From positions 1,070,558-1,134,557 of the forward strand of contig LNEM01000030.1 in the NCBI GenBank assembly GCA_001464955.1: DNA of 64,000 nucleotides, in the 5' to 3' direction. The notes beneath the pieces were generated by a model that was not told where the DNA came from, ran no database searches, and was given only the letters and a program-made list of their open reading frames with translations. The position numbers and the translations under genes were made by a program. This document shows, one piece after another, positions 1-64,000 of this stretch (the first letter of the stretch is position 1; the number at the start of each line of letters is the position of its first letter). Source of the DNA: Rhizobiales bacterium Ga0077537. GTDB lineage: Bacteria; Pseudomonadota; Alphaproteobacteria; Rhizobiales; Hyphomicrobiaceae.

Positions 1-390
1 GCATCCCCGCGAATAGAATCCGATGGCCCGCGCGGCGAGCGGCGCCGGGGATGCGGCGCTTCCGAAGAGCGCCTTGGCGGGAACGTCGGCTTTGGCTTCG
101 CCGGCGTCCGGCGCCGGGCCTGATGCGACAACACTGGTGGCTGCGGCTGTGGATTTGGCCGTGGGCCGCGTCTTGGTGGCTGCTGAGGCGGACGTGCTAC
201 TCCCAGGCGTCGCCGCCGCCGCCGCCCGGGCCCGCTTCTCCACCGGACGCTTTGGCGTGCCGGCTGTCTGTGCAGCGGCTCTGCCAATGGCCCCCGCCAC
301 GCTGTCTTCGCCAGCACTCTGCGCGCCGGCAGGTCCGATGCCGCCGCCAACGAGACAGGCTATCCCTGCGGCGAGTGCGAGTGTCCTCAT
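1..390 (-). CDS. mepA: penicillin-insensitive murein endopeptidase MepA-like, N-terminal fragment (gene continues past window start)
   Basis: Own minus-strand translation, open from ATG 390-388 (GGGGAG upstream) to base 1. It gives an MRTLALAAGIACLVGG signal peptide, an Ala/Thr/Ser-rich linker, then AKALFGSAASPAPLAARAIGFYSRGC, which resembles the SIGxxxxGC entry motif of MepA. Absent from the ORF track because no stop lies inside the window. Confidence 0.5.
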   Translation of the reverse strand, partial: MRTLALAAGIACLVGGGIGPAGAQSAGEDSVAGAIGRAAAQTAGTPKRPVEKRARAAAAATPGSSTSASAATKTRPTAKSTAAATSVVASGPAPDAGEAKADVPAKALFGSAASPAPLAARAIGFYSRGC

Positions 391-573
391 GACGCTCCCC
401 GGATCCTCGTGAGGTGGCGATCCCCGATGCCGGCTAGCCAGCGCTTCATCGGCATCCGGCGGCAGTATTCCATGACTGCTCGGTTCGCCGCCAAGAACGG
501 CAATCCATGATACCACGCAAAATGGGGCATCGGTACGACCGGTGCCACGTTGATTCCGCCCCTCGAATCGAAT

Positions 574-598
574 GGCCCCCGGATGCACTCCGGGGGCC
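574..598 (-). terminator. GC-rich hairpin downstream of the peroxiredoxin gene (candidate terminator)
   Basis: GGCCCCCGGA-tgcac-TCCGGGGGCC, a perfect 10-bp stem about 29 nt after the stop at 627. The T-tail on the minus strand is weak. Confidence 0.4.
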
Positions 599-626
599 AC
601 GCGCAGTCCGACTCAGGAATGCCGGA

Positions 627-1124
627 TCAGAGGCTCTTGTCGATCATCGAGCACAGCGTCTCGGCGCTCGACGAGCTGACCTGCCCGGGCTGTTCCTCGA
701 CGTTGAGCACCTTGACGATGCCGTTCTCGACCGCCATCGCGTATCGCTTCGAGCGGACGCCGAGGCCACGCGCCGAGAGGTCCATGTCGAGGCCGATCTT
801 CTTCGCGAAGTCGGCGGCACCGTCGGCGAGCATCGTCACCTTGCCGGCGGCGCCGGTCGCGCTCGCCCAGGCGTCCATGACGAAGACGTCGTTGACGGAC
901 GTGCAGCAGACGGCGTCGAAGCCCTTCGCCTTGAGCTGCTCCATGTTGGCGACGAAGCCAGGCATGTGCGTCTTGTGGCAGGTGGGCGTGAACGCGCCGG
1001 GCACGGCGAACAGCGCCACTTTCTTGCCGCCGAACACGTCGGCCGTCGTCATCGGCTTCGGACCCTCTGCGGTCATCGTCGTGAACGTCGCGTCGGGCAG
1101 CTTGTCACCAACCTTGATCGCCAT
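627..1124 (-). CDS. peroxiredoxin, Prx5-like (AhpC/TSA family)
   Basis: ORF 627..1343 trimmed to ATG 1124 (MAIKVGDKLPDATF). GKKVALFAVPGAFTPTCHKTHMPGF contains the PGAFTPTC peroxidatic-Cys motif of Prx5-type enzymes. Confidence 0.85.
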   Translation of the reverse strand: MAIKVGDKLPDATFTTMTAEGPKPMTTADVFGGKKVALFAVPGAFTPTCHKTHMPGFVANMEQLKAKGFDAVCCTSVNDVFVMDAWASATGAAGKVTMLADGAADFAKKIGLDMDLSARGLGVRSKRYAMAVENGIVKVLNVEEQPGQVSSSSAETLCSMIDKSL

Positions 1125-1452
1125 GGGAAGGGCTCCTGGTCTGTTGTGGGTGTGAGTGGGGGTGGCCGGGGACGCGTGCGGCCAATGTTCGTGCTGATCG
1201 CAGGTCCCGCTGGTGCGGCAACTTAACGGCAACGTCGTCCTGCGCCAAGCGCGAGTTGCCGAGCGTCGGCCGATCGGAGCGACGGTGGTGACGGAACGTG
1301 CATCCCCAATTGACTTGCCGCGCCCCTGTTGGAGATAATGCAAGGGCGGACGACAGGCGTGGCCATGAATTGCGCCTGTCGCGACGGCAGCTCGCGTACT
1401 GTCCGCAGGCGATAAACTTCAAACGACTGCCGCATCTTCGGGAGGACGACAC

Positions 1453-2406
1453 ATGACATCTCGCCATCTTGGCGCTCTGGGAGCTGCCGTTCTGGCGGTG
1501 GCTCTTTTTGCCGCTCCGGTCGCAGCTCAAACCAGGCTCACCTACTTCACGGGCCCGACGGGTGGCTCCTGGATTCCGATCGGCGGCGCCTTGAAGGTCA
1601 TGTGGGAGAAGGCGATTCCCGGCCTCTCCATCGAGAACCGTCCGGGCGCCGGCCTCGTCAATCTGAAGGCGATCGAGGAAGGCAAGGCCGAGATCGGGAT
1701 GGGCAACCTCATCACGACGGTCGACGCGCTCCAGGGCAAGGGCACCGGCATCACGCAGCCCTACACCAACGTCTGCCACATGGCGTCGCTCTACCCGCAG
1801 ATTGCCCAGTTCGTCGCCCGTGCCGATCTCGGCATCAAGTCGGTGGCTGATCTGAAGGACAAGAGCGTCGGCACGCTGCCCCGCGGCAATACCACGAACG
1901 AGGTCGGCGAGTGGATCATGGACGCCGCCGGCGTCGGGTTCAAAGGCGCGAGCAAGATGTCGTTCGCCAGCATTTCGGACATGGCGAACATGTTCAAGGA
2001 TGGCCAGATCGTCGCGTCGTTCATCGTGACGACGGAAGGCAGCGGCAGCATCAAGGACATGGCCAACAGCCGCCCCATCACGATGATCGACCTGGGCGAC
2101 GACATCATCGCGGCGCTGCAGAAGAAGAACGCTGGCTTCTTGCCCTACACGATGTCGAAGACGACCTATCCCGGCATGCAGTCCGACAACAAGACGGTCC
2201 AGTTCCCGGCCCATCTGATCGTGAGCTGCAAGCTCCCGGACGACCTCGCCTACAACATGGCGAAGGCCATGACCGAGGGCCTCCCCGACCTCGCCAACGT
2301 GAACGCGGTGTTCAAGGGCCAGACGGCCAAGGACTTCGGCGCCAAGGTCGATGTCAAATGGCACCCGGGTGCCCTGAAGTACTTCAAGGAAAAAGGCGTT
2401 CTCTGA
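1453..2406 (+). CDS. TAXI-family TRAP transporter solute-binding subunit
   Basis: Signal peptide MTSRHLGALGAAVLAVALFAAPVAAQ, then TRLTYFTGPTGGSWIPIGGAL, typical of TAXI receptors. Followed by the fused TRAP permease. Confidence 0.85.
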   Translation: MTSRHLGALGAAVLAVALFAAPVAAQTRLTYFTGPTGGSWIPIGGALKVMWEKAIPGLSIENRPGAGLVNLKAIEEGKAEIGMGNLITTVDALQGKGTGITQPYTNVCHMASLYPQIAQFVARADLGIKSVADLKDKSVGTLPRGNTTNEVGEWIMDAAGVGFKGASKMSFASISDMANMFKDGQIVASFIVTTEGSGSIKDMANSRPITMIDLGDDIIAALQKKNAGFLPYTMSKTTYPGMQSDNKTVQFPAHLIVSCKLPDDLAYNMAKAMTEGLPDLANVNAVFKGQTAKDFGAKVDVKWHPGALKYFKEKGVL

Positions 2407-2414
2407 CGCCGTCG

Positions 2415-2453
2415 GGCACGGGAGGCCGTCACCTCGGTGGCGGCCTTCGTGCC
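2415..2453 (+). terminator. intercistronic hairpin after the TAXI binding-protein gene (attenuator/terminator-like)
   Basis: GGCACGGGAGGCCGTCACC / GGTGGCGGCCTTCGTGCC, an imperfect long stem 9 nt after the stop, followed by ATTT. Confidence 0.4.
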
Positions 2454-2550
2454 ATTTGAGGTGCCCCATTTCGTTTGTGGGCATCCCTACGCCTTCACGC
2501 ATTCGCCTCCGATCGAATAGCGTTCGCACCCCCAGCCGGGACGGCCTCCG

Positions 2551-4422
2551 ATGTACAAGCGCATGACCGACATGCTCGTGATGCTGCTGAGCTTGGCATT
2601 CACGCTCTATCATCTCTACTGCGCATTGTTCGGCGTTCCGGAACCGATCTATTTCCGCGGCGTCCATCTGATGTTCGCGCTGGTGCTGACGTTCCTCATC
2701 TACACCGGCTTCAAGGTCGAGAAAGACGGAGCGCCGGGCTTTTTCGATTGGGTCTTCGTGGCAGGGTCGGTCGCCTCGATCGGCTACATGTTCGTCGAGT
2801 ACGAATACTTCATCTCGCGCTTCGCCACCGTCGACGACCTGAAACCGATGGACTGGTTCCTCGGACTTACGCTGGTCTTCCTGGTGCTTGAGGCGGCACG
2901 CCGCGTGCTGGGTGCGGCGCTGTCGATAACCGCGTTGGTGTTCATCGCCTATGCCCTGCTCTTCACGAGCCTCCAGCCGCAGATCATGCTTGATCAGGTC
3001 TACATGACCCTCGACGGCATCCTCGGCATCCCGATCAGCGTCTGCGCCACCTACATCGTGCTGTTCATCATCTTCGGCGCCTTCGTCGAAAAGACGGGCA
3101 CAGGCCAGTTGTTCATGGACTTCGGCATGGCCCTCGCCGGCGCCAAGCCCGGTGGCCCGGCCAAGGTCGCCGTCATCACGTCCGGCATGTTCGGCACCAT
3201 CTCGGGCAGCGCCGTCTCGAACGTCATGACGACGGGTGTGTTCACGATCCCGCTCATGAAGCGGATCGGCTATCGCCCGGCCTTCGCCGGCGCCGTCGAG
3301 GCGGTGGCGTCCACGGGCGGCCAGATCATGCCGCCGATCATGGGGGCGGCCGCCTTCGTCATGGCTGAGTATCTGGCCGTCAGCTATCTGACGGTCGCCG
3401 CCTACGCCATCATTCCGGCGTTCCTCTACTACCTTGCCGTCTACGCTGCGGTGCATTTCGAGGCGCGCCGCACCGGCATGAAGGGATTGCCCAAACCCGA
3501 CCTTCCGCAAATGGGCGTCGTACTTCGTGAGCGCGGCCACCAGTTTATCCCGCTCTTCGTCATCACGGGCGTGCTGCTCTACGGCTACTCCGCGCCCTAC
3601 GCGGCGATGTGGGGCATCGCGTCGGTGTTTCCCGTCGCAGCAATGCGCAGCACGACCCGCCAGTATGTGCGTCCGCGGATCTTGCTCGAAGCCCTGGTGC
3701 TTGCAGCGAAGGATACGTTGACCATCGCGACGGCCTGCGCCGTCGCGGGCATCGTCATCGGTGTCATCCTGCTCTCGGGCGTCGCCATCGAGTTCACCTC
3801 GTTCGTGGTCAATATGTCCCAGAACAATCTGGTACTGGCCCTGATCCTGACGGCACTGGCTGGCATCATCCTCGGCATGGGACTGCCGACGACGCCGGCT
3901 TACATCATCCAGGTGGCGTTGCTCGTACCGGCCGTCATCAAGCTCGGCGTGAAGCCCGAGGCGGCCCATCTGTTCGTCTTCTACTACTCCTGCCTGTCGA
4001 CGATTACGCCGCCGGTGGCCCTTGCGGTGTTCGCCGCCAAGGGCATCTCCGGTGGCAATCTCTGGGATACGGGTTGGGCGGCAGTCAAGCTCGGCGCAAC
4101 CGGTTACATCGTCCCGTTCATGTGCGTCTTCGGGCCCGCGCTGATGCTGATCGGCCCATGGCAGGACGTGCTGTTGTCATGCATCACCGCCCCGATCGGC
4201 GTTGTGTGCCTGGCTGCGGCGCTGCATGGGTATCTCCTCCGGGCGACGACCTGGTGGGAAACCATCATGTTGTTCGCGGCGGCGATGGTCCTGATCACCC
4301 CCGGCCTGGTGACCGACCTTATCGGCATCGTCCTCGTGACTTTGACCATCCTCAGCCAGAAGTTCATCGACCGTCCCGAGACGGCTGGAGAAATCGCTGC
4401 CCAGTCTCCTGCCGCCGAGTAA
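2551..4422 (+). CDS. TRAP transporter fused permease subunit (TAXI-associated, DctQ/DctM-like fusion)
   Basis: 623-aa highly hydrophobic polytopic protein directly downstream of the TAXI receptor. Size and position match fused TRAP permeases. Confidence 0.85.
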   Translation: MYKRMTDMLVMLLSLAFTLYHLYCALFGVPEPIYFRGVHLMFALVLTFLIYTGFKVEKDGAPGFFDWVFVAGSVASIGYMFVEYEYFISRFATVDDLKPMDWFLGLTLVFLVLEAARRVLGAALSITALVFIAYALLFTSLQPQIMLDQVYMTLDGILGIPISVCATYIVLFIIFGAFVEKTGTGQLFMDFGMALAGAKPGGPAKVAVITSGMFGTISGSAVSNVMTTGVFTIPLMKRIGYRPAFAGAVEAVASTGGQIMPPIMGAAAFVMAEYLAVSYLTVAAYAIIPAFLYYLAVYAAVHFEARRTGMKGLPKPDLPQMGVVLRERGHQFIPLFVITGVLLYGYSAPYAAMWGIASVFPVAAMRSTTRQYVRPRILLEALVLAAKDTLTIATACAVAGIVIGVILLSGVAIEFTSFVVNMSQNNLVLALILTALAGIILGMGLPTTPAYIIQVALLVPAVIKLGVKPEAAHLFVFYYSCLSTITPPVALAVFAAKGISGGNLWDTGWAAVKLGATGYIVPFMCVFGPALMLIGPWQDVLLSCITAPIGVVCLAAALHGYLLRATTWWETIMLFAAAMVLITPGLVTDLIGIVLVTLTILSQKFIDRPETAGEIAAQSPAAE

Positions 4423-4622
4423 AGCTGCGCTCGAAGATCAGGCTGAAGGATCAGCCGGAATCGCGACTGCTGCCTTGACTCGTCTCGGGGCGTCTGGAAA
4501 TGTGCGCATGCGCTGGACGCAGTCTGGCTAGGCTTGGCTCGACTTGTCCCTCACGCGGGGTCAAGCTGGAGAAGAGCAGCTGGAAGACGCGCAGGAAGCG
4601 CGCAATTCCTAGGGAGGTTGTC

Positions 4623-5648
4623 TTGAATATCATCCGCATTTCGCGGCGTGCTGCGCTGTCCGCATGCGCCATTGTGGCTTTCGGTGCTGTTGGCGCCCAG
4701 GCCGAGACCAAACATCGCCTCGAGATTTCCCTGGAGACGGGGCCGAACCACATCCGTAACATCGGCGTGACCGAGTGGATCGAGGACCTCATGAAGCGCT
4801 CGAACGGGCGCATCGAGGCGAAGATCTACCACGGCGCCGCCAAGTTCAAGGACACCGACGTCCCCAAGGCCCTGAACCAGGGCGCTCTCGACATGGGCTA
4901 TCCGGGCACGTGGCAGCTCGGCAAGTTCGTCGAGGATTTCGACGCCCCGGATCTTCCGATCTTCTACGGCCGCACGCGCGAGCAGGTCTACAAGGTCTGG
5001 GACGGCCCTGCCGGCAAGCAGGTCGTCGACAAGATCGAGAAGAAGCTCGGCGTCAAGGTCATCGGCCCCTGGCTCGACCTCGGCTTCGGCCAGACGTTCT
5101 CGGTCAAGGCCGAGATCAAGACGCACGAGGACATGAAGAACCTGAAGATCCGCATTCCCGGCGGCTCGGCGAACATCGCCCGCTATCAGGTTCTCGAGGC
5201 CAACCCGCTCAAGATTGCATGGCCCGACGTGGCGCAAGCCCTGCAGCGCGGCACCATCGACGGCCTGTTCACGACCTTCGAGTCGACCCGCAGCGCCAAG
5301 CTTTGGGATTCCGGTGTCAAGTTCGCCTACGTGAACAACCAGACGTTCCTGCAGTACCTCCCGACCATCAGCGGCAAGGCCTGGGCCTCCTACCCGAAGG
5401 ATATCCAGGACCTGATCGTTTCGTCATGGGCCGAGAAGGTCGGCAGCCTGCGTGATCGCGCAAATGAGCGCCAGAACGAGGCACGCGAGGACGCGAAGAA
5501 GAACGGCATCACCGTTCATGACGCGTCCAAGGCCGATCTCGACGCCACCCGCGCCAAACTGATGGCCAAGCAGGACGAACTCGTGAAGGAACTCAAGATC
5601 GACCCCGAGCTGGTGAAGTCGATCGCAGCGACGCTGTCCGGAACATGA
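4623..5648 (+). CDS. TRAP transporter substrate-binding protein, DctP family
   Basis: ORF 4500..5648 trimmed to in-frame TTG 4623 with AGGGAGG upstream. Signal peptide (M)NIIRISRRAALSACAIVAFGAVGAQA. DctP-like body, followed by DctQ and DctM genes. Confidence 0.8.
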   Translation: MNIIRISRRAALSACAIVAFGAVGAQAETKHRLEISLETGPNHIRNIGVTEWIEDLMKRSNGRIEAKIYHGAAKFKDTDVPKALNQGALDMGYPGTWQLGKFVEDFDAPDLPIFYGRTREQVYKVWDGPAGKQVVDKIEKKLGVKVIGPWLDLGFGQTFSVKAEIKTHEDMKNLKIRIPGGSANIARYQVLEANPLKIAWPDVAQALQRGTIDGLFTTFESTRSAKLWDSGVKFAYVNNQTFLQYLPTISGKAWASYPKDIQDLIVSSWAEKVGSLRDRANERQNEAREDAKKNGITVHDASKADLDATRAKLMAKQDELVKELKIDPELVKSIAATLSGT

Positions 5649-5728
5649 CGTGACGATCGGGGATCGCGCGCAGCAATCTGCCCGATCCTCGATCCCGGCG
5701 TGATGGCTTGACACTGACGACAGATCTC

Positions 5729-5760
5729 CCCGGCGGCGGATGAAAGTCTGAGCCGCCGGG
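5729..5760 (+). terminator. intercistronic hairpin between dctP-like and dctQ-like genes
   Basis: CCCGGCGGC-N14-GCCGCCGGG, a perfect 9-bp GC stem with no T-tract. It more likely acts as a processing/attenuation element than a full terminator. Confidence 0.35.
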
Positions 5761-5817
5761 CAGTGTTACCTACCCTTGCCGCAGAGCCGCCCACCGCTCG
5801 CATCTGGATCGCCGAAC

Positions 5818-6324
5818 ATGCTCGAGAAATTCGAGAACGCCTTGATGGCGCTGCTCGCCGTGCTCAGTCTTGGGCTCGTCAGCACAGAGGTGGCGCTGCG
5901 CTACTTCTTCCCGCGCTACCTCACGGACTACGGGATGGAGTTCACCATCTACTTCACCGTCTGGGCGATCTTCCTTGCCGGCGGTCCACTGGTCCGCGAA
6001 GGGCGCCATGTTCGTGCGGACATTCTTCTTCTCTTGCTGCCGCCGGTCGCCCAACGCGTTCTCGAGATCGTTGCGCTTCTGGTCGGTCTTGCCTTCGCGG
6101 TGACGCTGTCCTGGTACGGCTGGCAGATGGTGCTGAGTTCGATCGATCTCGGCGAAAAGAGCGAAAGCTCGGCCAAGTTCCCACTCTATCTTTACTACAT
6201 GGCGCTTCCGTTCGGCACGACGCTGATGATCCCGCCGTTCCTGTATCGCCTCTACCTCTACATCTTCCGCTTCGACGCGAGCACGATGCTCGTGACCGCC
6301 GATCACGTCGCTCGCGACAAGTAG
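5818..6324 (+). CDS. TRAP transporter small permease, DctQ family
   Basis: ORF 5776..6324 trimmed to ATG 5818 (MLEKFENALMALLAVLSLGLV). About 4 TM segments. Located between the DctP and DctM genes. Confidence 0.8.
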   Translation: MLEKFENALMALLAVLSLGLVSTEVALRYFFPRYLTDYGMEFTIYFTVWAIFLAGGPLVREGRHVRADILLLLLPPVAQRVLEIVALLVGLAFAVTLSWYGWQMVLSSIDLGEKSESSAKFPLYLYYMALPFGTTLMIPPFLYRLYLYIFRFDASTMLVTADHVARDK

Positions 6325-6343
6325 ACCGGAAACTGGACAGAGC

Positions 6344-7624
6344 ATGACGCCCTTCATCGCAATCGGTCTACTGTTCACGTTTCTGCTGATCGGCCTGCCG
6401 ATCTACCTGTCTCTCGGCTTCCTGGCACTGTTGCTGTTCTGGCATGAGGGAACGCCCCTCATTTCGCTGCCCCAGCTTCTCGTCGACCATCTGAACTCCG
6501 AAACGCTGCTTGCGATCCCGCTGTTCGTGATTGCGGCCACGTTCATGCAGAAAGGCGGCGTTGCCGGCGCCTTGATCGATTGTGCGCAAGCCTGGGTCGG
6601 CCGCGCGCGCGGCGGCCTGGCTCTGGTGGCAGTACTCGCCTGCACTATCTTTGCGGCCATCTGCGGCTCGTCCGTCGCGACGGCGGTCGCCATCGGCTCG
6701 GTCCTCATCCCGGCGATGATCGCCCGCAAGTACGAGCCCCATTTCGCTCTGGGCGTCGTCGGCGCCTCGGGAACGCTCGGTATCCTGATCCCGCCGAGCC
6801 TTGCCATGATCGTCTACGCGGTCATCGCCGAGGAGAGCGTGCCGCGACTGTTCCTGGCAGGTGTCATTCCGGGCCTTCTGCAGGCGACGCTGTTCATCGC
6901 CTGGATCATGATCTACGCGCGCCTCCGGAATTATCCCGTAGAGCCGCCGATCCCGCGCGACGACTTCGTTCGCATGAACGTCAATGCGATTCCGGCCCTG
7001 ATGATTCCTGTGATCATCCTTGGCGGCATCTACAGTGGAATCGTGACCGTCACCGAGGCCGCTGGCGTGGCCGCTTTGGTGGCGATCTTCCAAGCCTTGT
7101 TCATCTATCGGGGCGTCAAGTTCGGCGATATCGTCGGCACGTTGGCGGAATCGATCAAGCTCACGGCCTCGATCGTCTTCATCATCATCGGCGCGCTGGC
7201 GTTCGGCCACTGGATCACGAGCGCCGGCGTGGCCGAGACCCTCGTCAACTACGTCAAGACCCTGAACCTCGAGGCGTGGCAGTTCCTGATATTCATCAAC
7301 GTCGTGATGCTGATCCTCGGCATGTTCCTCGAGGTCTTCGCCATCATCCTTATCGTCGTGCCGCTGATCCTGCCGATCCTGAAAGCCCTGGACATCAACC
7401 TGATCCACTTCGGCATCGTGCTCGTGATCAACATGGAGATCGCACTGATCTCGCCGCCGATCGGCCTCAACCTGTTCGTGCTGTCGTCGATCTCGAAACA
7501 GCCAATCATGGTCGCAATTCGCGGCATCATCCCGTTCCTGCTGATAATGCTGGGCTTGTTGATCCTGGTCACCTACGTGCCCGCAGTGTCGCTGTGGCTG
7601 CCGGACCTCGTCTATAGCAAGTAG
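6344..7624 (+). CDS. TRAP transporter large permease, DctM family
   Basis: 426-aa polytopic membrane protein (MTPFIAIGLLFTFLLIGLPIYLSLGF). Canonical DctM size and position. Confidence 0.9.
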   Translation: MTPFIAIGLLFTFLLIGLPIYLSLGFLALLLFWHEGTPLISLPQLLVDHLNSETLLAIPLFVIAATFMQKGGVAGALIDCAQAWVGRARGGLALVAVLACTIFAAICGSSVATAVAIGSVLIPAMIARKYEPHFALGVVGASGTLGILIPPSLAMIVYAVIAEESVPRLFLAGVIPGLLQATLFIAWIMIYARLRNYPVEPPIPRDDFVRMNVNAIPALMIPVIILGGIYSGIVTVTEAAGVAALVAIFQALFIYRGVKFGDIVGTLAESIKLTASIVFIIIGALAFGHWITSAGVAETLVNYVKTLNLEAWQFLIFINVVMLILGMFLEVFAIILIVVPLILPILKALDINLIHFGIVLVINMEIALISPPIGLNLFVLSSISKQPIMVAIRGIIPFLLIMLGLLILVTYVPAVSLWLPDLVYSK

Positions 7625-7682
7625 CGCGCACGGGCTCTTCGTAAGCCCGGGCCGCACGGTCGAGACGAATGGCGGCGCGGGT

Positions 7683-8459
7683 CTACCGCGCCGCTTTCCG
7701 TTTGGCCCGCTCGGCGACGAACGCCGCCATCACGCGCTGCGGTTCGCCCGTCGCCATCGCTTCGAACGTGGCCCGGACCCCGGCCGCGGTCGCCGCATCG
7801 AAACCCGCCTGCGTCGTCTCCCGGAACCTCTGCTTCGTCAGGCGAAAGGCTGCGGGTGGGACCGCGAGCAGCTCGCGCGCGGCATCGCACGCCGCCTCGA
7901 CCAGCGTCTCTTGTGGCGCCAGCCGGTTCGCCAATCCGATCTCGACCGCCCGTGTGCCCGTGATGAGACCGCCCGCGAGCGACATTTCAAGGTTGTGGCC
8001 GTGCCCGAGATAGAGACTCAGCATGTAGCTGCCGACGATGCTGGCGAGGCCGGCTTTCACTTCCGGTTGCCCGATGCGCGCCTCGGCATGCGTGACCCTG
8101 AGATCGGCCGAGAGCCCGATCTGCATGCCGCCGCCGGCAGCGATGCCGTTCCATGCCGCCACGCACGGCTTGGAAAGATCGCGCACGGCTTGGTACATGC
8201 CGCGCATGCCGTCGCACCATTGCCGGACGTCCGCCATCGTGTAGGAGAGCGTCTCGGCGATATCCTGCCCCGCAGAGAAGGCTTTTCCTGCGCCGGTCAG
8301 AACCACTGCCGCGACCGAGGCGTCGCGCTCGGCCTCGATAAGGGCCGTGGTGAGATCCTCGCGAAGCTGCCGGCTGATTGCGTTCATGACGTCGGGCCGG
8401 TTGAGCGTGATCAGTCGCACTCCGTCGCGGTCTCCGATCAAGACTGTCTCTGCCACCAT
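7683..8459 (-). CDS. enoyl-CoA hydratase/isomerase (crotonase) family protein
   Basis: VVLTGAGKAFSAGQDI and WNGIAAGGGMQIGLSADLRV are crotonase oxyanion-hole motifs. 258 aa. Confidence 0.85.
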   Translation of the reverse strand: MVAETVLIGDRDGVRLITLNRPDVMNAISRQLREDLTTALIEAERDASVAAVVLTGAGKAFSAGQDIAETLSYTMADVRQWCDGMRGMYQAVRDLSKPCVAAWNGIAAGGGMQIGLSADLRVTHAEARIGQPEVKAGLASIVGSYMLSLYLGHGHNLEMSLAGGLITGTRAVEIGLANRLAPQETLVEAACDAARELLAVPPAAFRLTKQRFRETTQAGFDAATAAGVRATFEAMATGEPQRVMAAFVAERAKRKAAR

Positions 8460-8657
8460 GGGTTGTCTCCCGTTGAGCTGACTTCTTATGCGCGCACCTC
8501 GAGATCATTGTTCCCGCTCGTTGCCTCGGTAACGGGCGGAGTTCGTCACTTTTTTCATTTAATCCGTAGACGAAATAAATCGCCTGACGCATGATATCGT
8601 CATGCACTCGACACAAATCGTGTTTCGGCGAATGAGCAAGTTCAGGAATTGCAGTCG

Positions 8658-8867
8658 ATGACGGCAGACATCGTCAATTTGAGGCAGGCCCGCAAGCAGA
8701 AGCTCCGCGCGGAGAAAGCCACAAAGGCCTCGGAGAACAGAAGTCTGTTTGGCCGCTCGCGAGCACAACGCGATCACGAAGACGCCACGCGCACGCTCCA
8801 GGAAAAGGCGCTCTCCCTTCACCGGAGAGGCGACCATCCGGCCTCCGGTCCCAAGTCGGACGACTGA
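8658..8867 (+). CDS. DUF4169-like small basic protein
   Basis: MTADIVNLRQARKQKLRAEKATKASENRSLFGRSRAQRD. The pattern (IVNLRxARKxKxR...ENRxxxGR) matches my recollection of DUF4169 proteins of alphaproteobacteria. Confidence 0.6.
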   Translation: MTADIVNLRQARKQKLRAEKATKASENRSLFGRSRAQRDHEDATRTLQEKALSLHRRGDHPASGPKSDD

Positions 8868-8910
8868 CGGTCAGCTCGTCCATCCTGTCTTGAGGTAGCT
8901 TCATCCCACC

Positions 8911-9135
8911 ATGCCAAGGCCACTCAAACGATCGTTCACGATCGGTGGGCATCGCACATCGATTTCGCTCGAAGCCCCTTTCTGGCAAGCGCTGAAGGAT
9001 ATCGCGCGTCAGGAGAGGGTATCGCTGGCGAACCTTGTCCAGCGCGTCGATGCCAGCCGCGGTGATGGCGGCCTGTCCAGCGCGGTCCGCATCTGGATAC
9101 TGGAGTACTATCGGCAGGGCCCGCCGACAGCCTGA
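8911..9135 (+). CDS. ribbon-helix-helix domain protein (RHH_4-like)
   Basis: KRSFTIGGHRTSISLEAPFWQALKDIARQERVSLANLVQRVD. The pattern resembles the RHH family that usually neighbours DUF4169 genes. Confidence 0.6.
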   Translation: MPRPLKRSFTIGGHRTSISLEAPFWQALKDIARQERVSLANLVQRVDASRGDGGLSSAVRIWILEYYRQGPPTA

Positions 9136-9198
9136 TCCCATACCGGTCGATCTTTCGTAGTTCGCTCGGGACGCTCCGTCGGCTATGGGTAGCCGCTT

Positions 9199-10155
9199 GT
9201 GCTGCCCTCGGCTGAAGGATTGAGCTGCGTGGAAGCTGCGATTGAAATCTCCGGCCTCTCGAAGGTCTACGCGTCCGGACACAAGGCCCTCGACGGCATC
9301 GACCTCGAGATCCGTCGTGGCGAGATCTTCGCCCTGCTCGGCCCCAATGGCGCGGGCAAGACTACGTTGATCGGCATCGTGTGCGGCCTGATCCGGAAAT
9401 CCGCGGGAACCGTGAAGGTCTTCGGCCACGACAACGTCACCAGCGCGCTGCAGGCGAGGAAGCTGGTCGGCCTCGTACCGCAGGAACTGGCCACGGACGC
9501 CTTCGAGACGGTCTTCGACACCGTGAGCTTTTCTCGCGGGCTGTTCGGCAAGCCACCCGCACCGGCGTTCGTCGAAAAGGTCCTTTCGGACCTGTCGCTG
9601 GCCGACAAGCGGAAGAGCAAGATCATGACGCTCTCCGGCGGCATGAAGCGCCGCGTGATGATCGCCAAGGCGCTGTCGCACGAGCCGACCGTGCTGTTTC
9701 TCGACGAGCCGACGGCAGGTGTCGACGTCGAGCTTCGGCGCGACATGTGGAACGTCGTCCGCCGCCTCAAGGCCGAAGGCGTGACGATCATTCTCACGAC
9801 CCACTATATCGACGAAGCAGAGGAGATGGCCGACCGCGTCGGGATCATCGACAAGGGCAAGCTCGTCCTCGTCGAAGAGAAGCGCGACCTCATGCAGAAG
9901 CTCGGCAAGAAGCGTCTGACCCTGGAGCTGGCCGCGCCTCTGGCGGCTCTGCCGGACGAGTTGGCCCGTTTCGATCTGCAACTCTCGGCGGACGGCTCCG
10001 AACTCGTCTACAGCTACGACACCCGCGGCGAGCGGACCGGAATCACGGCGCTGCTGTCGTCGCTGGCGGCGGCCGGCGTCCGCTTCCGGGATCTGAGAAC
10101 CGCCGAAAGTTCACTCGAGGAGATCTTCGTCTCCCTGACCGGGCGCCAGCAATGA
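9199..10155 (+). CDS. ABC transporter ATP-binding protein (ABC-2 type exporter)
   Basis: Walker [10 protein letters not shown], signature LSGGMKRR, Walker [16 protein letters not shown] start. The stop overlaps the permease start (ATGA). Confidence 0.9.
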
Positions 10156-10913
10156 ACACCCATGCCATCCGCGCGATCTACGCCTTCGAAATGGCCCGCA
10201 CGCGCCGCACGCTGCTCCAGAGCGTCGTGTCGCCCGTCCTCGCGACCAGTCTCTACTTCGTCGTCTTCGGTGCCGCCATCGGCAGTCGCATCGCCGAGAT
10301 CGACGGGGTCAGCTACGGCGCCTTCATCGTGCCGGGTCTGGTGATGCTCACGTTACTGACGCAGAGCGTCCAGAATGCCTCGTTCGGCATCTATTTCCCC
10401 CGCTTCATCGGCACCATCTACGAGTTGCTGTCGGCGCCGGTCACAGCGACCGAGATCGTGATCGGCTATGTCGGCGCGGCCGCCACCAAGTCGGTCGTTC
10501 TGGCGCTCCTGATCATGGTCACGGCCGCCTTTTTCGTGCCGCTGCAGATCGCCCATCCCTTCGCCATGCTGGGTTTTCTCGTTCTGACCGCGATCACGTT
10601 CAGCCTGCTTGGCTTCGTCATCGGTGTCTGGGCCGACAACTTCGAGAAGCTCCAGCTCGTGCCCCTGCTCGTCATTACGCCGCTGACGTTCCTCGGCGGC
10701 ACGTTCTACTCGATCGACGTCCTCCCGCCGGTGTGGCGCGCGATCAGCCTCGCCAACCCGGTCGTCTATCTCGTCAACGGCTTCCGCTGGAGCTTCTACG
10801 GCAAGGCGGACGTGAGCGTATGGCTATGCCTCGCCATCACCTTCGGCTTCATGCTGGCGTGCCTCGCGGTCATCTGGTGGATCTTCCGGACCGGCTATCG
10901 GCTGAAAAGCTGA
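10152..10913 (+). CDS. ABC-2 type transporter permease
   Basis: In-frame ATG 10152 within ORF 9381..10913 ([24 protein letters not shown]). About six TM segments. Coupled to the ATPase gene. Confidence 0.85.
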
Positions 10914-11013
10914 CGCCTCGGGATCGACCACTGGTGCGGTCATCCGATTTGTGCTGCCATGCGCCGTCGCCGGCTTTCTGGCGGAAAAAATCACCATTGC
11001 GGGACGGGCTCTC

Positions 11014-12636
11014 ATGGCCACAGGCATCACGTTCGATGAAGAGTACGATGTTGTCGTCGCAGGCGGCGGCTCGGCAGGATGCGTCGTCGCCAGTCGTGTG
11101 ACGGAAGACCCCTCGATCTCGCTGTGCCTGCTCGAGGCCGGCGGACGCGACCGCAATCCCTGGATTCACATTCCGCTCGGTTTTGGGCGCATCGTGCCCA
11201 ATCCGCGCTACAACTGGGGCTATGCGACCGAGCCGGAGCCGGGCTTGAACGGCCGCTCCATCGTCTGGCCGCGCGGCAAGGTGCTCGGCGGCTCGGGCTC
11301 GATCAACGGCCTCGTCTTCCTGCGCGGGGCGCCGACGGACTTCGACGAGTGGGAACGCCTCGGCGCCACCGGCTGGAGCTATCGCGACGTGCTGCCCTAC
11401 TTCAAGCGATCCGAGAACAACGAGGACGGTGCGGACGAGTGGCGCGGCCAGGGCGGCCCGATGCACATCTCGAGCATCAGGAATCCGTCGAAGCCGGCCC
11501 GTGCCTTCGTCGAGGCGGCCACGCGTCTGCAGATCCCGCGCAACGACGACTTCAACGGCGAACGCATCGAAGGCGTCGGTTTCTGTCAGTTGAACGTCAG
11601 GAATGGCCGCCGCATTTCGACGGCTGTCGGCTACCTGAAGCCGAACCTGTCGCGCCCCAACCTCCACCTGAAGACGGGAGCCCGCGCCACCCGCATCCTG
11701 CTCGACGGCAAGCGCGCCGTCGGCGTCGAGATCGAGGTGGACGGCCAGCGCAAACGCATCGGCGCCCGTCGCGAGCTGATCCTGTCCGGCGGTTCCATCA
11801 ACTCGCCGGTCCTGCTGATGGCCTCGGGCATCGGCCCGGGTGCGGAATTGGCCGCCATGGGCGTCGACGTGCAGCACGATCTGTCGGGCGTCGGCAAGGA
11901 ACTGCAGGACCATCTGCTCGTGCGCATGGTCTTCAAGACCAAGGCCAAGGGAACCCTCAACGAGGTCTATCGCAATCCCCTCCAGGCGCTGGGAATGGTC
12001 ATTGAGTACGCGACGAAGCGCTCCGGCCAGCTTGCGGTCGGAGCCACGGAAGCGACCATGTTCGTCAAGTCGCGCCCGTCCGAGCCGATCCCGGACATCC
12101 AGTTCCAATGCGCGAACTTCTCGACCGAGGGCGCCTTCAAGGTCGGCCTCCACCCGTTCCCCGGCTTCATGTTCAACTTCTGCGTCTGCCGTCCTCACAG
12201 CCGCGGCGAGATCAAGCTGCGCGACCGCGACGGCCGTCTGCCGCCGCGCATCCACGCCAACTACATGACGCACGACGAGGACTGGCGGATGATGGTCGAC
12301 GGCTGGCGCATCGCCAGACAGATCGTCGAAACGGAGCCTTTCAAGTCGCTGGTCAGCGAACAGCACCTCCCGGGTCCCGAAGTGCGCACGGACGACGACT
12401 TCAAGGAGTACGTCCGCAACAACGCATCGACCGTCTACCACCCGTGCGGGACCTGCCGCATGGGCACTGACGACCGTGCTGTCACGACGCCGGATCTGAA
12501 GGTTCGCGGCATCGACGGGCTACGGGTCGTCGACGCATCCGTGATGCCGATGGTGCCGTCCTCGAACATCCACCCGGCGACCATCATGGTGGCCGAGAAG
12601 GCTTCTGATCTGATCAAGCGCGATCTCAAGCGCTGA
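11014..12636 (+). CDS. GMC family oxidoreductase (choline dehydrogenase-like)
   Basis: DVVVAGGGSAGCVVASRVTED FAD fold, GGSGSINGLVF, and C-terminal STVYHPCGTCRMG / VVDASVMP GMC signatures. Trimmed to ATG 11014. Confidence 0.85.
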   Translation: MATGITFDEEYDVVVAGGGSAGCVVASRVTEDPSISLCLLEAGGRDRNPWIHIPLGFGRIVPNPRYNWGYATEPEPGLNGRSIVWPRGKVLGGSGSINGLVFLRGAPTDFDEWERLGATGWSYRDVLPYFKRSENNEDGADEWRGQGGPMHISSIRNPSKPARAFVEAATRLQIPRNDDFNGERIEGVGFCQLNVRNGRRISTAVGYLKPNLSRPNLHLKTGARATRILLDGKRAVGVEIEVDGQRKRIGARRELILSGGSINSPVLLMASGIGPGAELAAMGVDVQHDLSGVGKELQDHLLVRMVFKTKAKGTLNEVYRNPLQALGMVIEYATKRSGQLAVGATEATMFVKSRPSEPIPDIQFQCANFSTEGAFKVGLHPFPGFMFNFCVCRPHSRGEIKLRDRDGRLPPRIHANYMTHDEDWRMMVDGWRIARQIVETEPFKSLVSEQHLPGPEVRTDDDFKEYVRNNASTVYHPCGTCRMGTDDRAVTTPDLKVRGIDGLRVVDASVMPMVPSSNIHPATIMVAEKASDLIKRDLKR

Positions 12637-12666
12637 ACTGAACTCGAACCGGAACGGACGATCGCG

Positions 12667-13551
12667 ATGCAACTGGGAAAACTGGGCGTGTGGGCCTCAC
12701 TCGATGCCTTGACCGCGGACGAGGCGGCAGCATTTGCCCGCCGCCTCGAAGGGCGCGGCTTCAACACGCTCTGGCTCAACGAGAGCCGCGGCCGCAACGT
12801 TCTGGTCAATGCCGCGTGGATGCTGGCGAGCACGAAGACGCTGAATATCGCCACCGGCATCGCCAACATCTACGGTCGCGATCCCATGGCGGCGTCCGCA
12901 GCCATGCACGGGCTGAACGAGCAGTCCGGCGGTCGCTTCCTGCTGGGGCTCGGCGTCTCCCACAAGCCACTGGTTTCAGCCCTCCGGGGGCATGACTACG
13001 GCAAGCCCGTCGCGACGATGCGTGCCTATCTGGACGCCATGGCGTCGGCGCCCTACATGGCGCCGATGCCGAAGGAAAAGCCCAAGATCGTTCTCGCGGC
13101 GCTCGGACCCGTCATGTTGAAACTCGCAGCCGAGAAGGCCGACGGAGCGCACCCCTATTGCGTCACACCGGAGCACACCGCCGAAGCCCGCTCGATCCTG
13201 GGGCAAGGCAAGATCCTGGCGCCCGAGCAGATGGTCATGCTGGAGACCGATCCGGCAAAGGCCCGCGCTGGCGCGCGTGTGGCGCTCGCGCCCTACATCG
13301 CCATGGAGAACTACTGCGCCAACTGGCGCCGCCTCGGCTTCACCGACGCGGACATGGCGGGCGGCGGCTCGGATCGCCTGATCGACGCCAACATCGCCTG
13401 GGGCGACGAGGCGGCCATCCGTCGTCGCCTGCAGGCGCATTGGGACGCCGGCGCCGACCACGTCTGCATCCAGTCCATTCACCCCACGGGCGACCGAGCC
13501 CTTCTTGACGAGCGCATCTTCGATCTGCTCGCGCCCGCGCGAACGTCCTGA
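12667..13551 (+). CDS. LLM-class (luciferase-like) oxidoreductase, probably F420/flavin dependent
   Basis: 294-aa protein with the overall pattern of luciferase-like monooxygenase family members (MQLGKLGVWASLDAL...GFNTLWLNESRGRN). Cofactor not determinable by eye. Confidence 0.6.
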   Translation: MQLGKLGVWASLDALTADEAAAFARRLEGRGFNTLWLNESRGRNVLVNAAWMLASTKTLNIATGIANIYGRDPMAASAAMHGLNEQSGGRFLLGLGVSHKPLVSALRGHDYGKPVATMRAYLDAMASAPYMAPMPKEKPKIVLAALGPVMLKLAAEKADGAHPYCVTPEHTAEARSILGQGKILAPEQMVMLETDPAKARAGARVALAPYIAMENYCANWRRLGFTDADMAGGGSDRLIDANIAWGDEAAIRRRLQAHWDAGADHVCIQSIHPTGDRALLDERIFDLLAPARTS

Positions 13552-13569
13552 CGCTGCGACTGCGGCGCG

Positions 13570-14892
13570 TCAGTCGTATTGGCTCGCGGGCCAGTCGAGG
13601 CCGTAGTGATCGCGCAGCGTCGCGCCGTCGTAGTCGTCGCGAAAGAGGCCGCGCTTCCTGAGGATCGGCATCACCTCCGCGACGAACACGTCGAGCATCC
13701 AGGGCAGCACCGGCGGCATCACGTTGAAGCCGTCGGCGGCCCCGTCCTCGAGCCAATCCTGCATCAGGTCCGCCACCTGCTCCGGCGTGCCCGCGAAGAT
13801 GAAATGGCCACGCGCGCCTGCGAGATAGGCGAGCAGCTGTCGAAGCGTCGGTCGGTCGCGCCGGACGAGGCCGACGATGACTTCGGTCCGGCTGCGCGCC
13901 GCTTCGACCGAAGCAGGCGGCGGGAAATCCTCGGGACTGAGCGGGCGGTCGAGCGGCAAGTGCGAGAAATCATGGCCTCCGAACCGACCCGAGAGGCGCT
14001 TGCGCCCGACTTCCGGATCGGTGAGGTCGTCGAGTTCCCGCTGCAGCCGCTTCGCCTCGGCCTCCGTCGATCCGATCATCGGGCTGAGACCCGGCAGGAT
14101 GTGCACCTGCTCCGGCTTCCGCCCTGCTTCGACGACGCGCGCCTTGATGTCGGCATGGAACGCCTGCGCCGTCGCCTTCTCCATGTGTGCCGTGAAGATC
14201 GCATCGGCATGCCGCGCCGCGAACCCGCGCCCCGTGTCCGACGATCCCGCCTGGACGAGCACGGGGCGGCCTTGTGGCCCGCGCGGCAGGTTCATCGGCC
14301 CGGCGACGGCGTAGTGCGGACCCTTGTGCGCGATCGGCCGGATGCGGTCGGCGTGGGCGTAGTGACCGCTCTCGCGATCATCGACGATCGCGTCGCTGGC
14401 CCAGCTGTCCCACAGCGCCTTGACGACGGCCATGTACTCTTCGGCGCGCTCGTACCGGTCGGCGTGCGTCACCTGAGGCGCATCGCCGTAGTTCCGGGCC
14501 GCCGCGGCAGCCCACGTCGTGACGATGTTCCAGGCCACGCGCCCACCCGAGATGTGATCGAGCGAGGCGTACTGGCGCGCCAGATTGAACGGCTCGGTAT
14601 AGGTCGTCGATGCCGTCGCGATGAGGCCGATCTTCTCGGTCCTGGCCGCGATCGCCCCGAGCGCCGTGATGGGCTCGAGCCACGTCCGCCCCGCCTGATC
14701 GACGTCGTCGGCGAGGGCAAGCTGGTCGGCGAGAAAGATCGAGCAGAACTTTGCCGCTTCGGCCTTCTGCGCCAGCTCGACGTAATAGCGGATATCGGTA
14801 AGCGAGCGCTGCGACGCCGCTGGATGGCGCCACGACGCCTCGTGATGGCCGCGGCTCTGGATGAACAGGTTGAGGTGCAGGTGCCGTTGCAT
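13570..14892 (-). CDS. LLM-class flavin-dependent monooxygenase (NtaA/SnaA/DszA family)
   Basis: MQRHLHLNLFIQSRGHHEASWRHP N-terminus is typical of the NtaA/DszA group. About 440 aa. Trimmed to ATG 14892. Confidence 0.75.
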   Translation of the reverse strand: MQRHLHLNLFIQSRGHHEASWRHPAASQRSLTDIRYYVELAQKAEAAKFCSIFLADQLALADDVDQAGRTWLEPITALGAIAARTEKIGLIATASTTYTEPFNLARQYASLDHISGGRVAWNIVTTWAAAAARNYGDAPQVTHADRYERAEEYMAVVKALWDSWASDAIVDDRESGHYAHADRIRPIAHKGPHYAVAGPMNLPRGPQGRPVLVQAGSSDTGRGFAARHADAIFTAHMEKATAQAFHADIKARVVEAGRKPEQVHILPGLSPMIGSTEAEAKRLQRELDDLTDPEVGRKRLSGRFGGHDFSHLPLDRPLSPEDFPPPASVEAARSRTEVIVGLVRRDRPTLRQLLAYLAGARGHFIFAGTPEQVADLMQDWLEDGAADGFNVMPPVLPWMLDVFVAEVMPILRKRGLFRDDYDGATLRDHYGLDWPASQYD

Positions 14893-14970
14893 GGGGACAC
14901 TCGATTGCGGCGGATGTCGAATGTCCAAGCGTAGGCAGATTTGACGTCCGTCGCAAAGCGCGGTGTCGCG

Positions 14971-15468
14971 TCAGGGCGTCGGTTCGTCCTTGGGAGTGGC
15001 AGCCGGAGTATCGGCCGTCGCCGCGCCATGCACGCGCGCCAGCGCCTCCGCGATCCGCACGCTGTCGAGGTCGTCCTTGTGAATGACGTCGATCGCGCCC
15101 GCCTTGATCAGCACGCCGCGCCTCTGCCGGTCGACGGCGCCGCTGACCACGACGATCGGCCCGCTGTAGCCACAACGCCTGAGGAACGGGATCGTCTGCG
15201 TCGCGTTGTCATTGGGCTTCAGATAGTCGTCGAGAAAGATCAGCTCCGGATGCCGCTCGATGACCGCGTCGAGCGCGCTGCCGAGCGTCTTCGCCCGCCG
15301 GACCTGGATCGCGTAGCCGAACATGATATGCAGCGTCGCGCGGAGCCGGTCCGCGTCGAAATTCTCGTCCTCGACGATGAGAACGTCGGAAAGCGGCGGC
15401 AGTCCCATCCGCGTTTTCGTGACGTCTGCTTTTTTGGCGAGAAAGTTGCCGCCGGTTGAGTTGGACAT
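14971..15468 (-). CDS. response regulator, receiver domain only
   Basis: DVLIVEDENFD, ELIFLDDYL (acceptor Asp), VVVSG and IHKDD fit the CheY-like fold. No output domain. A roughly 20-aa N-terminal extension exists, so an alternative start at 15408 is possible. Confidence 0.8.
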   Translation of the reverse strand: MSNSTGGNFLAKKADVTKTRMGLPPLSDVLIVEDENFDADRLRATLHIMFGYAIQVRRAKTLGSALDAVIERHPELIFLDDYLKPNDNATQTIPFLRRCGYSGPIVVVSGAVDRQRRGVLIKAGAIDVIHKDDLDSVRIAEALARVHGAATADTPAATPKDEPTP

Positions 15469-15507
15469 GCTCGTTCTTTCTTGTTTCGGGTGTGCCTCGG
15501 CTGCGGA

Positions 15508-16674
15508 TCAGGTCTTGAGGGATTTCGGCCAGACGACATGGAACGTCGTGCCGCGACGCTTCGCGGGGTCCGAGATCACCTCGATCCGTCCGCCGAAGCG
15601 CTCGACGGTCTTTCGGACGAGGGCCAGTCCGATGCCGGCGCCGTCCGGCTCCTGCTCGCTGTCGGCGATCTGGCGAAACGGCAGGAAGATGGCCTCTTGC
15701 CACGCGGGGTCGATCCCGGGCCCGTCGTCGCTCACGCTGATGACGAGGTTCTCGCCGTCCACCCTGCAGTCGAGCGTGATCGTACCGGTCGTGAGGTCGT
15801 GGTGCTTGCTCGCATTGTCGGCGAGATTGCGCAACACGATGTCGAGCGGCTCGGCGAGCGTCTCGATCGTCGGCCAGTCGCCGGTGACGGCGACGCGGTG
15901 CTCCGAGCCGTGCGCCGCTGTCCGCGCGATCTCGCGGGCGAGGTCATGGGTATCGATCACTTCGAGACCATCCGTCTTCCGGCCGGCGCGGGCATAGTCG
16001 AGAAGCCCGCTCAGCATGGCATTCATGCGCCGCCCTTGATGCAGGCTTTTCTGCAGGGCTTCGCGCGCGACGTCGATCTGCCCCGCCTCCAGCGCTGCGA
16101 GCGCATCCGCCGAGCCGAACCGCAATGCCCTGAGTGGCGCTCTGAGGTCGTGAGAGATTACCGACGCGAACTCCTGCAGATCGGCGTTCGCTGCGGCGAG
16201 TTCGAGATTGGCGCGTTTGACGAGGCGCGATTGTGCGGCGACCTCGGCTTCCGCAATGGCACGCGCCCGGACTTCGGCGGCGAGCCTGTACTCCAGGTCG
16301 ACCCGCGAGATGGCCCGTGCGACCAGCAGGTAGTAGGAGTCCTCGCGCGGGCTCCAGAAGATCGCGAAATTGAGCCGTTCCTGAAGGCTGTCCGTGTTCT
16401 GCAGCAGCACGTTCGGAATGACGACCGATCGCTCGGGCTCCGAGACGAGGCGCTTGATATCGGCCTCGAAGCCGAGGAACACGGGAAGCGCGCTCTCGAG
16501 CCGAAGTCCGACCGGCATGGTTTCGATGAAATGCCCGAACGTTTGTCGGATCACGAGGTCGTGGTCGAGCCAGGCGACGCCGAACGTCCGCCGCTCGGCG
16601 AGAAAGCGCGCCATCGCCTCGAGCTGCGGCGCGTCGGGCCCGCGGATGTCAATGCTCGCGGCGGACGATGTCAT
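15508..16674 (-). CDS. soluble sensor histidine kinase (HisKA + HATPase_c) with an uncharacterised N-terminal sensor domain
   Basis: H-box FASVISHDLRAPLRAL, N-box LRNLADNASKH, G1 DDGPGID, G2 GAGIGLALV. No TM segments. The start overlaps the GTPase gene by 26 nt (alternative ATG at 16614). Confidence 0.85.
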   Translation of the reverse strand: MTSSAASIDIRGPDAPQLEAMARFLAERRTFGVAWLDHDLVIRQTFGHFIETMPVGLRLESALPVFLGFEADIKRLVSEPERSVVIPNVLLQNTDSLQERLNFAIFWSPREDSYYLLVARAISRVDLEYRLAAEVRARAIAEAEVAAQSRLVKRANLELAAANADLQEFASVISHDLRAPLRALRFGSADALAALEAGQIDVAREALQKSLHQGRRMNAMLSGLLDYARAGRKTDGLEVIDTHDLAREIARTAAHGSEHRVAVTGDWPTIETLAEPLDIVLRNLADNASKHHDLTTGTITLDCRVDGENLVISVSDDGPGIDPAWQEAIFLPFRQIADSEQEPDGAGIGLALVRKTVERFGGRIEVISDPAKRRGTTFHVVWPKSLKT

Positions 16675-17161
16675 CGGAGATCCGCTTGAAGGCAGGCACC
16701 ACGTTGAGGGCCGTCAGAGCACTCGTCCAGATGAGAGGTTGTCGGGCATCGCGGAGTGGCTCGGGCAGGATCGACGCGTCCGGCGCCCCCAGAAGATCGG
16801 TCTTGTTGACGATGAATGCGAACGACCGGCTCGGCATCGCGTTCTGGAAACTGTCGGCGAGCTTGACCATGTGCAGGAGCGTCGACTGTCGCATCGCGTC
16901 TCCGATGATCATGGCCGCCGAGGCGCCACGCGAATAGATGTGCTGGAAGATGCTCTCGCCGTAATTCCCGTCGAGATCCCAGATGACGAGTTCGACCGTC
17001 ATGGGACCATCCGGACTGTCGGCCTCGATGCGGTAGGTATAGAGATCGACGCCCATCGTCGCGATGTAGTCGGCTTTCATCTCGTCGTGCACCAGGCGGC
17101 GCACCAGCGACGTCTTGCCAACTCCGATCTCGCCGAGCAGCAGCAGCTTCTTCGTGATCAT
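16649..17161 (-). CDS. Ras-superfamily small GTPase (Rab/Rup-like)
   Basis: G1 GEIGVGKTS, switch I YIATMGVDLY, G3 WDLDG, G4 NKTD, G5 TSAL. 170 aa. The ATG overlaps the stop of the upstream OmpA-family gene (ATGA at 17158-17161). Confidence 0.8.
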   Translation of the reverse strand: MITKKLLLLGEIGVGKTSLVRRLVHDEMKADYIATMGVDLYTYRIEADSPDGPMTVELVIWDLDGNYGESIFQHIYSRGASAAMIIGDAMRQSTLLHMVKLADSFQNAMPSRSFAFIVNKTDLLGAPDASILPEPLRDARQPLIWTSALTALNVVPAFKRISDDIVRREH

Positions 17162-19290
17162 GGCGATCGCCGCCTCTCGCCCTCGAAGGCGAGCTCGAAT
17201 TCGACCCGCCGGTTGGCGCTTCCCGGCCCGGTGCCGGGGGCGAGGTTGACGCCATTGGCGCGCCCGACGGGAATGAGCAACTCGCGGTTGACGCCGAGCG
17301 CCTCGATCGCGTTTGCGACCTTGTCGGCGCGGCCCTGCGCAAGCGGCGTGTTTCGGGCCGTCGTGCCGGCTTCATCGGTGTACCCGACGATACGGATCGA
17401 AGCGTTCGCGGCCTTGAGCAGGTCGGCGAGCTTGCCGATCGTGGCCGCTGCATCGTCCGGATCGCGAAAATCGGTTTCCGCATCGAAGAACACGGCGTGC
17501 CCTTTGACGAAGTCGGCGAGCGCCTCGCGTGCCGTCGGCGGACGCGGCCGATGTCCGGCGAGTTCGCGCTCGAGTTCTGCGATGCGCGCGGCGAGGCGAT
17601 CGTTGAGCTGCCCGAGCCGCTCTGCGAGGCGCTCGTCGACACGCTCGATCTTCTCCGCCAGCGGCGTGACGGTTTGCCGGAGCTGCAAAGTCGAGAGAAG
17701 TCCGGCCAGTCTGTCGATGAGGCTGGCCATGTCGTTGGCGAGGTCGGTTGCGGATTGCGGCGTGCGCGCCTCGGGTGCGATCGCCACGCCGGACAGGCGC
17801 TCGATGGCTTCGACCGCCGCCGTCATCCGCGCCGCGGTCGTCCTGAGCCCCGGCGGAACGTCGTGGGTCACGCCGCCAGTGCCGAGGGCTTCGAGTTCTC
17901 CCTTCACTGCGGGAGCCGCGACCGCGATCTCGTCGAGAGCAGCCTGGAGCCTTACATCGGAAGCCTTGGCTCGCGCCCCGGCGACGTCGCTCGTGATATT
18001 GGTGAGACGGCTGTTCGCAGCCAGGACGGCCCGTCGGAACGTCTCCGCCGTGACGCGACCTTCGACGTCGGTGCTGGGCAGAATGCCGATGGCATCGGTG
18101 AGCACGGCACTGGGCGCGACCGCCTTCAGGTCACCGACGACGCGCCGACGGATGTCGGTGTCGGGGACGAGGCCGGTGACCCAGATCCTCTGGCCGCCGC
18201 GCTCGACATGGGCCTTGACCGGAAAGCCTTTCAACGAAGGGATTGCGGCGATCGCCGCATCGGCGCGCGTCTGGAGGTCGTTCGTCACGAAGCTCACATA
18301 AGCCGTCCAGGCGCCGAACGCGACGATCGGCAGCCCGATGAGCCACAGCAGCGCCCGCATCGTGCGACGCGCGCTCGCGTTCGACAGTTCCTGCGTCCGT
18401 TCTTGCGCAACGTCCTCGATGCGCTTCGCCAGGCCCGCCAGCAGAGCCTCGCGAGCCGCCGTTCTGACAGCCCCTTCGGGCTTGGTCTGCTCGATGCCGT
18501 GGTCGTCGCCGAGCGCGCTGTTGATCTCCTGATCGAGCACCGTGTCGATGCCCGAGAGCGCGCTGCCGGCGCACTTTACGGCGAGGAGTTTTTCCGGCGT
18601 TCCGCGCAGGTAGATGCGGTGAGCGTCGAGGTCGAGTGTTCGCAACCCGGTCTTGTTCGCCGCGAAGGCTTCCTCGGCGAAGTCGGTGATGGCTGAGATG
18701 AAGCCGCTGACCAGCGTATTTCTGTTCGATCCGTCCGGCTGCGCGGGATCCTCCTCCCGCTGCCAATGATGCAGGAGGGCGCCTGAGCCGCGCCTGACGA
18801 GATAGATGTCGTCGACCTTGAGCTGCTGGGTCTCCGCGAGCGCGAGCTCGGCCATGCTGCGCCCGCTGGTCAGGCTTCGCATCCAGAGCGAGAAGCGGTT
18901 GCGCGTCAATCCGGCCTCGAGACGCCGGTTGATTTGCAGCATCAGATCCCGGATCGCGCTCGACACATACCGTGACACCATCTCGCCGATGCGCGGATAG
19001 AGTGAGCCCGCGATCTGATCCTGCATGTGCTGCGACTTGATTTCCGTGCGGAGTGTCCGCAGCACCATCGGCGCCATGGCATCGGCGAGGTCCTTGTGCC
19101 GTGTCGCCTCGGCATCCTTCAGCGCGCGATCGATCACCCGGGCCGTAGCCGCCTGGAAGTTCTCGTCGCTGCCGGCACGCTTCTGCAACTCGCCGATGCG
19201 GCCCGCCAGCGTATCGAGTTCGCGCGCTTCCCGATCGAACAGAAGCTCTTTCAGGCGCGCAACCGTCTGCTGCGGTTGAGGATCGGTCAT
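17158..19290 (-). CDS. OmpA-family transmembrane protein (cytoplasmic coiled-coil + roadblock/longin-like segment, 1 TM, BON-like domain, coiled coil, C-terminal OmpA peptidoglycan-binding domain)
   Basis: Trimmed to ATG 19290 (GGAGAG upstream). TM LLWLIGLPIVAFGAWTAYVSFV (aa 314-335). C-terminus IRIVGYTDEAGTTARNTPLAQGRADKVANAI...NRRVEFEL is an OmpA_C-like motif. aa 345-405 (LKGFPVKAHVERGGQRIWVTGLVPD) is BON-like. Confidence 0.8.
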   Translation of the reverse strand: MTDPQPQQTVARLKELLFDREARELDTLAGRIGELQKRAGSDENFQAATARVIDRALKDAEATRHKDLADAMAPMVLRTLRTEIKSQHMQDQIAGSLYPRIGEMVSRYVSSAIRDLMLQINRRLEAGLTRNRFSLWMRSLTSGRSMAELALAETQQLKVDDIYLVRRGSGALLHHWQREEDPAQPDGSNRNTLVSGFISAITDFAEEAFAANKTGLRTLDLDAHRIYLRGTPEKLLAVKCAGSALSGIDTVLDQEINSALGDDHGIEQTKPEGAVRTAAREALLAGLAKRIEDVAQERTQELSNASARRTMRALLWLIGLPIVAFGAWTAYVSFVTNDLQTRADAAIAAIPSLKGFPVKAHVERGGQRIWVTGLVPDTDIRRRVVGDLKAVAPSAVLTDAIGILPSTDVEGRVTAETFRRAVLAANSRLTNITSDVAGARAKASDVRLQAALDEIAVAAPAVKGELEALGTGGVTHDVPPGLRTTAARMTAAVEAIERLSGVAIAPEARTPQSATDLANDMASLIDRLAGLLSTLQLRQTVTPLAEKIERVDERLAERLGQLNDRLAARIAELERELAGHRPRPPTAREALADFVKGHAVFFDAETDFRDPDDAAATIGKLADLLKAANASIRIVGYTDEAGTTARNTPLAQGRADKVANAIEALGVNRELLIPVGRANGVNLAPGTGPGSANRRVEFELAFEGERRRSP

Positions 19291-19368
19291 TGGCTCTCCG
19301 GCTCCTGGCGGCACCCACCGAGCCTTTTTGCGCCACTGGGAACGTGGCGTCGGCACGTCATGGGGCGG

Positions 19369-19677
19369 CTAGTCGTTGCCGATCTTTCGAACCTTCGTAC
19401 TGAGCTCGGCGATGCTTTCCGCGAGCAGATCGAGGTCGCGCCTCCGATCATTTCCAACCTCTGCCGAAATGGCGTCGAGCCGTGCCTGGATTGCGTCCAG
19501 CTTCCGATGCAGACCCTGCTCGAGTTCCCGCACGCGTGCCTCGATCAGCGCCAGTCGCGCATCGCTGTCGCGCTTGAACTCGCCGAACAGCAGCTCCCTG
19601 ATCTGCTGCATCTTGTCGTCAAACGGGTCTTGGCTGCCCGAACCGTTGCGGAACTCGCCGAACATCGACGTTGTCAT
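19369..19677 (-). CDS. small coiled-coil protein (hypothetical), first gene of the GTPase operon
   Basis: Trimmed to ATG 19677 (MTTSMFGEF). Heptad-rich RLALIEARVRELEQGLHRKLDAIQARLDAI. Shares an (I/L)(R/K)ELLF motif with the N-terminus of the next gene. Confidence 0.6.
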   Translation of the reverse strand: MTTSMFGEFRNGSGSQDPFDDKMQQIRELLFGEFKRDSDARLALIEARVRELEQGLHRKLDAIQARLDAISAEVGNDRRRDLDLLAESIAELSTKVRKIGND

Positions 19678-20007
19678 AGGCTCTGGTCCTGACGCTCTAC
19701 GAATGGATGGCAAACGCGCCACGAGACGCCCTTGGTGCTGGTCGATCTAGCTTATAAGGCCTTGCCGGATGGAAGTGAATTTCCAATGCAGCCGCCAATT
19801 ATGCGTTTTTGCCATTGGTCCTATTCCACATAAGCGAGACCAATCGTTAACGTTTTCGCCCAACCGGGACGGGGCGGGGCCGATCGCTGGCGGCGGGGGG
19901 ACGCGCGCGAAGGCATGAGGAACGGTAAATGATTGCCGCCGCTGACGGCACGCCGCATCGCGACGACCGCCAGGCAGGGCTCGCCGAACACCGGCACCGG
20001 CCTCGAG

Positions 20008-21231
20008 CTAGACGGTGCCGGCCTTTTTCAGGCTTGCGATCTCGTCCGCGGTCTTGCCCAACACCTTGGAAAGCACCTCGTCCGTGTGCTGTCCGAGCAG
20101 CGGCGGCGGAACGGTGTACTCGACCGGCGTCTCTGAGAACCGCATCGGGCTGCGGATGAGCGCCACCTTGCCGGCCGTCGGATGTTCGATCTCGACCTTG
20201 AGCTCGCGCGCCTTCACCTGCTCGTTCTCGAACACCTCCTTGAGATTGTTGATCGGCCCGCAGGGCACGCCGGCCCCCTCGAGCGCCGCGACCCATTCGA
20301 CGGTGGTCTTCTTCCCGAAGAGTTCGTCGAGGATCGGGTCGAGCACATCGCGGTTGGCCACTCGCGCGGCATTCGTCGCAAAGCGCGCATCGGTCTTGAG
20401 CGACGGCTGCCCGATGAGGTCGCAAAGCTTGTTGAACAGGTTGTCGTTTCCACACGCGATGATGATCGCGCCGTCCTTCGTCGGCACTGACTGATAGGGC
20501 ACGATGTTCGGATGGGTGTTGCCGAGCCGGGCCGGCGCCTCGCCGGTGACGAGGAAATTGGCGCCCTGGTTGGCCAGAAATCCCACCTGCGTATCGAGGA
20601 GCGCCATGTCGATGTGCTGGCCCTGGCCGGTCCGCTCGCGGTTGGCGATCGCGGCGCACACGGCGATGGTCGAATACATGCCTGTCATGATGTCCACGAC
20701 CGGCACGCCCGCCCGCTGCGGCCCGCCCCCCGGCTTGTGGTCGCGCTCGCCGGTCAGGCTCATGAACCCGCCCATGCCCTGGATCATGAAATCATAGCCG
20801 GGTTTCGGGGCGTAAGGCCCGGTCTGGCCGAAGCCGGTGATCGAGCAGTAGATGATCTTCGGGTTGATCTTCTTGATGTCCTCGTAACCAAGGCCCTTCG
20901 ACGCGAGGTCGCCGACCTTGAAGTTCTCGAGCAGCACGTCGGCCGTCTTCGCCAACTCCTTCACGAGCGCCGCACCGGCATCGCTGGCGATGTCGATCGT
21001 GATCGATTTCTTGCCCCGGTTCGCACAGAGGAAGTAGCCCGCTTCCGTCGTCTCCTTGCCGTTGGCGTCCTTCGCCCACGGCGGACCGAAAGCGCGGCTG
21101 TCGTCGCCCTTCTTCGGTCGCTCCACCTTGATCACCTCGGCCCCGAGATCGGCGAGGTTCTGCGCGCACCAGGGACCGGCGAGCACGCGGGTCAGATCGA
21201 GAACGCGGATGTGGGTGAGCGGTCCGGCCAT
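20008..21231 (-). CDS. CaiB/BaiF family III CoA-transferase
   Basis: HIRVLDLTRVLAGPWCAQNLADLGAEVIKVE N-terminal signature and GYDFMIQGMGGFMSLTG. 407 aa. Confidence 0.9.
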   Translation of the reverse strand: MAGPLTHIRVLDLTRVLAGPWCAQNLADLGAEVIKVERPKKGDDSRAFGPPWAKDANGKETTEAGYFLCANRGKKSITIDIASDAGAALVKELAKTADVLLENFKVGDLASKGLGYEDIKKINPKIIYCSITGFGQTGPYAPKPGYDFMIQGMGGFMSLTGERDHKPGGGPQRAGVPVVDIMTGMYSTIAVCAAIANRERTGQGQHIDMALLDTQVGFLANQGANFLVTGEAPARLGNTHPNIVPYQSVPTKDGAIIIACGNDNLFNKLCDLIGQPSLKTDARFATNAARVANRDVLDPILDELFGKKTTVEWVAALEGAGVPCGPINNLKEVFENEQVKARELKVEIEHPTAGKVALIRSPMRFSETPVEYTVPPPLLGQHTDEVLSKVLGKTADEIASLKKAGTV

Positions 21232-21336
21232 GGCTTGGTCCTTTGGGAATTGCGTATTCTTGCTGGTTGTGAAGGGGTTTAGTGGCAGCCCGTGTCGAGA
21301 GCAAGGGGCGGCAGATGGGCCGGCGCGTCGTGCCGC

Positions 21337-22512
21337 TCAGGCGGTCTCCTTGAACAGCTCTCGACCGATGAGCATGCGGCGGATTTCGCTGGTCCCTGCG
21401 CCGATCTCGTAGAGCTTGGCATCGCGCAGCAGCCTGCCCGTCGGGTAGTCGTTGATGTAGCCGTTGCCACCGAGGATCTGGATGGCGTCGAGGGCCAGTT
21501 TGGTCGCCTTCTCGGCGGCGAAGAGGATGGCCCCGGCGGCGTCCTTCCGGGCCGTCTCGCCGCGGTCGCACGCCTTCGCCACCGTATAGACGTAGGCCTT
21601 GGCGGCGTTCATCTCGGTGTACATGTCGGCGATCTTGCCCTGGATGAGCTGGAACTCACCGATCGGCTGGCCGAACTGCCTGCGCTCGTGGATGTAGGGC
21701 AGCACCACGTCCATGGCGGCCTGCATGATGCCGATCGGGCCGGCGGCGAGCACGCTCCGCTCGTAGTCGAGGCCGGACATCAGGACGTTGACGCCCTTCC
21801 CGACCGTGCCGAGCACGTTTTCTTCCGGGACCTCGCAGTCCTCGAACACGAGTTCGCCCGTCGACGATCCCCGCATGCCGAGCTTGTCGAGCTTCTGTGC
21901 CACCCGGAAGCCCTTGAACGACGTTTCGACGATGAACGTCGTGATGCCGCGCGCACCGGCCGCCGGATCGGTCTTGGCGTAGACGACGATCACCTGGGCG
22001 TCGGGGCTGTTGGTGATCCACATCTTGGTGCCGTTCAGCACCCAGCGATCGCCCTTCTTCTCGGCCCGTAGCGTCATCGACACGACGTCCGACCCGGCCC
22101 CGCTTTCGCTCATGGCCAGCGATCCGACGTGCTCTCCCGAGATCAGCTTCGGCAGATAGCGCCGCTTCTGCGCTTCGTTGCCGTTACGCCGGATCTGGTT
22201 GACGCAGAGATTGGAGTGCGCCCCGTACGACAGCCCGACAGCTGCGGACGCGCGCGAGATCTCCTCGACGGCGATGCAGTGCTCGAGATAGCCCAGGCCG
22301 CTGCCGCCGTACTCGTCCTCGACCGTGATGCCGTGCAGCCCGAGTTCCCCCATCTTGGGCCAAAGCTCGCGGGGAAACCGGTCCGACTTGTCGATCTCGG
22401 CCGCGATCGGCGCCACCTCGTTGGCGGCGAAGGCTCGAATGGTCTGGCGCAACTGGTCGGCCGTCTCGCCGAGATCGAAGTTCAACGTCGGGTATTCGTT
22501 CGGAATGGTCAT
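21337..22512 (-). CDS. ivd: isovaleryl-CoA dehydrogenase (acyl-CoA dehydrogenase family)
   Basis: [54 protein letters not shown] and [18 protein letters not shown] show close IVD-type similarity by recollection. Confidence 0.8.
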
Positions 22513-22608
22513 GGGACCGGGACTCCCGCGGGCCTGTTCGAGGCGGATGGTTTCGGCATCCGCGACAGCATATGGTCATCGGACCGCGGCCACAAACGAA
22601 GCCTGTCG

Positions 22609-23088
22609 ATGAACACACCCCCGACCGACCGTCCGAGCTCATTCCCCTGGCCCCCGGTCCTGCTCGTCTCGGCGATCGTTCTGGCTGTGATCACAAATCG
22701 CTGGATCTGGCCCCTGGCAACCCCCGTCTCGGGTTGGTCTGGAGCAACGCTGTTTGGCTGGGGACTCGTCGCGGCTGGGTCGGGCCTGTCCCTGTGGGCA
22801 GCCGTTCAGTTCTTCCGCTTCCGCACGTCCATCCGCCCCGATCGCGGCGCGGACGCCCTGTTGATGACCGGCCCTTTCGCCGTGTCTCGCAACCCGATCT
22901 ATCTGGGTGAGCTGATTGGTCTGATCGGCGCCGGCCTGGCCTTCGACAATCTGTGGCTGATCCTCGTGGGCCCGGTCTTTGCCTTCGCCGTCACCCGCCT
23001 CGCCATACTCCGCGAGGAGGCCTATCTGCGACGGCGCTTCGGGCCCGCCTTCGCCAGTTACTCCGATCGCGTCCGCCGCTGGATTTGA
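22609..23088 (+). CDS. isoprenylcysteine carboxyl methyltransferase (ICMT)/phospholipid methyltransferase family membrane protein
   Basis: In-frame ATG 22609 within ORF 22129..23088. 4-5 TM segments. TGPFAVSRNPIYLGELIGLIGAGL and ILREEAYLRRRFG are typical ICMT/PEMT C-terminal motifs. Confidence 0.75.
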   Translation: MNTPPTDRPSSFPWPPVLLVSAIVLAVITNRWIWPLATPVSGWSGATLFGWGLVAAGSGLSLWAAVQFFRFRTSIRPDRGADALLMTGPFAVSRNPIYLGELIGLIGAGLAFDNLWLILVGPVFAFAVTRLAILREEAYLRRRFGPAFASYSDRVRRWI

Positions 23089-23172
23089 ACTTTGTTTGGC
23101 AAAACGTCGCAAACATCATTGATTTGCCGGATTCTTTGTCCATGTGAGCTTTGAGTTTGACAGGAGTTCGAG

Positions 23173-24516
23173 ATGCTTGGCGTTCAGCGGCAATCGATGG
23201 TGGCGCTTCTCGCCATGGCGTGTGCCGCCATGGGAAGCGGATCGGCGCTGTCCCAGGCGGCCCATCGCGACCAGATCGCCGACATGCTGTCCAAGGGCGA
23301 TGCGGGCGGCCGTTTGGCTCAGGCCCAGCCGCAGGCGAAGGCCGGCAACAGGCAGGCCAATCCTCCGCCCCTGTTGGAAACCCCGCCCTCCGCCGCCGAC
23401 CCCCGTGCCGGGAGCCTCGAGTACGAGCAGGCGCAACGCCTGATGCGGGCCATCGATTCTATCCTTCAGGACACGGCCCGGAGCCGCGGTGAGGCGCGCA
23501 AGCTGCCGTCTCGCGACGAGTTTCTCGTGCCTCCGATCTGGACCGAGACCCGCGAGGACCGCGAGTCGAAGATCAAGGATCTCCTCGACGCGACACTCGC
23601 GATCGTGACCGACGTCCCCGTCGTCGAGGTTCAGAAGCGTATCGAAGCGCTCAGGAAGAACATCCGTGACCTCGACGACCGCATCGTGCGCCTGCGCGAA
23701 AAGCAGCTGACGGCGCCCAAGGACGGTGTCCTTCCGGGCCTCGTCACCGACACAGTGGACAGCCTGGGCAAGGACATCGAGGACGCCCGGTCGCGGATCG
23801 AAAACAACCGCAAAGAGATCGCCAAATCGAAGCGCGAAGTCTTCGACGGTCTCGCGCGCTCGGGCATCCAGATGACCGAGCAGCAGGTCGACCTGTTGCT
23901 GGACGGTGTTCTGTCGGGCGATCTCGTCCGCCTCGTCGCCGTGTTCAACTCGGCAAAGGCCATCGACGCGCAGCTCGCCAAGCTGATGGCTCAGTCGGGC
24001 GAGAATGTCGGGGCTGCGCGCCGCTACTTCGCCATGCACGCGGCGCTGTTCGCCATGATCGTCCACGCGCAGGACGCAACCATCGCCAAGGTCGACAGCC
24101 AGTATCTGCCGAAACTGGATGCGATCACGCGGGACATCGCGGCTGCGCGCAAGCGCACGGCCGACCTGCTGCGCGCCGAGAACCGTGCCGACCAGCGCCG
24201 TGCCCTCGAGGCGAATCGCGAGAGTCAGCGGCTCGCCGACGAGGCAGCCAAGGGCTATCGCCGCTATCTCGTCCAGCAGCGCGAGCAGATCATGCGGGCG
24301 CGCCAGCGGGCAGCGCACGACCTGAAGATCGCCGACAACACGTTCGAGACCGTCGAGGCGAGCTACCAGCTGCGCCAGCTCATGAAGGACAGCTCCACGT
24401 CCTTCGAGGCCATCCAGCGCCTCGAGGCCCCGACATTCGAGCAGATCTTCCGCAACGAGGAATTGCGGCGGGAATTCGAGAACCTGACCCGGAAGCTGGA
24501 TCAGCCGGCGAGCTGA
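23173..24516 (+). CDS. secreted/periplasmic coiled-coil protein (hypothetical)
   Basis: Signal peptide MLGVQRQSMVALLAMACAAMGSGSALSQA. The rest is long predicted helices rich in R/E/A/L. I did not recognise a family. Confidence 0.6.
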   Translation: MLGVQRQSMVALLAMACAAMGSGSALSQAAHRDQIADMLSKGDAGGRLAQAQPQAKAGNRQANPPPLLETPPSAADPRAGSLEYEQAQRLMRAIDSILQDTARSRGEARKLPSRDEFLVPPIWTETREDRESKIKDLLDATLAIVTDVPVVEVQKRIEALRKNIRDLDDRIVRLREKQLTAPKDGVLPGLVTDTVDSLGKDIEDARSRIENNRKEIAKSKREVFDGLARSGIQMTEQQVDLLLDGVLSGDLVRLVAVFNSAKAIDAQLAKLMAQSGENVGAARRYFAMHAALFAMIVHAQDATIAKVDSQYLPKLDAITRDIAAARKRTADLLRAENRADQRRALEANRESQRLADEAAKGYRRYLVQQREQIMRARQRAAHDLKIADNTFETVEASYQLRQLMKDSSTSFEAIQRLEAPTFEQIFRNEELRREFENLTRKLDQPAS

Positions 24517-24553
24517 GGCGAACCGATGCCGGTGGTTTCCGCTCTTTCCACAC

Positions 24554-24587
24554 GATGATCGAGCCCCTATAGAGGGGCTCGATCATC
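24554..24587. repeat. perfect 15-bp inverted repeat (hairpin) between the coiled-coil gene and crcB
   Basis: GATGATCGAGCCCCT-atag-AGGGGCTCGATCATC. Lies 38 nt after the stop at 24516 and ends 12 nt before the crcB ATG. No T-tract. Confidence 0.6.
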
Positions 24588-24599
24588 GGACGAGCCACC

Positions 24600-24980
24600 A
24601 TGTACCTCCTTATGGCCGCGGCAGCCGGCGGTGCAATCGGCGCGGCAGCGAGATTCCTCGTCAACGTCGCCGCATTGCAGGCTTTCGGCCCCGCCTTCCC
24701 GGTTGCGACGCTGACGGTGAACGTCGTCGGCTCGTTCCTGATGGGCGTAGTGGTGGCCACGTCCGGGGCCGTGTTCGATGGCAGCCCGTCATGGCGGACG
24801 TTTCTGGCGACCGGCGTTCTGGGCGGCTTCACCACGTTCTCGGCCTTTTCGCTCGATGCCGTCGAGCTGGTGCAACGCCAGCAGCACGCTCTGGCCGCAG
24901 TTTACGTCGGCGCGTCGGTGGCGCTTTCGATCGCCGCTCTCGTCGCCGGCCTTGCAGTGTCGAAAGTCTTCCTGAGATGA
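24600..24980 (+). CDS. crcB: fluoride efflux channel CrcB/FluC
   Basis: 126 aa, 4 TM. GAIGAAARF and TGVLGGFTTFSAFS motifs are characteristic of CrcB. Confidence 0.9.
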   Translation: MYLLMAAAAGGAIGAAARFLVNVAALQAFGPAFPVATLTVNVVGSFLMGVVVATSGAVFDGSPSWRTFLATGVLGGFTTFSAFSLDAVELVQRQQHALAAVYVGASVALSIAALVAGLAVSKVFLR

Positions 24981-25975
24981 ACGCACCCGTCGAGACCATC
25001 GTCGTCACCCAGAAGGACGCCGGACTGCGGCTGGATCGCTGGTTCAAGCTCTATTTCCCCGATGTGGGCCATAGCTATCTGCAGAAGCTCCTGCGCACCG
25101 GCCAGGTGCGCCTCGACGCGAAGCGGGTCGAGGCTGGCCATCGGATCGAGGCCGGCCAGGAGATCCGCGTCCCGGCCATTGTGCGCAAGCCCCCGGCTGC
25201 GAAGGCTGCGCCCACCTCTCCGAAACCGCCCATGGGCCTCTCGAAGGCCGACCGGACGCTGATCGAGAGCCTGATCATCTACGAGGACGAGGACGTCCTC
25301 GTCCTCAACAAGCCGTTCGGCATCGCTGTCCAGGGCGGCACCGGCACCAAGCGGCATCTCGACGGGATCCTGGCCGGCATGGCGGACCGCTTCGGCGATC
25401 GGCCGCGCCTCGTCCACCGCCTCGACCGGGATACGACCGGCGTCCTGCTCGTCGCCAAGACGCGTGATGCGGCAGCCAGGCTCGGCCGCACCTTCCAGAC
25501 CCGCAGCGCCGCCAAGACGTACTGGGCTCTGGTCCACGGCGTGCCGCGCCCTCCCCAGGGCCGCATCGAGGCGGCGCTCGTGAAGGCCGCCGGGCCTGAC
25601 GGCGACCGCGTGCGCAAGGCCGAGGCCGGCGAGCAGGATCTCGCCATGCACGCGACGACGCATTACAGCGTCATCGACCGCGTGGGCCAGAAGGCGGCCT
25701 GGGTCTCCCTGAAGCCTGTCACGGGCCGACAGCACCAGCTCCGGGCCCACATGGCGCTGATCAATCATCCGATCGTCGGCGACAACAAGTACGAGGATGG
25801 CCGGCCCATGCCGCTTGATGGCATCGAGCCTCGCCTGCATCTTCACGCGCGGCGGTTGGTCATTCCCCATCCCCGTCCCGGCAAGCCACGCCTCGACGTG
25901 ACGGCGCCCCTCCCCGAGCACATGCTGGTCACTTGGCAGCTTCTCGGTCTCGATCCCTCGCATTTCGAGGCCTGA
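24977..25975 (+). CDS. RluA-family 23S rRNA pseudouridine synthase (RluC/RluD-like, with S4 domain)
   Basis: ATG 24977 overlaps the crcB stop (ATGA). S4-like LRLDRWFKLYFP...GQVRLDAKRV. Catalytic motif HRLDRDTTGVLLVAKT. Confidence 0.85.
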   Translation: MNAPVETIVVTQKDAGLRLDRWFKLYFPDVGHSYLQKLLRTGQVRLDAKRVEAGHRIEAGQEIRVPAIVRKPPAAKAAPTSPKPPMGLSKADRTLIESLIIYEDEDVLVLNKPFGIAVQGGTGTKRHLDGILAGMADRFGDRPRLVHRLDRDTTGVLLVAKTRDAAARLGRTFQTRSAAKTYWALVHGVPRPPQGRIEAALVKAAGPDGDRVRKAEAGEQDLAMHATTHYSVIDRVGQKAAWVSLKPVTGRQHQLRAHMALINHPIVGDNKYEDGRPMPLDGIEPRLHLHARRLVIPHPRPGKPRLDVTAPLPEHMLVTWQLLGLDPSHFEA

Positions 25976-26057
25976 CGCCCGCGCCGCAAGCCGCCGGGTA
26001 AGCCTTTCGAATAGGTCTCTTTCATCGCGCCCGCAGCGCCGGCGCGAGCCCCGACGG

Positions 26058-26075
26058 CTGTCATTCGGACTTCAT
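26058..26075 (+). promoter_or_regulatory. weak Pho-box-like direct repeat upstream of the receiver gene
   Basis: CTGTCAT-tcgg-ACTTCAT. The first half matches CTGTCAT 7/7, the second 4/7. About 95 nt upstream of ATG 26171. Confidence 0.2.
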
Positions 26076-26170
26076 GTCCTTCGGCTTTAACGAGTGCGTG
26101 TTTTTTTTCCACGTCGAACTCGAGTTCCGGAAGCTGGCGCGAGCCTCGCGCCGCTCGGAGGCCGAATGCC

Positions 26171-26605
26171 ATGACCATGCTCGGTCTGCCCTTGACATCC
26201 GCCCCTCGCGTCGTCCTCGTCGAGGACGATCGCAACATGGCGCTGATGCTTACGTATAATCTGGAAGCGTTCGGCTACGCCGTTGCCACGATTGGTGAGG
26301 GGAGCACTGCGGTCGACGCGATTGCCGGCCTGGAACCGGATCTGGTTGTCCTCGACTGGCATTTGCCCGGACTGTCGGGCATCGAGGTGTTGCGACAATT
26401 GCGATTACGGCTGCATTGCCGGCGCATTCCGATCGTGATGGTAACCGGACGCAACGGGGCGGACGACAGGGCGCGTGCGCTGGCAGCCGGGGCCGATGTC
26501 TTTCTCGCCAAGCCATTCCCGCTTGCCACCCTCATGCAGTCGGTCACGGTCTTGCTGCCTCGCCCCGCGCCACCCGAGGTGGCGCCGTCTCGACACAGGG
26601 CATGA
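26171..26605 (+). CDS. single-domain response regulator (receiver only)
   Basis: VVLVEDD, DLVVLDWHLPGLSG (acceptor Asp), IPIVMVTGR and FLAKPF fit the CheY-like fold. 144 aa. Confidence 0.85.
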   Translation: MTMLGLPLTSAPRVVLVEDDRNMALMLTYNLEAFGYAVATIGEGSTAVDAIAGLEPDLVVLDWHLPGLSGIEVLRQLRLRLHCRRIPIVMVTGRNGADDRARALAAGADVFLAKPFPLATLMQSVTVLLPRPAPPEVAPSRHRA

Positions 26606-26997
26606 AACAATGCAGTCGCGGGCTATTCCGTAATCCCGGTGTCATGCGGAGCGGTTATGCAACCTTCGCCTGGGCGGGGGAGCCATGCGTCCGGGCCCGA
26701 TGCTCAGTCCCCTGAAGGGCACCGCCCTCGGCTTACGTTCCACCCCGACGCATTGCGGGGGTTGGCTGACGGATCGATCACAGAGATCCCGGGCTGCCAC
26801 CTGCCCTCTGGTGGCGTGCCCGGGCCAGGGCCAGTCCCGGTCGCGCTCGCACGACCCCGCAATCGAACGGCGTTCGGGACTGGCCCGCCTTCCCTCCGGG
26901 CTCACGGGCGAGCGACGCGCCAGTGCCGGGCCCCAGCGGTCCCGACGGGCGTTGCTCGATCGCCATCTGCGCCAGCTTTTTGGGGACGCAGCGCTCG

Positions 26998-27015
26998 CTG
27001 TCACGAGACTGATAT
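26998..27015 (+). promoter_or_regulatory. Pho-box-like direct repeat upstream of the plcP-like gene
   Basis: CTGTCAC-gaga-CTGATAT, 11/14 matches to CTGTCAT-N4-CTGTCAT. Ends 22 nt before ATG 27038. Confidence 0.3.
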
Positions 27016-27037
27016 TCAAAGCCTCTAGTCCGGCGCC

Positions 27038-27868
27038 ATGCCAGATATGCCATCGAACGACATCGCCGATCATGAGGACGACGCGCCCGCCAGGGTTCGC
27101 GCGCTCTTTATTTCCGATATTCATCTGGGAACGCGGAACGCGCAGGCGACCGCGCTCCTCGACCTCCTGCGTACCGTGGATGCCGAACGAATCTATCTCG
27201 TCGGCGACATCGTCGATTTCTGGAAGGTGAAGCGTGGCCCCCATTGGCCACAGCCCCACAACGACGTGATCCAGAAGCTTTTGCGGAAAGCGCGCAAGGG
27301 CGCATCGATCGTCTACATTCCCGGCAATCACGACGAGGTGCTGCGTGACTACTGCGGCATGCAGTTCGGCGGAGTTCGCCTCGAGAGGAATTGCATCCAC
27401 GTCACCGGAAAGGGCCAGCGCTACGCGGTGCTGCACGGCGATGAGTTCGATGTTGTCGTGCGTACGGCCAAGTGGCTCGCTTTTCTCGGCGATCGCGGAT
27501 ACGAGCTGGCGCTCTGGTCGAACGCCCCTCTGAACTGGGTGCGTCGCTGCTTCGGATTGGGGTTCTGGTCGCTGTCGGCCTACCTCAAGTATCGCGTCAA
27601 ATCCGCCGTCAGCTTCATAGGGTCCTTCGAGGAGGCCGTCGCCTCGGAAGCGCGACGGCACGCCGCGGATGGCATCATCTGTGGCCATATCCATCACGCT
27701 GCCGATCGCATGATCGACGGCGTGCATTATCTGAATTGCGGCGACTGGGTGGAGAGCTGCACGGCGCTGGTCGAGACTCTGGACGGCGAGATGCGCATCG
27801 TCCGTTGGCCGCTTGCGAGGCCCGGGATGGTGCCGGAATTCCAGCTTCCCGTTGGCGCTCCGGCCTGA
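27038..27868 (+). CDS. plcP: LpxH-family metallophosphoesterase, PlcP-like phospholipase C candidate
   Basis: ALFISDIHLG, YLVGDIVDFW, YIPGNHDE and VLHGDEFD are metallophosphoesterase motifs of the UDP-2,3-diacylglucosamine-hydrolase-like type. Sits directly upstream of btaA/btaB, as expected for the DAG-supplying PlcP. Confidence 0.6.
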   Translation: MPDMPSNDIADHEDDAPARVRALFISDIHLGTRNAQATALLDLLRTVDAERIYLVGDIVDFWKVKRGPHWPQPHNDVIQKLLRKARKGASIVYIPGNHDEVLRDYCGMQFGGVRLERNCIHVTGKGQRYAVLHGDEFDVVVRTAKWLAFLGDRGYELALWSNAPLNWVRRCFGLGFWSLSAYLKYRVKSAVSFIGSFEEAVASEARRHAADGIICGHIHHAADRMIDGVHYLNCGDWVESCTALVETLDGEMRIVRWPLARPGMVPEFQLPVGAPA

Positions 27869-27970
27869 TACCAAATCCCGCTTCCGTCCGTCGAACTGAA
27901 CCTGACATCGAGACGCGCCGGCGCCGGCATCGTAGCGCGCGCGGTCGCCAAACCTGGGAAGGAGTTCCGC

Positions 27971-29215
27971 ATGGCAATCGGTACGGAGCGCTCGGAGCGC
28001 ACGGCCGCCGGCCTGTTGGGAGAAGCTGTTCACCGCAATCGCACGCTGTCCCGCGAAGGTCTGCTCGAGCGCATGTTCACGCTCGCCTTCAGCGAACTGG
28101 TCTACCCCCAGATCTGGGAGGACCCTCGCGTCGACATGGAAGCGCTGGCGATCCAGCCCGATTCGCGCATAGTGACCATCGCGTCGGGTGGCTGCAATCT
28201 GATGAGCTACCTCGTCGCCGACCCGGCCCGCATCCTGGCCGTCGACCTCAATCACGCCCATATCGCGCTCAACAAGATGAAGATCGCGGCCGCCCGGCAT
28301 CTGCCGGATGTCGAGGCCTTCCGCCGCATGTTCTTCGACGCGGCCGATCCGGCGAACGTCGCCGCCTACGACACGTACATCGCTCCCCATCTCGATGCCA
28401 CCTCGCGCGCCTATTGGGAAGGCCGAGACAAGCTGGGCCGTCGCCGCATCACGGCGTTCTCGCGCGGCTTCTACAAGACCGGCCTGCTCGGCCTTTGCAT
28501 TGCGTTCGCCCACGGTGTGGCGCGCATGTATGGCAAGGACCCGCGGATCATGCTGACGGCCAGATCCCTGGCCGAACAGAAGACGATCTACGAGGCCAAT
28601 CTCGCGCCGCTGTTCCAGAAGAAGCTCGTGCGCAAGATCCTCGGCAACGAGACGTCGCTCTATGGGCTAGGCATTCCGCCGGCGCAGTACAAGGAATTGC
28701 TCGGTGATGCGCCGCACATGGCCGTCGTCGTCGAGGAGCGCTTGCGCAAGCTGGCCTGCGACTTCGACCTGAAGGACAACTATTTCGCGTGGCAGGCATT
28801 CAACCGGGGCTACGCACCGGGTCCAGATGCGTCCGTCCCGCCCTATCTGGAGCCGGCCAACTATCCCCTGATCAAGGCCCGCGCCGACCGCGTCGAGATC
28901 AACCATCTGACCTTTACCAAGCTGCTCCAGCGCGAGCCTGATCGATCGCTCGACCGCTACGTGCTGCTCGACGCGCAGGACTGGATGGATGATGCGACCT
29001 TGACCGAACTCTGGGTCGAGATCACGCGCACGGCACGGCCGGGCGCGCGCGTCATCTTCCGCACTGCCGGCACCGAGACCATCCTGCCCGGTCGTGTACC
29101 CGAGACGACGCTCGGCCGCTGGCACTACGAGGCCGAAGACTCGCGTCGCTGGTCCACTGCCGACCGATCGGCCATTTACGGCGCCTTCCACCTCTATGTC
29201 CTGAAGCCGGAGTGA
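27971..29215 (+). CDS. btaA: S-adenosylmethionine:diacylglycerol 3-amino-3-carboxypropyl transferase BtaA (DUF3419)
   Basis: LLERMFTLAFSELVYPQIWEDPRVDMEAL and IASGGCNLMSYL are typical of DUF3419/BtaA. 414 aa. Followed by an overlapping methyltransferase gene. Confidence 0.8.
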   Translation: MAIGTERSERTAAGLLGEAVHRNRTLSREGLLERMFTLAFSELVYPQIWEDPRVDMEALAIQPDSRIVTIASGGCNLMSYLVADPARILAVDLNHAHIALNKMKIAAARHLPDVEAFRRMFFDAADPANVAAYDTYIAPHLDATSRAYWEGRDKLGRRRITAFSRGFYKTGLLGLCIAFAHGVARMYGKDPRIMLTARSLAEQKTIYEANLAPLFQKKLVRKILGNETSLYGLGIPPAQYKELLGDAPHMAVVVEERLRKLACDFDLKDNYFAWQAFNRGYAPGPDASVPPYLEPANYPLIKARADRVEINHLTFTKLLQREPDRSLDRYVLLDAQDWMDDATLTELWVEITRTARPGARVIFRTAGTETILPGRVPETTLGRWHYEAEDSRRWSTADRSAIYGAFHLYVLKPE

Positions 29216-29871
29216 CCGGGATGGCGAGCGAAAGTCATGCCGAGCACCTCGACCGCAACTATCGCTACCAGCGCCACGTCTACGATCTGACGCGCGAGTA
29301 CTATCTTCTGGGGCGCAAGCGCCTGATCGCGGGGTTGAACCCGCCGAAAGGTGGCAGCGTCCTCGAGATCGGCTGCGGCACAGCCTTGAACCTCATTCGG
29401 GCGGCGGCGCGTTTTCCGGACGCCCGCTACTACGGCGTCGATCTCTCACGCATGATGCTCGAGACCGCCGAGGCCGCGTTGGCGCGCCGGAAGCTCGAGG
29501 GCCGGATCAAGTTGGCCCTCGGCGACGCGACCGACTTCGACGCGCGGGCCACCCTGGGACAGGCCGAGTTCGATCGTGTCTTTTTCTCCTACTCGTTGTC
29601 CATGATTCCGCCCTGGGAGGCGGCGCTCGACCACGCGGCCGGCCTCGTCGCGCGCGGCGGCAGCCTGCACATCGTCGATTTCGGTGGCTGCGAGCAGCTT
29701 CCGGCGTCGGCCAAGCGGATACTCTATTCGTGGCTCGCCCAGTTCCGCGTCACGCCGCGTGAGGCCCTCGAAGCCGAGCTGACGGCCCTGTCGAACCGGC
29801 ACGGCCTTTCTCTGAATTTTGAGCGGATTTACCGGGGCTATAGCTACTACGCCGTGCTAAAGCGCAATTGA
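29212..29871 (+). CDS. btaB: class I SAM-dependent methyltransferase BtaB (DGTS synthesis)
   Basis: SAM motif I VLEIGCGTALNL. 4-nt overlap with btaA. Size (219 aa) and context fit BtaB. Confidence 0.75.
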   Translation: MTGMASESHAEHLDRNYRYQRHVYDLTREYYLLGRKRLIAGLNPPKGGSVLEIGCGTALNLIRAAARFPDARYYGVDLSRMMLETAEAALARRKLEGRIKLALGDATDFDARATLGQAEFDRVFFSYSLSMIPPWEAALDHAAGLVARGGSLHIVDFGGCEQLPASAKRILYSWLAQFRVTPREALEAELTALSNRHGLSLNFERIYRGYSYYAVLKRN

Positions 29872-29880
29872 GACGCGGTG

Positions 29881-29958
29881 CGAGTGTAGCGCCTCTGACG
29901 TTTGGTACCCGGTTGCGGTCAATCTCGTCACCAAACGTCAGAGGTAAAGCTACACTCG
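29881..29958. repeat. 78-nt composite inverted repeat (long hairpin) downstream of btaB
   Basis: CGAGTGTAGC-g-CCTCTGACGTTTGGT, a 23-nt loop, then ACCAAACGTCAGAGG-taaa-GCTACACTCG. That is 10 + 15 perfectly paired bp. Lower GC than the flanks. Confidence 0.7.
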
Positions 29959-30088
29959 AAACAATCAGTTGCTCGTGTTCCTTTGGCGCCGCCATTTGCT
30001 CTCGACCAAGCCGCGAAGGGAAGCAAATGTCGGCGCCGGAACACGAGCGTGCCCGGGTCCATGAGCCGGCACGGCGAGGCAGACGGTC

Positions 30089-30778
30089 ATGAAGCTCGTC
30101 ATTTTCGACTGCGACGGAACGCTGATCGACAGTCAGCACAACATTACGGCCGCCATGGCGCACGCCTTCGAGTCGCATGGGCTCACGCCGCCGCCGACGC
30201 ACGAGGTGCTGAGCGTCGTCGGCCTCTCTCTGACCGAAGCCTTTGCCGTGCTGGCGCCAGGACAGCCGCTGGAACTTCGCCGGAGCCTCGCCGAGCACTA
30301 CCGCGGCGCTCACGCCGAAGGGCGCCTCCAGCGGGTCGAGGAGCCGCTCTATCCCGGCGTCCGTGAAACCATCGAAGCGCTCGGCACGCGCGGCGATGTT
30401 CTGCTCGGCATCGCGACGGGCAAGTCCCGGCGTGGGGTGGCGCGTCTGCTGGAGCGGGAGGGTTGGCACGGCACGTTCCTCACCATCCAGACCGCTGACG
30501 ATCATCCTTCGAAGCCCCACCCCTCGATGATCATGGCGGCGCTCGCCGAGGCCGGTGTCGGGGCGACCGACGCGGTCATGGTGGGTGATACCAGCTTCGA
30601 CATGACCATGGCTCGCAGTGCCGCCGTCTCGGCGCTGGGCGTGTCCTGGGGCTATCATCACCCGGACCTCCTGGTCCGCGCCGGCGCCCATCGCGTCATC
30701 GATCGTGGCGCCGACCTCGTATCGGCCATCGAGCAGTTGCTTGGGGAACGAGAGGCAGGAGAAGGACACGTCCGATGA
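30089..30778 (+). CDS. HAD-family hydrolase (phosphoglycolate phosphatase-like)
   Basis: Motif I FDCDGTLIDS, motif II IATGKS, motif IV VGDTSFDM. 229 aa. Confidence 0.85.
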   Translation: MKLVIFDCDGTLIDSQHNITAAMAHAFESHGLTPPPTHEVLSVVGLSLTEAFAVLAPGQPLELRRSLAEHYRGAHAEGRLQRVEEPLYPGVRETIEALGTRGDVLLGIATGKSRRGVARLLEREGWHGTFLTIQTADDHPSKPHPSMIMAALAEAGVGATDAVMVGDTSFDMTMARSAAVSALGVSWGYHHPDLLVRAGAHRVIDRGADLVSAIEQLLGEREAGEGHVR

Positions 30779-31563
30779 CGAGCGACCGTCCGCATCCCCC
30801 GACGCGGCCTATCGTCTTGCCGGGCGCGGGGGCTGGCACTCCGTCGCTACCGGCCCGCTTCTACAAGTCCGTGACGGTTGCCGAAGCAGGCGACGGCAAG
30901 GGCTTCGCTGTCCTGCTCGATGGCCGCACCGTGAAGACGCCGGCCCGCCGCAATCTCGAGGTGCAGGCGCGCGGCCTTGCGGAGGCGCTGGCGGCCGAGT
31001 GGTCGGGGCAGCAGGCCGTGATCGATCCGGCCGCGATGCCCTTGACACGCTTGGTCAACACCGCGCTGGACGGCGTCGCTTCACGGACCGCCGAGGTTGC
31101 GGCCGACATCGTGAAGTACGCCGGCAGTGATCTGCTCTGCTATCGGGCGGACTTCCCGGAAGGCCTGGTGGAGCGCCAGACTGCGCTCTGGGACCCCGTC
31201 CTTGCGTGGCTCGCAGCGCGAACTGGATGCCAACTCCGGGTACAGTGCGGGCTGATGCACGTGGCGCAGCCTCAGGCTGCCCTCGATGCCTACGCGGCCG
31301 CCGTGGCCGATCTCGACGCGTTCTCGCTGACGGCGATGCACGTGATGACGACACTCACCGGCTCGGCTGTACTGGCCTTGGCCGTTCTCGAAGGCGAACT
31401 CTCGCCCGAGGCCGCATGGGAAGCGGCCCATGTCGACGAGGACTGGCAGATCTCCGAATGGGGCTCGGACGACGAAGCCATGGCCCGCCGCGAGCGCCGC
31501 TGGACGGAGATGCAGGCCGCCGCCAGACTGGCCCGGCTCGCAGTCGCGCGCGACGAGGCCTGA
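30775..31563 (+). CDS. ATP12-family F1-ATPase assembly chaperone
   Basis: RFYKSVTVAE...GFAVLLDGRTVKTPARRNL and MPLTRLVNTALD match ATP12-family proteins of alphaproteobacteria. 4-nt overlap with the HAD gene. Confidence 0.8.
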   Translation: MTSDRPHPPTRPIVLPGAGAGTPSLPARFYKSVTVAEAGDGKGFAVLLDGRTVKTPARRNLEVQARGLAEALAAEWSGQQAVIDPAAMPLTRLVNTALDGVASRTAEVAADIVKYAGSDLLCYRADFPEGLVERQTALWDPVLAWLAARTGCQLRVQCGLMHVAQPQAALDAYAAAVADLDAFSLTAMHVMTTLTGSAVLALAVLEGELSPEAAWEAAHVDEDWQISEWGSDDEAMARRERRWTEMQAAARLARLAVARDEA

Positions 31564-31589
31564 TCATCGCAAGTTGCGCGGCGATGATC
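31562..31589. terminator. hairpin between convergent ATP12 gene and coiled-coil gene (bidirectional terminator candidate)
   Basis: GATCATCGC-N10-GCGATGATC, a 9-bp perfect stem filling the 27-nt gap between the stops at 31563 and 31591. Confidence 0.4.
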
Positions 31590-31590
31590 G

Positions 31591-33039
31591 TTAGAAGCTG
31601 CCGCCGGTCTCGAAATCCTTGCCCGATGAGCCGCCGCGCTTGCCGCGCCCCCCTCCGCCACCCCCGCCACCGCCGTCACCAAAGATGCCCCCCCAATCGG
31701 ACGGGAAGCCATCGAACGGCGGCAGTCCCGACCGTCGGCGCCACGGATCGGCGGGTCGGTGGCGCCAGCTCTGCTGCATCTTCATGCGCATCCAGTAGTC
31801 CGCCGCCGTGATCGCGCCGCGCAGCAGCAGCTGCAGGAGATCCTCGGTCCGCGATGAATCGTTGAATTGCGACCCGACGTCGTCGTAGCGCTGACGTCGG
31901 AAGTCGGTCGCCACGCGCGACAGGTCGAGACGCTTTTCCGCGATCTGGTCGAGCAGTCGTCTGCGGCCCTTGATGCGCTCCTCGATATCCTCGAGCTGAT
32001 TGGCGAGCTTCGTGATCTGCTCCACGGCGCGGTCGTCTTCGCTGCCCGGGGTGGCGCGTGCGTCGGCCATCAGTCGGCGCGGCGGCTCCCGGTCCAGGAA
32101 CGTCGCGTACGAAGCCACGGCCGAGATGAATGACGAGTCCTCGCCTTTCGCGTAGATGCGGAGCTGGTTGCCGGTCTCGGCGAGCTCGGAAGTGATGCGT
32201 TCGAGGTCCTTCCCGAGCGCGCTCTGGGCGTCGCGCTGGCGCGTCAGCTCCCCCACGAGATCGGCGCCGGCCAAGGCCAGCGTTCGCTCGGCCTCGAGCA
32301 TCTCGATCTCTCCGGCGAGACCGTCGTTGCGCCGTGAGAGGTCATCGGCGTGAGCCCTCAGCCGCACCGGGATCTCGGTCAGCATCGCATAGTTGGCTCG
32401 GGCATCCGTGTACTTGACGAGCCCGGCAACCCACTGGTCGAGAACCTTCACCAGGCCGGTGGCCGTATACTCGGCCGAGCCGAACTTCCGCTGCCACAGG
32501 TACATGAACAGCGGATCGCCCCGATACGGCGCGCCCTTTTCCTGCTCGTCGAGTGCGGCCCGCTCAGCTTTCTCTTTCGCGCGCGCATACGTCTCGGCGG
32601 CGTCGTTCCTCCGCTGCACGAGGTCGGCGTAGGCGCGATCGGTCGCGAGGGCGGCGCGCGCCTCCGAAGCGACCCGGTCGAGCCGTTCCTCCAGTGCCGC
32701 GATCTCGCGCGTCAGCGCATCTTGTCGGGCGACGTGGCGGTCGCGTTCGGCTTCGGCCGACACGTGCCGCTCCTTGAGCTGCAAGATGGTCCGCTGGCGC
32801 GCCTCGAGAATGGTGCGCACTTGATGCGAGAGATTGTCGGCTTCGTCGATCACACCGTCGGAGAAGGCGTCCCGGGCCCGGATGGAGGCAAGCTCCCGCA
32901 TCGCGTCGAGGCGATCGGCGACGAGGCTCGCCCGCTCCTTGTTGGCCTCTTCGAGTTCGCCTTGAAGTGCTGCTTCCTGGGTCTTGAGGTCCCGGAGAGC
33001 GTCTTCGATCCCCGATAGCGTGTCACGGCCGTTCTGCAT
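31591..33039 (-). CDS. coiled-coil protein with C-terminal poly-glycine tail (hypothetical)
   Basis: Start chosen at ATG 33039 (MQNGRDTLSGIEDAL), 1 nt after the upstream gene's TAG, with GAGGTGG as RBS. About 300 aa of heptad-rich sequence, a conserved-looking core PYRGDPLFMYLWQRKFGSAEYTATGLVKVLDQWVAGLV, and the tail GDGGGGGGGGGRGKRGGSSGKDFETGGSF. Confidence 0.65.
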   Translation of the reverse strand: MQNGRDTLSGIEDALRDLKTQEAALQGELEEANKERASLVADRLDAMRELASIRARDAFSDGVIDEADNLSHQVRTILEARQRTILQLKERHVSAEAERDRHVARQDALTREIAALEERLDRVASEARAALATDRAYADLVQRRNDAAETYARAKEKAERAALDEQEKGAPYRGDPLFMYLWQRKFGSAEYTATGLVKVLDQWVAGLVKYTDARANYAMLTEIPVRLRAHADDLSRRNDGLAGEIEMLEAERTLALAGADLVGELTRQRDAQSALGKDLERITSELAETGNQLRIYAKGEDSSFISAVASYATFLDREPPRRLMADARATPGSEDDRAVEQITKLANQLEDIEERIKGRRRLLDQIAEKRLDLSRVATDFRRQRYDDVGSQFNDSSRTEDLLQLLLRGAITAADYWMRMKMQQSWRHRPADPWRRRSGLPPFDGFPSDWGGIFGDGGGGGGGGGRGKRGGSSGKDFETGGSF

Positions 33040-33040
33040 C

Positions 33041-33976
33041 CTACCACCTCGTGAGCGCGCCACCGGACACCTCGCGCCGCCACTGAGGCTCGGTGTAGCC
33101 TTGTGGTTTGCTGCCGAGAACGGCTTTCTGGATGATGCCGTCATCGAGTTTGTCGGCCTGGATCTCGTCGAACACCGACTTGGGGACCCGGATGGCCCAC
33201 TTGGTGACGCGCTCTCTCTCCCCCGTCTCTTCGTTCAGGATGTCGCGGACGATCGTCTTGCCACCCGGTTCGACGGCTTCGACCACGAGATAGTAGTTCC
33301 GGCTTCCCGGATTGATGCGCGGCACGCGCCAGAGGCCGGAGACTTCGCCCTGCCGGTTGAGGATACGGACGTCGAACGCCAGCCGAAGCTCGTCGAGGAT
33401 TCCCTTGAGCTTTGCCTCGGCTGTCCGTGCCGCGCCGACGTCGCCGCCGCTCGCGGCCGAGCGGGCTGCGGCCCCGAGCTGTTGCGCCTCTGCGCGGATG
33501 CTTTCTACCCGGGCCTCGCGCTCGATCTGGCCCAGCAGGTTGGTGATGCGGGCCGGCAGAGCCGTGCCGAGTTCCTGCTTCAGGCTTGCCTGCTCCAACG
33601 AGCGCGGACGCTCGACGGCCAGATACCAGCCGCCGCCGGCCAGGAGGGCGGCAATCCCGATCCCGGCGGCCTTGCGTCCCCACGTGCCTCGCGAAACATA
33701 GAGTTTCGCGAGGCTCACCTGCGCCGACGGCGGCGGCGGCGTGTAGGCGAACCGCTTTTCCTCCAGCGCCTTGACGCCTTCCTCGAGGATGCGGTCCGGA
33801 ACCTCGATACCCTGGCCCTTGTAGATGGCGCGCAGTCGCTCGATCAGGTCCGCGCGCCGGCTGTCATCGTTCAGTTCACGCTCGAGAATGCGCTTGTCGT
33901 GACGCAGCGTATCCACCACGTCCATCGCGATCATGACGTCGTCGAGTGGCCGTGATGGAGGCGCCTCAGTCTGCAT
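33041..33976 (-). CDS. single-pass membrane protein (hypothetical; DUF6384-like by recollection)
   Basis: N-terminal LDDVMIAMDVVDTLRHDKRILEREL...YKGQGIEVPDRILEEGVKALEE, TM AAGIGIAALLAGGGWYLAV, and a roughly 180-aa C-terminal domain. The family name is from memory and unverified. Confidence 0.6.
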   Translation of the reverse strand: MQTEAPPSRPLDDVMIAMDVVDTLRHDKRILERELNDDSRRADLIERLRAIYKGQGIEVPDRILEEGVKALEEKRFAYTPPPPSAQVSLAKLYVSRGTWGRKAAGIGIAALLAGGGWYLAVERPRSLEQASLKQELGTALPARITNLLGQIEREARVESIRAEAQQLGAAARSAASGGDVGAARTAEAKLKGILDELRLAFDVRILNRQGEVSGLWRVPRINPGSRNYYLVVEAVEPGGKTIVRDILNEETGERERVTKWAIRVPKSVFDEIQADKLDDGIIQKAVLGSKPQGYTEPQWRREVSGGALTRW

Positions 33977-34012
33977 TGCGGTCCTCGGGATACGGGGTCA
34001 ACGCCGGGGCGT

Positions 34013-35170
34013 TCAGAGTTCCGCTGCGTCGGTTGCGAGTTTGGCGAGCCGGCGCTTGCCGTCTTCCACGGCCTCGTTGATTTCCTCGGAGTTGCGGCTC
34101 GCCATCACGCGCATTTCCTTGATGATCTGCCGCGACCGCTCCTGGAAGCCGACGATGGAGTCGACGAGCTTCTTCACCGCATCCGCGCGCACCGTCGGTC
34201 CGTAGCCGGCCTTCACGGCAGCTTCCTGCACCTGATTGCCGATTTCGCCGATGGTCTCGAGGCTCTCCGAGACGCCCTTCTTCATGGCTTCCAGCGTCGC
34301 GGTCGACTCGTGCAGCCCGAACAGCCCCGTGAACGACGCCTTGAGCGCCGTCAGAACCGCCTCGTTCGTCGAGAAGAACGTGATCGCCTGCTGATAGACG
34401 CGCTCCTTCGCGTTCGTCGTTTGCAAGAGACGCGTCATGATGACTTCGGTCGTATTGTAACCGATGGTCAGATTGTCGGCGAGATCCTTGGCGATCTGGT
34501 AGCGCTTGTCCTCGTCCTGCATGGCGCGCAAGGCCTCGTCGCGCTTCAGTTCGAGGCGCGCCCGCTCGGCCGGCTCGGTGCCCGCGAACGTGGCCACGGC
34601 TTCACTCGCGGACGTTAGCGCGGTCTTCGTGGCTTCGAGTTTCGCCTCGGCCGTCTTCAGGACTTCGAGCGAGAGGATCTGGGCCTGCTTGTAGGCGCCG
34701 CGATAGTCCTGATAGGCGGCGAGGATGCGCTGCTCGCGGCGGATCTGGTCGGCGCTGTCGGCCGCGACGGCGAGATAGGTCTTCTGGATCTTGTCGAACC
34801 GCTCGGCGACATCGCCGCGCGAGACCTTCATCCAGACATTGTTGACCCGTTCGAATGTCGAGATCCGCCCATCCTCGAGCTGATCCACCATCGACTTCGC
34901 GTCGGCCCGGATCGAATTGAAGCTTTCGACGATGTCGTTGTACCGCTCGCCGATCTTCATCGCCGAGATTTCGTTGCGCACGATCTCGTTGAACGTCGAG
35001 GCTTCCGCGAGCGTGCGCGCGATCACGGTGATCTTGTCCTTGTCGAGATCGGCGATGGTCTCAAGCAGCGCGACGATCGGATCCTGACCCGAGCTTTGCG
35101 CCTTCAGCCCCATGTCGCGCACGGTCGTCAGAGCCTTGTCTAGGTATTGCAGGGCGGGCAGATTGGCCAT
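34013..35170 (-). CDS. TelA-like (toxic anion resistance family-like) all-helical protein
   Basis: Trimmed to ATG 35170 (MANLPALQYL). 385 aa, no TM or signal peptide. The segment order (FNSIRADAKSMVDQL...FERV...RFDKIQKTY...QRILAAYQDY...) parallels TelA/YceH-type proteins as I recall them. The assignment is tentative. Confidence 0.45.
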   Translation of the reverse strand: MANLPALQYLDKALTTVRDMGLKAQSSGQDPIVALLETIADLDKDKITVIARTLAEASTFNEIVRNEISAMKIGERYNDIVESFNSIRADAKSMVDQLEDGRISTFERVNNVWMKVSRGDVAERFDKIQKTYLAVAADSADQIRREQRILAAYQDYRGAYKQAQILSLEVLKTAEAKLEATKTALTSASEAVATFAGTEPAERARLELKRDEALRAMQDEDKRYQIAKDLADNLTIGYNTTEVIMTRLLQTTNAKERVYQQAITFFSTNEAVLTALKASFTGLFGLHESTATLEAMKKGVSESLETIGEIGNQVQEAAVKAGYGPTVRADAVKKLVDSIVGFQERSRQIIKEMRVMASRNSEEINEAVEDGKRRLAKLATDAAEL

Positions 35171-35916
35171 GGATGGTCTCCGTGATGCGGACGGCGCGGG
35201 CGGGAACGTCGTGCAGCCGACATGTGTACGCCGGACCCGCGCGTCAAGTTCCGGATGCCGCTCGATCCTAATACTGCGGCCGCGCACACCCGGCAAATCG
35301 TCCGTTTACATCGCCCCTGCTTGCCGCCCAGTGCGCGCGGCTCGAACAGCTGTCCACCGTCCTCGAGAACACCGGCCTCGACCTCCCTGATCGCTGCCAG
35401 GGGATACTAAAAAACTGAACGAGAATATTGAAATAAATGGAAAATTCGGAATGCCAGTCATCCGCTGCGCCACAATCTGTCCATATTGCAACGTGCACAT
35501 GCATCGTCAGGGACGGTCGCAAGCAGCCCCCGAAGCTGTCGAGCCAGCAGACGCACGGCGCGACAATCGGGAGGTGACGAGGGGAACCGCGTCGCGACTG
35601 TAATGAGGGGGGTGGCCCATCAGCCGTCGGTGGCTCGCGCGTTGCGAAACCGCCTGGCCTGCCCATTCGGGCAGTCGATCGTTACGAGGGGACACTCGAT
35701 GCCGCTAGTCGAACCGTTTTCATAGTTCCGACCTTCCACCGCCAACGCGCAACACCGGTTGAGTGACGCCTTTGGGCGTGTCGCAGGCCCTTGTGGGCAG
35801 GCGAGGCGTGCTGCTGTGGCTTCACGCTGATCATCAGTCCGACGCGCAGTCGTCACGCCGGGGCAGCCTCGGCGATCGATGGCGCGCGGCCGACAGGGTT
35901 CGAAGGAAGGAAAGTC

Positions 35917-37689
35917 ATGTCGCTGAGACCATCGATATCGCGCCCGCCGCGCTCGGACGCGGGCCTTGTCGTTCTGCACGGGTTGGTCGTCCTCGCATCG
36001 GCCGCGCTGCTGGTGACGGGAATTGCCATTGCGGCCGATCATCCGGATCGGCAATGGCTTCGCGCCTTCGAGGCCGTCCTCCCGTCAGGTGATGTCTGGA
36101 GCATCCACCTTTGGGCGGGTGTGGTTCTGATTTCGGTCGCAACCGCTTATCCGGCCTATATCCGCGCGACCGGCGCCAAGCGGCGGATCGCCTTCGACCG
36201 CATGCGTCTCCTGGCGCTGCGCTGCCCTGGCCAGGCCCGCCGTGCGGCGATGAATGTCGCCGTCTACTGGCTCGGCTTTGTCCTGCTCCTGTTGCAGCTC
36301 TCGACCGGCATTCTGCTGTATCTCGGCTGGGGTGGGCAGACGGTGACACTGCACTACGTCGGCGCGCTGGGGCTTGGCGCGTTCGTCCTGATCCACGTCA
36401 GCGCGCAATTCGCCTACGGCAGATCCCGGCAACTGCTGCGCATCGTGCGTCCGGGTCCCGTCACCCTGCCCTCCGTCGAGCCGTCGCTGGCCGATCTGGT
36501 CAGGCTGGGCGTCGAAAAAGCCGAACGCCAGACGCCTGCTGCACGGAGCGCAAGGCTCCATCTCCACCCTCTGACGGTCGGTGGCCTTTGCCTCGTCGTC
36601 GGTTCGGTCACCGCCGTTTCGCTCGACAACACCGGTCGGCCGACGCTGCGCATCGCGGCGATCGAGCAGGCCGATGCACCCCTGCTCGATGGCGACATCG
36701 ACGATCCGGTGTGGCGACTGGCGACGCCCGTCACCGTCGACACGCATCAGGGGGCGAATTTTTCCGGCACCGGCAGCGCGTCCGTCACGATCCGCGCCGT
36801 GCATGACGGCACGATGGCCTACCTGGCATTCACGTGGTCCGACCCGACGCGATCTCTGAAGCACCTTCCCCTCGTCAAGAAGGAGGACGGCTGGCATCTC
36901 GCCCACACGCGGTACGACGTGGAGGACGAGAACGCCTACTACGAGGACAAGTTCGCGGTCCTGTTGGCCGAAGAGCCAACGATGCCGGCCGGCGGCTCGA
37001 TCCATCTCGGACGACAGCCCCTGTCGGACAAGCCCGCGGCGCTGTCCGGGCGTGGGCTGCATTACACGACGGACGGCTCGATCGTGGACGTCTGGCATTG
37101 GAAGGCGACCCGTGGCGGCCTGCTCGGCTACGTCGACGACAACTACTTCGGTGGTCCAGTCGACCCGAAGCCGGCCGAATCCGCCGGCCAGTCGCGCTAC
37201 AAGGCCGGCTACCGCACCGATCCCGGCAAGGCGTTCTACGCCAACAACTTCGCGCACCAGCCACCCGCCGGTTACGCCGGCTCGCTTCAGCCGAAGCGGT
37301 TGCCGCTCAACTTCGCGTTCCAGCAGAACGCAATGGCCCGCATTGATCTCGATCCCGCCAAGAGCGAGACCTCCGAAGCGCGCTGGTGGATGACGGCCGA
37401 CGAGAGCCAGCCCTATTCGATCGAGGCCGATGCCCTCATTCCGGTCGGCACCGTCATCCCGGGAATCCTGATTGCGGGCGCCTACACCGGCGATCGCGCC
37501 GACATCAGATGCGCCGCGCGCTGGCATGCGGGGCGTTGGACACTCGAGCTTTCCCGTCGCCTCGACACTGGCTCCACGCATGACGTCGCCTTGCGATCCG
37601 GCGTCGCGATGTGGGTCGCCGCCTTCGACCACACACAAACCCGTCACACACGTCACATGCGTCCTGTCATTCTGGAGGTAGTCCGATGA
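35917..37689 (+). CDS. membrane cytochrome b fused to an ethylbenzene-dehydrogenase-like (EB_dh/DOMON-type) heme-binding domain
   Basis: Trimmed to ATG 35917 (GGAAGG RBS). Five TM segments with His in HGLVVL, IHLWAG, LHYVGA and IHVSAQ. The C-terminal domain with IRAVHDGTMAYLAFTWSD and VDVWHWKATRGG is typical of EB_dh-related proteins. Confidence 0.7.
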   Translation: MSLRPSISRPPRSDAGLVVLHGLVVLASAALLVTGIAIAADHPDRQWLRAFEAVLPSGDVWSIHLWAGVVLISVATAYPAYIRATGAKRRIAFDRMRLLALRCPGQARRAAMNVAVYWLGFVLLLLQLSTGILLYLGWGGQTVTLHYVGALGLGAFVLIHVSAQFAYGRSRQLLRIVRPGPVTLPSVEPSLADLVRLGVEKAERQTPAARSARLHLHPLTVGGLCLVVGSVTAVSLDNTGRPTLRIAAIEQADAPLLDGDIDDPVWRLATPVTVDTHQGANFSGTGSASVTIRAVHDGTMAYLAFTWSDPTRSLKHLPLVKKEDGWHLAHTRYDVEDENAYYEDKFAVLLAEEPTMPAGGSIHLGRQPLSDKPAALSGRGLHYTTDGSIVDVWHWKATRGGLLGYVDDNYFGGPVDPKPAESAGQSRYKAGYRTDPGKAFYANNFAHQPPAGYAGSLQPKRLPLNFAFQQNAMARIDLDPAKSETSEARWWMTADESQPYSIEADALIPVGTVIPGILIAGAYTGDRADIRCAARWHAGRWTLELSRRLDTGSTHDVALRSGVAMWVAAFDHTQTRHTRHMRPVILEVVR

Positions 37690-38729
37690 GTCACATCTGT
37701 CAGATCCGAATTGGCGAACAGGTCATCACGGCCCGCACCGGTGACCGCCTTCTCGATGCGGCGCTCATGAATGGCTGCGACTTGCCGCACGACTGCCGCT
37801 CCGGGCGTTGCGGCACGTGCGTGGTGAAGGTCCGAAGCGGTCTCGTCATCGGTGGCGAGACCGGGACCCCGGGCGTCGTTCAAGCCTGCCAGGCTGTGGT
37901 CTTGTCCGATCTCGAGGTCGATCCGCCCGAGATGGAGGACCCGTCGGCAGTGTCGGGCAAGGTGGCTTCGATCGAGCAGCCATCGCGTGATGTTGCCGAG
38001 GTGGCGATCCGCGTGGCTCGTCCGCTGGCGTGGCGACCGGGGCAATACGTCAACGTCACCTTCGGTGGCTTCCCGGCGCGCGCGTTCAGTCCGACGGTCG
38101 CGCTCGATGGAGGTGATCGCCCCGGCATTCTGCGACTTCACATTCGCCGCCTGTCCGGTGGGCGGGTCTCGGGTGAGATCGGCCGCGCCATTCAGCCGGG
38201 GCATCCCGTGGTCCTGCAGGGGCCGTATGGCTCGGCGTACTATCGCCCGGAAGAGCCTGGCCGGCTTGTGCTGTTCTCCAGCGGAACCGGCTTTGCGCCG
38301 ATCTGGTCGATCGTCGACGCGACGATGCGCCGCCAGCCGGGGCGTCCCATGCTGCTCGTCGTCGGCTCCCGTTCGATCTGCGGCTTCTATATGGCCTCGG
38401 CGCTCGAGCGGCTGTCCCGCTACCCGCATGTCACCATTTACCCGGTGGTCGGCGAGCGCCATTCCCTCGGCAGTGCCGTCCATATCGGCGATCCGGCAGA
38501 TCTTTCGCACATGATCTCCCGCGGCGATGTCGTGCACGCCGCCGGAGCACCCCGTCTGGTGGCGGCGTTGTCGATGGCGGCGCGCAATCTGGATGTCCCC
38601 TTCCACGCCGACCCGTTCACACCGGCCGTGGACGCGTCATTCCCGTCGACCCGGGGCCTGATGGATCGCCTGCGTCGCGTGGCCGGCGCCGTGCTCCCGG
38701 CACGCCAGGCTGAGACCGCGCCGCGCTGA
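37686..38729 (+). CDS. 2Fe-2S ferredoxin / FAD / NAD(P)H oxidoreductase (FNR-like reductase)
   Basis: ATGA overlap with the upstream gene. Plant-type cluster motif CRSGRCGTC...C, FAD motif RAFSP, GGRVSG, and NAD(P)H motif LFSSGTGFAP. Confidence 0.8.
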   Translation: MSHICQIRIGEQVITARTGDRLLDAALMNGCDLPHDCRSGRCGTCVVKVRSGLVIGGETGTPGVVQACQAVVLSDLEVDPPEMEDPSAVSGKVASIEQPSRDVAEVAIRVARPLAWRPGQYVNVTFGGFPARAFSPTVALDGGDRPGILRLHIRRLSGGRVSGEIGRAIQPGHPVVLQGPYGSAYYRPEEPGRLVLFSSGTGFAPIWSIVDATMRRQPGRPMLLVVGSRSICGFYMASALERLSRYPHVTIYPVVGERHSLGSAVHIGDPADLSHMISRGDVVHAAGAPRLVAALSMAARNLDVPFHADPFTPAVDASFPSTRGLMDRLRRVAGAVLPARQAETAPR

Positions 38730-38800
38730 GCCATCCGCGTGATCCGGATGCTCGAGAAATTCAACACAAACCAGAACGAGTATGAGTAGGAGTTGATCGA

Positions 38801-39526
38801 ATGAACCGATCGGAAAGAATGCTGCCGGCAGCCGTGCTGAGTGCGCTCGTGACCTTGTCCTGCTTCGCGACCGGAGCGGCAGAGGCAAACGGGCGACCGC
38901 CCGCGCCCCAGTTCGAGACCTACGGCGAACCGGTCTACAACTGGACTGGTCTCTATTTCGGCGCATCTGCCGGTGGCGCATTCGCCAATACCGATCACTT
39001 CTATGACCGCCAGAACGGCAAGAACGATCACGGCCAAGTCTGGCTCGATTCGAGCGGCACCATCGCGTCGGCGCACGTCGGTTACAATTACATGATGCCG
39101 AGTTCCTGGGTGATCGGCGTCGAGGCGGAACTCGGCATGCTCGGTATCGATACCGAGCGGATCGTGATCAAGGACGACGACGTGCTTCGCCTGAAGACTG
39201 GCATGTTCGGCACGGCGCGTGCGCGTTTGGGCTACGCGTTCGGTCGCTTCCTTCCGTACGTCACGGCCGGCTTCGCGTTCGTCGATATCGAGAATGCGGG
39301 CGGAAATCCCTTGAATGCGGCGCGCTTCCTGACCTTGAGCGAGATGCGCCCCGGCCTCGCCGTCGGTGCGGGCGCCGAATATGCATTCTCACAGAACCTC
39401 GTCGCTCGCCTCGAGTATCTCTATGTGGACACGATGGAGTACGAGGTGCGAAATCTCGAGAACGAGATGATGAAATTCGACAACGATATCCATCTTGTGC
39501 GGGCTGGCCTCAGCTACAAGTTCTGA
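38801..39526 (+). CDS. outer-membrane beta-barrel protein (Omp25/Omp31 / OmpA-like porin family)
   Basis: Signal peptide ...LSCFATGAAEA, NWTGLYFGASAGGAF, alternating beta-strand pattern, and C-terminal VRAGLSYKF. Confidence 0.8.
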   Translation: MNRSERMLPAAVLSALVTLSCFATGAAEANGRPPAPQFETYGEPVYNWTGLYFGASAGGAFANTDHFYDRQNGKNDHGQVWLDSSGTIASAHVGYNYMMPSSWVIGVEAELGMLGIDTERIVIKDDDVLRLKTGMFGTARARLGYAFGRFLPYVTAGFAFVDIENAGGNPLNAARFLTLSEMRPGLAVGAGAEYAFSQNLVARLEYLYVDTMEYEVRNLENEMMKFDNDIHLVRAGLSYKF

Positions 39527-39907
39527 TCCGCCGATACGGCACACGGGATCGTGAAGAGTCGTGATCCGAGTGGCCCTCCAAGGACCGAAGAGGCGCACTA
39601 TTTATCATCCATCGGATCGGCGAAGGCGACAGAGTTCGGCGCCTATGGCAGTGGGCACGACGTCCCTCGCCGATCCACTGAGACGCCGCCCTTCCCCGCG
39701 GCGTAGCGGCCATCGTTCCCCTCACGATGGCCCAGCCTTCGAACCCGTGTCGATCACGGTGTCGAAGGCCCAACCTCGACCCTGGGTGGCGTCCCCGGCC
39801 ACCCAGGGTCCGCCATGTTCAGCTCACAATTTGATGTTCGCGTCCGGTCGCCGATGCTAGGCGTGGTGTCGGGCGCGTTCGGCGAGGATGGTGGAGCAGG
39901 AAGCAAC

Positions 39908-41128
39908 GTGACGGCAGGAGTCTGGCAACGCACGGCGCGAGGCGCCACGGTGATGGTGGCGTTGATGATCGCTGCTGGTGCTTTGAGCCTTCCGGCCCGC
40001 GCACAAGCCATCGGAGACGAGCTGGCATCGCGCCTCACCGAGGCTCAGCAGCGCCAGTACGTTGTTTATCTCCGGGCGCGCGCTCACCACGATCGGCTCT
40101 CCGCCGAATACTGGTCGGCCGTCGAAGATCTGCGCGAACAGCGTCGTCGCAAGCGAAGCGCCGGACAGCCGTTCACGGTCGGCGACTTCGTGGCTGTCCA
40201 GCCGCCGCGGTATGCCGGACCGCCGATCCCCCCCGATGTGGCGAAGATCATCGCGTCTCTGCGCTCGCCGGCGAAGCCCGACGAGGACATGGCCGTCGTT
40301 TCCGATTTTCTCGACAGTGCGCGCAAGGAATTCGGCTTCGTTCCCGTCCGCTCGTCGGAGGCGCAATTCATGCGCCGCTATGCCGAGGAGTCGCTCTCTC
40401 TGGGTCTGACCAAGGATCAGGTCGTACGTGTCTACGCCCTCGAGACAGGCGGACGCGGCACTGCCGACATGCAGGCAGGAATCGACCCCGAGACGAAGAA
40501 AGGCCGTCCGATCTCGTCGGCGTTGGGCTACGCCCAGTTGCTCGGGGCGAATTCGGTCAACGAACTCGCCAAGCACGGCGATATGTTCGTGAGCCGCCTC
40601 GAAGCGCTCGCGGTAGCCCCAGGGATCTCGTCGGCGAACGTGGCGTCGATCCGGTCCAGGGTGCGCGCGCTCCGCAAGATGATCCGGGCTGTCCGGTCCG
40701 TGCCGAACAACTGGAGCGCGCACGTCGCGTTCGCTCGGACCCCGAAGGGCCTCGGCATCCATGCGCTCAATCTCGACGCCGACATCGGCCCCTGGCTCCA
40801 GACCATCAAGCTGAAGGGTGTCCGCGATTATGCGGAGAAGGCAGGTCGGCCGCGCTTGTCGGGCGCCGAGATCGAGCTGATGAACCTCGCGGGTCCGCAG
40901 ACCGGCCTCGACATGATGGACACGCCCGGTCGCGACATGCCGACCACGAATTTCTTTACTGAGAAGGCCTACAATCGCAATCCGATCGTCAAGGACAAGA
41001 CGGGCGCCGAGCTGCTGCAGGCGCTCGAGAGTCGCATGGACCAGAACGTATTGAAGTCAGGATCTGTCGCCTTCGCCAAGGCCTTCGATGCAGCCATCGC
41101 ATCGCGGCGGGCCGCAGCACGTCGGTGA
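39908..41128 (+). CDS. secreted hypothetical protein (possible lysozyme-like/transglycosylase fold)
   Basis: GTG 39908 chosen (GGAGCAGGAAG upstream), and ATG 39953 is also possible. Signal peptide VMVALMIAAGALSLPARAQA. VYALETGGRG...ISSALGYAQLLGAN is reminiscent of SLT E-x / G-x-x-Q motifs. The fold call is weak. Confidence 0.5.
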   Translation: MTAGVWQRTARGATVMVALMIAAGALSLPARAQAIGDELASRLTEAQQRQYVVYLRARAHHDRLSAEYWSAVEDLREQRRRKRSAGQPFTVGDFVAVQPPRYAGPPIPPDVAKIIASLRSPAKPDEDMAVVSDFLDSARKEFGFVPVRSSEAQFMRRYAEESLSLGLTKDQVVRVYALETGGRGTADMQAGIDPETKKGRPISSALGYAQLLGANSVNELAKHGDMFVSRLEALAVAPGISSANVASIRSRVRALRKMIRAVRSVPNNWSAHVAFARTPKGLGIHALNLDADIGPWLQTIKLKGVRDYAEKAGRPRLSGAEIELMNLAGPQTGLDMMDTPGRDMPTTNFFTEKAYNRNPIVKDKTGAELLQALESRMDQNVLKSGSVAFAKAFDAAIASRRAAARR

Positions 41129-41134
41129 TCGCGC

Positions 41135-41845
41135 TCAGCGGCAGATCTGTTTGTCGCCCTCGCGGCCATGCCATGCGAGGTCGAAGTGGAAGTGGTCCCG
41201 GTGGAAGCTGTCGTAGTTGGGGCCCAGCACCGTCATGAAGATCGCGCACCCGCCGCGGTGCACGTCGCGCAGGAAGCCACGCTCCCGCACATCGCCCCAC
41301 CAGCCGGTCTTGACCCTGATCCAGCGTCCGTCCGCCAGCATGAATCCAGAGACGTCGAGCGCGTTGGCGAAGCCGTGCTCCGACAGTCGCGCGCCGCGCT
41401 GGTGGTTGATCGGTCGGCAGGCGTAGGACGCAGCCACCTTGATCTCGATGACCGGCAGCCCGAAATGCCGCTGGGCCGCGCGCTGAACGACCTCGCCCAT
41501 CCATTTGTCGACCGCGGGCACCATGGCGCATTGCAGGAGCGCTGTCGGCCGCATGGCGACGCGGCCTCCGAGGGCCGCCGACATTTCGAAGGGACGTTCT
41601 GCACCGCAGGAGGAACCTGGGCCGCCGAGCGAGGCTCGCTGGACGAGGAACGGCGACGGCTTCACGATCCCGAGCGCCAGACACTTGTTCTCTTCCTGGC
41701 TCCGCCAGGGTGCCGGCTTCGACATCAGCCTGGGAAATCCGGCACCGAGTCCCACGGACTTGCTCGCGCCGGAACCCCCGCAGGCCGCAAGGGCCAGGAG
41801 GCAGCAGATCGCCAGGACAGCTGACACGGGACGCATCACAGACAT
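41135..41845 (-). CDS. extensin-like C-terminal domain family lipoprotein
   Basis: Lipobox LLALAAC. LLQCAMVPAVDKWM..., SEHGFANALDVSGF and GPNYDSFHRDHFHFDL match the bacterial 'extensin family protein' pattern. Confidence 0.75.
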   Translation of the reverse strand: MSVMRPVSAVLAICCLLALAACGGSGASKSVGLGAGFPRLMSKPAPWRSQEENKCLALGIVKPSPFLVQRASLGGPGSSCGAERPFEMSAALGGRVAMRPTALLQCAMVPAVDKWMGEVVQRAAQRHFGLPVIEIKVAASYACRPINHQRGARLSEHGFANALDVSGFMLADGRWIRVKTGWWGDVRERGFLRDVHRGGCAIFMTVLGPNYDSFHRDHFHFDLAWHGREGDKQICR

Positions 41846-42119
41846 GCCGCGACTCTATCCACGCTATGGTTGATTTTCCGTTAATGCGCCGCGTCGTATC
41901 CCGCATCGGCGAGACGCGCCGACGCGGGGACCTGCTATGCTCGACGAGGCGAATATGACTGTGCGCCGGGGCGGCAATTCGCCGAACCGGTGTCGCAAGA
42001 CGGCGCAACTTTGTTGGTTCTGCGGCGCCAGCCCTTCGTTAACGCTGCCAAAGCAAATCGGTTAACGGGCACCACGCAGTCTGGCTAAGTCACCGCGCCT
42101 CGGGGGAGCGGAGTAGGCG

Positions 42120-43445
42120 ATGCGCAGGGAGCGTCTGGTCATCATCGGAGCCGGCCCTGTCGGTCTGGCGATGGCGGCGGCGCTGCGACGAGAGGCGGTT
42201 GCCTTCGAGCATGTCGATGCGAACGCCGGTCTGGGCGGAAACTGGCATTCGGGCGTCTACGAGACGACGCACATCGTCTCGTCCAAGCGGTCGACGGCGT
42301 TCGCCGACTACCCGATGCCCGCCGATTACCCCGACTTTCCGTCGGCGCGCCAGATGCAGGCCTACCTCGAGAGCTTTGCCCGGGACAGGGATCTCGCGCG
42401 GCGCATCGAGTTCGGGCGACGCGTCGTAGAGGCCCGGCCGCAGCCCGACGACACCTGGGTGGTGCGCTTCGAGAATGGTGAGCAGCGCACCTACAAAGGC
42501 GTCGTCGTCTGCAATGGCCACCATTGGGACCCGATCGAGCCCGAACTGCCGGGCTCTTTTTCCGGTCGCGTCATGCACGCACGCTTCTACAAGTCACCGG
42601 CCGACGTCGCCGGCGCCCGCGTTCTTGTCATCGGCGCTGGAAATTCGGGCTGCGACATTGCCTCCGAATGTGCTCGCGTGGCGCGATCGACCGACTGGAG
42701 CATGCGCAGTGGAGCCTGGTTCCTGCCGAAAGTGGCGTTCGGCCGGCCGCTGACCGACTTGCCGGTCTGGTCGCTTCCCGTCCCCGCCCAGCGGCTGGTT
42801 CTGAAAGGGCTGATCCGGCTGTTGATCGGCCGCTATCGGGACTACGGCTTGCCCGAGCCGTCGCACCGCCTCTTTGAGCGTCATCCGACGTTCGGCACCG
42901 AAGCGCTCGGCTACATTCGGCAGGGGCGCATCCGTCCGCGCCCCGCGATCGCCCAGTGCGACGGGCGCAAGGTGCGCTTCACGGACGGCGGGGAAACCGA
43001 GGTCGACCTGATCGTTGCGGCCACTGGCTACAAGGTAATCTTCCCGTTCCTGCCCAAAGGCCTCGTGGACGTTCGCGACAACGTCGCCCAGATCTACGGC
43101 GGTGCGTTCCCGCCACGCGTGAAGAACCTCTACATCGTCGGTTCCGAGCAGCCCCGTAACGGCTTCGGCGCCATCCTGTCCCCCGCGGCGGCGCTCTATG
43201 CCCGCCTGATCGCCATGCAGGACGAATTCGACCACCCGATCGGCTCGATCCTCGAGTTCGGAGGCGAGAGATTGCCGACGTCGCAATACGTCGATCCGGC
43301 GAAAGCGCGGCGGCGTATCCGCTGGGGGCGCCGGTTGCTCGCGATCATGCGGCTGGAGGGGCGCATCCTCGATCGGCGGCGGACCTATCGCCCGATCGCG
43401 CTCGACCTCCCTCCGGCCGTCGACTATCGAGATGCAGCGGAGTAG
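42120..43445 (+). CDS. flavin-containing monooxygenase (FMO-like, NAD(P)-binding)
   Basis: FAD motif IIGAGPVGLAMA, GGNWH, and second dinucleotide motif VIGAGNSGCDIA. Confidence 0.8.
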   Translation: MRRERLVIIGAGPVGLAMAAALRREAVAFEHVDANAGLGGNWHSGVYETTHIVSSKRSTAFADYPMPADYPDFPSARQMQAYLESFARDRDLARRIEFGRRVVEARPQPDDTWVVRFENGEQRTYKGVVVCNGHHWDPIEPELPGSFSGRVMHARFYKSPADVAGARVLVIGAGNSGCDIASECARVARSTDWSMRSGAWFLPKVAFGRPLTDLPVWSLPVPAQRLVLKGLIRLLIGRYRDYGLPEPSHRLFERHPTFGTEALGYIRQGRIRPRPAIAQCDGRKVRFTDGGETEVDLIVAATGYKVIFPFLPKGLVDVRDNVAQIYGGAFPPRVKNLYIVGSEQPRNGFGAILSPAAALYARLIAMQDEFDHPIGSILEFGGERLPTSQYVDPAKARRRIRWGRRLLAIMRLEGRILDRRRTYRPIALDLPPAVDYRDAAE

Positions 43446-43499
43446 TCCGCCGGCTGTCGCGAGGCCGCCCGTCCCCGAATGGCAGAGCGAGTTGAAGCA

Positions 43500-44534
43500 A
43501 TGAAAGTGCTCGTGACAGGAGCCGGCGGTCACCTCGGCTACAATCTGTTGTCGGCGCTGCTGGCGGCTGGACACACCGTCCGGGGCTCCGTCCGCTCGCT
43601 TTCGGACACGGCCGCCGTGGAGCGGCTGGCGGCTCTCGGCCCCGTAGAGGTCGTGGCCGCGACGCTCGAGAGCGAACCGGCCCTTCGCGCCGCCATGGAC
43701 GGCATGGATGCCGTCGTCCACACCGCCGCCGTCTACCTTCTCCATGCCCCCGGCCGCGATGCCGAGATCGTGGCCGCCAGCGTCGATGGCGTCGAGAAGG
43801 CCCTCCGCGCCGCACGCGACGCCCGCGTGGGGCGTGTCGTGTTGACGTCCTCGGTCGTCACGCTGCCCCTGACCCGCCCGGGAGCTCTGCCGGTCGACGA
43901 AGGCCACTGGGCCGAGGACCTGCGCGTGCCCTACTTTCGCGCCAAGACGCTGGCCGAGAAACGCGCCTGGGAGTTGTCCCGCGAACTGGGCCTCGATCTC
44001 GTCACCGTGCTGCCGGGTGCATTCGCCGGCCCCGGTTTCGTGCGCAACACGCCGAGCGTCGATCTCGTGGAATCGATCATGAAGGGCGCCATGGAACTGG
44101 CGGCACCTCCGGGTGCCTACCCCTACGTCGACGTCCGCGATGTGGCGGCCGCCCATGTCCTGGCACTCGGACCGTCGGCGAAAGGGCGTTACATCGCCAT
44201 CAACGATCCGATTCCGAGCTTTGCCGAGATCGCGAACGAAATGCACGCCATCGACCGGAGCATCCCCCGGCCCAAGCTCACGTTGCCGGATTTCACCCTG
44301 CCGTTGCTGCCGTTCCTGGAAGGCTTGAACAGCCGGCTGACCAGTGCGCCACGGACCATGACCCCGGAAATGGCGGCGACCCTTCGCGGCCGCGTGTTCA
44401 ACGCGACGTCCGCCCGCATCCGTCGCGAACTCGGCTGGAAGCCCGTGATCACGCTGCGCCACAGCCTTGCCGACACGATCACGGCGCTCCGCGCGCAAAG
44501 CCAGGCAAATGCGGCCGCGCGCGCGGTCTCCTGA
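43500..44534 (+). CDS. NAD-dependent epimerase/dehydratase family SDR (dihydroflavonol-reductase-like)
   Basis: MKVLVTGAGGHLG Rossmann motif and YFRAKTLAE (YxxxK). Trimmed to ATG 43500. Confidence 0.8.
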   Translation: MKVLVTGAGGHLGYNLLSALLAAGHTVRGSVRSLSDTAAVERLAALGPVEVVAATLESEPALRAAMDGMDAVVHTAAVYLLHAPGRDAEIVAASVDGVEKALRAARDARVGRVVLTSSVVTLPLTRPGALPVDEGHWAEDLRVPYFRAKTLAEKRAWELSRELGLDLVTVLPGAFAGPGFVRNTPSVDLVESIMKGAMELAAPPGAYPYVDVRDVAAAHVLALGPSAKGRYIAINDPIPSFAEIANEMHAIDRSIPRPKLTLPDFTLPLLPFLEGLNSRLTSAPRTMTPEMAATLRGRVFNATSARIRRELGWKPVITLRHSLADTITALRAQSQANAAARAVS

Positions 44535-44537
44535 CGC

Positions 44538-45599
44538 CTAGACCGTCGCGATGGCATTGGCCGGCGAGCCGACCGCACCCGGCAGGTTGAGCGGTGGCGC
44601 CGTCAGCAGGAACGACGACCTGTTATTGGCCCTGAGCCAGTTCGCGAGTTCCGAAAGCCGCCAGATCTCCCCGAGGTTCACGCCGAGCTTGAACAACGCC
44701 TTCTGATGCAGGGGAAGCATCGCGCACTGCCCCGGCTTGATCGGCGCGTCGTACATCTCGACGGCGTAGTTGTCGGCGATGAGCGCGGCGACCTTGCTCT
44801 CGGCGATCCACTGCAGCAGCCGGTCGTCCGTGCCGTCGAGGCCGCAGCATTGGCCATGCAGCCAGTCGTGCGTCGGCGTCTTCTTGCCCTCGAAGATCAC
44901 CTCGTCGAAGCCCGTCCGGAAACAGACCATGTCGCCGGGCAGCACCTTGATGCCGTCCGCCGCCATCACCTTCATGAGGTCGTCGTAGCCGATCGGCTTC
45001 TTCGCGCGCCCGAAGTGGGCCTCGAGGTCGATCATGACGGCCCGGCCCTGGATGCACTTCTGCGCCATGTTCTCGACGCCGAGCGCATTCGCGGACGAGG
45101 TGCCGACGGCGGGCACCATCGTGCCGGGCACGCCGCCCGCGTCCTTGGCGTCCGTCGGCCCGACCACCTCGTGGCCCAACCGATAGCCGTTGTAGAACAC
45201 GACTTCCGGCACGCCGTCCCCATCCGCGTCGAAGACCGCGCCGACGTGCGCCAGCGTGTCCCACTGTGTCGAATACTGGAGATGCAGGAGCACCATGTCG
45301 TCGTTGACGACGTCGGTCATGCCCGGGTGGTCCCAGTCGGCGCGATAGCCCCAGTTCGGCTTGTCGTTCCGGAGCGTGGGCCTGAGTTGCGGCGGATGCC
45401 GGCGCGGATTGAGCACGTTGCCGCCGGGGTAATCGAGCGGCATCGACAGGCAGAACGTCTTGCCGGTCTTCACCTCGGCGATGCCCTGCTGGACCTTCTC
45501 CGCCGTGATCTCGTTGAGACGCCCGAGCTGGTCGTCCGGACCGTAGTCCCCCCACGTCGAGCCTTCGGGGCGGTTCTTCCAGCGGCTGCTCTTGGTCAT
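44538..45599 (-). CDS. cyclase family protein (putative cyclase/arylformamidase-like fold)
   Basis: Trimmed to ATG 45599 (GGAGGACACACC upstream). WGDYGPDDQLGRLNEI and LHLQYSTQWDTLAHVG resemble the putative cyclase family. Confidence 0.65.
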   Translation of the reverse strand: MTKSSRWKNRPEGSTWGDYGPDDQLGRLNEITAEKVQQGIAEVKTGKTFCLSMPLDYPGGNVLNPRRHPPQLRPTLRNDKPNWGYRADWDHPGMTDVVNDDMVLLHLQYSTQWDTLAHVGAVFDADGDGVPEVVFYNGYRLGHEVVGPTDAKDAGGVPGTMVPAVGTSSANALGVENMAQKCIQGRAVMIDLEAHFGRAKKPIGYDDLMKVMAADGIKVLPGDMVCFRTGFDEVIFEGKKTPTHDWLHGQCCGLDGTDDRLLQWIAESKVAALIADNYAVEMYDAPIKPGQCAMLPLHQKALFKLGVNLGEIWRLSELANWLRANNRSSFLLTAPPLNLPGAVGSPANAIATV

Positions 45600-45705
45600 G
45601 GTGTGTCCTCCGGCACGGGCGATTGTTGCCGCAGTCGAGCACACGGCTCCGCTGGCGGCAACTCGAGAGCTGTCACCCGTAAGTCTACACCGCCGGACGC
45701 AACCC

Positions 45706-46362
45706 TCAGGTGATCTTCTGGCCGGTCTTCTTCCAGTCAGCGAGGAAGGCTTCGAGGCCCTTGTCGGTCAGCGGATGCTTGACGAGGCTCTTCAGGATGG
45801 CCGGCGGCACCGTCGCCACGTCGGCGCCGATCAGCGCGGCATCCCGGACGTGCCCGACCGTTCGAATGGAGGCCGCGAGGATCTTGGTCCCCAGTGCCGG
45901 ATAGTTGTCGTAGATCGTCCGGATCTCGCGGATGAGGTCCATCCCGTCGAGCCCGATGTCGTCGAGCCGCCCGATGAACGGCGAAACGAACGTGGCGCCG
46001 GCCTTGGCCGCGAGGAGCGCCTGATTGGCCGAGAAACAGAGCGTCACGTTGACCATCGTACCTTCGCCCGAAAGCGTTTTGCACGCCTTGAGCCCATCCC
46101 AGGTCAACGGCACCTTGACGGCCACGTTCTTGGCGATCTTCGCGAGGATACGGCCTTCGGCCAGCATGCCGTCGGCGTCGGTGGCAGCCACTTCGGCGGA
46201 CACCGGTCCCGGCACGATCTCGCAGATCTCCGCGATGATCGTCTTGAAGTCGCGGCCGGCCTTGGCGATCAGGGACGGGTTGGTCGTCACGCCGTCGAGC
46301 AGCCCGAGGCTGGCCAGTTCCTTGATCTCGGCCACTTCGGCCGTGTCGACGAAAAAGTCCAT
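45706..46362 (-). CDS. fsa: fructose-6-phosphate aldolase / short transaldolase (type 3B)
   Basis: [32 protein letters not shown] (Schiff-base Lys) and [10 protein letters not shown]. 218 aa. Confidence 0.9.
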
Positions 46363-46485
46363 CCGCGTCAGTCCTCCCGGTTTCCGGCGCTCGTTGCCGT
46401 GCCTCGAAACAGGCACATTGCGCTAGAATGAACAGAGGTGTTCCGCAAGCCGATTCGTAGGTCGGACGCCGGAGCGTACGGAGTG

Positions 46486-48720
46486 ATGCAAGGCGTGGAA
46501 GATCTGCTCGCGTTCGATGACCAGGCAACACATCGCGGCCTTCCGACTGCGGTGCCCGTTCTGCTGCCCGTCGCGCTGGACCAGACCTACGACTACATCG
46601 TCCCGCCTGACCTCGTGCTGGAGCCGGGCTGCTTCGTTCTGGTGCCGTTCGGTCCCCAGGTCCGGATCGGCGTCGTCTGGGACCGGACGGTTGGCCAATC
46701 GAAGCCTGTCGACCCGAAGAAGCTGAAATCCATCTCCGATCGCCTCGACGTCCCGCCGCTCCCGATGCAGTCGCTCCGCTTCGCCGAGTGGGTGGCGCGC
46801 TACACGCTCGGGCCGCTCGGCATGGTCGTGCGCATGATGATGAGCGCCCAGTCGGCGTTCGAACCGCCGAAGCCTCGGTTCGGCGTGACGGCGGTTCAGG
46901 GCGCACCCCTCCCGCCGCGCATGACGCCCGAGCGCCAGCGCGCCATCGATATCGCGTCCGACGGTCTCATCCGTTCGAAGTCCTCGCTCGCCGAGGAGGC
47001 CGGATGCACCGCCGGTGTGGTCGATGGGCTGGTCAAGGCCGGCTGCCTCGTCGACGTTGCGATCCCCGAGAAGCGGTTTCCGCTACCGTCCCCGGGACAC
47101 GCGGATGTCGAACTCTCGCCGCATCAGGCGGCAGCCGCCCACGCGCTCCGCTCGGCCATCGACGCTCAGTCGTTCTCGGTCTCCCTGCTCGACGGCGTTA
47201 CCGGCTCTGGCAAGACCGAGGTCTACTATGAGGCCGTCGCCCATGCACTGACAGCCGGTCGTCAGGTCCTGATCATGTTGCCCGAGATCGCGCTGACCAG
47301 CCAGTTCATGAGCCGTTTCAAGGCGCGCTTCGGCGTGCCGCCGGCCGAATGGCACTCGGCCCTGTCGCCGGCCGAACGCGGGCGCACATGGAAAGCCGCA
47401 GCCACCGGAGAAGCCCGCTGCATCGTCGGCGCCCGCTCCGCGCTCTTTCTGCCGTTTCGCGATCTGGGCCTGATCGTCATCGACGAGGAGCACGATCCGG
47501 GGTTCAAGCAGGAGGATCGCGTCCACTATCAGGGCCGCGACATGGCCATCGTCCGCGCGCGCATCGCCGACGCGCCGATCGTGCTCGCATCGGCGACGCC
47601 TTCCATCGAAAGTCATGTCAACGCCCGTACCGGCCGATATCGTCATCTCGTGCTTCCCGGCCGGTACTCCGGCACGGAACTGCCGGCGATCGAAGCGATC
47701 GACTTGCGCCGGGTGCCACCTGAGAAGGGCAAGTGGCTGGCCCCGCCCCTGGTTGCGGCCGTCGAGGAGACGCTGGCCGCGAAGCAGCAAGTGTTGTTGT
47801 TCCTCAACCGTCGCGGTTATGCGCCGCTCACCTTGTGCCGGACGTGCGGCCATCGCATCGAGTGTCCCCAGTGCTCGGCCTGGCTCGTCGAGCATCGCTT
47901 TCGCGGCCGCCTGCATTGCCATCACTGTGGCTTCTCGCTGCCGCTGCCGAAGCACTGCCCGAAATGCGAGGCCGAGGACTCGCTCGTCGCCTGCGGTCCG
48001 GGCGTCGAACGGGTGGCTGAGGAAGTGGCCGAGCGCTGGCCCGAGGCCCGCACGCTGATCCTCTCGTCGGATCTCATTCCGGGCCTCGCCGAGATGCGCG
48101 ACATCATCCGGCGTATCGAGGAGGGCGAGGCGGACATCATCATCGGCACGCAGATCGTCGCCAAGGGCCATCATTTCCCGGATCTCGCCACGGTCGGCAT
48201 CGTCGACGGCGATCTGGGCCTCGCCCAGGGGGCCGATCCGCGCGCCGGCGAACGGACGTTCCAGCTCCTGCATCAGGTGACGGGCCGCGCCGGCCGCATG
48301 GCGACGCGCGGGCGCGGTTTCGTCCAGACGCACATGCCCGACCATCCCGTCATGCAGGCCATCATCGCGAGCGACCGCGAGGCCTTTCTCCATCACGAGA
48401 TCGCCATACGTCAGTCGGGCCTGCTGCCGCCGTTCGGGCGGTTGGTGGCGCTTGTGGTCTCGGCCAAGCACAAGGACAGCGCGGCCGCCTTCGCCCGCGA
48501 GATCGCCCGTCGCGCCCCCGCTGCAGAAGAGATCCAGGTGCTGGGTCCCGCCGAGGCGCCGATCGCTCTCATTCGCGGGCGCTATCGCTGGCGCCTGTTA
48601 CTCAAGGCGTCGCGCGACGCCGATGTGCAAGCCTACATCCGCGAATGGCTGTCACGTCTGCCGGAGGTGAAAGGCGATCTTCGCCTTTCGGTGGATATCG
48701 ACCCCTACAACTTCCTCTGA
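46486..48720 (+). CDS. priA: primosomal protein N' (replication restart helicase PriA)
   Basis: Walker A GVTGSGKTEVY, DEEHD, and Zn-finger region CRTCGHRIECPQCSAWL...CHHCG...CPKC. Start ATG 46486 is preferred (GGAG upstream), and GTG 46438 is possible. Confidence 0.9.
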   Translation: MQGVEDLLAFDDQATHRGLPTAVPVLLPVALDQTYDYIVPPDLVLEPGCFVLVPFGPQVRIGVVWDRTVGQSKPVDPKKLKSISDRLDVPPLPMQSLRFAEWVARYTLGPLGMVVRMMMSAQSAFEPPKPRFGVTAVQGAPLPPRMTPERQRAIDIASDGLIRSKSSLAEEAGCTAGVVDGLVKAGCLVDVAIPEKRFPLPSPGHADVELSPHQAAAAHALRSAIDAQSFSVSLLDGVTGSGKTEVYYEAVAHALTAGRQVLIMLPEIALTSQFMSRFKARFGVPPAEWHSALSPAERGRTWKAAATGEARCIVGARSALFLPFRDLGLIVIDEEHDPGFKQEDRVHYQGRDMAIVRARIADAPIVLASATPSIESHVNARTGRYRHLVLPGRYSGTELPAIEAIDLRRVPPEKGKWLAPPLVAAVEETLAAKQQVLLFLNRRGYAPLTLCRTCGHRIECPQCSAWLVEHRFRGRLHCHHCGFSLPLPKHCPKCEAEDSLVACGPGVERVAEEVAERWPEARTLILSSDLIPGLAEMRDIIRRIEEGEADIIIGTQIVAKGHHFPDLATVGIVDGDLGLAQGADPRAGERTFQLLHQVTGRAGRMATRGRGFVQTHMPDHPVMQAIIASDREAFLHHEIAIRQSGLLPPFGRLVALVVSAKHKDSAAAFAREIARRAPAAEEIQVLGPAEAPIALIRGRYRWRLLLKASRDADVQAYIREWLSRLPEVKGDLRLSVDIDPYNFL

Positions 48721-48736
48721 CGACGCCCGATCACGG

Positions 48737-49567
48737 TCAGCCCTTCTCCGCGCCGCCATCCGAGAACCGCCCGTCCCGCCACGCGAGCGCGGCCTTCAGG
48801 CCTTGCTCCTTTCTGATGCGCTGGAACTCGGCCTTCTCGGCGCTCGGCGTCGCGTTGAGGATCACGTCGATGTCGAGCGACGCCTTGAGCGCGTCCCGCA
48901 TCCCCATGATCTCGTAGGTCCGGTTCATGGCCCGCTTGGTGAAGAACACCGACGGCCCCGCGGCCGCGGCGATGTCGAGCGCCATGCGTCGGCCGGCCGC
49001 CAGCAGCTCGTCCGTCGGCACGACATGATTGACGATGCCGATCGCGTGCGCCCGGGCCGCATCCATCTTGTCGTTGCCGGTGAGCAGCATTTCCTTGGCG
49101 TGCTTCGGCAGCACGGCCCACGGCAGCAGCATGGCGACGATGCCCGTCCCGAATCGTACTTCGGGCTCGCCGAAGCGCGTCCCCTCGGCGGCGATGGTGA
49201 TGTCGCACGCGAGTGCCACCTCGAAGGCACCGGCCATGCAGAAGCCGTGCACCAGCGCGATCGTCGGCTTCGGGCAGTCCCAGAACGCCATGATGAAATC
49301 GAACTGCCGCTCCATCTGCCGGCGCACGTGATCGACCGTCGACATGTCGCGCTCGGACGCGGCCTTCATGTCGAACCCGGCAGAGAACGCCCGCCCCGCG
49401 CCGCGCACGAGCACGCAGCGGACGGCGTCGTCATCCGCCACCTGCTTCAACGCGGCCACGCACTCGTCCATAGCCTCGTTGTGGAAGGCGTTGAGCACCT
49501 CCGGCCGGTTGAACGTCAGTGTGGCGACGGGTCCGTCCCGGTCGAGTTCGATGAAGCTCCAGCTCAC
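48737..49567 (-). CDS. enoyl-CoA hydratase/isomerase family protein
   Basis: GTG 49567 (VSWSFIELDRDGPVATLTFNRPEVLNAF). VLVRGAGRAFSAGFDM and HGFCMAGAFEVALACD are crotonase motifs. Confidence 0.8.
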   Translation of the reverse strand: MSWSFIELDRDGPVATLTFNRPEVLNAFHNEAMDECVAALKQVADDDAVRCVLVRGAGRAFSAGFDMKAASERDMSTVDHVRRQMERQFDFIMAFWDCPKPTIALVHGFCMAGAFEVALACDITIAAEGTRFGEPEVRFGTGIVAMLLPWAVLPKHAKEMLLTGNDKMDAARAHAIGIVNHVVPTDELLAAGRRMALDIAAAAGPSVFFTKRAMNRTYEIMGMRDALKASLDIDVILNATPSAEKAEFQRIRKEQGLKAALAWRDGRFSDGGAEKG

Positions 49568-49578
49568 GGCTCGCCCTC

Positions 49579-50409
49579 TCAGCTCTTCGCGAGGCCGACG
49601 ATGCGCGCCAGCATCGCGCTCTCCGGATTGGCGAGGTCCTCGACGATCGTGAAGTGATTGGTGTCCGGCACGACCACACACTCGGCCTTGACGCCGGCCT
49701 TGCTCCAGGCGGCCGCGATCGCGAGGCTCTGGCGGATGAACTCCTGTGACTCCGCGCCACCGGCCGCCGCAATGAACGTGCGATCCTTGGGCGGCACGGG
49801 CCAGAACAGCGGGCTCGCCTCGCGCGCTTTGGCTGCGTCCAGTTTCAGGGCCTCGTTGAGGCTGGTTGCCACGAGCGGCTCGAGGTCGAACACCCCCGAG
49901 ATCGCATACGCCGATCGCACGAGATCGGCCGGCACACCCGACACTTTCGTCCAATCGGTCGCCAGCATGGTTGCCGCGAGGTGCCCGCCCGCCGAGTGGC
50001 CGACGACGACCGGCCGCTGTTTGGTCTTCTCCCACAGGGCCTTCATGAACTGTCGGAGTTCGCTGACGATCTGCATGATCGAGACCGACGGGCAGAGCGG
50101 GTAGGACGGCAGCGCCACCTGCACGCCCCGGGCGTTGAACTCCTTGGCGAGGAACGAATTGTCCTTCCGGTCGCCGCGTTGCCAGTAGCCGCCGTGAATG
50201 TAGACGACGAGTGGAGCTGAGCTGGCCCCGTTGCCGGCCTTGAACAGATCGTACTTGTTGCGCGGGCCACTCCCATACGCGATGTCGTTCTCGACTTTAG
50301 CCGAGGCTCGATAGGCCTCTGACGCCTTCATCCAGCGTCCCTGGATCTCGGGGTGCTCGGGCACGCGCTTTCTATTGTTGTATTCGGTTTCGAGGTCGAG
50401 CGCGGCCAT
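49579..50409 (-). CDS. alpha/beta hydrolase (esterase / arylformamidase-like)
   Basis: HGGYW oxyanion motif and GHSAGG nucleophile elbow. Trimmed to ATG 50409 (MAALDLETEYNNR). Confidence 0.75.
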   Translation of the reverse strand: MAALDLETEYNNRKRVPEHPEIQGRWMKASEAYRASAKVENDIAYGSGPRNKYDLFKAGNGASSAPLVVYIHGGYWQRGDRKDNSFLAKEFNARGVQVALPSYPLCPSVSIMQIVSELRQFMKALWEKTKQRPVVVGHSAGGHLAATMLATDWTKVSGVPADLVRSAYAISGVFDLEPLVATSLNEALKLDAAKAREASPLFWPVPPKDRTFIAAAGGAESQEFIRQSLAIAAAWSKAGVKAECVVVPDTNHFTIVEDLANPESAMLARIVGLAKS

Positions 50410-50492
50410 GGCGGGTCCTGATTGTCGTGATGTGTCGGGCGTCTTGGGAGAAATCCGCGGGCAGGATGCCCGCGGACATGGGTTCGCGTGGC

Positions 50493-50819
50493 TCAGGGAT
50501 GCGGACCCCACGGCGCTTCCGTCATCAGCTTCACTTCCTGGCTCATGACGAGCGGCCGGAACTTCGAGGCGAAGCCTTCGACGAAATCCTTGTTCGCGAA
50601 CACGGCCGCCCAGTGCGCGCGCCGGTCGGCGTCGTCCTTGAACTTCCAGATGTGGACGAGCTGATTGATCATGCCCGTATCGGCCACGAAGTAGCCGACG
50701 AGGTTCTGGTCGTGCCCGCCCTTCTTGAGGGCCGGGAAGCCGAGCTCGACATAGAGCTTCTGCGCTTCACCCATCTTGCCGACATAGAGCGTGTAGGTGC
50801 GCATTTCGTAGAGAGCCAT
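50493..50819 (-). CDS. NIPSNAP family protein
   Basis: MALYEMRTYTL...QLVHIWKFKDDADRRAHW is the typical NIPSNAP pattern. 108 aa. Confidence 0.8.
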   Translation of the reverse strand: MALYEMRTYTLYVGKMGEAQKLYVELGFPALKKGGHDQNLVGYFVADTGMINQLVHIWKFKDDADRRAHWAAVFANKDFVEGFASKFRPLVMSQEVKLMTEAPWGPHP

Positions 50820-50885
50820 GGACGTTTCCTTTTGTTCTGGAGGTGCCATTGAGGCATTGGCCGCGGGGGGACGCAAGCCGTGCGG

Positions 50886-52037
50886 TCAGCTTCGCTCGCG
50901 GTAGAGCACGCGGCCTTCGAAGAGACGCCGTGCGGTGCGGTAGACGGCGGCGTACTCGGCGCGCGGCTCATCGGCGCCGTCAGTCACACGCGCGTCGACC
51001 ACGATAGTACCCGAGGGATGCCCGATGCGTATGGCGGAGTGCTCGCGCCGGAGCCCGCGCGCCATCTCGGCCGGGATGGAGCCGGCGAGCCGCGTCGCGA
51101 CCGCGAGGCAGAGCGCGCCCGTCAGCGGCGTCGCCCGATGCGGCTGGCCGTTGGAGATCACCCGCACGGCGATGTCCATGTCGGCAGCCGTGAGGTCCCG
51201 GCCCGACAGCGTCGTCATGGCGCGCGGCCCGGCGACGAACGCGATGCCGGGCGCGCTCGAGTTCTGCGCCTCCTCCGGGCTGGCGGCGATCCCCATGGCG
51301 ACGGCGGCCTGCCGCCGGATCGCCTCGAGCTTGCCCATCAACCCGGCGTTGCCTTCGATCTCGGAGGGTGTCTCCGTGGCCGTGACGCCGAGCGCCTCCG
51401 CCATGACGTAGGCGACCGGATTGGCGGCGTCGACAAGGCTGGCCGCGATCTTCCCCACCCCCGGAACGTCGAGCATGTCCACGGCCCGGCCTGTCGGGAG
51501 GAGGCTCCCCGTCCGCGCGCCGCCGGGCTCCAGGAACTCGAGCCGGATCGGCGCGCCGCTGCCGCCGACGCCGTCGAGCGTCATGTCGCCCTCGACGGCC
51601 GCTTCGCCATCCTGGACCTGGAACCGGCTGACGATGATCTTGCCAGTGTTCGTGTTGTGAATGCGGACCATGGCGTCCGGCCCGGCGGGCATGGCCACGA
51701 TGCCCTCGTCGACCGCGAACGGTCCGACCGCCGACGACATGTTCCCGCAGTTGCTGGTGTAGTCGACATGCGCTCGGTCGATCCGCACTTGCGCGAACGT
51801 GTAGTCGACGTCGGCGTCCGCGCGGGTCGACGGCCCGATTATGCACACCTTGGAGAGCGACGAGACCCCACCGCCCATGCCGTCGAGCTGCCGCATGTTC
51901 GGATCCGGCGAGCCCATGAAATCGAGGAAGATAGGAGCCCACCGCGCGCGGTCATCGGGCAGATCGCGCGCGTGCAGCATGACGGCCTTCGACGTCCCGC
52001 CACGCATGAAAACGGCAGGCAGCTTCTTCTGGGGCAT
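50886..52037 (-). CDS. PrpF/AcnD-accessory family isomerase (2-methylaconitate isomerase-like)
   Basis: LPAVFMRGGTSKAVM, MGSPDPNMRQLDGMGGGVSSLSKV and SNCGNMSSAVGPFA are hallmark PrpF motifs. Confidence 0.85.
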   Translation of the reverse strand: MPQKKLPAVFMRGGTSKAVMLHARDLPDDRARWAPIFLDFMGSPDPNMRQLDGMGGGVSSLSKVCIIGPSTRADADVDYTFAQVRIDRAHVDYTSNCGNMSSAVGPFAVDEGIVAMPAGPDAMVRIHNTNTGKIIVSRFQVQDGEAAVEGDMTLDGVGGSGAPIRLEFLEPGGARTGSLLPTGRAVDMLDVPGVGKIAASLVDAANPVAYVMAEALGVTATETPSEIEGNAGLMGKLEAIRRQAAVAMGIAASPEEAQNSSAPGIAFVAGPRAMTTLSGRDLTAADMDIAVRVISNGQPHRATPLTGALCLAVATRLAGSIPAEMARGLRREHSAIRIGHPSGTIVVDARVTDGADEPRAEYAAVYRTARRLFEGRVLYRERS

Positions 52038-52081
52038 GGTGGACGTCCTTCTGGAGAAGCGCAGTCAGCCGGCTCAGGGTC

Positions 52082-53563
52082 TCAGGTCGAGGAGTGCCGG
52101 GCGCGGTCGGCGGCCATGGCGCCCGCGATGCGGCCGAACACGGCGCCGCGCAGCACGCTCGTCGCTCCCGTGTAGGTGCCCCAGTAGAGGCCGATCGTTT
52201 CGCCGGCTGCATAGAGGCCGGGAATGGGGTCGCCATCGCGATCGAGCACGTGTGCCTCGGGATCGACCTTGATTCCGCCGAATGTGAAGCAGTTGCCGCA
52301 GATGATCGGGAACGCACGAAACGGGCCGCGCTCGAGCGGGAACGCCCAGTTCGACTTGCGCGGGGCGTAGCCACGACGCGTCGCGATCCCGTCGGGTTTC
52401 TCGGGGCTGAACGCAGCGGATTCCGGGCACGCGGCGTTGTAGGCGTCGAGCGTCTCTGCAAGCGCGTCGCCAGGAACGCCGATGGCGGCCGCGAGGGCCT
52501 CGATCGTCGGTGCCTCGACCGGCGGCTGATCGGATCGAACCGCGCGCCGCCAGTTGGGGATCTGCATGAGGCGGTCGTCGAGGATGAGCCAGGCCAGTCC
52601 GTCGGGTTGCTCGCCGATGACGCGGGTGACGGCCTCGTAGGTGGCGTCGGCGGAGGACGGGGCTTCGTCCGTGAAGCGGCGGCCGTTCACGTCGACCAGC
52701 ACGCCATAGTTGAAGATCATCACCACCGGTTCGGGCGCTCCCGACCTTGGGTCGAGCGGCTCGGCGTGAAACCGCGAATAGTCTCCGGCAGGCGCGGCCC
52801 CCGCGGCGAGCGCCATCTCGATGCCCTCGCCCTTGTTGTGATACCCGCCCCGCGCCACGGGCCGGATGTAGCGGGCTTGCGGGCCCACGTAGCGTGCCAG
52901 CATCTCGGGATTGCCCTCGAACCCGCCGCACGCGAGCACCACCGACGGCGCCCGGAGCACGACCCGCCGATGCCCCGCGGCGACCGCCTCCACCCCGACG
53001 ACACGCCCGTCCTCGCCCTTGATCAACCCCCGCGCGGTCGTCCGGTAGAACGTCTCGATCCCGTTGCTATCGGCGAAGGCTCCGAGCGCCTCGATCATGG
53101 CGAGGCCGCCGCCGACCGTGCCAAGCCGCGTCGTGGACGTCGTGATGAAATAGAGCGCGAGCGGCTCGAAGCGGAGCCCGAACCCCTTGAGCCACGCGAT
53201 CGCGTCCGGCGCCGCGTCGGCGAACGTGGCGATGAGATCGGGATCGGTGAAACCGAAGGCCTTTGAGATCGGTGACCGGCTGGAGAAGTCGCCGCTCGTC
53301 TCGGCCACGATCGAGGGATCAAGATGATGGCCCGCGTGCCGCGCGAAATGATCGACGAAGTCATCGGCTACTTCGGTCTCGCTCTTGAGGCGCAGGAACG
53401 CCTCCGTCCAGCGCGTATTGCCGCCGCGATCTTCGAGGGGCGATCGCTCGAGAATGGCGACTTTTGCGCCTGCCTGATGCGCGGTGATGGCCGCGGAAAG
53501 GCCTGCGATCCCACTGCCGACGACGACCACGTCGAACGAGTGCTCGGTCAAGCTTGATGTCAT
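52082..53563 (-). CDS. FAD-dependent oxidoreductase, TcuA (tricarballylate dehydrogenase)-like / fumarate-reductase flavoprotein family
   Basis: FDVVVVGSGIAGLSAA, ERSPLEDRGGNTRWT, and C-terminal IPGLYAAGE. Confidence 0.7.
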   Translation of the reverse strand: MTSSLTEHSFDVVVVGSGIAGLSAAITAHQAGAKVAILERSPLEDRGGNTRWTEAFLRLKSETEVADDFVDHFARHAGHHLDPSIVAETSGDFSSRSPISKAFGFTDPDLIATFADAAPDAIAWLKGFGLRFEPLALYFITTSTTRLGTVGGGLAMIEALGAFADSNGIETFYRTTARGLIKGEDGRVVGVEAVAAGHRRVVLRAPSVVLACGGFEGNPEMLARYVGPQARYIRPVARGGYHNKGEGIEMALAAGAAPAGDYSRFHAEPLDPRSGAPEPVVMIFNYGVLVDVNGRRFTDEAPSSADATYEAVTRVIGEQPDGLAWLILDDRLMQIPNWRRAVRSDQPPVEAPTIEALAAAIGVPGDALAETLDAYNAACPESAAFSPEKPDGIATRRGYAPRKSNWAFPLERGPFRAFPIICGNCFTFGGIKVDPEAHVLDRDGDPIPGLYAAGETIGLYWGTYTGATSVLRGAVFGRIAGAMAADRARHSST

Positions 53564-53617
53564 GTGGGCCTCGGTTGGGGCGAAAGCTGGGTTGGAAATG
53601 GCGCGGCCGGGCGGCGC

Positions 53618-54445
53618 CTACTCGAGATTGAAGCCGCGGCGGCGGACGTAGGCTCCGAAATCGGCGCGCTCGGGAACCGCGTAATGGCGCGCCTTTTCCT
53701 CGCTCCAGCCGTACGTCTCCGCCATCCCGAACCGCGCGATGTTGCGCTGGGCGCGATAGGGAAAGATCGTGTTCCGTCGCTTGTCGTAGCCGCTGACCGC
53801 GTCTTCGGTCGCCTCGGTGTAGCGGTCGCGATGCACGGTCAGCCCGAGCGGCAACCTCGCCGAGACGAAATGCGCCCCGGCGGGAATGCCGACACCGAGC
53901 CCCGCCACCGGGAAGACGTGGTCGGGGAGACCCAGCAGTCCGCTCACCTCTTCGGCGTGATTGCGGATGACGCTGATCGGGCAGCATCCGAGTCCGGCCG
54001 CTTCGGCAGCGACGACGAAGGCCGATAGCGCGATCGCGGCGTCCACGCTGGCGTTGAAGAACGCGTCCAGATGGTCGTTGGCGAAAGCGTGCCCGCGCCA
54101 ATGGTGCACCTGTCGCTGCCTGCGGTTATTGCCGAGGAAGACGAGAATGTGCGGGCAACCCGCGATCCAGTCCTGATCCTTCAGGAGGTCGTTGATGCGC
54201 GAGCGGATGCCGGCGTCCTCGACGATCAGGATGTCGCGCTGCTGGAGATCGCTTTTCGAGGGCGAGGACAGCGCCACGGCCGTCAGCGTCTCGAGCACCC
54301 CTGGCGCCAGCGGCTCTGGTTTGAACCGCCGCACGACTCCCCGGCCGGCGATGGTCCGCAGCGCGTCGTTGTCCGCGAGTGCGTCGGGGATGGCGAACGC
54401 GGCGTCGCCGAAGCGGAGATCGAGCAGATCCTTGAGCGCTGTCAT
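53618..54445 (-). CDS. nitroreductase family protein
   Basis: Trimmed to ATG 54445 ([13 protein letters not shown]). RRFKPEPL, SSPSKSDLQQ and AAEAAGLGCCPIS are nitroreductase-like. 4-nt overlap with the UDG gene. Confidence 0.7.
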   Translation of the reverse strand: MTALKDLLDLRFGDAAFAIPDALADNDALRTIAGRGVVRRFKPEPLAPGVLETLTAVALSSPSKSDLQQRDILIVEDAGIRSRINDLLKDQDWIAGCPHILVFLGNNRRQRQVHHWRGHAFANDHLDAFFNASVDAAIALSAFVVAAEAAGLGCCPISVIRNHAEEVSGLLGLPDHVFPVAGLGVGIPAGAHFVSARLPLGLTVHRDRYTEATEDAVSGYDKRRNTIFPYRAQRNIARFGMAETYGWSEEKARHYAVPERADFGAYVRRRGFNLE

Positions 54446-55347
54446 GGGCTGGGGCTTCCGGTCTGGCCGTCGAGCGCGGCCTTCAGTTGCAGGAGATCGC
54501 GCCAAGCTTGCCGCTTCGCCTCAGGCTGACGCAAGAGATAGGCCGGATGCAGCGTCGGCATCACCCGGACTGAATGCGACCCGATCCGCACCTCCCGCCA
54601 TCGGCCCCGGAGTTTCAGGATGCCGTCGTTGACGTCGAGGATCGCTTTCGCGGCCGGCCCGCCGAGCGTCAGGATGAACTCCGGCGCGACCAGCTCCAGC
54701 TGCCGCTCGAGGAAGGGTCGGCAGGCTTGAGCCTCTTCAGGCGTCGGCGTGCGATTGCCCGGCGGACGCCAGTAGACGATGTTCGTGATGTGTACGTCGC
54801 TCTCGGCGAGCCCGATCGCCGCCAGCATGCGGTCGAGCAATTGCCCGGCCCGGCCGACGAAGGGTTTCCCCGCCAGATCCTCCTCGCGCCCGGGCGCCTC
54901 ACCGATGACGGCGACGCGCGCTGTCTCGCTGCCACGATAGAAGCAGAGGCTCTTGGCGGTGACCTTGAGTGGGCAGCCGTCGAATGACTGGAGCAACTCC
55001 TGCAGCCGGACGAGCGTCTCCGCCGATCGAGCGGCATTGCGGGCGGATGCAACTTGCGTCGGCGCGCGGCGCGTTGGTTGGGGGTCGCGACCGGCTGGCG
55101 GCGCTGGCGCTGCCGGCCCTCTGATGTGGGGCGCCCTCTCGGCAGCCGGGGCCTGGGTGCCGGTGGTGACGCGCGCGCCCTCGGGCGCCGAAGTGGATTT
55201 CTCCGGCCAGTCGAAGGCCGCGCCCGGCGCCCGCCCCGGTTCGGCCGTCCAGTCCAATGGGACTTCGTCGAGCGCATCGCTGACGCCCGCTTCCCGCCAC
55301 CACGCGAGCAGCGCCAGCATGCCGTCTCTGTCTGTCACGTCTGCCAT
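54442..55347 (-). CDS. uracil-DNA glycosylase, family 4, with N-terminal extension
   Basis: [44 protein letters not shown] and HPAYLLRQP are family-4 UDG motifs. Confidence 0.85.
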
Positions 55348-55483
55348 CGGCGCCGATCATACCGGCCGTCGCCGGGAACGCCAGCCATGCTCGCCAGCAG
55401 CCTCGCGCCGACGAAGCTTGACGATCGGGGCGGCCCCGACCTATCGAACGACGAACAGGTCATGGGCTGGAGCTGGATCGGGT

Positions 55484-57166
55484 ATGGCTGAGAACGCTGA
55501 AGAGCTGCCGCCGCGGGAGGCGATGGAGTTCGACGTGGTGATCGTTGGCGCCGGACCGGCTGGTCTGGCGACGGCCATTCGTCTCCGCCAGCTCGCCGCG
55601 GAAACCGGCAACGAGGTCTCGGTCGTCGTGATCGAGAAGGGGTCCGAGGTTGGCGCCCACATCCTCTCCGGCGCCGTGATCGATCCGATCGGCCTCGACA
55701 CCCTGATGCCCGACTGGCGCGAGAAGGGCTGCCCCCTCACCACCCAGGTGACCGAGGACAAGTTCTACTACCTCGGCCCGGCCGGCGAGATCCGCCTGCC
55801 GAACATCGCCATGCCGCCGTTCATGAACAATCACGGCAACTACATCGGCAGCCTCGGCAGTGTCTGCCGCTGGCTTGGTGAGCAGGCCGCCGAGATGGGC
55901 GTCGAGATCTATCCCGGCTTCGCGGCCGCCGAGGTCCTCTACGACGACAAGGGCGCCGTGGTCGGTGTTGCGACGGGCGACATGGGCATCGGCAAGGACG
56001 GCGAGCCGACCGACAGCTACACGCGCGGCATGGAGCTGCGCGGCCGCTACACCATCATCTCGGAGGGCGCGCGCGGCTCTCTGGCGAAGCAACTGATCGC
56101 GCGCTTCAAGCTGAGCGAGGGCCACGAGCCGCAGAAATACGGTCTCGGCCTTAAGGAACTGTGGGAGGTGGCCCCGGATCGCCACAAGCCGGGCCTTATC
56201 CAGCATACGTTCGGCTGGCCGCTCGACAACAAGACCGGCGGTGGCTCGTTCCTCTACCATTACGGCGAGAACCTCGTCTCCGTCGGCTTCGTGCTCCACC
56301 TGAACTACCAGAACCCCTATCTCTCGCCCTACGAGGAGTTCCAGCGCTTCAAGACCCATCCGGCGATCGCCGAGACGTTCGCCGGCGGCAAGCGCATCGC
56401 TTACGGCGCCCGCGCCATCACGGAGGGCGGCTGGCAGTCGATCCCGACGCTGGCGTTCCCGGGCGGCGTGCTGACCGGATGCTCCGCAGGCCTCGTCAAC
56501 GTGCCGCGCATCAAGGGGAGCCACAACGCCATCCTGTCGGGTGTCCACGCCGCCGAGGCGGCGTTCGCGGCGCTGCAGGCCGGCCGCTCCCACGATGTGC
56601 TCGAGGGCTACGAGAGCGCCGTCCGCGAGGGCCCCGTTGGCCGTGACCTGAAGCGCGTCCGCAACGTCAAGCCCTACTGGTCGAAGTACGGCACGTTCGC
56701 GGGCATCGCGCTCGGCGGGCTCGATATGTGGCTGAACACGATCATTCCGGGTGTGGGCCTCGGCAACACGGCGAAGCACGGCAAGGCCGACCATGCCGCG
56801 ACCGGCCGTGCCGACCGCTTCAAGCCGATCGCCTACCCGAAGCCCGACGGCGTGCTGACGTTCGACCGCCTGACGAACCTCTCGTTCTCTGCGACCAACC
56901 ATGAAGAGAACCAGCCGGCTCATCTCAAGGTCGCGGATCTGGCCTTGCAGGCAAAGTCCGAGCTCGGCGAGTTCGCTGGCCCGTCCAACCGATATTGTCC
57001 GGCTGGCGTCTACGAATGGGTCGACGCGGATGGCGGCGGCAAGCGGTTCCAGATCAACGCCCAGAACTGCGTCCACTGCAAGACGTGTGACATCAAGGAT
57101 CCGAACCAGAACATCAACTGGACGGTGCCCGAGGGCGGAGGCGGCCCGAACTACCCCGGCATGTAA
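55484..57166 (+). CDS. electron-transfer flavoprotein:ubiquinone oxidoreductase (ETF-QO)
   Basis: In-frame ATG 55484. FDVVIVGAGPAGLATA and C-terminal 4Fe-4S motif YCPAGVYEW...NCVHCKTCDIKDP...W..PEGGGGPNYPGM. Confidence 0.9.
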   Translation: MAENAEELPPREAMEFDVVIVGAGPAGLATAIRLRQLAAETGNEVSVVVIEKGSEVGAHILSGAVIDPIGLDTLMPDWREKGCPLTTQVTEDKFYYLGPAGEIRLPNIAMPPFMNNHGNYIGSLGSVCRWLGEQAAEMGVEIYPGFAAAEVLYDDKGAVVGVATGDMGIGKDGEPTDSYTRGMELRGRYTIISEGARGSLAKQLIARFKLSEGHEPQKYGLGLKELWEVAPDRHKPGLIQHTFGWPLDNKTGGGSFLYHYGENLVSVGFVLHLNYQNPYLSPYEEFQRFKTHPAIAETFAGGKRIAYGARAITEGGWQSIPTLAFPGGVLTGCSAGLVNVPRIKGSHNAILSGVHAAEAAFAALQAGRSHDVLEGYESAVREGPVGRDLKRVRNVKPYWSKYGTFAGIALGGLDMWLNTIIPGVGLGNTAKHGKADHAATGRADRFKPIAYPKPDGVLTFDRLTNLSFSATNHEENQPAHLKVADLALQAKSELGEFAGPSNRYCPAGVYEWVDADGGGKRFQINAQNCVHCKTCDIKDPNQNINWTVPEGGGGPNYPGM

Positions 57167-57259
57167 CGGGCCCACGCTCCTCGTGCGTCAAATCGACGGC
57201 TCGCCACCTGACGGCTGTTGCCACACCTTGCAGCAACTCCGGAACAGGGTTGGGCACGC

Positions 57260-57637
57260 GTGAAGCGCAGCAACTGGCACATTTGGCTTGTGGTGATCGC
57301 TCTTGCGATCCGCTTCCTCGTGCCGCCGGGGTTCATGGTCGGCACGGCGGATGCCGCAGGTCTGCCGACCATCGTCATCTGCACCGCCAATGGCTTCAAG
57401 CAGGTTGCCATCGGTCCCGATGGCCAGCCTGTCGAACATCAGGCGCCGAGCGCCGAAGAGCCGCCGTGCGCCTTCGCGTCATCGATCGCAGCGCCATTGC
57501 CGGAGCATGCCCAACCGTCCGTTTCGGTCGTGTGGATCGAAATTGCGTGCGTCGATGATCGCCCGTTGCGATTGGGCTCGCCGACTGGCCACGGCTGGCA
57601 GGCGCGCGCGCCACCATGGTCCAGGCGGTCGGCCTGA
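57260..57637 (+). CDS. DUF2946-like small protein (copper-cluster associated)
   Basis: GTG 57260 (VKRSNWHIWLVVIALAIRFLVPPGFMV). N-terminal TM, then ...IVICTANG... and ...PPCAFAS... Cys motifs. Lies upstream of PCuAC and Sco. The family call is from memory. Confidence 0.45.
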   Translation: MKRSNWHIWLVVIALAIRFLVPPGFMVGTADAAGLPTIVICTANGFKQVAIGPDGQPVEHQAPSAEEPPCAFASSIAAPLPEHAQPSVSVVWIEIACVDDRPLRLGSPTGHGWQARAPPWSRRSA

Positions 57638-57863
57638 CCGCCGATGTGCCGCTGTCGGCACGCACACGGCGATCGAGCCGATGCCCCGCGCCGGTCGCGC
57701 GACGCGTAGGTGTGCGCCGTCGCAGGTCCGCTTTCGGGCGACCGTAGCGCTCGATCTGAAACGATAGAGGGCCGGGTGTGAGCCCCTGGAGCCAATGCCA
57801 GCCGGCGGAGGGCTCGACAACGCACCCTTCGACCCCATCTCATTCAAGGATTTTGGAGACGAC

Positions 57864-58364
57864 ATGAAAAGCAATCTCTCGAAGTTCGCCGCTGCAGCGC
57901 TCGTCTGCCTCGCGACGACGGCCGTCGAGGCGGCCGACTACACGCTCGGTAGCCTCAAGATCTCGACGCCCTGGTCTCGCGCGACCCCGGCGGCTGCAAA
58001 AGTGGCCGGTGGCTTCATGGTCATCGAGAACAGCGGCAAGGAGAGCGACTTCCTGGTTGGTGGCTCGCTCGTCCGCTCGGGACGCGTCGAGATCCACGAG
58101 ATGGCGGTCGTCAACGACATCATGAAGATGCGTGAGCTGCCGGAAGGGCTTGAAATCAAGCCGGGCGCGACGATCACATTGAAGCCCGGCGGCTACCACG
58201 TGATGTTCATGGAATTGAAGGAGCCGCTGGCCGAGGGCGACAAGGTCGAAGGAACGTTGATCTTCAAGAAGGCGGGCACGGTGAAAGTCAGCTACGAGGT
58301 GCGGCCACGCGGCGCCAAGGGCGGTGGCCACGGCGGTCACGGCGGCCATGGTGGAAAGCACTGA
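57864..58364 (+). CDS. copper chaperone PCu(A)C (DUF461)
   Basis: Signal peptide, GGFMVIENSG, VEIHEM...MKM and GGYHVMFM (H(M)X10MX21HXM-type Cu site). C-terminal GHGGHGGHGGKH tail. Confidence 0.85.
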   Translation: MKSNLSKFAAAALVCLATTAVEAADYTLGSLKISTPWSRATPAAAKVAGGFMVIENSGKESDFLVGGSLVRSGRVEIHEMAVVNDIMKMRELPEGLEIKPGATITLKPGGYHVMFMELKEPLAEGDKVEGTLIFKKAGTVKVSYEVRPRGAKGGGHGGHGGHGGKH

Positions 58365-58975
58365 TGAAACTGAGATCGATACTCGCGGGGGCGGCGATCG
58401 CCGCCCTCGTGATCGCGGCGATTGCGGCTGGCACCTTGCTCGTGACGCGGACCTTCATGCCGAAGGGCGGCTTCGCGGCATTGGTCGGCGGTCCCTTCGT
58501 CATGACGGCCCATGATGGGCGCCGGATCACCGATAAGGACCTCGCCGGCAAGCCGTTCGCGATTTTCTTCGGCTTCACGCAATGCCCGGATGTCTGTCCG
58601 ACGACGATGCTCGAGGTCGCCAACATGATGGAGCGCCTCGGAGCGGATGCCGATCGCATGCGCTTCCTGTTCGTCACCGTCGATCCGGAACGTGACACGC
58701 CGGACCTGCTGCGCGACTATCTGTCGAGCTTCGACAAGCGGATCGTCGGCCTCTACGGATCGAAGGAGGAAACGGAGCGTATCGTTAAGGCCTATCGCGT
58801 CTTCTACGAGCGCGTTTCGACGAAAGAGAGCTATACGATCAACCACACGGCGACCATGTTCCTGATGGATCATCGTGGCCGGCTGGCGAAGACGTTGGCT
58901 TTTGGCGAGGACGAAGGCTCTCGCATCGCGAAACTGAGGGAGGTGATTGCGCTCGCTCGCCAGTCAGGTGGCTGA
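58364..58975 (+). CDS. SCO-family copper chaperone / thiol-disulfide oxidoreductase (Sco1/SenC)
   Basis: FGFTQCPDVCP CxxxC motif and a downstream INHT His ligand. TGATG overlap with the PCuAC gene. Confidence 0.9.
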   Translation: MKLRSILAGAAIAALVIAAIAAGTLLVTRTFMPKGGFAALVGGPFVMTAHDGRRITDKDLAGKPFAIFFGFTQCPDVCPTTMLEVANMMERLGADADRMRFLFVTVDPERDTPDLLRDYLSSFDKRIVGLYGSKEETERIVKAYRVFYERVSTKESYTINHTATMFLMDHRGRLAKTLAFGEDEGSRIAKLREVIALARQSGG

Positions 58976-59043
58976 GCGCCCCGCGTGACCGATCCTCGCT
59001 TCAATGTGCAACGGGCCGGTCACGACGTCATGGAGGAGACACG

Positions 59044-59271
59044 ATGAGCGCCATTCAGTGGATTGCGGTCTGGGGCGTCGTCTCCCTGCTCACGGCGGTG
59101 GCGGGCGGATTTCTGGCGGCCGCAAAGAACCGCGATCACTCCTGGTGGGCGGCGTGGTGCTTTGTGCTGCCGCCCATGCTCCTCATTCTGCTCCTGATGT
59201 CGAACAATCAGGGCCAGCGTCCCCGGCGCCCGTCCATGGAGGAGGAAGACCGGGAACGCGAGTGGCTGTGA
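59044..59271 (+). CDS. small two-TM membrane protein (hypothetical)
   Basis: 75 aa. WIAVWGVVSLLTAVAGGFLAAA and WWAAWCFVLPPMLLILLLM hydrophobic segments with a charged C-terminus. No family recognised. Confidence 0.45.
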   Translation: MSAIQWIAVWGVVSLLTAVAGGFLAAAKNRDHSWWAAWCFVLPPMLLILLLMSNNQGQRPRRPSMEEEDREREWL

Positions 59272-59328
59272 GACGAGGTCGGCGCGCGGTCGAGCAACGG
59301 TGACCCGCCTCCAGCGCCGCCGTTGAGG

Positions 59329-59856
59329 TCACTCGAGCACCGGCACAAGTTCGGCAGGATCTTGTGAACGCCGGACGCGGCCTTCGAGGTGGGCGCCCTG
59401 ATCGACGCTGAGCTGTTGGTGATGCACGTCACCCTCGACGCGAGCGCCGGATTTCAGAGCGACGTTGATCGCCTTCACAGTTCCAGCGACCTCGCCGTGA
59501 ACGATGACGCTGTGGCCCGATACGACACCGGTGACGTGTCCTTTTTCACCGATGATGACTTCGTGGCCGACGACGTCGCCCTCGATCTTGCCTTCGACCT
59601 GCAGCGTCCCGCGCGTGATGATGCGCAAGCCTTGACCGACGATCGTAAGATCATTCCCGATGATCGAGATGGTGCCGCCGTTCGCACTCGTCGTGGGGCG
59701 GGACGCGCTCGCGGTCGCTGCCCCCAAGGTACCTCCTCCCGACGCACTGTTGGCAGCCCCGCTCGTTGGCGGTGTTGCGAACAGCGCATCGTCTGTGCGG
59801 TCGAGCGACTTGATCTGGTTGATGGATTTTGCAGCAGCAGGTTGACGCGTGAACAT
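59329..59856 (-). CDS. bactofilin family cytoskeletal protein
   Basis: In-frame ATG 59856 (MFTRQPAAAK). The beta-helical repeat region IIGNDLTIVGQGLRIITRGTLQVEGKIEGDVVGHEVIIGEKGHVTGVVSGHSVIVHGEVAGTVKA is typical of DUF583/bactofilin. Confidence 0.85.
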   Translation of the reverse strand: MFTRQPAAAKSINQIKSLDRTDDALFATPPTSGAANSASGGGTLGAATASASRPTTSANGGTISIIGNDLTIVGQGLRIITRGTLQVEGKIEGDVVGHEVIIGEKGHVTGVVSGHSVIVHGEVAGTVKAINVALKSGARVEGDVHHQQLSVDQGAHLEGRVRRSQDPAELVPVLE

Positions 59857-59972
59857 GACTCCGGCCCCCAATCGAGATTGACACCCCTCCGGGGTCGATG
59901 GGCACACGGGCACGTGACCGAAATATGTCCGCCGAGAGTGCTGCCAGGGCGCACGACGGCCTCGTGCCTGCC

Positions 59973-60827
59973 TCAGGCAGCCATGGCACTGGGGCTCTTG
60001 AGGGCGAGCCGCGCGGCGCGCAGTCGCCGTCCGGTCTGCTCGCGCTCCCGCTGCGGCAGCACGTCGAGGCTCGGCCACAACCCGGTGATGAGCGTTCGTG
60101 CATAGCCGTTCGCATGCCCCGACCTGCGCAGTGCAGCGGCTGCCCCGTGGTGGTCGTAGCCGAGACGATGCGTCGACAGCACGGCCCCGTGCACTGTCGG
60201 CGTGATGAGGCCGTACCAGACGTCCGGCGTCCCATCGTTGGCAGGCATGCCGACGACACCGGCGTTGAACCAGGTCTGGCGGCCTGACCGGGTGATGAAC
60301 GGCACGCCGCAATGGCCGGCGATGATGACATCGGCCGAATCGAGCGCGCATTCCTGACGGATCAACTCCTTGTCGGAGCCGAACACCCAGTCACTGACCC
60401 CCGACACGGCGCCGTGCACGACGCGATAGCTGAGACCGCCCATGGTGAACCGGAACGTGTCCGGCAGCTGCCCCATCCAGCGCCGCATCTCGTCCGAGGT
60501 ATGAGCCGCAGCATAGGGATACCAGCCCTTGGCGAGCGTCGCACAAGCACTGCCATCTTCGAAATTGCAGGCGCAGTCCTCCGCCCCCGCGGCGATCTGC
60601 TGCTCGCAGTTTCCCTGGATCACATGGCAGCCCCACTCGGCGATCAGCCGGCTGGTCTCGTCCGGCTCGCAGCAGTAGGCGACGACGTCCCCTGTGCAGA
60701 TCACGCGCTCCGCCGGAATTCCGAGGCGCTCGGCCTCCGCCTTGGCTGCAACTGTGGCTCGCAGGTTCGAATACGGGCCTCCGATCACCATCACGGGACG
60801 CGCGTCGTCGTCGAAGTTCTGGATCAT
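59973..60827 (-). CDS. metallophosphoesterase-fold protein with degenerate metal motifs and a Cys-rich insert
   Basis: TGDVVAYC, QGNCE, VVHG and AGHCGVPF follow the motif II-V spacing of calcineurin-like phosphoesterases. Motif I is GGPYSN instead of DxH. The insert is CEQQIAAGAEDCACNFEDGSAC. Confidence 0.6.
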   Translation of the reverse strand: MIQNFDDDARPVMVIGGPYSNLRATVAAKAEAERLGIPAERVICTGDVVAYCCEPDETSRLIAEWGCHVIQGNCEQQIAAGAEDCACNFEDGSACATLAKGWYPYAAAHTSDEMRRWMGQLPDTFRFTMGGLSYRVVHGAVSGVSDWVFGSDKELIRQECALDSADVIIAGHCGVPFITRSGRQTWFNAGVVGMPANDGTPDVWYGLITPTVHGAVLSTHRLGYDHHGAAAALRRSGHANGYARTLITGLWPSLDVLPQREREQTGRRLRAARLALKSPSAMAA

Positions 60828-60951
60828 GGATGGAAGGTCCGTCCTTTGCTTGGCAGCGCATGGATAGCCTCCTCCGGCAGGGGCCTCAAGCTGCGCAGGA
60901 TGGCAGGCGTCATCACGTTTCCGGGAGCTGAAGTGTTCGGTGCACTCCGGC

Positions 60952-62598
60952 TCATTCGAGGCCGAGCGAGACCATGAACTGGCTCGTCAGCGCCAGCGTT
61001 CGCCGTCGGACGTCGTCCGGCCCCCATCTCGCTGCCCCCCCAAGGTCCTGTGAGATCCGGAACACGCTGCGAGCATAGATCTCGCGCTTCTGGGCGAAGT
61101 CGCGGTTTCCCGCCGCGTTCTGCTCCCGCTCGGTGAGGAGCGTCAGGTTGCCGAGCGTATGCTTGAGCCGCGCCGCCTGACCGTCGTCCGCGAAGTCCGT
61201 AGCCCACTGCCCGGTCGTCACCGGGCGCTGCGGAAACACATGCTCTACGGTCGCTTCGGGCGCGATCGAGACTGCGCCGTCGCCTTCGAGGCTGGCGTTG
61301 ATCCTCAGCAGCAGGAACAGCTTGTAGGGTCGCCGAATGAAGTTGGCGCCGGTCAGGACGGCGCGGACGGCGCGTTTCTCGTCAGCGGTGATATCGAGCG
61401 GCCCTCCGGGCTCGATCTGGCGATTGGCGTCGATCGCCGCGAGGAGATCGAGGTAACGCCGCTCGCGGCGCGAAATGTCCTCGGCCCTGATCATCTGGCA
61501 CCACGCGAGCGCCTCGAGGCGGTTGAGGAACTGCGGCGTCTCGGGATCGTCGAAATAGCGATGGCGCAGCCAATGCAGAACCGGCAGTCGCCACGTATCG
61601 TGCCGCATCACCCACGAGAGATACTGCAGGCGACGGAAAACCGGACCTGGCGTCGCGACAGGATTCTGCGCTCCGGCGAGCATCTCTACGTAGCGCCGGC
61701 CGACGGGCCTCAGATGATCGAGAATGAAGCTGCCGACGCCATCGGCGCTGTCGAGATCGAACGCCCGTCCGATGGCCGCATCCGACGTATCGCTGGGAAC
61801 AGTTCGTGTCTGCAACGTCGCCAGATCCTGGAACAGGCCTTCCATGCGCTCGCGGCCGAGCCGGCTTTCGAGGCTTTCCCAGACCGACTGCGCCAACTCG
61901 CGCACGTCCCCGTTGCAGAGGCCGAGCGCGCGGCTCTTCAGGAGATCGCTGACATGTGGCCTGATGCCGGTCTCGTGGAGGGTCGAAAAAAGCAGCCGGG
62001 CGGCGCCCTCCTCGCCGACACGGACGACGACCAGCCACGTGCGCTCGAGCACGAACAGCGCGAGGTCCCGCCGCTCCTCGGGGGGCAGTTGAACGATGCG
62101 TCGCTGGATCGCCTCGCGATTGTCGAGCAGCGCGTTCTGGCTCGGCGACAGGTCCTCGGCGCCGATCGTCACGGGGCTGTACGTCGCGCCCGGGGTCTGG
62201 ACGGCCGCGAGCAGAAGCGGACTGAGATCGCGCAAGGTGCTGAGGCGGGGATCGCGCCCGTCATCGGCCAGGCATCGCCCGAGCCGGGAGCGCAACTAAA
62301 GATTGCATTCAAGGTCGCGCAACGCCGCGAGAATGATGGTGGGTGTGATCAGGCGCTGATGGCCGTCCGCGATGTCGTAGCCCTGCCCTCCGCCTTCCCC
62401 CGTGACGATGATGTTGCCGAGCGGATACCAGTCCAGCGGCTCCGAGCCGAGCGCATGACGGATCAGATCCTGCAGGAGGCGCTCGGCATGCTCGGTTTGC
62501 CAGGCAAATCAGCGCTGGAAGTAGGCAACGGCAAGCGTCGTCGCGCTGAGGAAGAAGCTCTCCACGCTATGGCACTGGCTGGACATTGGCGGCGGCAT
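60952..62598 (-). pseudogene. GmrSD-like DUF262/DUF1524 nuclease gene interrupted by two in-frame stop codons
   Basis: ORF 60952..62295 carries LFSTLHETGIRPHVSDLLK and the HNH-like EHVFPQRP...LGNLTLLTEREQNAAGNRDFAQK. My in-frame upstream translation gives MSSQCHSVESFFLSATTLAVAYFQR*FAWQTEHAERLLQDL...IADGHQRLITPTIILAALRDLECNL*LRSRL, with TGA at 62511-62509 and TAG at 62298-62296. Confidence 0.65.
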
Positions 62599-62748
62599 GC
62601 AGATCCTCGCGACGACGTGACCGCGAATGCAGGCGGACACAGCAGTGGAATGGGCCGACGAAGACCCTTCGCCCGGGGAATATCAGATTCAACCTGGACG
62701 AGTAGCTCCACGGACGAACCGGCCCGTCCGCATCTCCCGCAATGCGGC

Positions 62749-64000
62749 TTAGTCCGGTACGGCGACTGCCGGGTCGTCGGGTCTGAACCCATGCGCAGCG
62801 CGCCGGGGCGGCAGTTTCCACAGACGGCAGAGGAGCGCCATCAACCGCTCTTCGCGCGCGCTGACAACGTCCGGTGTCCATGTCGCGAGACCGGCGAGGT
62901 GGCGGGTCAGCGCTGGAGCATTGTCGGCATCTTCGAGGAAGATCGCCATCTTGTCGGCGAAGTCCCTGTTCTTGGCGCGCTCGTTCTGCTCGCGGGTCAC
63001 AAGGATGAGGTTACCCAACGAATGCGTGCACCTCTCGCGCACCGAGGCATCGTCGAACCACGTGCGCCAAGCGCCGTTTCTGCCGGGCTTCTGCGGCAGG
63101 ATGTGTTCGACCGTGAACCCTGCTGGATCGAGGCGTTGCGGTGTTCCGGCGATCTCGTCGTTGAGGCGAAGGAGGACCAGCTTGCAGATGGCTTGCCCCC
63201 GCTGATGCAGGTTTTTCAGATTGAACTGGATGAGCTTTTGCTCGTCACGCGTCAGATTGATCGGATTTTGCGGGCTGTCGGGAGTGGCGTTTCGGGTGTT
63301 GTCGATCACGGCCTTGAACCGCTGCATCCGCTTGTCCGAGCCGAGTCCGAGCACGCGCATCCCGAAGGCGAGGCGTTCGAGCCGCTCGCACTGATCGGCG
63401 AGCCAGTCAGAATCGCCGGTGTTCATTCGCCAGATCACCATCAGCGGCGCCACCCAGTCGGCCCCCTGCAGCCATCCGAGATAGCTGACCGCCCGGTCGA
63501 TCCTCTCGGGTACGAGGCTCCGGCTGGTGCCGCAGCGCTGGATCGTCTCGAGAATGTCCGCATAGGGGACGAGCGTATGCTCGACGAAGGCGTCGGCAGT
63601 CCCGGCCCTCTCGATGAGCGTCCTTAGATCCTCGATCGTGCGCGACCGGGTCCGCCCCTCCGCCGTCCGGACGTGCGTCAGCAACTCCTCAAGGCTGCCG
63701 CCGAGACGTTGCTCCATGTCCGCCCAGCGGCCCGCGACCGCGGCCTGCCGTGTCGCAGGGATGGCACCGAGGATCTGGGCCTTGAGGATGTCACCGCGCG
63801 CCAGCGGCTGCCCGCGATCGTTGAGCACCGAGAAGATCGTGTGCGCACGATCGATCGAGTGGGTCGAAATCACCGCACAAAAGCATCGCTCGAGGACGAA
63901 GTGGAGCAGTCGGCGGCGCCTGTGGGTGGTTTCCCCGACTAGCGCCGACATGAGTTGCTCGCGCACTGCGAGCACGCGCTCGGCAGGCCCCGGCAGGCTT
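62749..64000 (-). CDS. GmrSD-like DUF262/DUF1524 protein, 5' end outside the window
   Basis: IFSVLNDRGQPLARGDILK (DUF262 middle) and VEHILPQKP...LGNLILVTREQNERAKNRDFADK (DUF1524/HNH-like). The reading frame stays open to base 64000. Confidence 0.7.
   Translation of the reverse strand, partial: SLPGPAERVLAVREQLMSALVGETTHRRRRLLHFVLERCFCAVISTHSIDRAHTIFSVLNDRGQPLARGDILKAQILGAIPATRQAAVAGRWADMEQRLGGSLEELLTHVRTAEGRTRSRTIEDLRTLIERAGTADAFVEHTLVPYADILETIQRCGTSRSLVPERIDRAVSYLGWLQGADWVAPLMVIWRMNTGDSDWLADQCERLERLAFGMRVLGLGSDKRMQRFKAVIDNTRNATPDSPQNPINLTRDEQKLIQFNLKNLHQRGQAICKLVLLRLNDEIAGTPQRLDPAGFTVEHILPQKPGRNGAWRTWFDDASVRERCTHSLGNLILVTREQNERAKNRDFADKMAIFLEDADNAPALTRHLAGLATWTPDVVSAREERLMALLCRLWKLPPRRAAHGFRPDDPAVAVPD

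Follow-up and report, generated by a model that had tools for sequence, protein, structure and literature searches.

What kind of system is encoded by a compact run of five genes in which a Rab-like small GTPase stands between a large membrane protein with a wall-binding end and a two-component pair? The run lies on the minus strand of a stretch of 64,000 nucleotides from Rhizobiales bacterium Ga0077537 (hereafter, the window). The initial annotation, made from the sequence alone, described it as a tightly packed, co-directional operon and knew of no characterized system with this composition. Here, we trace the locus to a family of GTPase modules that has been defined from genomes, propose fold assignments for two domains of that family, and weigh the ways in which the module might work.

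Five genes in a tightly packed operon

Five same-strand genes had been placed between positions 14971 and 19677, and all five minus-strand open reading frames were confirmed. They and the features discussed below are as follows.

19678-20007, minus strand: upstream intergenic region, putative promoter/operator (GC 0.58-0.59 vs 0.62-0.70 within the operon)
19369-19677, minus strand: DUFY, small cytoplasmic coiled-coil protein, 102 aa (Pfam, synteny)
17158-19290, minus strand: DUFX-TM-BON-like-coiled coil-OmpA membrane protein, 710 aa (ORF, Pfam, hydropathy, alignment)
18487-18819, minus strand: predicted Roadblock/LC7-like core of DUFX, residues 158-268 (AlphaFold2 and Foldseek)
18286-18354, minus strand: single transmembrane helix, residues 313-335 (hydropathy scan)
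18064-18207, minus strand: putative BON-like periplasmic segment, weakly supported (NCBIfam, PDB profile match)
17215-17454, minus strand: OmpA_C peptidoglycan-binding domain (Pfam OmpA, E=2.7e-11)
17158-17161, minus strand: ATGA stop/start overlap of DUFX and GTPase genes (sequence)
16649-17161, minus strand: Group 1 Rup small GTPase, 170 aa (Pfam Roc and Ras, E=1.5e-17 each)
15508-16674, minus strand: soluble histidine kinase, 388 aa, with PAS-like domain, helical linker, HisKA and HATPase_c (Pfam, alignment)
16300-16632, minus strand: PAS-like domain at the kinase N-terminus, about residues 15-125 (Pfam in orthologues, AlphaFold2, Foldseek)
14971-15468, minus strand: receiver-only response regulator, 165 aa (Pfam Response_reg, E=1e-9)

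The positions and junctions of the genes bear out the proposed operon. The stop codon of the membrane protein gene and the start codon of the GTPase gene share the sequence ATGA, the GTPase gene overlaps the kinase gene by 26 nt, given a kinase start at ATG 16674 (the related locus L001 has the same geometry), and 39 nt separate the kinase and receiver genes. The reading frames of the 102-aa and 710-aa proteins stay open up to GTG 19722 and GTG 19356, respectively, and their ATG starts are supported by the orthologues (102 aa; 727-766 aa), which start at equivalent residues. The region upstream of the operon is indeed AT-richer, as had been remarked, although the difference is modest. It contains an inverted repeat, ATTGGTC-N17-GACCAAT, at 19814-19844 (read directly); no sigma-70 consensus was detected in 19678-20007, and no consensus promoter or terminator inside the operon. 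Because no terminator was detected between the receiver gene and the next same-strand gene either, the transcription unit may extend beyond the five genes. Across the entire window, there was neither an Rfam match nor a second copy of any module component.

Scanning the five proteins with Pfam recovered OmpA, Roc/Ras, HisKA, HATPase_c and Response_reg; neither Pfam nor NCBIfam detected a domain for DNA binding or any other output, in agreement with the initial annotation. A hydropathy scan revealed a single hydrophobic segment, which belongs to the membrane protein; the remaining four have none, so that the kinase is soluble, as had been supposed. The five-gene arrangement is far beyond chance: in related Hyphomicrobiaceae genomes, the order and strand of all five are preserved, and within the clade the full set is retained down to 50% GTPase identity.

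The locus and the Group 1 Rup family

The composition of this operon turns out to be known. The Group 1 Rup system was defined from genomes by Wuichet and Søgaard-Andersen (2014, Genome Biol Evol; PMC4316618) and consists of a DUFY coiled-coil protein, a DUFX-TM-OmpA protein, a Ras-like GTPase in which the G3 glutamine is missing, and a histidine kinase or another output protein, such as a cyclic-nucleotide enzyme, with an N-terminal region common to the outputs; Table S2 of that study gives the neighborhood as DUFY>DUFX:OmpA>Rup (PMC4316618). That study singled out the Group 1 Rup GTPases as those that, among prokaryotes, most resemble eukaryotic Rab, Ras, Rho and Ran, and the Rup GTPases were not predicted to pair with MglB homologues; DUFX and the effector N-terminal region were treated as unknown, and the published members include one alphaproteobacterium, M. 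loti, and no Hyphomicrobiaceae (PMC4316618). The statement that no characterized system has this composition, therefore, survives for experiment, in that we found no experimental work on Group 1 Rup in the searchable literature (most subscription-journal papers lie outside it), but not for the composition itself, which was published in 2014.

The window contains the same four core genes in the same order. Its GTPase is a single-domain protein with motifs G1 through G5, including the G3 aspartate, and without the G3 Gln; its partners are a DUFX-TM-OmpA protein, DUFY, and the product of a fourth gene that carries the shared N-terminal region. The invariant glutamine of the Group 1 effectors is, however, missing here, and whereas the published description includes no receiver, the window adds an adjacent receiver-only regulator. 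Gene order, domains, catalytic motifs, the four-gene core across phyla, the coupling of stop and start codons, and the exchange of outputs are all directly observed in the genomes.

In a scan of species genomes, DUFX was present in 58 of the 63 bacterial loci that encode related GTPases, across more than 10 phyla; at four of the five other loci, less than 0.7 kb of contig lies upstream. None of the 17 archaeal loci of the scan has DUFX. The DUFX gene adjoins that of the GTPase, with a 4-nt overlap in 19 of 55 loci and a gap of at most 30 nt in 47 of 55, and the DUFX profile matches the window protein at 8e-102. The same scan retrieved a locus from Mesorhizobium (L077), the genus to which the published M. 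loti member belongs, with the order DUFY-DUFX-GTPase. Directly upstream of DUFX, on the same strand, a DUFY homologue is encoded in 56 of the 56 bacterial loci having both, where DUFY, like the receiver genes of related loci, was chosen by strand and position. The DUFY protein of the window, with the N-terminal motif IRELLFG, yields weak Pfam matches of the coiled-coil type only. We also observed that an N-terminal motif is common to DUFY and the DUFX membrane protein.

A Rab-like GTPase without the catalytic glutamine

The identification of the 170-aa protein as a Ras-superfamily GTPase holds, with G1 to G5 intact in the alignment (G1 GEIGVGKTS, G2 T35, G3 WDLDGN, G4 NKTD, G5 TSAL) and matches to both the Roc and the Ras models (E=1.5e-17). 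Its nearest solved structures are the eukaryotic Rabs Ypt7, Rab1 and Rab7 (E about 1e-14). The G3 motif has the aspartate, and the residue after the G3 glycine is Asn, not Gln. Not one of the 59 DUFX-paired GTPases has a G3 Gln; 2 of the 71 G3 motifs from DUFX-bearing bacterial loci end in Gln, neither coming from a DUFX-paired GTPase, and, in the same scan, Gln is found in 22 of 28 archaeal Rab-like GTPases without DUFX. Given the Ile at the position of Ras G12 and the Asn at that of Ras Q61, the window GTPase is expected to be slow in intrinsic GTP hydrolysis and dependent on a partner.

The membrane protein and its predicted Roadblock-like core

The OmpA domain that had been assigned to the C-terminus of the membrane protein is present (Pfam E=2.7e-11), with PDB profile matches to the C-terminal domains of YiaD, Rv0899 and OmpA, and the match to Rv0899 covers the BON-like and OmpA parts together. 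The BON domain, which the initial annotation listed among the models to scan for, gains weak support, from NCBIfam ArfA_OmpATb_N (E=1e-3) in the window and Pfam BON in 5 of 57 orthologues. A wall-binding end is found in the window, but it is a lineage feature: among the 57 orthologues, Pfam detects OmpA in 32, SH3_3 in 7 and BON in 5, and many, for example those from Chloroflexi, have a short extracytoplasmic tail without a wall-binding domain.

The cytoplasmic core of DUFX is predicted, with moderate confidence, to adopt the Roadblock/LC7 fold. In the AlphaFold2 model, which was built from a 17-sequence alignment and is of moderate overall quality (mean pLDDT 65), the core has the topology beta-beta-alpha-beta-beta-beta-alpha; pLDDT exceeds 70 in the strands and the final helix and is 44-58 in the loop and central helix (residues 181-210). 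The best 50 Foldseek matches in the PDB are Roadblock/LC7 proteins or domains together with four longin-type coatomer/TRAPP subunits (E about 3e-4, probability 0.99-1.0), and include LAMTOR, the C-terminal domains of RagA/C, MglB (3t12, the MglA-MglB complex, as well as 1j3w and 6izw), MglC and dynein LC7. Robl_LC7 is detected in none of the 57 DUFX orthologues by Pfam at E up to 1, and the PDB-sequence profile search finds the OmpA/BON part and no Roadblock, so that the assignment derives from predicted structure. The Roadblock/LC7 partner anticipated by the initial annotation, then, apparently exists as a fold predicted within the membrane protein, invisible to Pfam, and not as a separate protein. 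The orthologue alignments contain no invariant polar residue, and no candidate for a catalytic role, therefore, stands out in DUFX, which could act as a scaffold instead of a GAP or GEF.

A word-indexed homologue search with the DUFX N-terminus performed poorly (16 matches). When the DUFX alignment was used for a full HMMER scan, 3315 matches were returned, 911 at 1e-30 or better, a total that should not be read as the size of the family; because the profile spanned the transmembrane segment, BON and part of OmpA, the weaker matches may be OmpA-only proteins.

The kinase, its PAS-like N-terminal domain and the receiver

The fourth protein is a histidine kinase (Pfam HisKA 3e-9, HATPase_c 2e-23), in which H175 and the N, G1 and G2 boxes (NLADNASKH, DDGPGI, GAGIGL) are invariant in the alignment. 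Its N-terminus looks like a PAS domain. In orthologues, the homologous region matches Pfam PAS_4 (L079, E=1.8e-8), and the AlphaFold2 model shows PAS topology, with Foldseek best matches that are almost all LOV, PYP or PAS domains (E 1e-3 to 2e-2); three Roadblock/dynein chains stand lower in the list. The model is of low confidence (pLDDT 61), having been built from two sequences because the word-indexed homologue search gave 1 match, and we use it solely together with the orthologue PAS_4 matches. Among the Foldseek matches is the LOV-kinase YF1 (4gcz), a PAS-histidine kinase of the kind that works with single-domain receivers; the window kinase has the same PAS-linker-DHp-catalytic order, but its PAS-like domain lacks a cofactor-family signature.

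The output encoded by the fourth gene differs among related loci: in 56 loci, its products include 40 with HisKA, 6 class III cyclases, 3 sigma-54 activators and 2 HD-GYP proteins. Of these 56 products, 37 carry the shared N-terminal domain according to an iterated profile; the window kinase matches the N-terminal profile, and this domain also heads sigma-54 activators, HD-GYP proteins and cyclases. Such a variety of outputs behind one input-like domain argues that the GTPase module feeds the effector, and the strict co-occurrence of the PAS-like domain with the GTPase module suggests an input that is a protein and not a small molecule or light.

The fifth protein is, as had been described, a receiver without an output domain, with all the phospho-acceptor residues present: E33/D34, D81, S109 and K131 align with CheY D12/D13, D57, T87 and K109. 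That the regulator consists of a receiver without an output domain is true of this clade, but elsewhere the same position is occupied by regulators of the NtrC, OmpR or LuxR type. A fifth gene with a receiver, chosen by strand and position, is found in 21 of 40 loci, and the receiver-only form marks the Hyphomicrobiaceae clade, in which it is the most conserved of the proteins (identity 68-86%). The classical two-component features are all in place, namely, intact kinase and receiver motifs in adjacent genes 39 nt apart, and the two proteins are predicted to form a cognate phosphotransfer pair.

Relation to other GTPase systems

Known bacterial partnerships of small GTPases with Roadblock proteins differ from this module in several respects. 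In the actinobacterial conservon CvnA-D, the kinase is a membrane sensor accompanied by a free-standing Roadblock protein, a DUF742 protein and an MglA-family GTPase, without a response regulator (PMC13343842). CvnA has transmembrane segments, HAMP and a C-terminal LPxR, none of which is found in the window kinase, with its C-terminus ...VVWPKSLKT; no Robl_LC7 or DUF742 match (CvnB, CvnC) was obtained by Pfam in the five window proteins, and the predicted Roadblock-like domain is instead fused to a wall-anchored membrane protein. The window, moreover, has a receiver, and its GTPase is Rup/Rab-like with the G3 aspartate, which the MglA family lacks (PMC4316618). MglA/MglB of Myxococcus xanthus and Thermus likewise combine a small Ras-superfamily GTPase with a Roadblock-fold regulator, but MglB is a small soluble dimer, whereas the Roadblock-like fold here is predicted inside a 710-aa membrane protein, and MglA/MglB have no operon link to a kinase or a wall-binding protein. 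Membership in either the MglAB or the conservon class was ruled out by the Pfam scan, the hydropathy and the G3 aspartate.

Among eukaryotic systems, the closest resemblance is to Rag-Ragulator and Rab (LAMTOR, TRAPP), where a Rab-like GTPase similarly stands beside a membrane-anchored Roadblock-fold protein, a fold predicted in our case. The best Foldseek matches of DUFX are, in fact, LAMTOR subunits and the RagA/C C-terminal domains, although in sequence DUFX shows no recognizable resemblance to the proteins of these systems. Unlike them, the window contains neither a lipid anchor nor a heterodimeric GTPase, and no trafficking machinery, and its output is predicted to be a two-component phosphorelay.

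Alternative explanations

The hypothesis published in 2014 assigns GTPase activation to the effector: the invariant glutamine of the effector N-terminal region is proposed as a catalytic residue acting in trans (PMC4316618). Taken literally for this locus, the kinase N-terminal region would be a GAP, control would run from the kinase to the GTPase no less than in the opposite direction, and the membrane protein would be a mere anchor. The absence of the G3 glutamine from the GTPase fits such a scheme, as does the conservation, in 24 of 31 aligned effectors, of a Gln in the motif ..EQQL at the end of the PAS-like domain, a column that we equate by inference with the published invariant glutamine. 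In the window, however, this column has Tyr129, and the related loci L001, L002, L012 and L014 have Tyr, Val or Leu; L016 and L011, close relatives of the window, keep a Gln near the conserved position, and no other conserved Gln appears in the effector N-terminal region in alignments of 7 and 37 sequences. As written, the published step is, therefore, inapplicable to the window, which bears on the proposed mechanism and not on homology. The clade, with its Asn at the catalytic position of the GTPase, seems to have solved the problem in another way, and the Roadblock fold predicted in DUFX would be a better-precedented regulator, so that we consider this scheme unlikely. Of a different kind is the suggestion that the module is spatial, with the GTPase marking a wall-defined site of the envelope and recruiting the kinase there, and the nucleotide cycle setting location instead of responding to an outside signal. 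MglA, the nearest characterized bacterial small GTPase, works in this way with its Roadblock partner (PMC9481161, PMC13408092), wall-binding domains (OmpA 32/57, SH3_3 7, BON 5) would fix the complex in place, and neither Pfam nor NCBIfam recognizes a ligand-binding sensor domain. Yet, many orthologues, such as those from Chloroflexi, lack a wall-binding domain, the outputs are classic signaling enzymes and transcription activators, and there are no motility or division genes near the operon in the window or the related loci; as an exclusive account, it seems improbable, but it overlaps with our main explanation and is compatible with it.

The direction of flow could also be reversed, as proposed for CvnA-D, so that the histidine kinase would receive the signal and the GTPase, together with the membrane protein, would deliver the output. 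In the conservon, a small GTPase is combined with a kinase and a Roadblock protein, and the authors of the 2014 study drew the analogy (PMC4316618), but such a flow sits poorly with a soluble kinase that is devoid of the CvnA features (TM, HAMP, LPxR) and has its own receiver next door, with the replacement of the kinase elsewhere by cyclases, HD-GYP proteins and sigma-54 activators, all of them outputs, and with the lack of a DUF742/CvnC match in the five proteins; we regard it as quite improbable. Some conflict systems combine an NTPase with membrane and wall-binding components (PMC7159879), which might suggest a mobile conflict or antiphage defense system, a notion that is hardly credible here. 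PADLOC yields generic matches only (MotB-like OmpA at 9e-5 and a partial receiver), and the defense candidate was rejected on this result; in addition, Pfam and NCBIfam show no effector nuclease, protease or toxin domain. The flanking CoA transferase and luciferase-like monooxygenase genes are again neighbors of the operon in at least one of the two related genomes examined, suggesting a stable chromosomal location.

Proposed mechanism and implications

With a probability of about 0.6, the locus is, in our estimate, a Hyphomicrobiaceae Group 1 Rup module, a kinase-output variant with a cognate single-domain receiver, that works along the following lines. The membrane protein would reside in the inner membrane, with its BON-like and OmpA_C end tethered to peptidoglycan, and its cytoplasmic helical region and Roadblock-like domain would probably be paired with DUFY. 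By analogy with MglB-MglA and Ragulator-Rag, the Roadblock-like domain may bind the Rab-like GTPase and set its nucleotide state or location. In the GTP-bound form, the GTPase would engage the PAS-like domain of the kinase and alter autophosphorylation, and the kinase would phosphorylate the receiver-only regulator, which may act through binding other proteins. For this scheme, we infer which proteins bind each other, whether the activity is that of a GAP or a GEF, which way the signal flows, what is sensed and what the receiver targets.

A more general proposal, which we advance tentatively and at somewhat less than even odds, is that DUFX is a cryptic Roadblock/LC7 domain, that Group 1 Rup is a membrane-anchored pair of Rab-like GTPase and Roadblock regulator, widespread in bacteria, and that the PAS-like domain is a portable GTPase-effector domain. 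If this is true, the Rag-Ragulator and Rab-TRAPP/longin partnership has a bacterial counterpart, possibly passed on together with the GTPase, and the PAS-like effector domain connects the switch with its various outputs, be they kinases, cyclases, HD-GYP enzymes or sigma-54 activators.

The four-gene core was already known; what is new is the assignment of Roadblock-like and PAS-like folds, both predicted, to the two domains that had been treated as unknown, DUFX and the effector N-terminal region, respectively. The described system is, furthermore, extended to Hyphomicrobiaceae, in a form that has a receiver peculiar to the clade and lacks the glutamine proposed to be catalytic. The locus presents a compact and complete example, in which the switch, membrane partner, kinase and receiver are gathered in 4.7 kb. 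If confirmed, the proposed working would amount to a bacterial signaling route in the style of G proteins, leading from the envelope to a phosphorelay, and would bear on the origin of the pairing between eukaryotic small GTPases and Roadblock/longin regulators.

Organization of the operon

ORF analysis recovers all five minus-strand reading frames at the coordinates of the initial annotation, and Pfam bears out its domain calls, with a C-terminal OmpA domain in the large membrane protein (E=2.7e-11), a Roc/Ras domain in the 170-aa product (1.5e-17), which passes small-GTPase models, HisKA and HATPase_c in the 388-aa kinase, and Response_reg in the 165-aa protein. The coiled-coil protein has weak, coiled-coil-type Pfam matches and nothing else, and for none of the five does NCBIfam provide a more specific assignment than Pfam.

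Features of the operon
19369-19677, minus strand: DUFY, 102-aa coiled-coil protein
17158-19290, minus strand: DUFX, 710-aa membrane protein with a cytoplasmic core domain and an OmpA end
Residues 313-335 of the large protein (from ATG 19290), minus strand: single hydrophobic helix (hydropathy scan)
16649-17161, minus strand: GTPase, 170 aa; motifs by alignment G1 GEIGVGKTS, G2 T35, G3 WDLDGN, G4 NKTD, G5 TSAL
15508-16674, minus strand: kinase (effector, fourth gene), 388 aa
14971-15468, minus strand: receiver (fifth gene), 165 aa

The hydropathy scan detects no hydrophobic helix in the other four proteins. The tight gene spacing originally described is real: the membrane-protein stop and GTPase start share ATGA (17158-17161), the GTPase and kinase frames overlap by 26 nt, and 39 nt separate kinase and receiver. 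No consensus promoter or terminator lies inside the operon, Rfam has no match anywhere in the window, and synteny extends to relatives with GTPase identity down to 51%, where the full five-gene set is kept. The upstream region singled out as AT-richer does have lower GC (0.58-0.59), but the difference is mild. This intergenic region carries an inverted repeat, ATTGGTC-N17-GACCAAT in the minus-strand reading (19814-19844), with four occurrences of ATTGG/CCAAT within ~70 nt; the repeat could be an operator. Downstream, a luciferase-like monooxygenase gene (13570-14928) follows on the same strand, 42-78 nt past the receiver, no terminator is predicted between the two, and the related Hyphomicrobiaceae locus L001 has the same neighbor after its receiver; the monooxygenase gene may be co-transcribed with the receiver.

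Membership in the Group 1 Rup GTPase systems

In 2014, Wuichet and Søgaard-Andersen (PMC4316618) described from genomes the Group 1 Rup GTPases, characterized by a missing G3 glutamine and encoded alongside three conserved genes, one of them for a cytoplasmic coiled-coil protein; the third partner is a signaling output, in some cases a histidine kinase and in others a diguanylate cyclase/phosphodiesterase, with an invariant glutamine in its N-terminal region (PMC4316618). Table S2 of that work gives the neighborhood as DUFY>DUFX:OmpA>Rup, with members in Bacteroidetes, Chloroflexi, Cyanobacteria, Nitrospirae and four proteobacterial classes, including Mesorhizobium loti (PMC4316618), and the order and content of the window locus are exactly this layout. 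The composition, presented in the initial annotation as that of no characterized system, has therefore been published, but no experiments on Group 1 Rup systems were found in the searchable literature. Five of the six testable defining features are present in the window locus; the sixth, the invariant glutamine of the effector N-terminal region, is absent from its kinase.

Eukaryotic Rabs are the nearest solved structures to the window GTPase, and nearly all of its near homologues are from metagenome bins of Hyphomicrobiaceae; one such bin contributes the genome-scan locus L009, whose GTPase is 96% identical. Context look-ups also found the core of four genes, lacking both OmpA and the receiver, in one gammaproteobacterium, among Anaerolineae and in further bins. 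For a GTPase scan with one genome per species (80 loci, 63 bacterial and 17 archaeal), all ORFs were searched with profiles built from our alignments. DUFX is present in 58 of the 63 bacterial loci (in four of the remaining five the contig extends less than 0.7 kb upstream) and in none of the 17 archaeal loci; DUFY lies immediately upstream of DUFX wherever both occur (56/56). The DUFX stop and GTPase start overlap by 4 nt at 19 of 55 loci, and the gap is at most 30 nt at 47 of the 55. Not one of the 59 DUFX-paired GTPases has glutamine after the G3 glycine (in a wider count that takes in 71 G3 motifs of bacterial loci with DUFX, 2 end in Gln); 22 of 28 archaeal GTPases of the same scan do have it. 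Because of these results on DUFX, DUFY, gene coupling and the G3 motif, the window operon is, on sequence criteria, a genuine Group 1 Rup member, and the system, as judged from the scan, is far wider in distribution than the 2014 sample.

At six Asgard archaeal loci (L048, L052, L058, L059, L068 and L086), Rab-like GTPases keep the G3 glutamine without DUFX or DUFY, and their genes often form tandem pairs. Variant module layouts occur in Gemmatimonadota (L025, L060) and Chloroflexi (L041, L045, L064, L073), some with a tandem pair of GTPase genes after DUFX, others with the GTPase-effector pair located away from DUFY-DUFX or running divergently to it, the layout also of the Chloroflexus entries in the 2014 table (PMC4316618).

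A predicted Roadblock fold in the membrane protein

In an AlphaFold2 model of DUFX residues 1-312, built on a 17-sequence alignment, long low-confidence helices at the N-terminus precede a beta-beta-alpha-beta-beta-beta-alpha core (residues 158-268), with pLDDT above 70 for the strands and final helix and just 44-58 for residues 181-210 (loop and central helix). The top 50 Foldseek matches of this core in the PDB are all Roadblock/LC7 proteins or domains, apart from four longin-type coatomer/TRAPP subunits (E about 3e-4, probability 0.99-1.0), and include LAMTOR subunits, RagA/C C-terminal domains, dynein LC7, MglB (including the MglA-MglB complex), MglC and Asgard Roadblock proteins. A Roadblock/LC7-like fold is thus predicted with moderate confidence. 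Neither Pfam on 57 orthologues nor a profile search of PDB sequences detected the similarity, and the 2014 conclusion that Rup GTPases lack an MglB-type partner (PMC4316618) can be attributed to this blindness of sequence methods.

At the extracytoplasmic end, Pfam assigns OmpA to 32, SH3_3 to 7 and BON to 5 of the 57 orthologues, the remainder having short tails; wall binding by DUFX proteins, judged from these domains, is common but not universal. DUFY (IRELLFGEFKRDSDARLALIEAR, 19369-19677) and the membrane protein (LKELLFDREARELDTLAGRIGEL, 19200-19290) have a common N-terminal motif, which suggests that these N-termini are related helices that may pair.

Effectors, the receiver and the proposed direction of signaling

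The homologous N-terminal region of several kinase orthologues matches Pfam PAS_4 (best E=1.8e-8), and the window domain is modeled, with low confidence, as a PAS topology that continues through a long helix into HisKA. LOV, PYP or PAS domains make up nearly all Foldseek matches of the model, at weak E-values, and three Roadblock/dynein chains stand lower in the list; the domain appears PAS-like in this low-confidence model. Among 56 loci surveyed, the fourth gene encodes HisKA in 40 (hybrid kinases with a receiver domain in 9 and an Hpt domain in 6); the survey also counts 6 class III nucleotidyl cyclases, 3 sigma-54 activators, 2 HD-GYP proteins and, at 2 loci, a further GTPase. With an iterated profile, 37 of these 56 products are seen to share an N-terminal domain, non-kinase effectors included. 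The chief reason to think that the GTPase module would act on the effector, rather than the effector on the module, is that a single input-like domain precedes so many outputs. In the bin locus L007 (7749-14504), the GTPase is followed by a 991-aa TPR and receiver protein, then a single-domain receiver, CheW and two MCP genes, tying the module to a chemosensory cluster.

The fifth gene has a receiver domain at 21 of 40 loci, some regulators being NtrC-, OmpR- or LuxR-type, and is receiver-only in the window's clade of related Hyphomicrobiaceae loci. There, sequence identity is highest for the receiver (68-86%), the other four proteins ranging from 51-76% (DUFY) through 50-67% (GTPase) and 45-55% (kinase) to 38-51% (DUFX). 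Aligned with CheY, it has the complete set of CheY-type residues, and its conserved N-terminal extension spans 27 residues (MxxSTGGNFLAKKADxTKSRMGLPxLSD).

One glutamine is well conserved in the effector N-terminal region (24/31 sequences), in a motif ..EQQL that ends the PAS-like domain. This column holds Tyr in the window kinase and Tyr, Val or Leu in the clade loci L001, L002, L012 and L014; L016 and L011 retain Gln nearby. Asn follows the G3 glycine in most clade GTPases (window, L001, L002, L012, L016), and the Ras-G12 position is Ile in the window and L001. Because the effector glutamine is replaced in the window and most clade GTPases have Asn after the G3 glycine, the published glutamine-in-trans idea, as written, does not appear to fit this member; the GTPase Asn and the kinase Gln loss may be compensatory co-variation.

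Proposed working and alternatives

We propose that a wall-tethered, Roadblock-bearing membrane protein, together with DUFY, would set the Rab-like GTPase's nucleotide state or its position. With Ile and Asn at the Ras-G12 and Ras-Q61 positions, this GTPase is expected to be a slow, partner-dependent hydrolase. The target of the GTP-bound GTPase would be the PAS-like domain in the soluble kinase, which would in turn phosphorylate the receiver, and the phosphorylated receiver would signal through protein contacts.

The kinase N-terminus might instead be a GAP, which seems unlikely, and a purely spatial, MglA-like module appears similarly doubtful to us. In its proposed working the window locus somewhat resembles the actinobacterial conservon (PMC13343842) and MglA/MglB; it was rejected as an example of either, having failed the membership tests. 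A conservon-like flow from kinase to GTPase would reverse the direction argued from the shared effector domain and is quite improbable. That the locus is a defense system is hardly credible, and PADLOC gives no support to such a reading.

Taken together, the system itself is known but uncharacterized, and the locus is a further member of it, to which the present analysis adds the Roadblock and PAS fold assignments, both predicted, a wider list of outputs, a clade-specific receiver and the loss of the glutamine.

Follow-up and report, generated by a model that had tools for sequence, protein, structure and literature searches.

A conserved triad of a TelA-like helical protein, a DUF6384 membrane protein and a coiled-coil protein in Alphaproteobacteria

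The question raised by this locus is what three adjacent minus-strand genes, here termed A, B and C (the triad), may do together. They lie in a window of 64 kb, the term used here for the whole stretch of DNA that was analysed. An initial annotation had described them as a three-gene unit of a TelA-like protein, a single-pass membrane protein and a coiled-coil protein, had likened the unit to the RK2 kilA operon, and had proposed that it is a membrane-associated module matching no described system. No literature on the triad family was found.

The locus and its boundaries

The open reading frames are real, and the published annotation of this MAG (GCA_022844185.1) has identical calls of 385, 311 and 482 aa; the shorter starts chosen earlier for A and C are backed by homologue alignments. 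The features of the locus are:

34013 to 35170, minus strand: gene A, 385 aa (ORF, annotation, homologue alignment)
33041 to 33976, minus strand: gene B, 311 aa, bitopic membrane protein of the DUF6384 family (PF19911)
31591 to 33039, minus strand: gene C, 482 aa, coiled-coil protein of an unclassified family (ORF, annotation)
33044 to 33050, minus strand: RBS GAGGTGG for C, inside the 3′ end of B (sequence)
35171 to 35916, no strand: intergenic region of 746 nt upstream of A (annotation)
35243 to 35248: CTTGAC of a promoter-like block, followed by ACACAT, about 50 to 80 nt upstream of A
31562 to 31589, minus strand: hairpin directly 3′ of the C stop codon (9-bp stem, -14.2 kcal/mol, z -2.3)

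The spacing of the genes was found to be as first described: 36 nt separate A from B, a single nucleotide lies between the TAG stop of B (33043-33041) and the ATG of C (33039), and the RBS of C is inside B. The B-C gap is short across loci (median 4 nt; 56 of 74 loci have at most 10 nt). Judging by the overlapping RBS and the 1-nt stop-start spacing, B and C are probably translationally coupled. The upstream region has the size and the low-GC island originally reported, the latter at 35381-35470 with a GC content of 0.40-0.42 vs about 0.65 for the window. The CTTGAC...CACA block is also present in the three nearest species (L003-L005). Scans of the region upstream of A gave no sigma-70 consensus match and no Rfam match, and no stress-type promoter was conserved upstream of the triad, with an EcfG-like GGAAC-N17-CGTA found in this species only. 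At the other boundary, the hairpin is present where it had been placed and overlaps the convergent ATP12 gene at its end; it is not a canonical intrinsic terminator, since it has no U tract and the terminator scan made no call there. The genes flanking the triad in the window are of housekeeping type (ATP12, HAD and lipid genes), and the GC content is native.

Gene A, the TelA fold and the kilA operon

Gene A encodes what is, by its predicted structure, a soluble, all-helical protein of TelA-like fold. The AlphaFold model (m323a38179cc2; pLDDT 76.5, pTM 0.70) has three very long helices, at residues 121-193, 200-294 and 329-384, and a sole low-confidence part, residues 286-325 (pLDDT <50), that follows the FFSTNEAVLTALKASFTGLFGLHEST motif. 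This motif lies in the following region of the protein:

34181 to 34387, minus strand: near-invariant FFSTNEAVLTALKASFTGLFGLHEST region of A, residues ~262-330 (alignment conservation)

The region is a candidate 'head' that may touch the membrane or a partner. Homologues of A make up at least 7999 clusters at 90% identity and, at E ≤ 1e-3, 645 clusters at 50% identity, and A is the most conserved of the three proteins, its median identity being 66% where B has 45% and C has 32%. Such very strong purifying selection is typical of proteins with many contacts. Hydropathy averaged over 19 residues on the Kyte-Doolittle scale (KD19) reached a maximum of 0.96 in A, so that no hydrophobic segment was called, and no signal peptide was detected. 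Both results speak against A being secreted or surface-exposed, as does the lack of linked secretion genes at the triad loci. We regard this reading as highly improbable; it draws on the NCBI names alone ('cell surface protein', 'merozoite surface protein 3b'), which most likely stem from the compositional similarity of Ala/Glu-rich helical proteins.

The TelA-like label given to A at the outset stood at the level of the fold and was not borne out by sequence. Neither A nor 49 diverse relatives matched PF05816 even at E ≤ 1, compared with E-values of 3.2e-86 and 1.7e-10 for the positive controls, RK2-type KlaB and KlaA. When an A profile was compared by hhalign with a profile of eight TelA sequences, the alignment was co-linear end to end over 329 columns and placed the near-invariant RF of A opposite the RFD of TelA, yet it was not significant (probability 1.2%, P 0.043), and its score of 23.3 was barely higher than the 13.8-22.8 of 31 reversed or shuffled controls, which gave short local matches only. 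A Foldseek search of BFVD with the A model returned four viral matches at E ≤ 1e-3, TelA-named proteins among them: a 'Toxic anion resistance protein' of E. phage VEcB (E 4.5e-4) and a 'Tellurite resistance protein' of Lactobacillus phage Semele (E 5.2e-4, TM 0.49), followed by lower TelA-named matches in phiPsa397 (8.6e-3) and Vibrio phage Kuja (TelA-like, 6.6e-2), all of these being comparisons of predicted models on both sides, in which long helical bundles match one another easily. No TelA structure was among the PDB matches of A. The fold-level relationship stands; by sequence A is not recognisably TelA.

The TelA/KlaB proteins (PF05816; RK2 kilA, Listeria lmo1967, B. subtilis YaaN/YceH) are, like A, about 380 aa long, all-helical and soluble, and their gene adjoins that of a membrane protein, as A does. 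They differ in being only 24-69% identical among themselves, A being much more conserved. In Listeria, telA (lmo1967) is regulated by LiaR and shares an operon with the membrane-protein gene xpaC, and telA mutants show increased sensitivity to tellurite, to nisin and to other antibiotics that act on the envelope (PMC11765107, PMC12791056). To say that A works like TelA is of little help mechanistically.

The likeness to the three-gene kilA operon did not hold. That operon combines two TelA paralogues (KlaA, a paralogue by its PF05816 match, and KlaB) with the membrane protein KlaC, and the triad does not have this make-up: there is no second TelA paralogue in it, and the partners B and C differ from KlaC and KlaA. 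Profile comparison gave a probability of 0.6% for C against TelA, and of 0.4% and 0.1% for B and C, respectively, against a protein at the KlaC position. With neither B nor C related to KlaC or KlaA, the analogy fails. The same result weighs on the possibility that the triad is a true tellurite or oxyanion resistance determinant equivalent to kilA/telAB, which we consider very unlikely. The modelled TelA-like fold of A would fit such a determinant, as would carriage of the triad by IncP-2-type Pseudomonas megaplasmids, which are classically tellurite resistant. Against it stand the missing PF05816 match of A and the unrelated partners. Moreover, the tellurite resistance conferred by TelA is itself widely seen as a by-product of a role at the envelope (PMC11765107, PMC12791056).

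Genes B and C

The DUF6384 profile, one of those proposed for checking, assigned B and neither A nor C. B matched PF19911 over its full length, with residues 6-311 aligned to profile positions 3-308 (E 4.3e-118, 394 bits), and 2298 homologues were found. DUF6384 has no assigned function, no mention of it was found in the literature searched, and the obligate pairing with A and C is absent from the visible family description. Three parts of B were distinguished:

33722 to 33949, minus strand: N-terminal block, residues 10-85 (alignment; predicted cytoplasmic)
33614 to 33670, minus strand: single TM segment, residues 103-121 (KD19 1.64)
33044 to 33364, minus strand: C-terminal domain, residues ~205-311 (alignment; predicted periplasmic)

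The conserved look first ascribed to the N-terminus was borne out by an alignment of 20 homologues, in which the block (LDDVMxAMDVVDTLRH...GQGIEVPD...RFxYxPP) was conserved, with both LDDVMxAMDVVDTLRH and the C-terminal domain almost without variation. The latter carries RNYYLVVEA...NEETG...KWAVRVP...ADKxDDGIIQ and an invariant terminal W, and it is also found in phages phiR1-37 and Dfl-JY45. The hydrophobic segment is the only one in B, in line with the single TM that had been described. Over the 20 homologues the net charge of its flanks is +3.35 N-terminally and -0.25 C-terminally, and B is predicted to be N-in/C-out on the sole basis of this positive-inside bias. With regard to the proposal of a membrane-associated module, the TM segment of B makes membrane association of the triad plausible, the inner membrane being the most likely place of action.

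Gene C matched no Pfam or NCBIfam family; 135 homologues were found, and KD19 revealed no hydrophobic segment. Two parts of the protein are conserved:

32350 to 32547, minus strand: core, residues 165-230 (alignment)
31594 to 31722, minus strand: Gly-rich low-complexity linker and C-terminal FxTGGxF-COOH (alignment)

The core reads KGxPYxxDPLFMYLWxRxYGTxxY...LDxWVARLVxYxxARxNYAMLTEIPxRL. Its first part, KGxPYxxDPLFMYLWxRxYG, is the best conserved of the protein and is flanked by helical, coiled-coil-like sequence, in agreement with the long coiled coils noted earlier; the core is still detectable in phage and distant homologues. The terminal FxTGGxF is invariant in the alignment, with variants in phiR1-37 (FSSSDSF), distant loci (FSSGSGF and FSTGGGGW) and Dfl-JY45 (VTGGGF). 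The JGI name 'chromosome segregation ATPase' was considered for C and rejected: the NCBIfam SMC match (E 0.2-0.6) is coiled-coil only, and no P-loop was present in the sequence or its conserved columns.

Spread of the triad and its proposed role

The triad is found in hundreds of alphaproteobacterial species, many of them polar-growing or budding Hyphomicrobiales. Among 80 related GTDB species loci, A, B and C stand in the same order wherever the flanking contig suffices, a recurrence beyond chance, and no flanking gene is common to the triad loci, the neighbourhood differing by clade. The view of the genes as one unit was upheld by this co-conservation and self-containment, and the co-occurrence across genomes that had been named as a check proved very strong. 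The linkage outlasts rearrangement, since in two distant lineages (L098 and L100) A is divergent from B-C yet still beside them. It also outlasts horizontal transfer: besides the IncP-2-type plasmids, other Pseudomonas and rhizobial megaplasmids carry the triad, as does the giant (jumbo) Yersinia phage phiR1-37, where the genes are g190-g192. According to Table S2 of PMC4848604, the mean TGR (the normalised expression measure of that study) at the early, middle and late stages is ~33-42k for g190, 14-16k for g191 and 16-24k for g192, which places them among the highest of the TGR values compared, and they have no temporal class there. The sole B-C pair found without A is in cyanophage Dfl-JY45, the B of which lacks the N-terminal block, its TM segment, its stalk and its C-terminal domain all being retained.

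Searches of Pfam, NCBIfam, PADLOC, PHROGs and the PDB gave DUF6384 for B only, which agrees with the suggestion that the triad fits no described system. In the PDB, Foldseek matched A with MakE (2.9e-3), MakA and Hbl-B (both 3.7e-3), none at E ≤ 1e-3, and with SmhB, AhlB, NheA and ClyA at 1e-2 to 8e-2. ClyA-family alpha-pore-forming toxins (including the tripartite Ahl/Smh/Hbl/Nhe and Mak) resemble A as elongated bundles with very long helices of similar length, and some are three-gene operons like the triad. However, they are secreted and have a hydrophobic head, the triad is predicted to be cytoplasmic and inner-membrane, and neither B nor C is ClyA-like. The dominance of this family in the PDB list raises the alternative of an anti-phage defence or abortive-infection system (or a phage or plasmid counter-measure), in which A would be a ClyA-like effector restrained by B and C and would permeabilise the inner membrane on a trigger. 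That the triad is self-contained and sits among different genes from clade to clade, and that it occurs on megaplasmids and in a phage, is in keeping with this idea. Nevertheless, we judge it unlikely, as (i) the ClyA-type matches are weak (E 3e-3 to 8e-2, TM 0.2-0.3) and A has no hydrophobic head; (ii) PADLOC-DB v2 gave no significant defence-system match for A, B or C, the isolated weak matches (A with CARF_HEPN at 3e-5 over 107 residues; C with PbeC/LmuB coiled coils at 1e-4 to 1e-3; none for B) being coiled-coil-type noise; (iii) the identity of A across families (64-91%) is far above that usual for defence effectors; (iv) the flanks in the window are housekeeping genes and the GC content is native; and (v) the phiR1-37 copy, going by the tabulated values, is expressed very highly and constitutively, unlike a toxic effector.

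High expression of the phage copy would also fit a membrane-anchored coiled-coil cytoskeleton or scaffold, with A and C polymerising on B at a pole, a division or budding site, or a phage replication or assembly compartment. The length, helicity and coiled-coil richness of A and C, the very high conservation of A and the many polar-growing or budding carriers point the same way. On the other hand, carriage by plasmids of rod-shaped Pseudomonas and by a Yersinia phage speaks against lineage-specific morphogenesis, and the Pfam, PDB and Foldseek lists hold no likeness to known bacterial filament formers; we think this quite unlikely.

The reading we prefer, tentatively and at somewhat less than an even chance, is that the triad encodes one complex, anchored in the inner membrane, with a role in the upkeep or protection of the cytoplasmic membrane under stress. 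In its favour are the lasting linkage of the three genes and the short B-C gap, the TM segment and charge bias of B, the TelA-like fold of A, the envelope phenotypes of Listeria telA mutants, the strong conservation of A and the high expression of the phage copy; the poor sequence match of A to TelA and the lack of a conserved stress-type promoter count against it. From the anatomy described above we infer four working steps: (i) B would cross the inner membrane once, the ~95-residue conserved N-terminus facing the cytoplasm and the helical stalk and conserved beta-rich C-terminal domain facing the periplasm, where B could sense or bind the envelope; (ii) A, an abundant soluble protein that forms an elongated three-helix bundle of TelA fold, would be recruited to the membrane via the N-terminal block of B and may touch lipid or oligomerise via its invariant 262-330 region; (iii) C, produced in a fixed ratio to B through translational coupling, would serve as a coiled-coil scaffold, drive multimerisation of the assembly and dock by its flexible Gly-rich tail and FxTGGxF peptide; and (iv) the assembly would stabilise or repair the membrane. 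A repair role of this kind would explain why envelope-burdening mobile elements (megaplasmids, a jumbo phage) carry and strongly express the triad, which may be a distant functional cousin of the TelA modules that pair TelA with a membrane partner. The role proposed here matches that of the PspA/Vipp1 (IM30, ESCRT-III-like) membrane-protection systems, in which a small membrane partner brings in an abundant soluble helical protein to protect the inner membrane; some phage and plasmid elements likewise manipulate this response. The analogy is functional only: neither A nor C had a PspA_IM30 Pfam match, and PspA/Vipp1 was absent from the top 50 Foldseek PDB matches of A.

A bolder version, which we hold to be doubtful, is that the triad is an unrecognised widespread three-component inner-membrane machine, in which a TelA/ClyA-like helical core on the cytoplasmic side would be coupled to the state of the envelope by the periplasmic sensor-like domain of B and the docking-tail protein C, and which megaplasmids and jumbo phages would have captured to keep the host membrane functional. 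If true, it would provide a first mechanistic handle on the TelA fold. Proteins of the TelA type, which affect resistance to tellurite and envelope-active antibiotics, are widespread among bacteria, plasmids and phages. In the triad such a protein comes in a well-delimited and strongly conserved form, with two obligate partners: the anchor B, one domain of which is predicted to be periplasmic, and the coiled-coil protein C, which ends in a conserved peptide. The triad also places DUF6384, together with two families that bear misleading database names, in a context. The role of a TelA-fold protein at the membrane becomes directly testable through the chromosomal, megaplasmid and phage copies and the A-less pair. 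In that pair, from Dfl-JY45, B is without exactly the N-terminal block, which makes this block the candidate docking site for A.

Anatomy and conservation of the A-B-C locus

The three open reading frames proposed in the initial annotation are present at exactly the positions that it gave:

34013-35170, minus strand: gene A, helical protein, 385 aa
33041-33976, minus strand: gene B, membrane protein, 311 aa
31591-33039, minus strand: gene C, coiled-coil protein, 482 aa

The same three calls were found in the public annotation of the same MAG (Hyphomicrobiaceae-type, GCA_022844185.1), and the start methionines agree with the homologue alignments. The gap between A and B was measured at 36 nt, as had been claimed, and the sequence likewise bore out the 1-nt distance from the TAG of B to the ATG of C and the GAGGTGG within B. 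The single transmembrane (TM) segment proposed for B was detected as one hydrophobic segment at residues 103-121, with none in A or C, and the upstream intergenic stretch of 746 nt does hold an AT island (90 nt, GC 0.40). A hairpin had also been placed after C; this structure exists (9-bp stem, -14.2 kcal/mol, z -2.3) but is without a U tract, and it overlaps the end of the convergent ATP12 gene. The operon has the same GC content as the window, which gives no sign of recent acquisition. No tRNA genes and no Rfam families at the gathering threshold were detected within the 64-kb window, and the many long antisense ORFs listed for it are shadows of the kind usual at high GC.

Upstream of A, one candidate promoter was considered:

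35227-35252, minus strand: EcfG-like motif GGAACTTGACGCGCGGGTCCGGCGTA, resembling the alphaproteobacterial GGAAC-N16-17-CGTT

This candidate EcfG general-stress promoter (GGAAC-N17-CGTA, 82 nt upstream of A; background rate of the motif 0.003 per 300 nt) was rejected, as among 80 loci it is present in this species only; the other 78 do not have it, the nearest relatives included. Neither a conserved promoter type nor a sigma-70 consensus nor an Rfam family was found upstream of A, and the candidate conserved regulatory motif was dropped when only clade-specific k-mers turned up. The idea of a conserved hairpin between A and B that fixes their stoichiometry was also discarded, the gaps being heterogeneous (median z -0.46).

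A relative of A is encoded in more than 516 species according to a GTDB scan that used one genome per species and keeps close relatives only. Co-conservation of the three genes was found in all 80 kept loci: in every one with a contig of sufficient length, A, B and C succeed one another in the same order and on the same strand. Relative to the window proteins, A has a median identity of 66%, B of 45% and C of 32%. Between B and C the median distance is 4 nt, and in 56 of 74 loci it is no more than 10 nt, which points to a conserved translational coupling of B and C. After clustering of all flanking ORFs, no fourth conserved gene was found, the neighbors being only clade specific, and no other ORF of the window was kept beside the triad. 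A is transcribed divergently from the B-C pair in two distant loci of metagenomic or MAG origin, where the B proteins are DUF6384 members of 481 and 496 aa and the C proteins measure 490 and 492 aa; all of these B and C proteins keep the hallmark motifs and tails. The linkage thus survives rearrangement, and the data strongly indicate that A, B and C form a unit. Apparent Rosetta-stone A-B fusions (P0399, P0482, and P0501) were rejected as frameshifted assemblies, with out-of-frame stretches between the A and B segments.

Seven loci with an A 65-68% identical to that of the window (L023, L037, L041, L044, L049, L067, and L082) are labelled as Acidobacteriota, Flavobacteriaceae, Chromatiaceae or Lamprocystis MAGs; these are probably mis-binned alphaproteobacterial contigs, or else cases of transfer. 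A distant A-like protein of 442 aa (L096, 6001-7329; E-value 2.9e-51 to the A profile) is encoded in a very AT-rich organism with no DUF6384 gene nearby; its neighbors are a UvrD helicase and three large proteins that are rich in Lys/Asn and have no Pfam match. Either its partners have diverged past recognition or A-like proteins have other contexts.

Comparison of A with TelA and features of B and C

The description of A as TelA-like stood as a resemblance at the level of fold and was rejected as membership by sequence. By sequence, A had no relative in Pfam, NCBIfam, PHROGs or PDB; PHROGs held no family for any of the three proteins, and PDB searches by sequence or profile returned no relatives of A, B or C. 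The TelA model PF05816 gave no match at E <= 1 in 50 diverse members of the A family, with the KlaB of an RK2-type plasmid as control at 3e-86. When the A profile was compared by hhalign with a profile of eight true TelA proteins, the result was near noise (probability 1.2%, P 0.043); it was the best of 32 comparisons, including shuffled and reversed controls, but marginally, and it alone was co-linear from end to end, with the near-invariant RF of A on the RFD of TelA. When 1.84 billion representatives were searched exhaustively by profile, A fell in a compact family of 645 clusters, and a KlaB relative is present in 890 plasmid records alone; the compactness of the former and the much larger size of TelA argue against a merger of the two. 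By its sequence definition, the TelA family does not include A.

An AlphaFold model of A from a 50-sequence alignment (pLDDT 76.5, pTM 0.70), which superseded a poor one from a shallow alignment (pLDDT 63), predicts three very long helices, preceded by a small helical part at the N-terminus. The sole low-confidence stretch, residues 286-325, directly follows the nearly invariant FFSTNEAVLTALKASFTGLFGL. Foldseek of this model against PDB gave no match at E <= 1e-3, and the list was dominated by ClyA-family alpha-pore-forming toxins at low TM-scores. Among predicted viral structures, four matched at E <= 1e-3; the annotation of two of these names toxic-anion or tellurite resistance, and two more TelA-named phage proteins stood lower in the list. 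Our conclusion is that the fold of A is TelA-like and that A is possibly related to TelA at a very great distance.

B is a full-length DUF6384 protein according to Pfam. Across 20 homologues, the mean net charge was +3.35 in the 15 residues before the TM segment and -0.25 in the 15 after it; under the positive-inside rule this predicts a cytoplasmic location for the conserved N-terminal block and a periplasmic one for the variable helical stalk and for the C-terminal domain, which is conserved and has an invariant Trp as its last residue. C belongs to no described family in Pfam, NCBIfam or PDB. It runs from a first coiled coil through a strongly conserved core (KGxPYxxDPLFMYLWxRxYG...NYAMLTEIPxRL) to a second coiled coil, followed by conserved FRRxRYDD and LLRGAITAAxYW, a Gly-/Ser-rich low-complexity linker and an invariant FxTGGxF terminus in the homologue alignment. 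As C is without a P-loop, its label of chromosome segregation ATPase is a coiled-coil artefact.

Copies on plasmids and phages

The triad extends in range beyond alphaproteobacterial chromosomes. By tblastn it was located on megaplasmids or chromids of Microvirga, Bradyrhizobium, Methylorubrum extorquens AM1 and Rhizobium leguminosarum, and on seven Pseudomonas megaplasmids, the pMPPla107 type among them. The Pseudomonas carriers are clinically relevant multidrug-resistance megaplasmids. Of 50,697 phage records, a single one carries the whole triad, that of the 262-kb Yersinia jumbo phage phiR1-37, which was also the sole find of the IMG/VR scans. The copies discussed here are:

6989-10901, P. 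aeruginosa PA83 398-kb conjugative megaplasmid (L083): triad, with A, a 476-aa DUF6384 protein and a 447-aa C-like protein adjacent
6974-10805, phage phiR1-37, NC_016163 (L093): triad, genes g190-g192
3978-6709, Dolichospermum jumbo phage Dfl-JY45, PP438435 (L101): B-like/C-like pair without A, with a DUF6283 gene just upstream

The PA83 copy is surrounded by many small hypothetical genes, and its A carries the misleading label "merozoite surface protein 3b"; we consider it barely credible that the triad acts as a surface protein.

In phiR1-37, g190 aligned with A at 38.5% identity over 99% of its length (E-value 9e-75), g191 is a DUF6384 protein (Pfam 4.7e-26; hhalign 98.7%), and g192 aligned at the core of C and ends in a Ser-rich tail and FSSSDSF. 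In the Table S2 entries for these genes from published RNA-seq of the phage (PMC4848604), mean normalised expression (TGR) in the early, middle and late stages was 32,683, 39,000 and 41,993 for g190; 13,922, 14,582 and 16,006 for g191; and 16,261, 20,881 and 24,416 for g192. By these entries all three are expressed very highly at all infection stages, rank among the most highly transcribed phiR1-37 genes and are given no temporal class. For g190 the reads are roughly double those for g191 and g192, and the annotation places a rho-independent terminator between it and g191. The phage record carries a "phage structural protein" note on the neighbors g178 and g196 and on none of g190-g192.

That the triad is a defense or abortive-infection pore module seems unlikely, although ClyA-type toxins figure in the fold search: A is extremely conserved, its flanks in the window are housekeeping genes, significant PADLOC matches are absent and, as far as the Table S2 entries go, phage expression is high and constitutive, all of which speaks against a toxic effector.

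The Dfl-JY45 pair has no detectable A. Its C-like protein reached 99.7% in hhalign (E-value 3.9e-27) and has the terminus VTGGGF, and its B-like protein has the TM segment, stalk and C-terminal domain but is missing the conserved N-terminal block. The loss of this block in the sole A-less B-C pair is consistent with the block recruiting A.

A possible membrane complex

The analogy drawn earlier to the kilA operon of RK2 does not hold: neither B nor C showed similarity to KlaC or KlaA, and KlaA is a paralogue of TelA in its own right. Of the known kinds, the TelA module, which couples TelA to a membrane partner, comes nearest, and we rate the triad as a putative TelA-fold protein with two new, obligate partners. 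Literature searches with DUF6384, PF05816 and the database protein names found no paper on the family and no mention of DUF6384.

The best explanation, which we put forward tentatively, is a B-anchored complex that protects or maintains the inner membrane. We count as shown the strict linkage, the one predicted membrane anchor, the two soluble helical partners and the B-C coupling, along with the strongest conservation falling on A, the high constitutive phage expression and the TelA-like fold modelled for A. B would anchor the complex and recruit A through its cytoplasmic N-terminus, while C would scaffold or multimerise the complex and dock by its terminal peptide. This docking model is weakly suggested by the one A-less B-C example and the positive-inside topology. 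That the triad is instead a membrane-anchored scaffold or cytoskeleton in its own right we regard as improbable. The final step, in which the assembly would protect or maintain the membrane, is drawn from the biology of true TelA in Listeria, where telA is LiaR-regulated and co-operonic with the membrane protein gene xpaC, and where mutation of telA raises sensitivity to tellurite and to cell-envelope antibiotics, nisin among them (PMC11765107, PMC12791056). A strict oxyanion-resistance determinant is, in our estimate, a very unlikely reading of the triad.

Two gene pairs lie beside the triad in the window. At 27971-29871 (plus strand), 1.7 kb away, Pfam identified a DUF3419 protein (414 aa) followed with a 4-nt overlap by a SAM-methyltransferase (219 aa). 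We take this pair to resemble BtaA/BtaB of betaine-lipid (DGTS) synthesis, a form of membrane-lipid remodelling; its adjacency to the triad is not kept in other species. At 35917-38729 (plus strand), divergent from the triad, a 590-aa protein with a Ni_hydr_CYTB cytochrome-b-type membrane domain and an EB_dh haem-binding domain is encoded just ahead of an overlapping Fer2/FAD/NAD ferredoxin-reductase-type gene, the two forming an uncharacterised redox pair.
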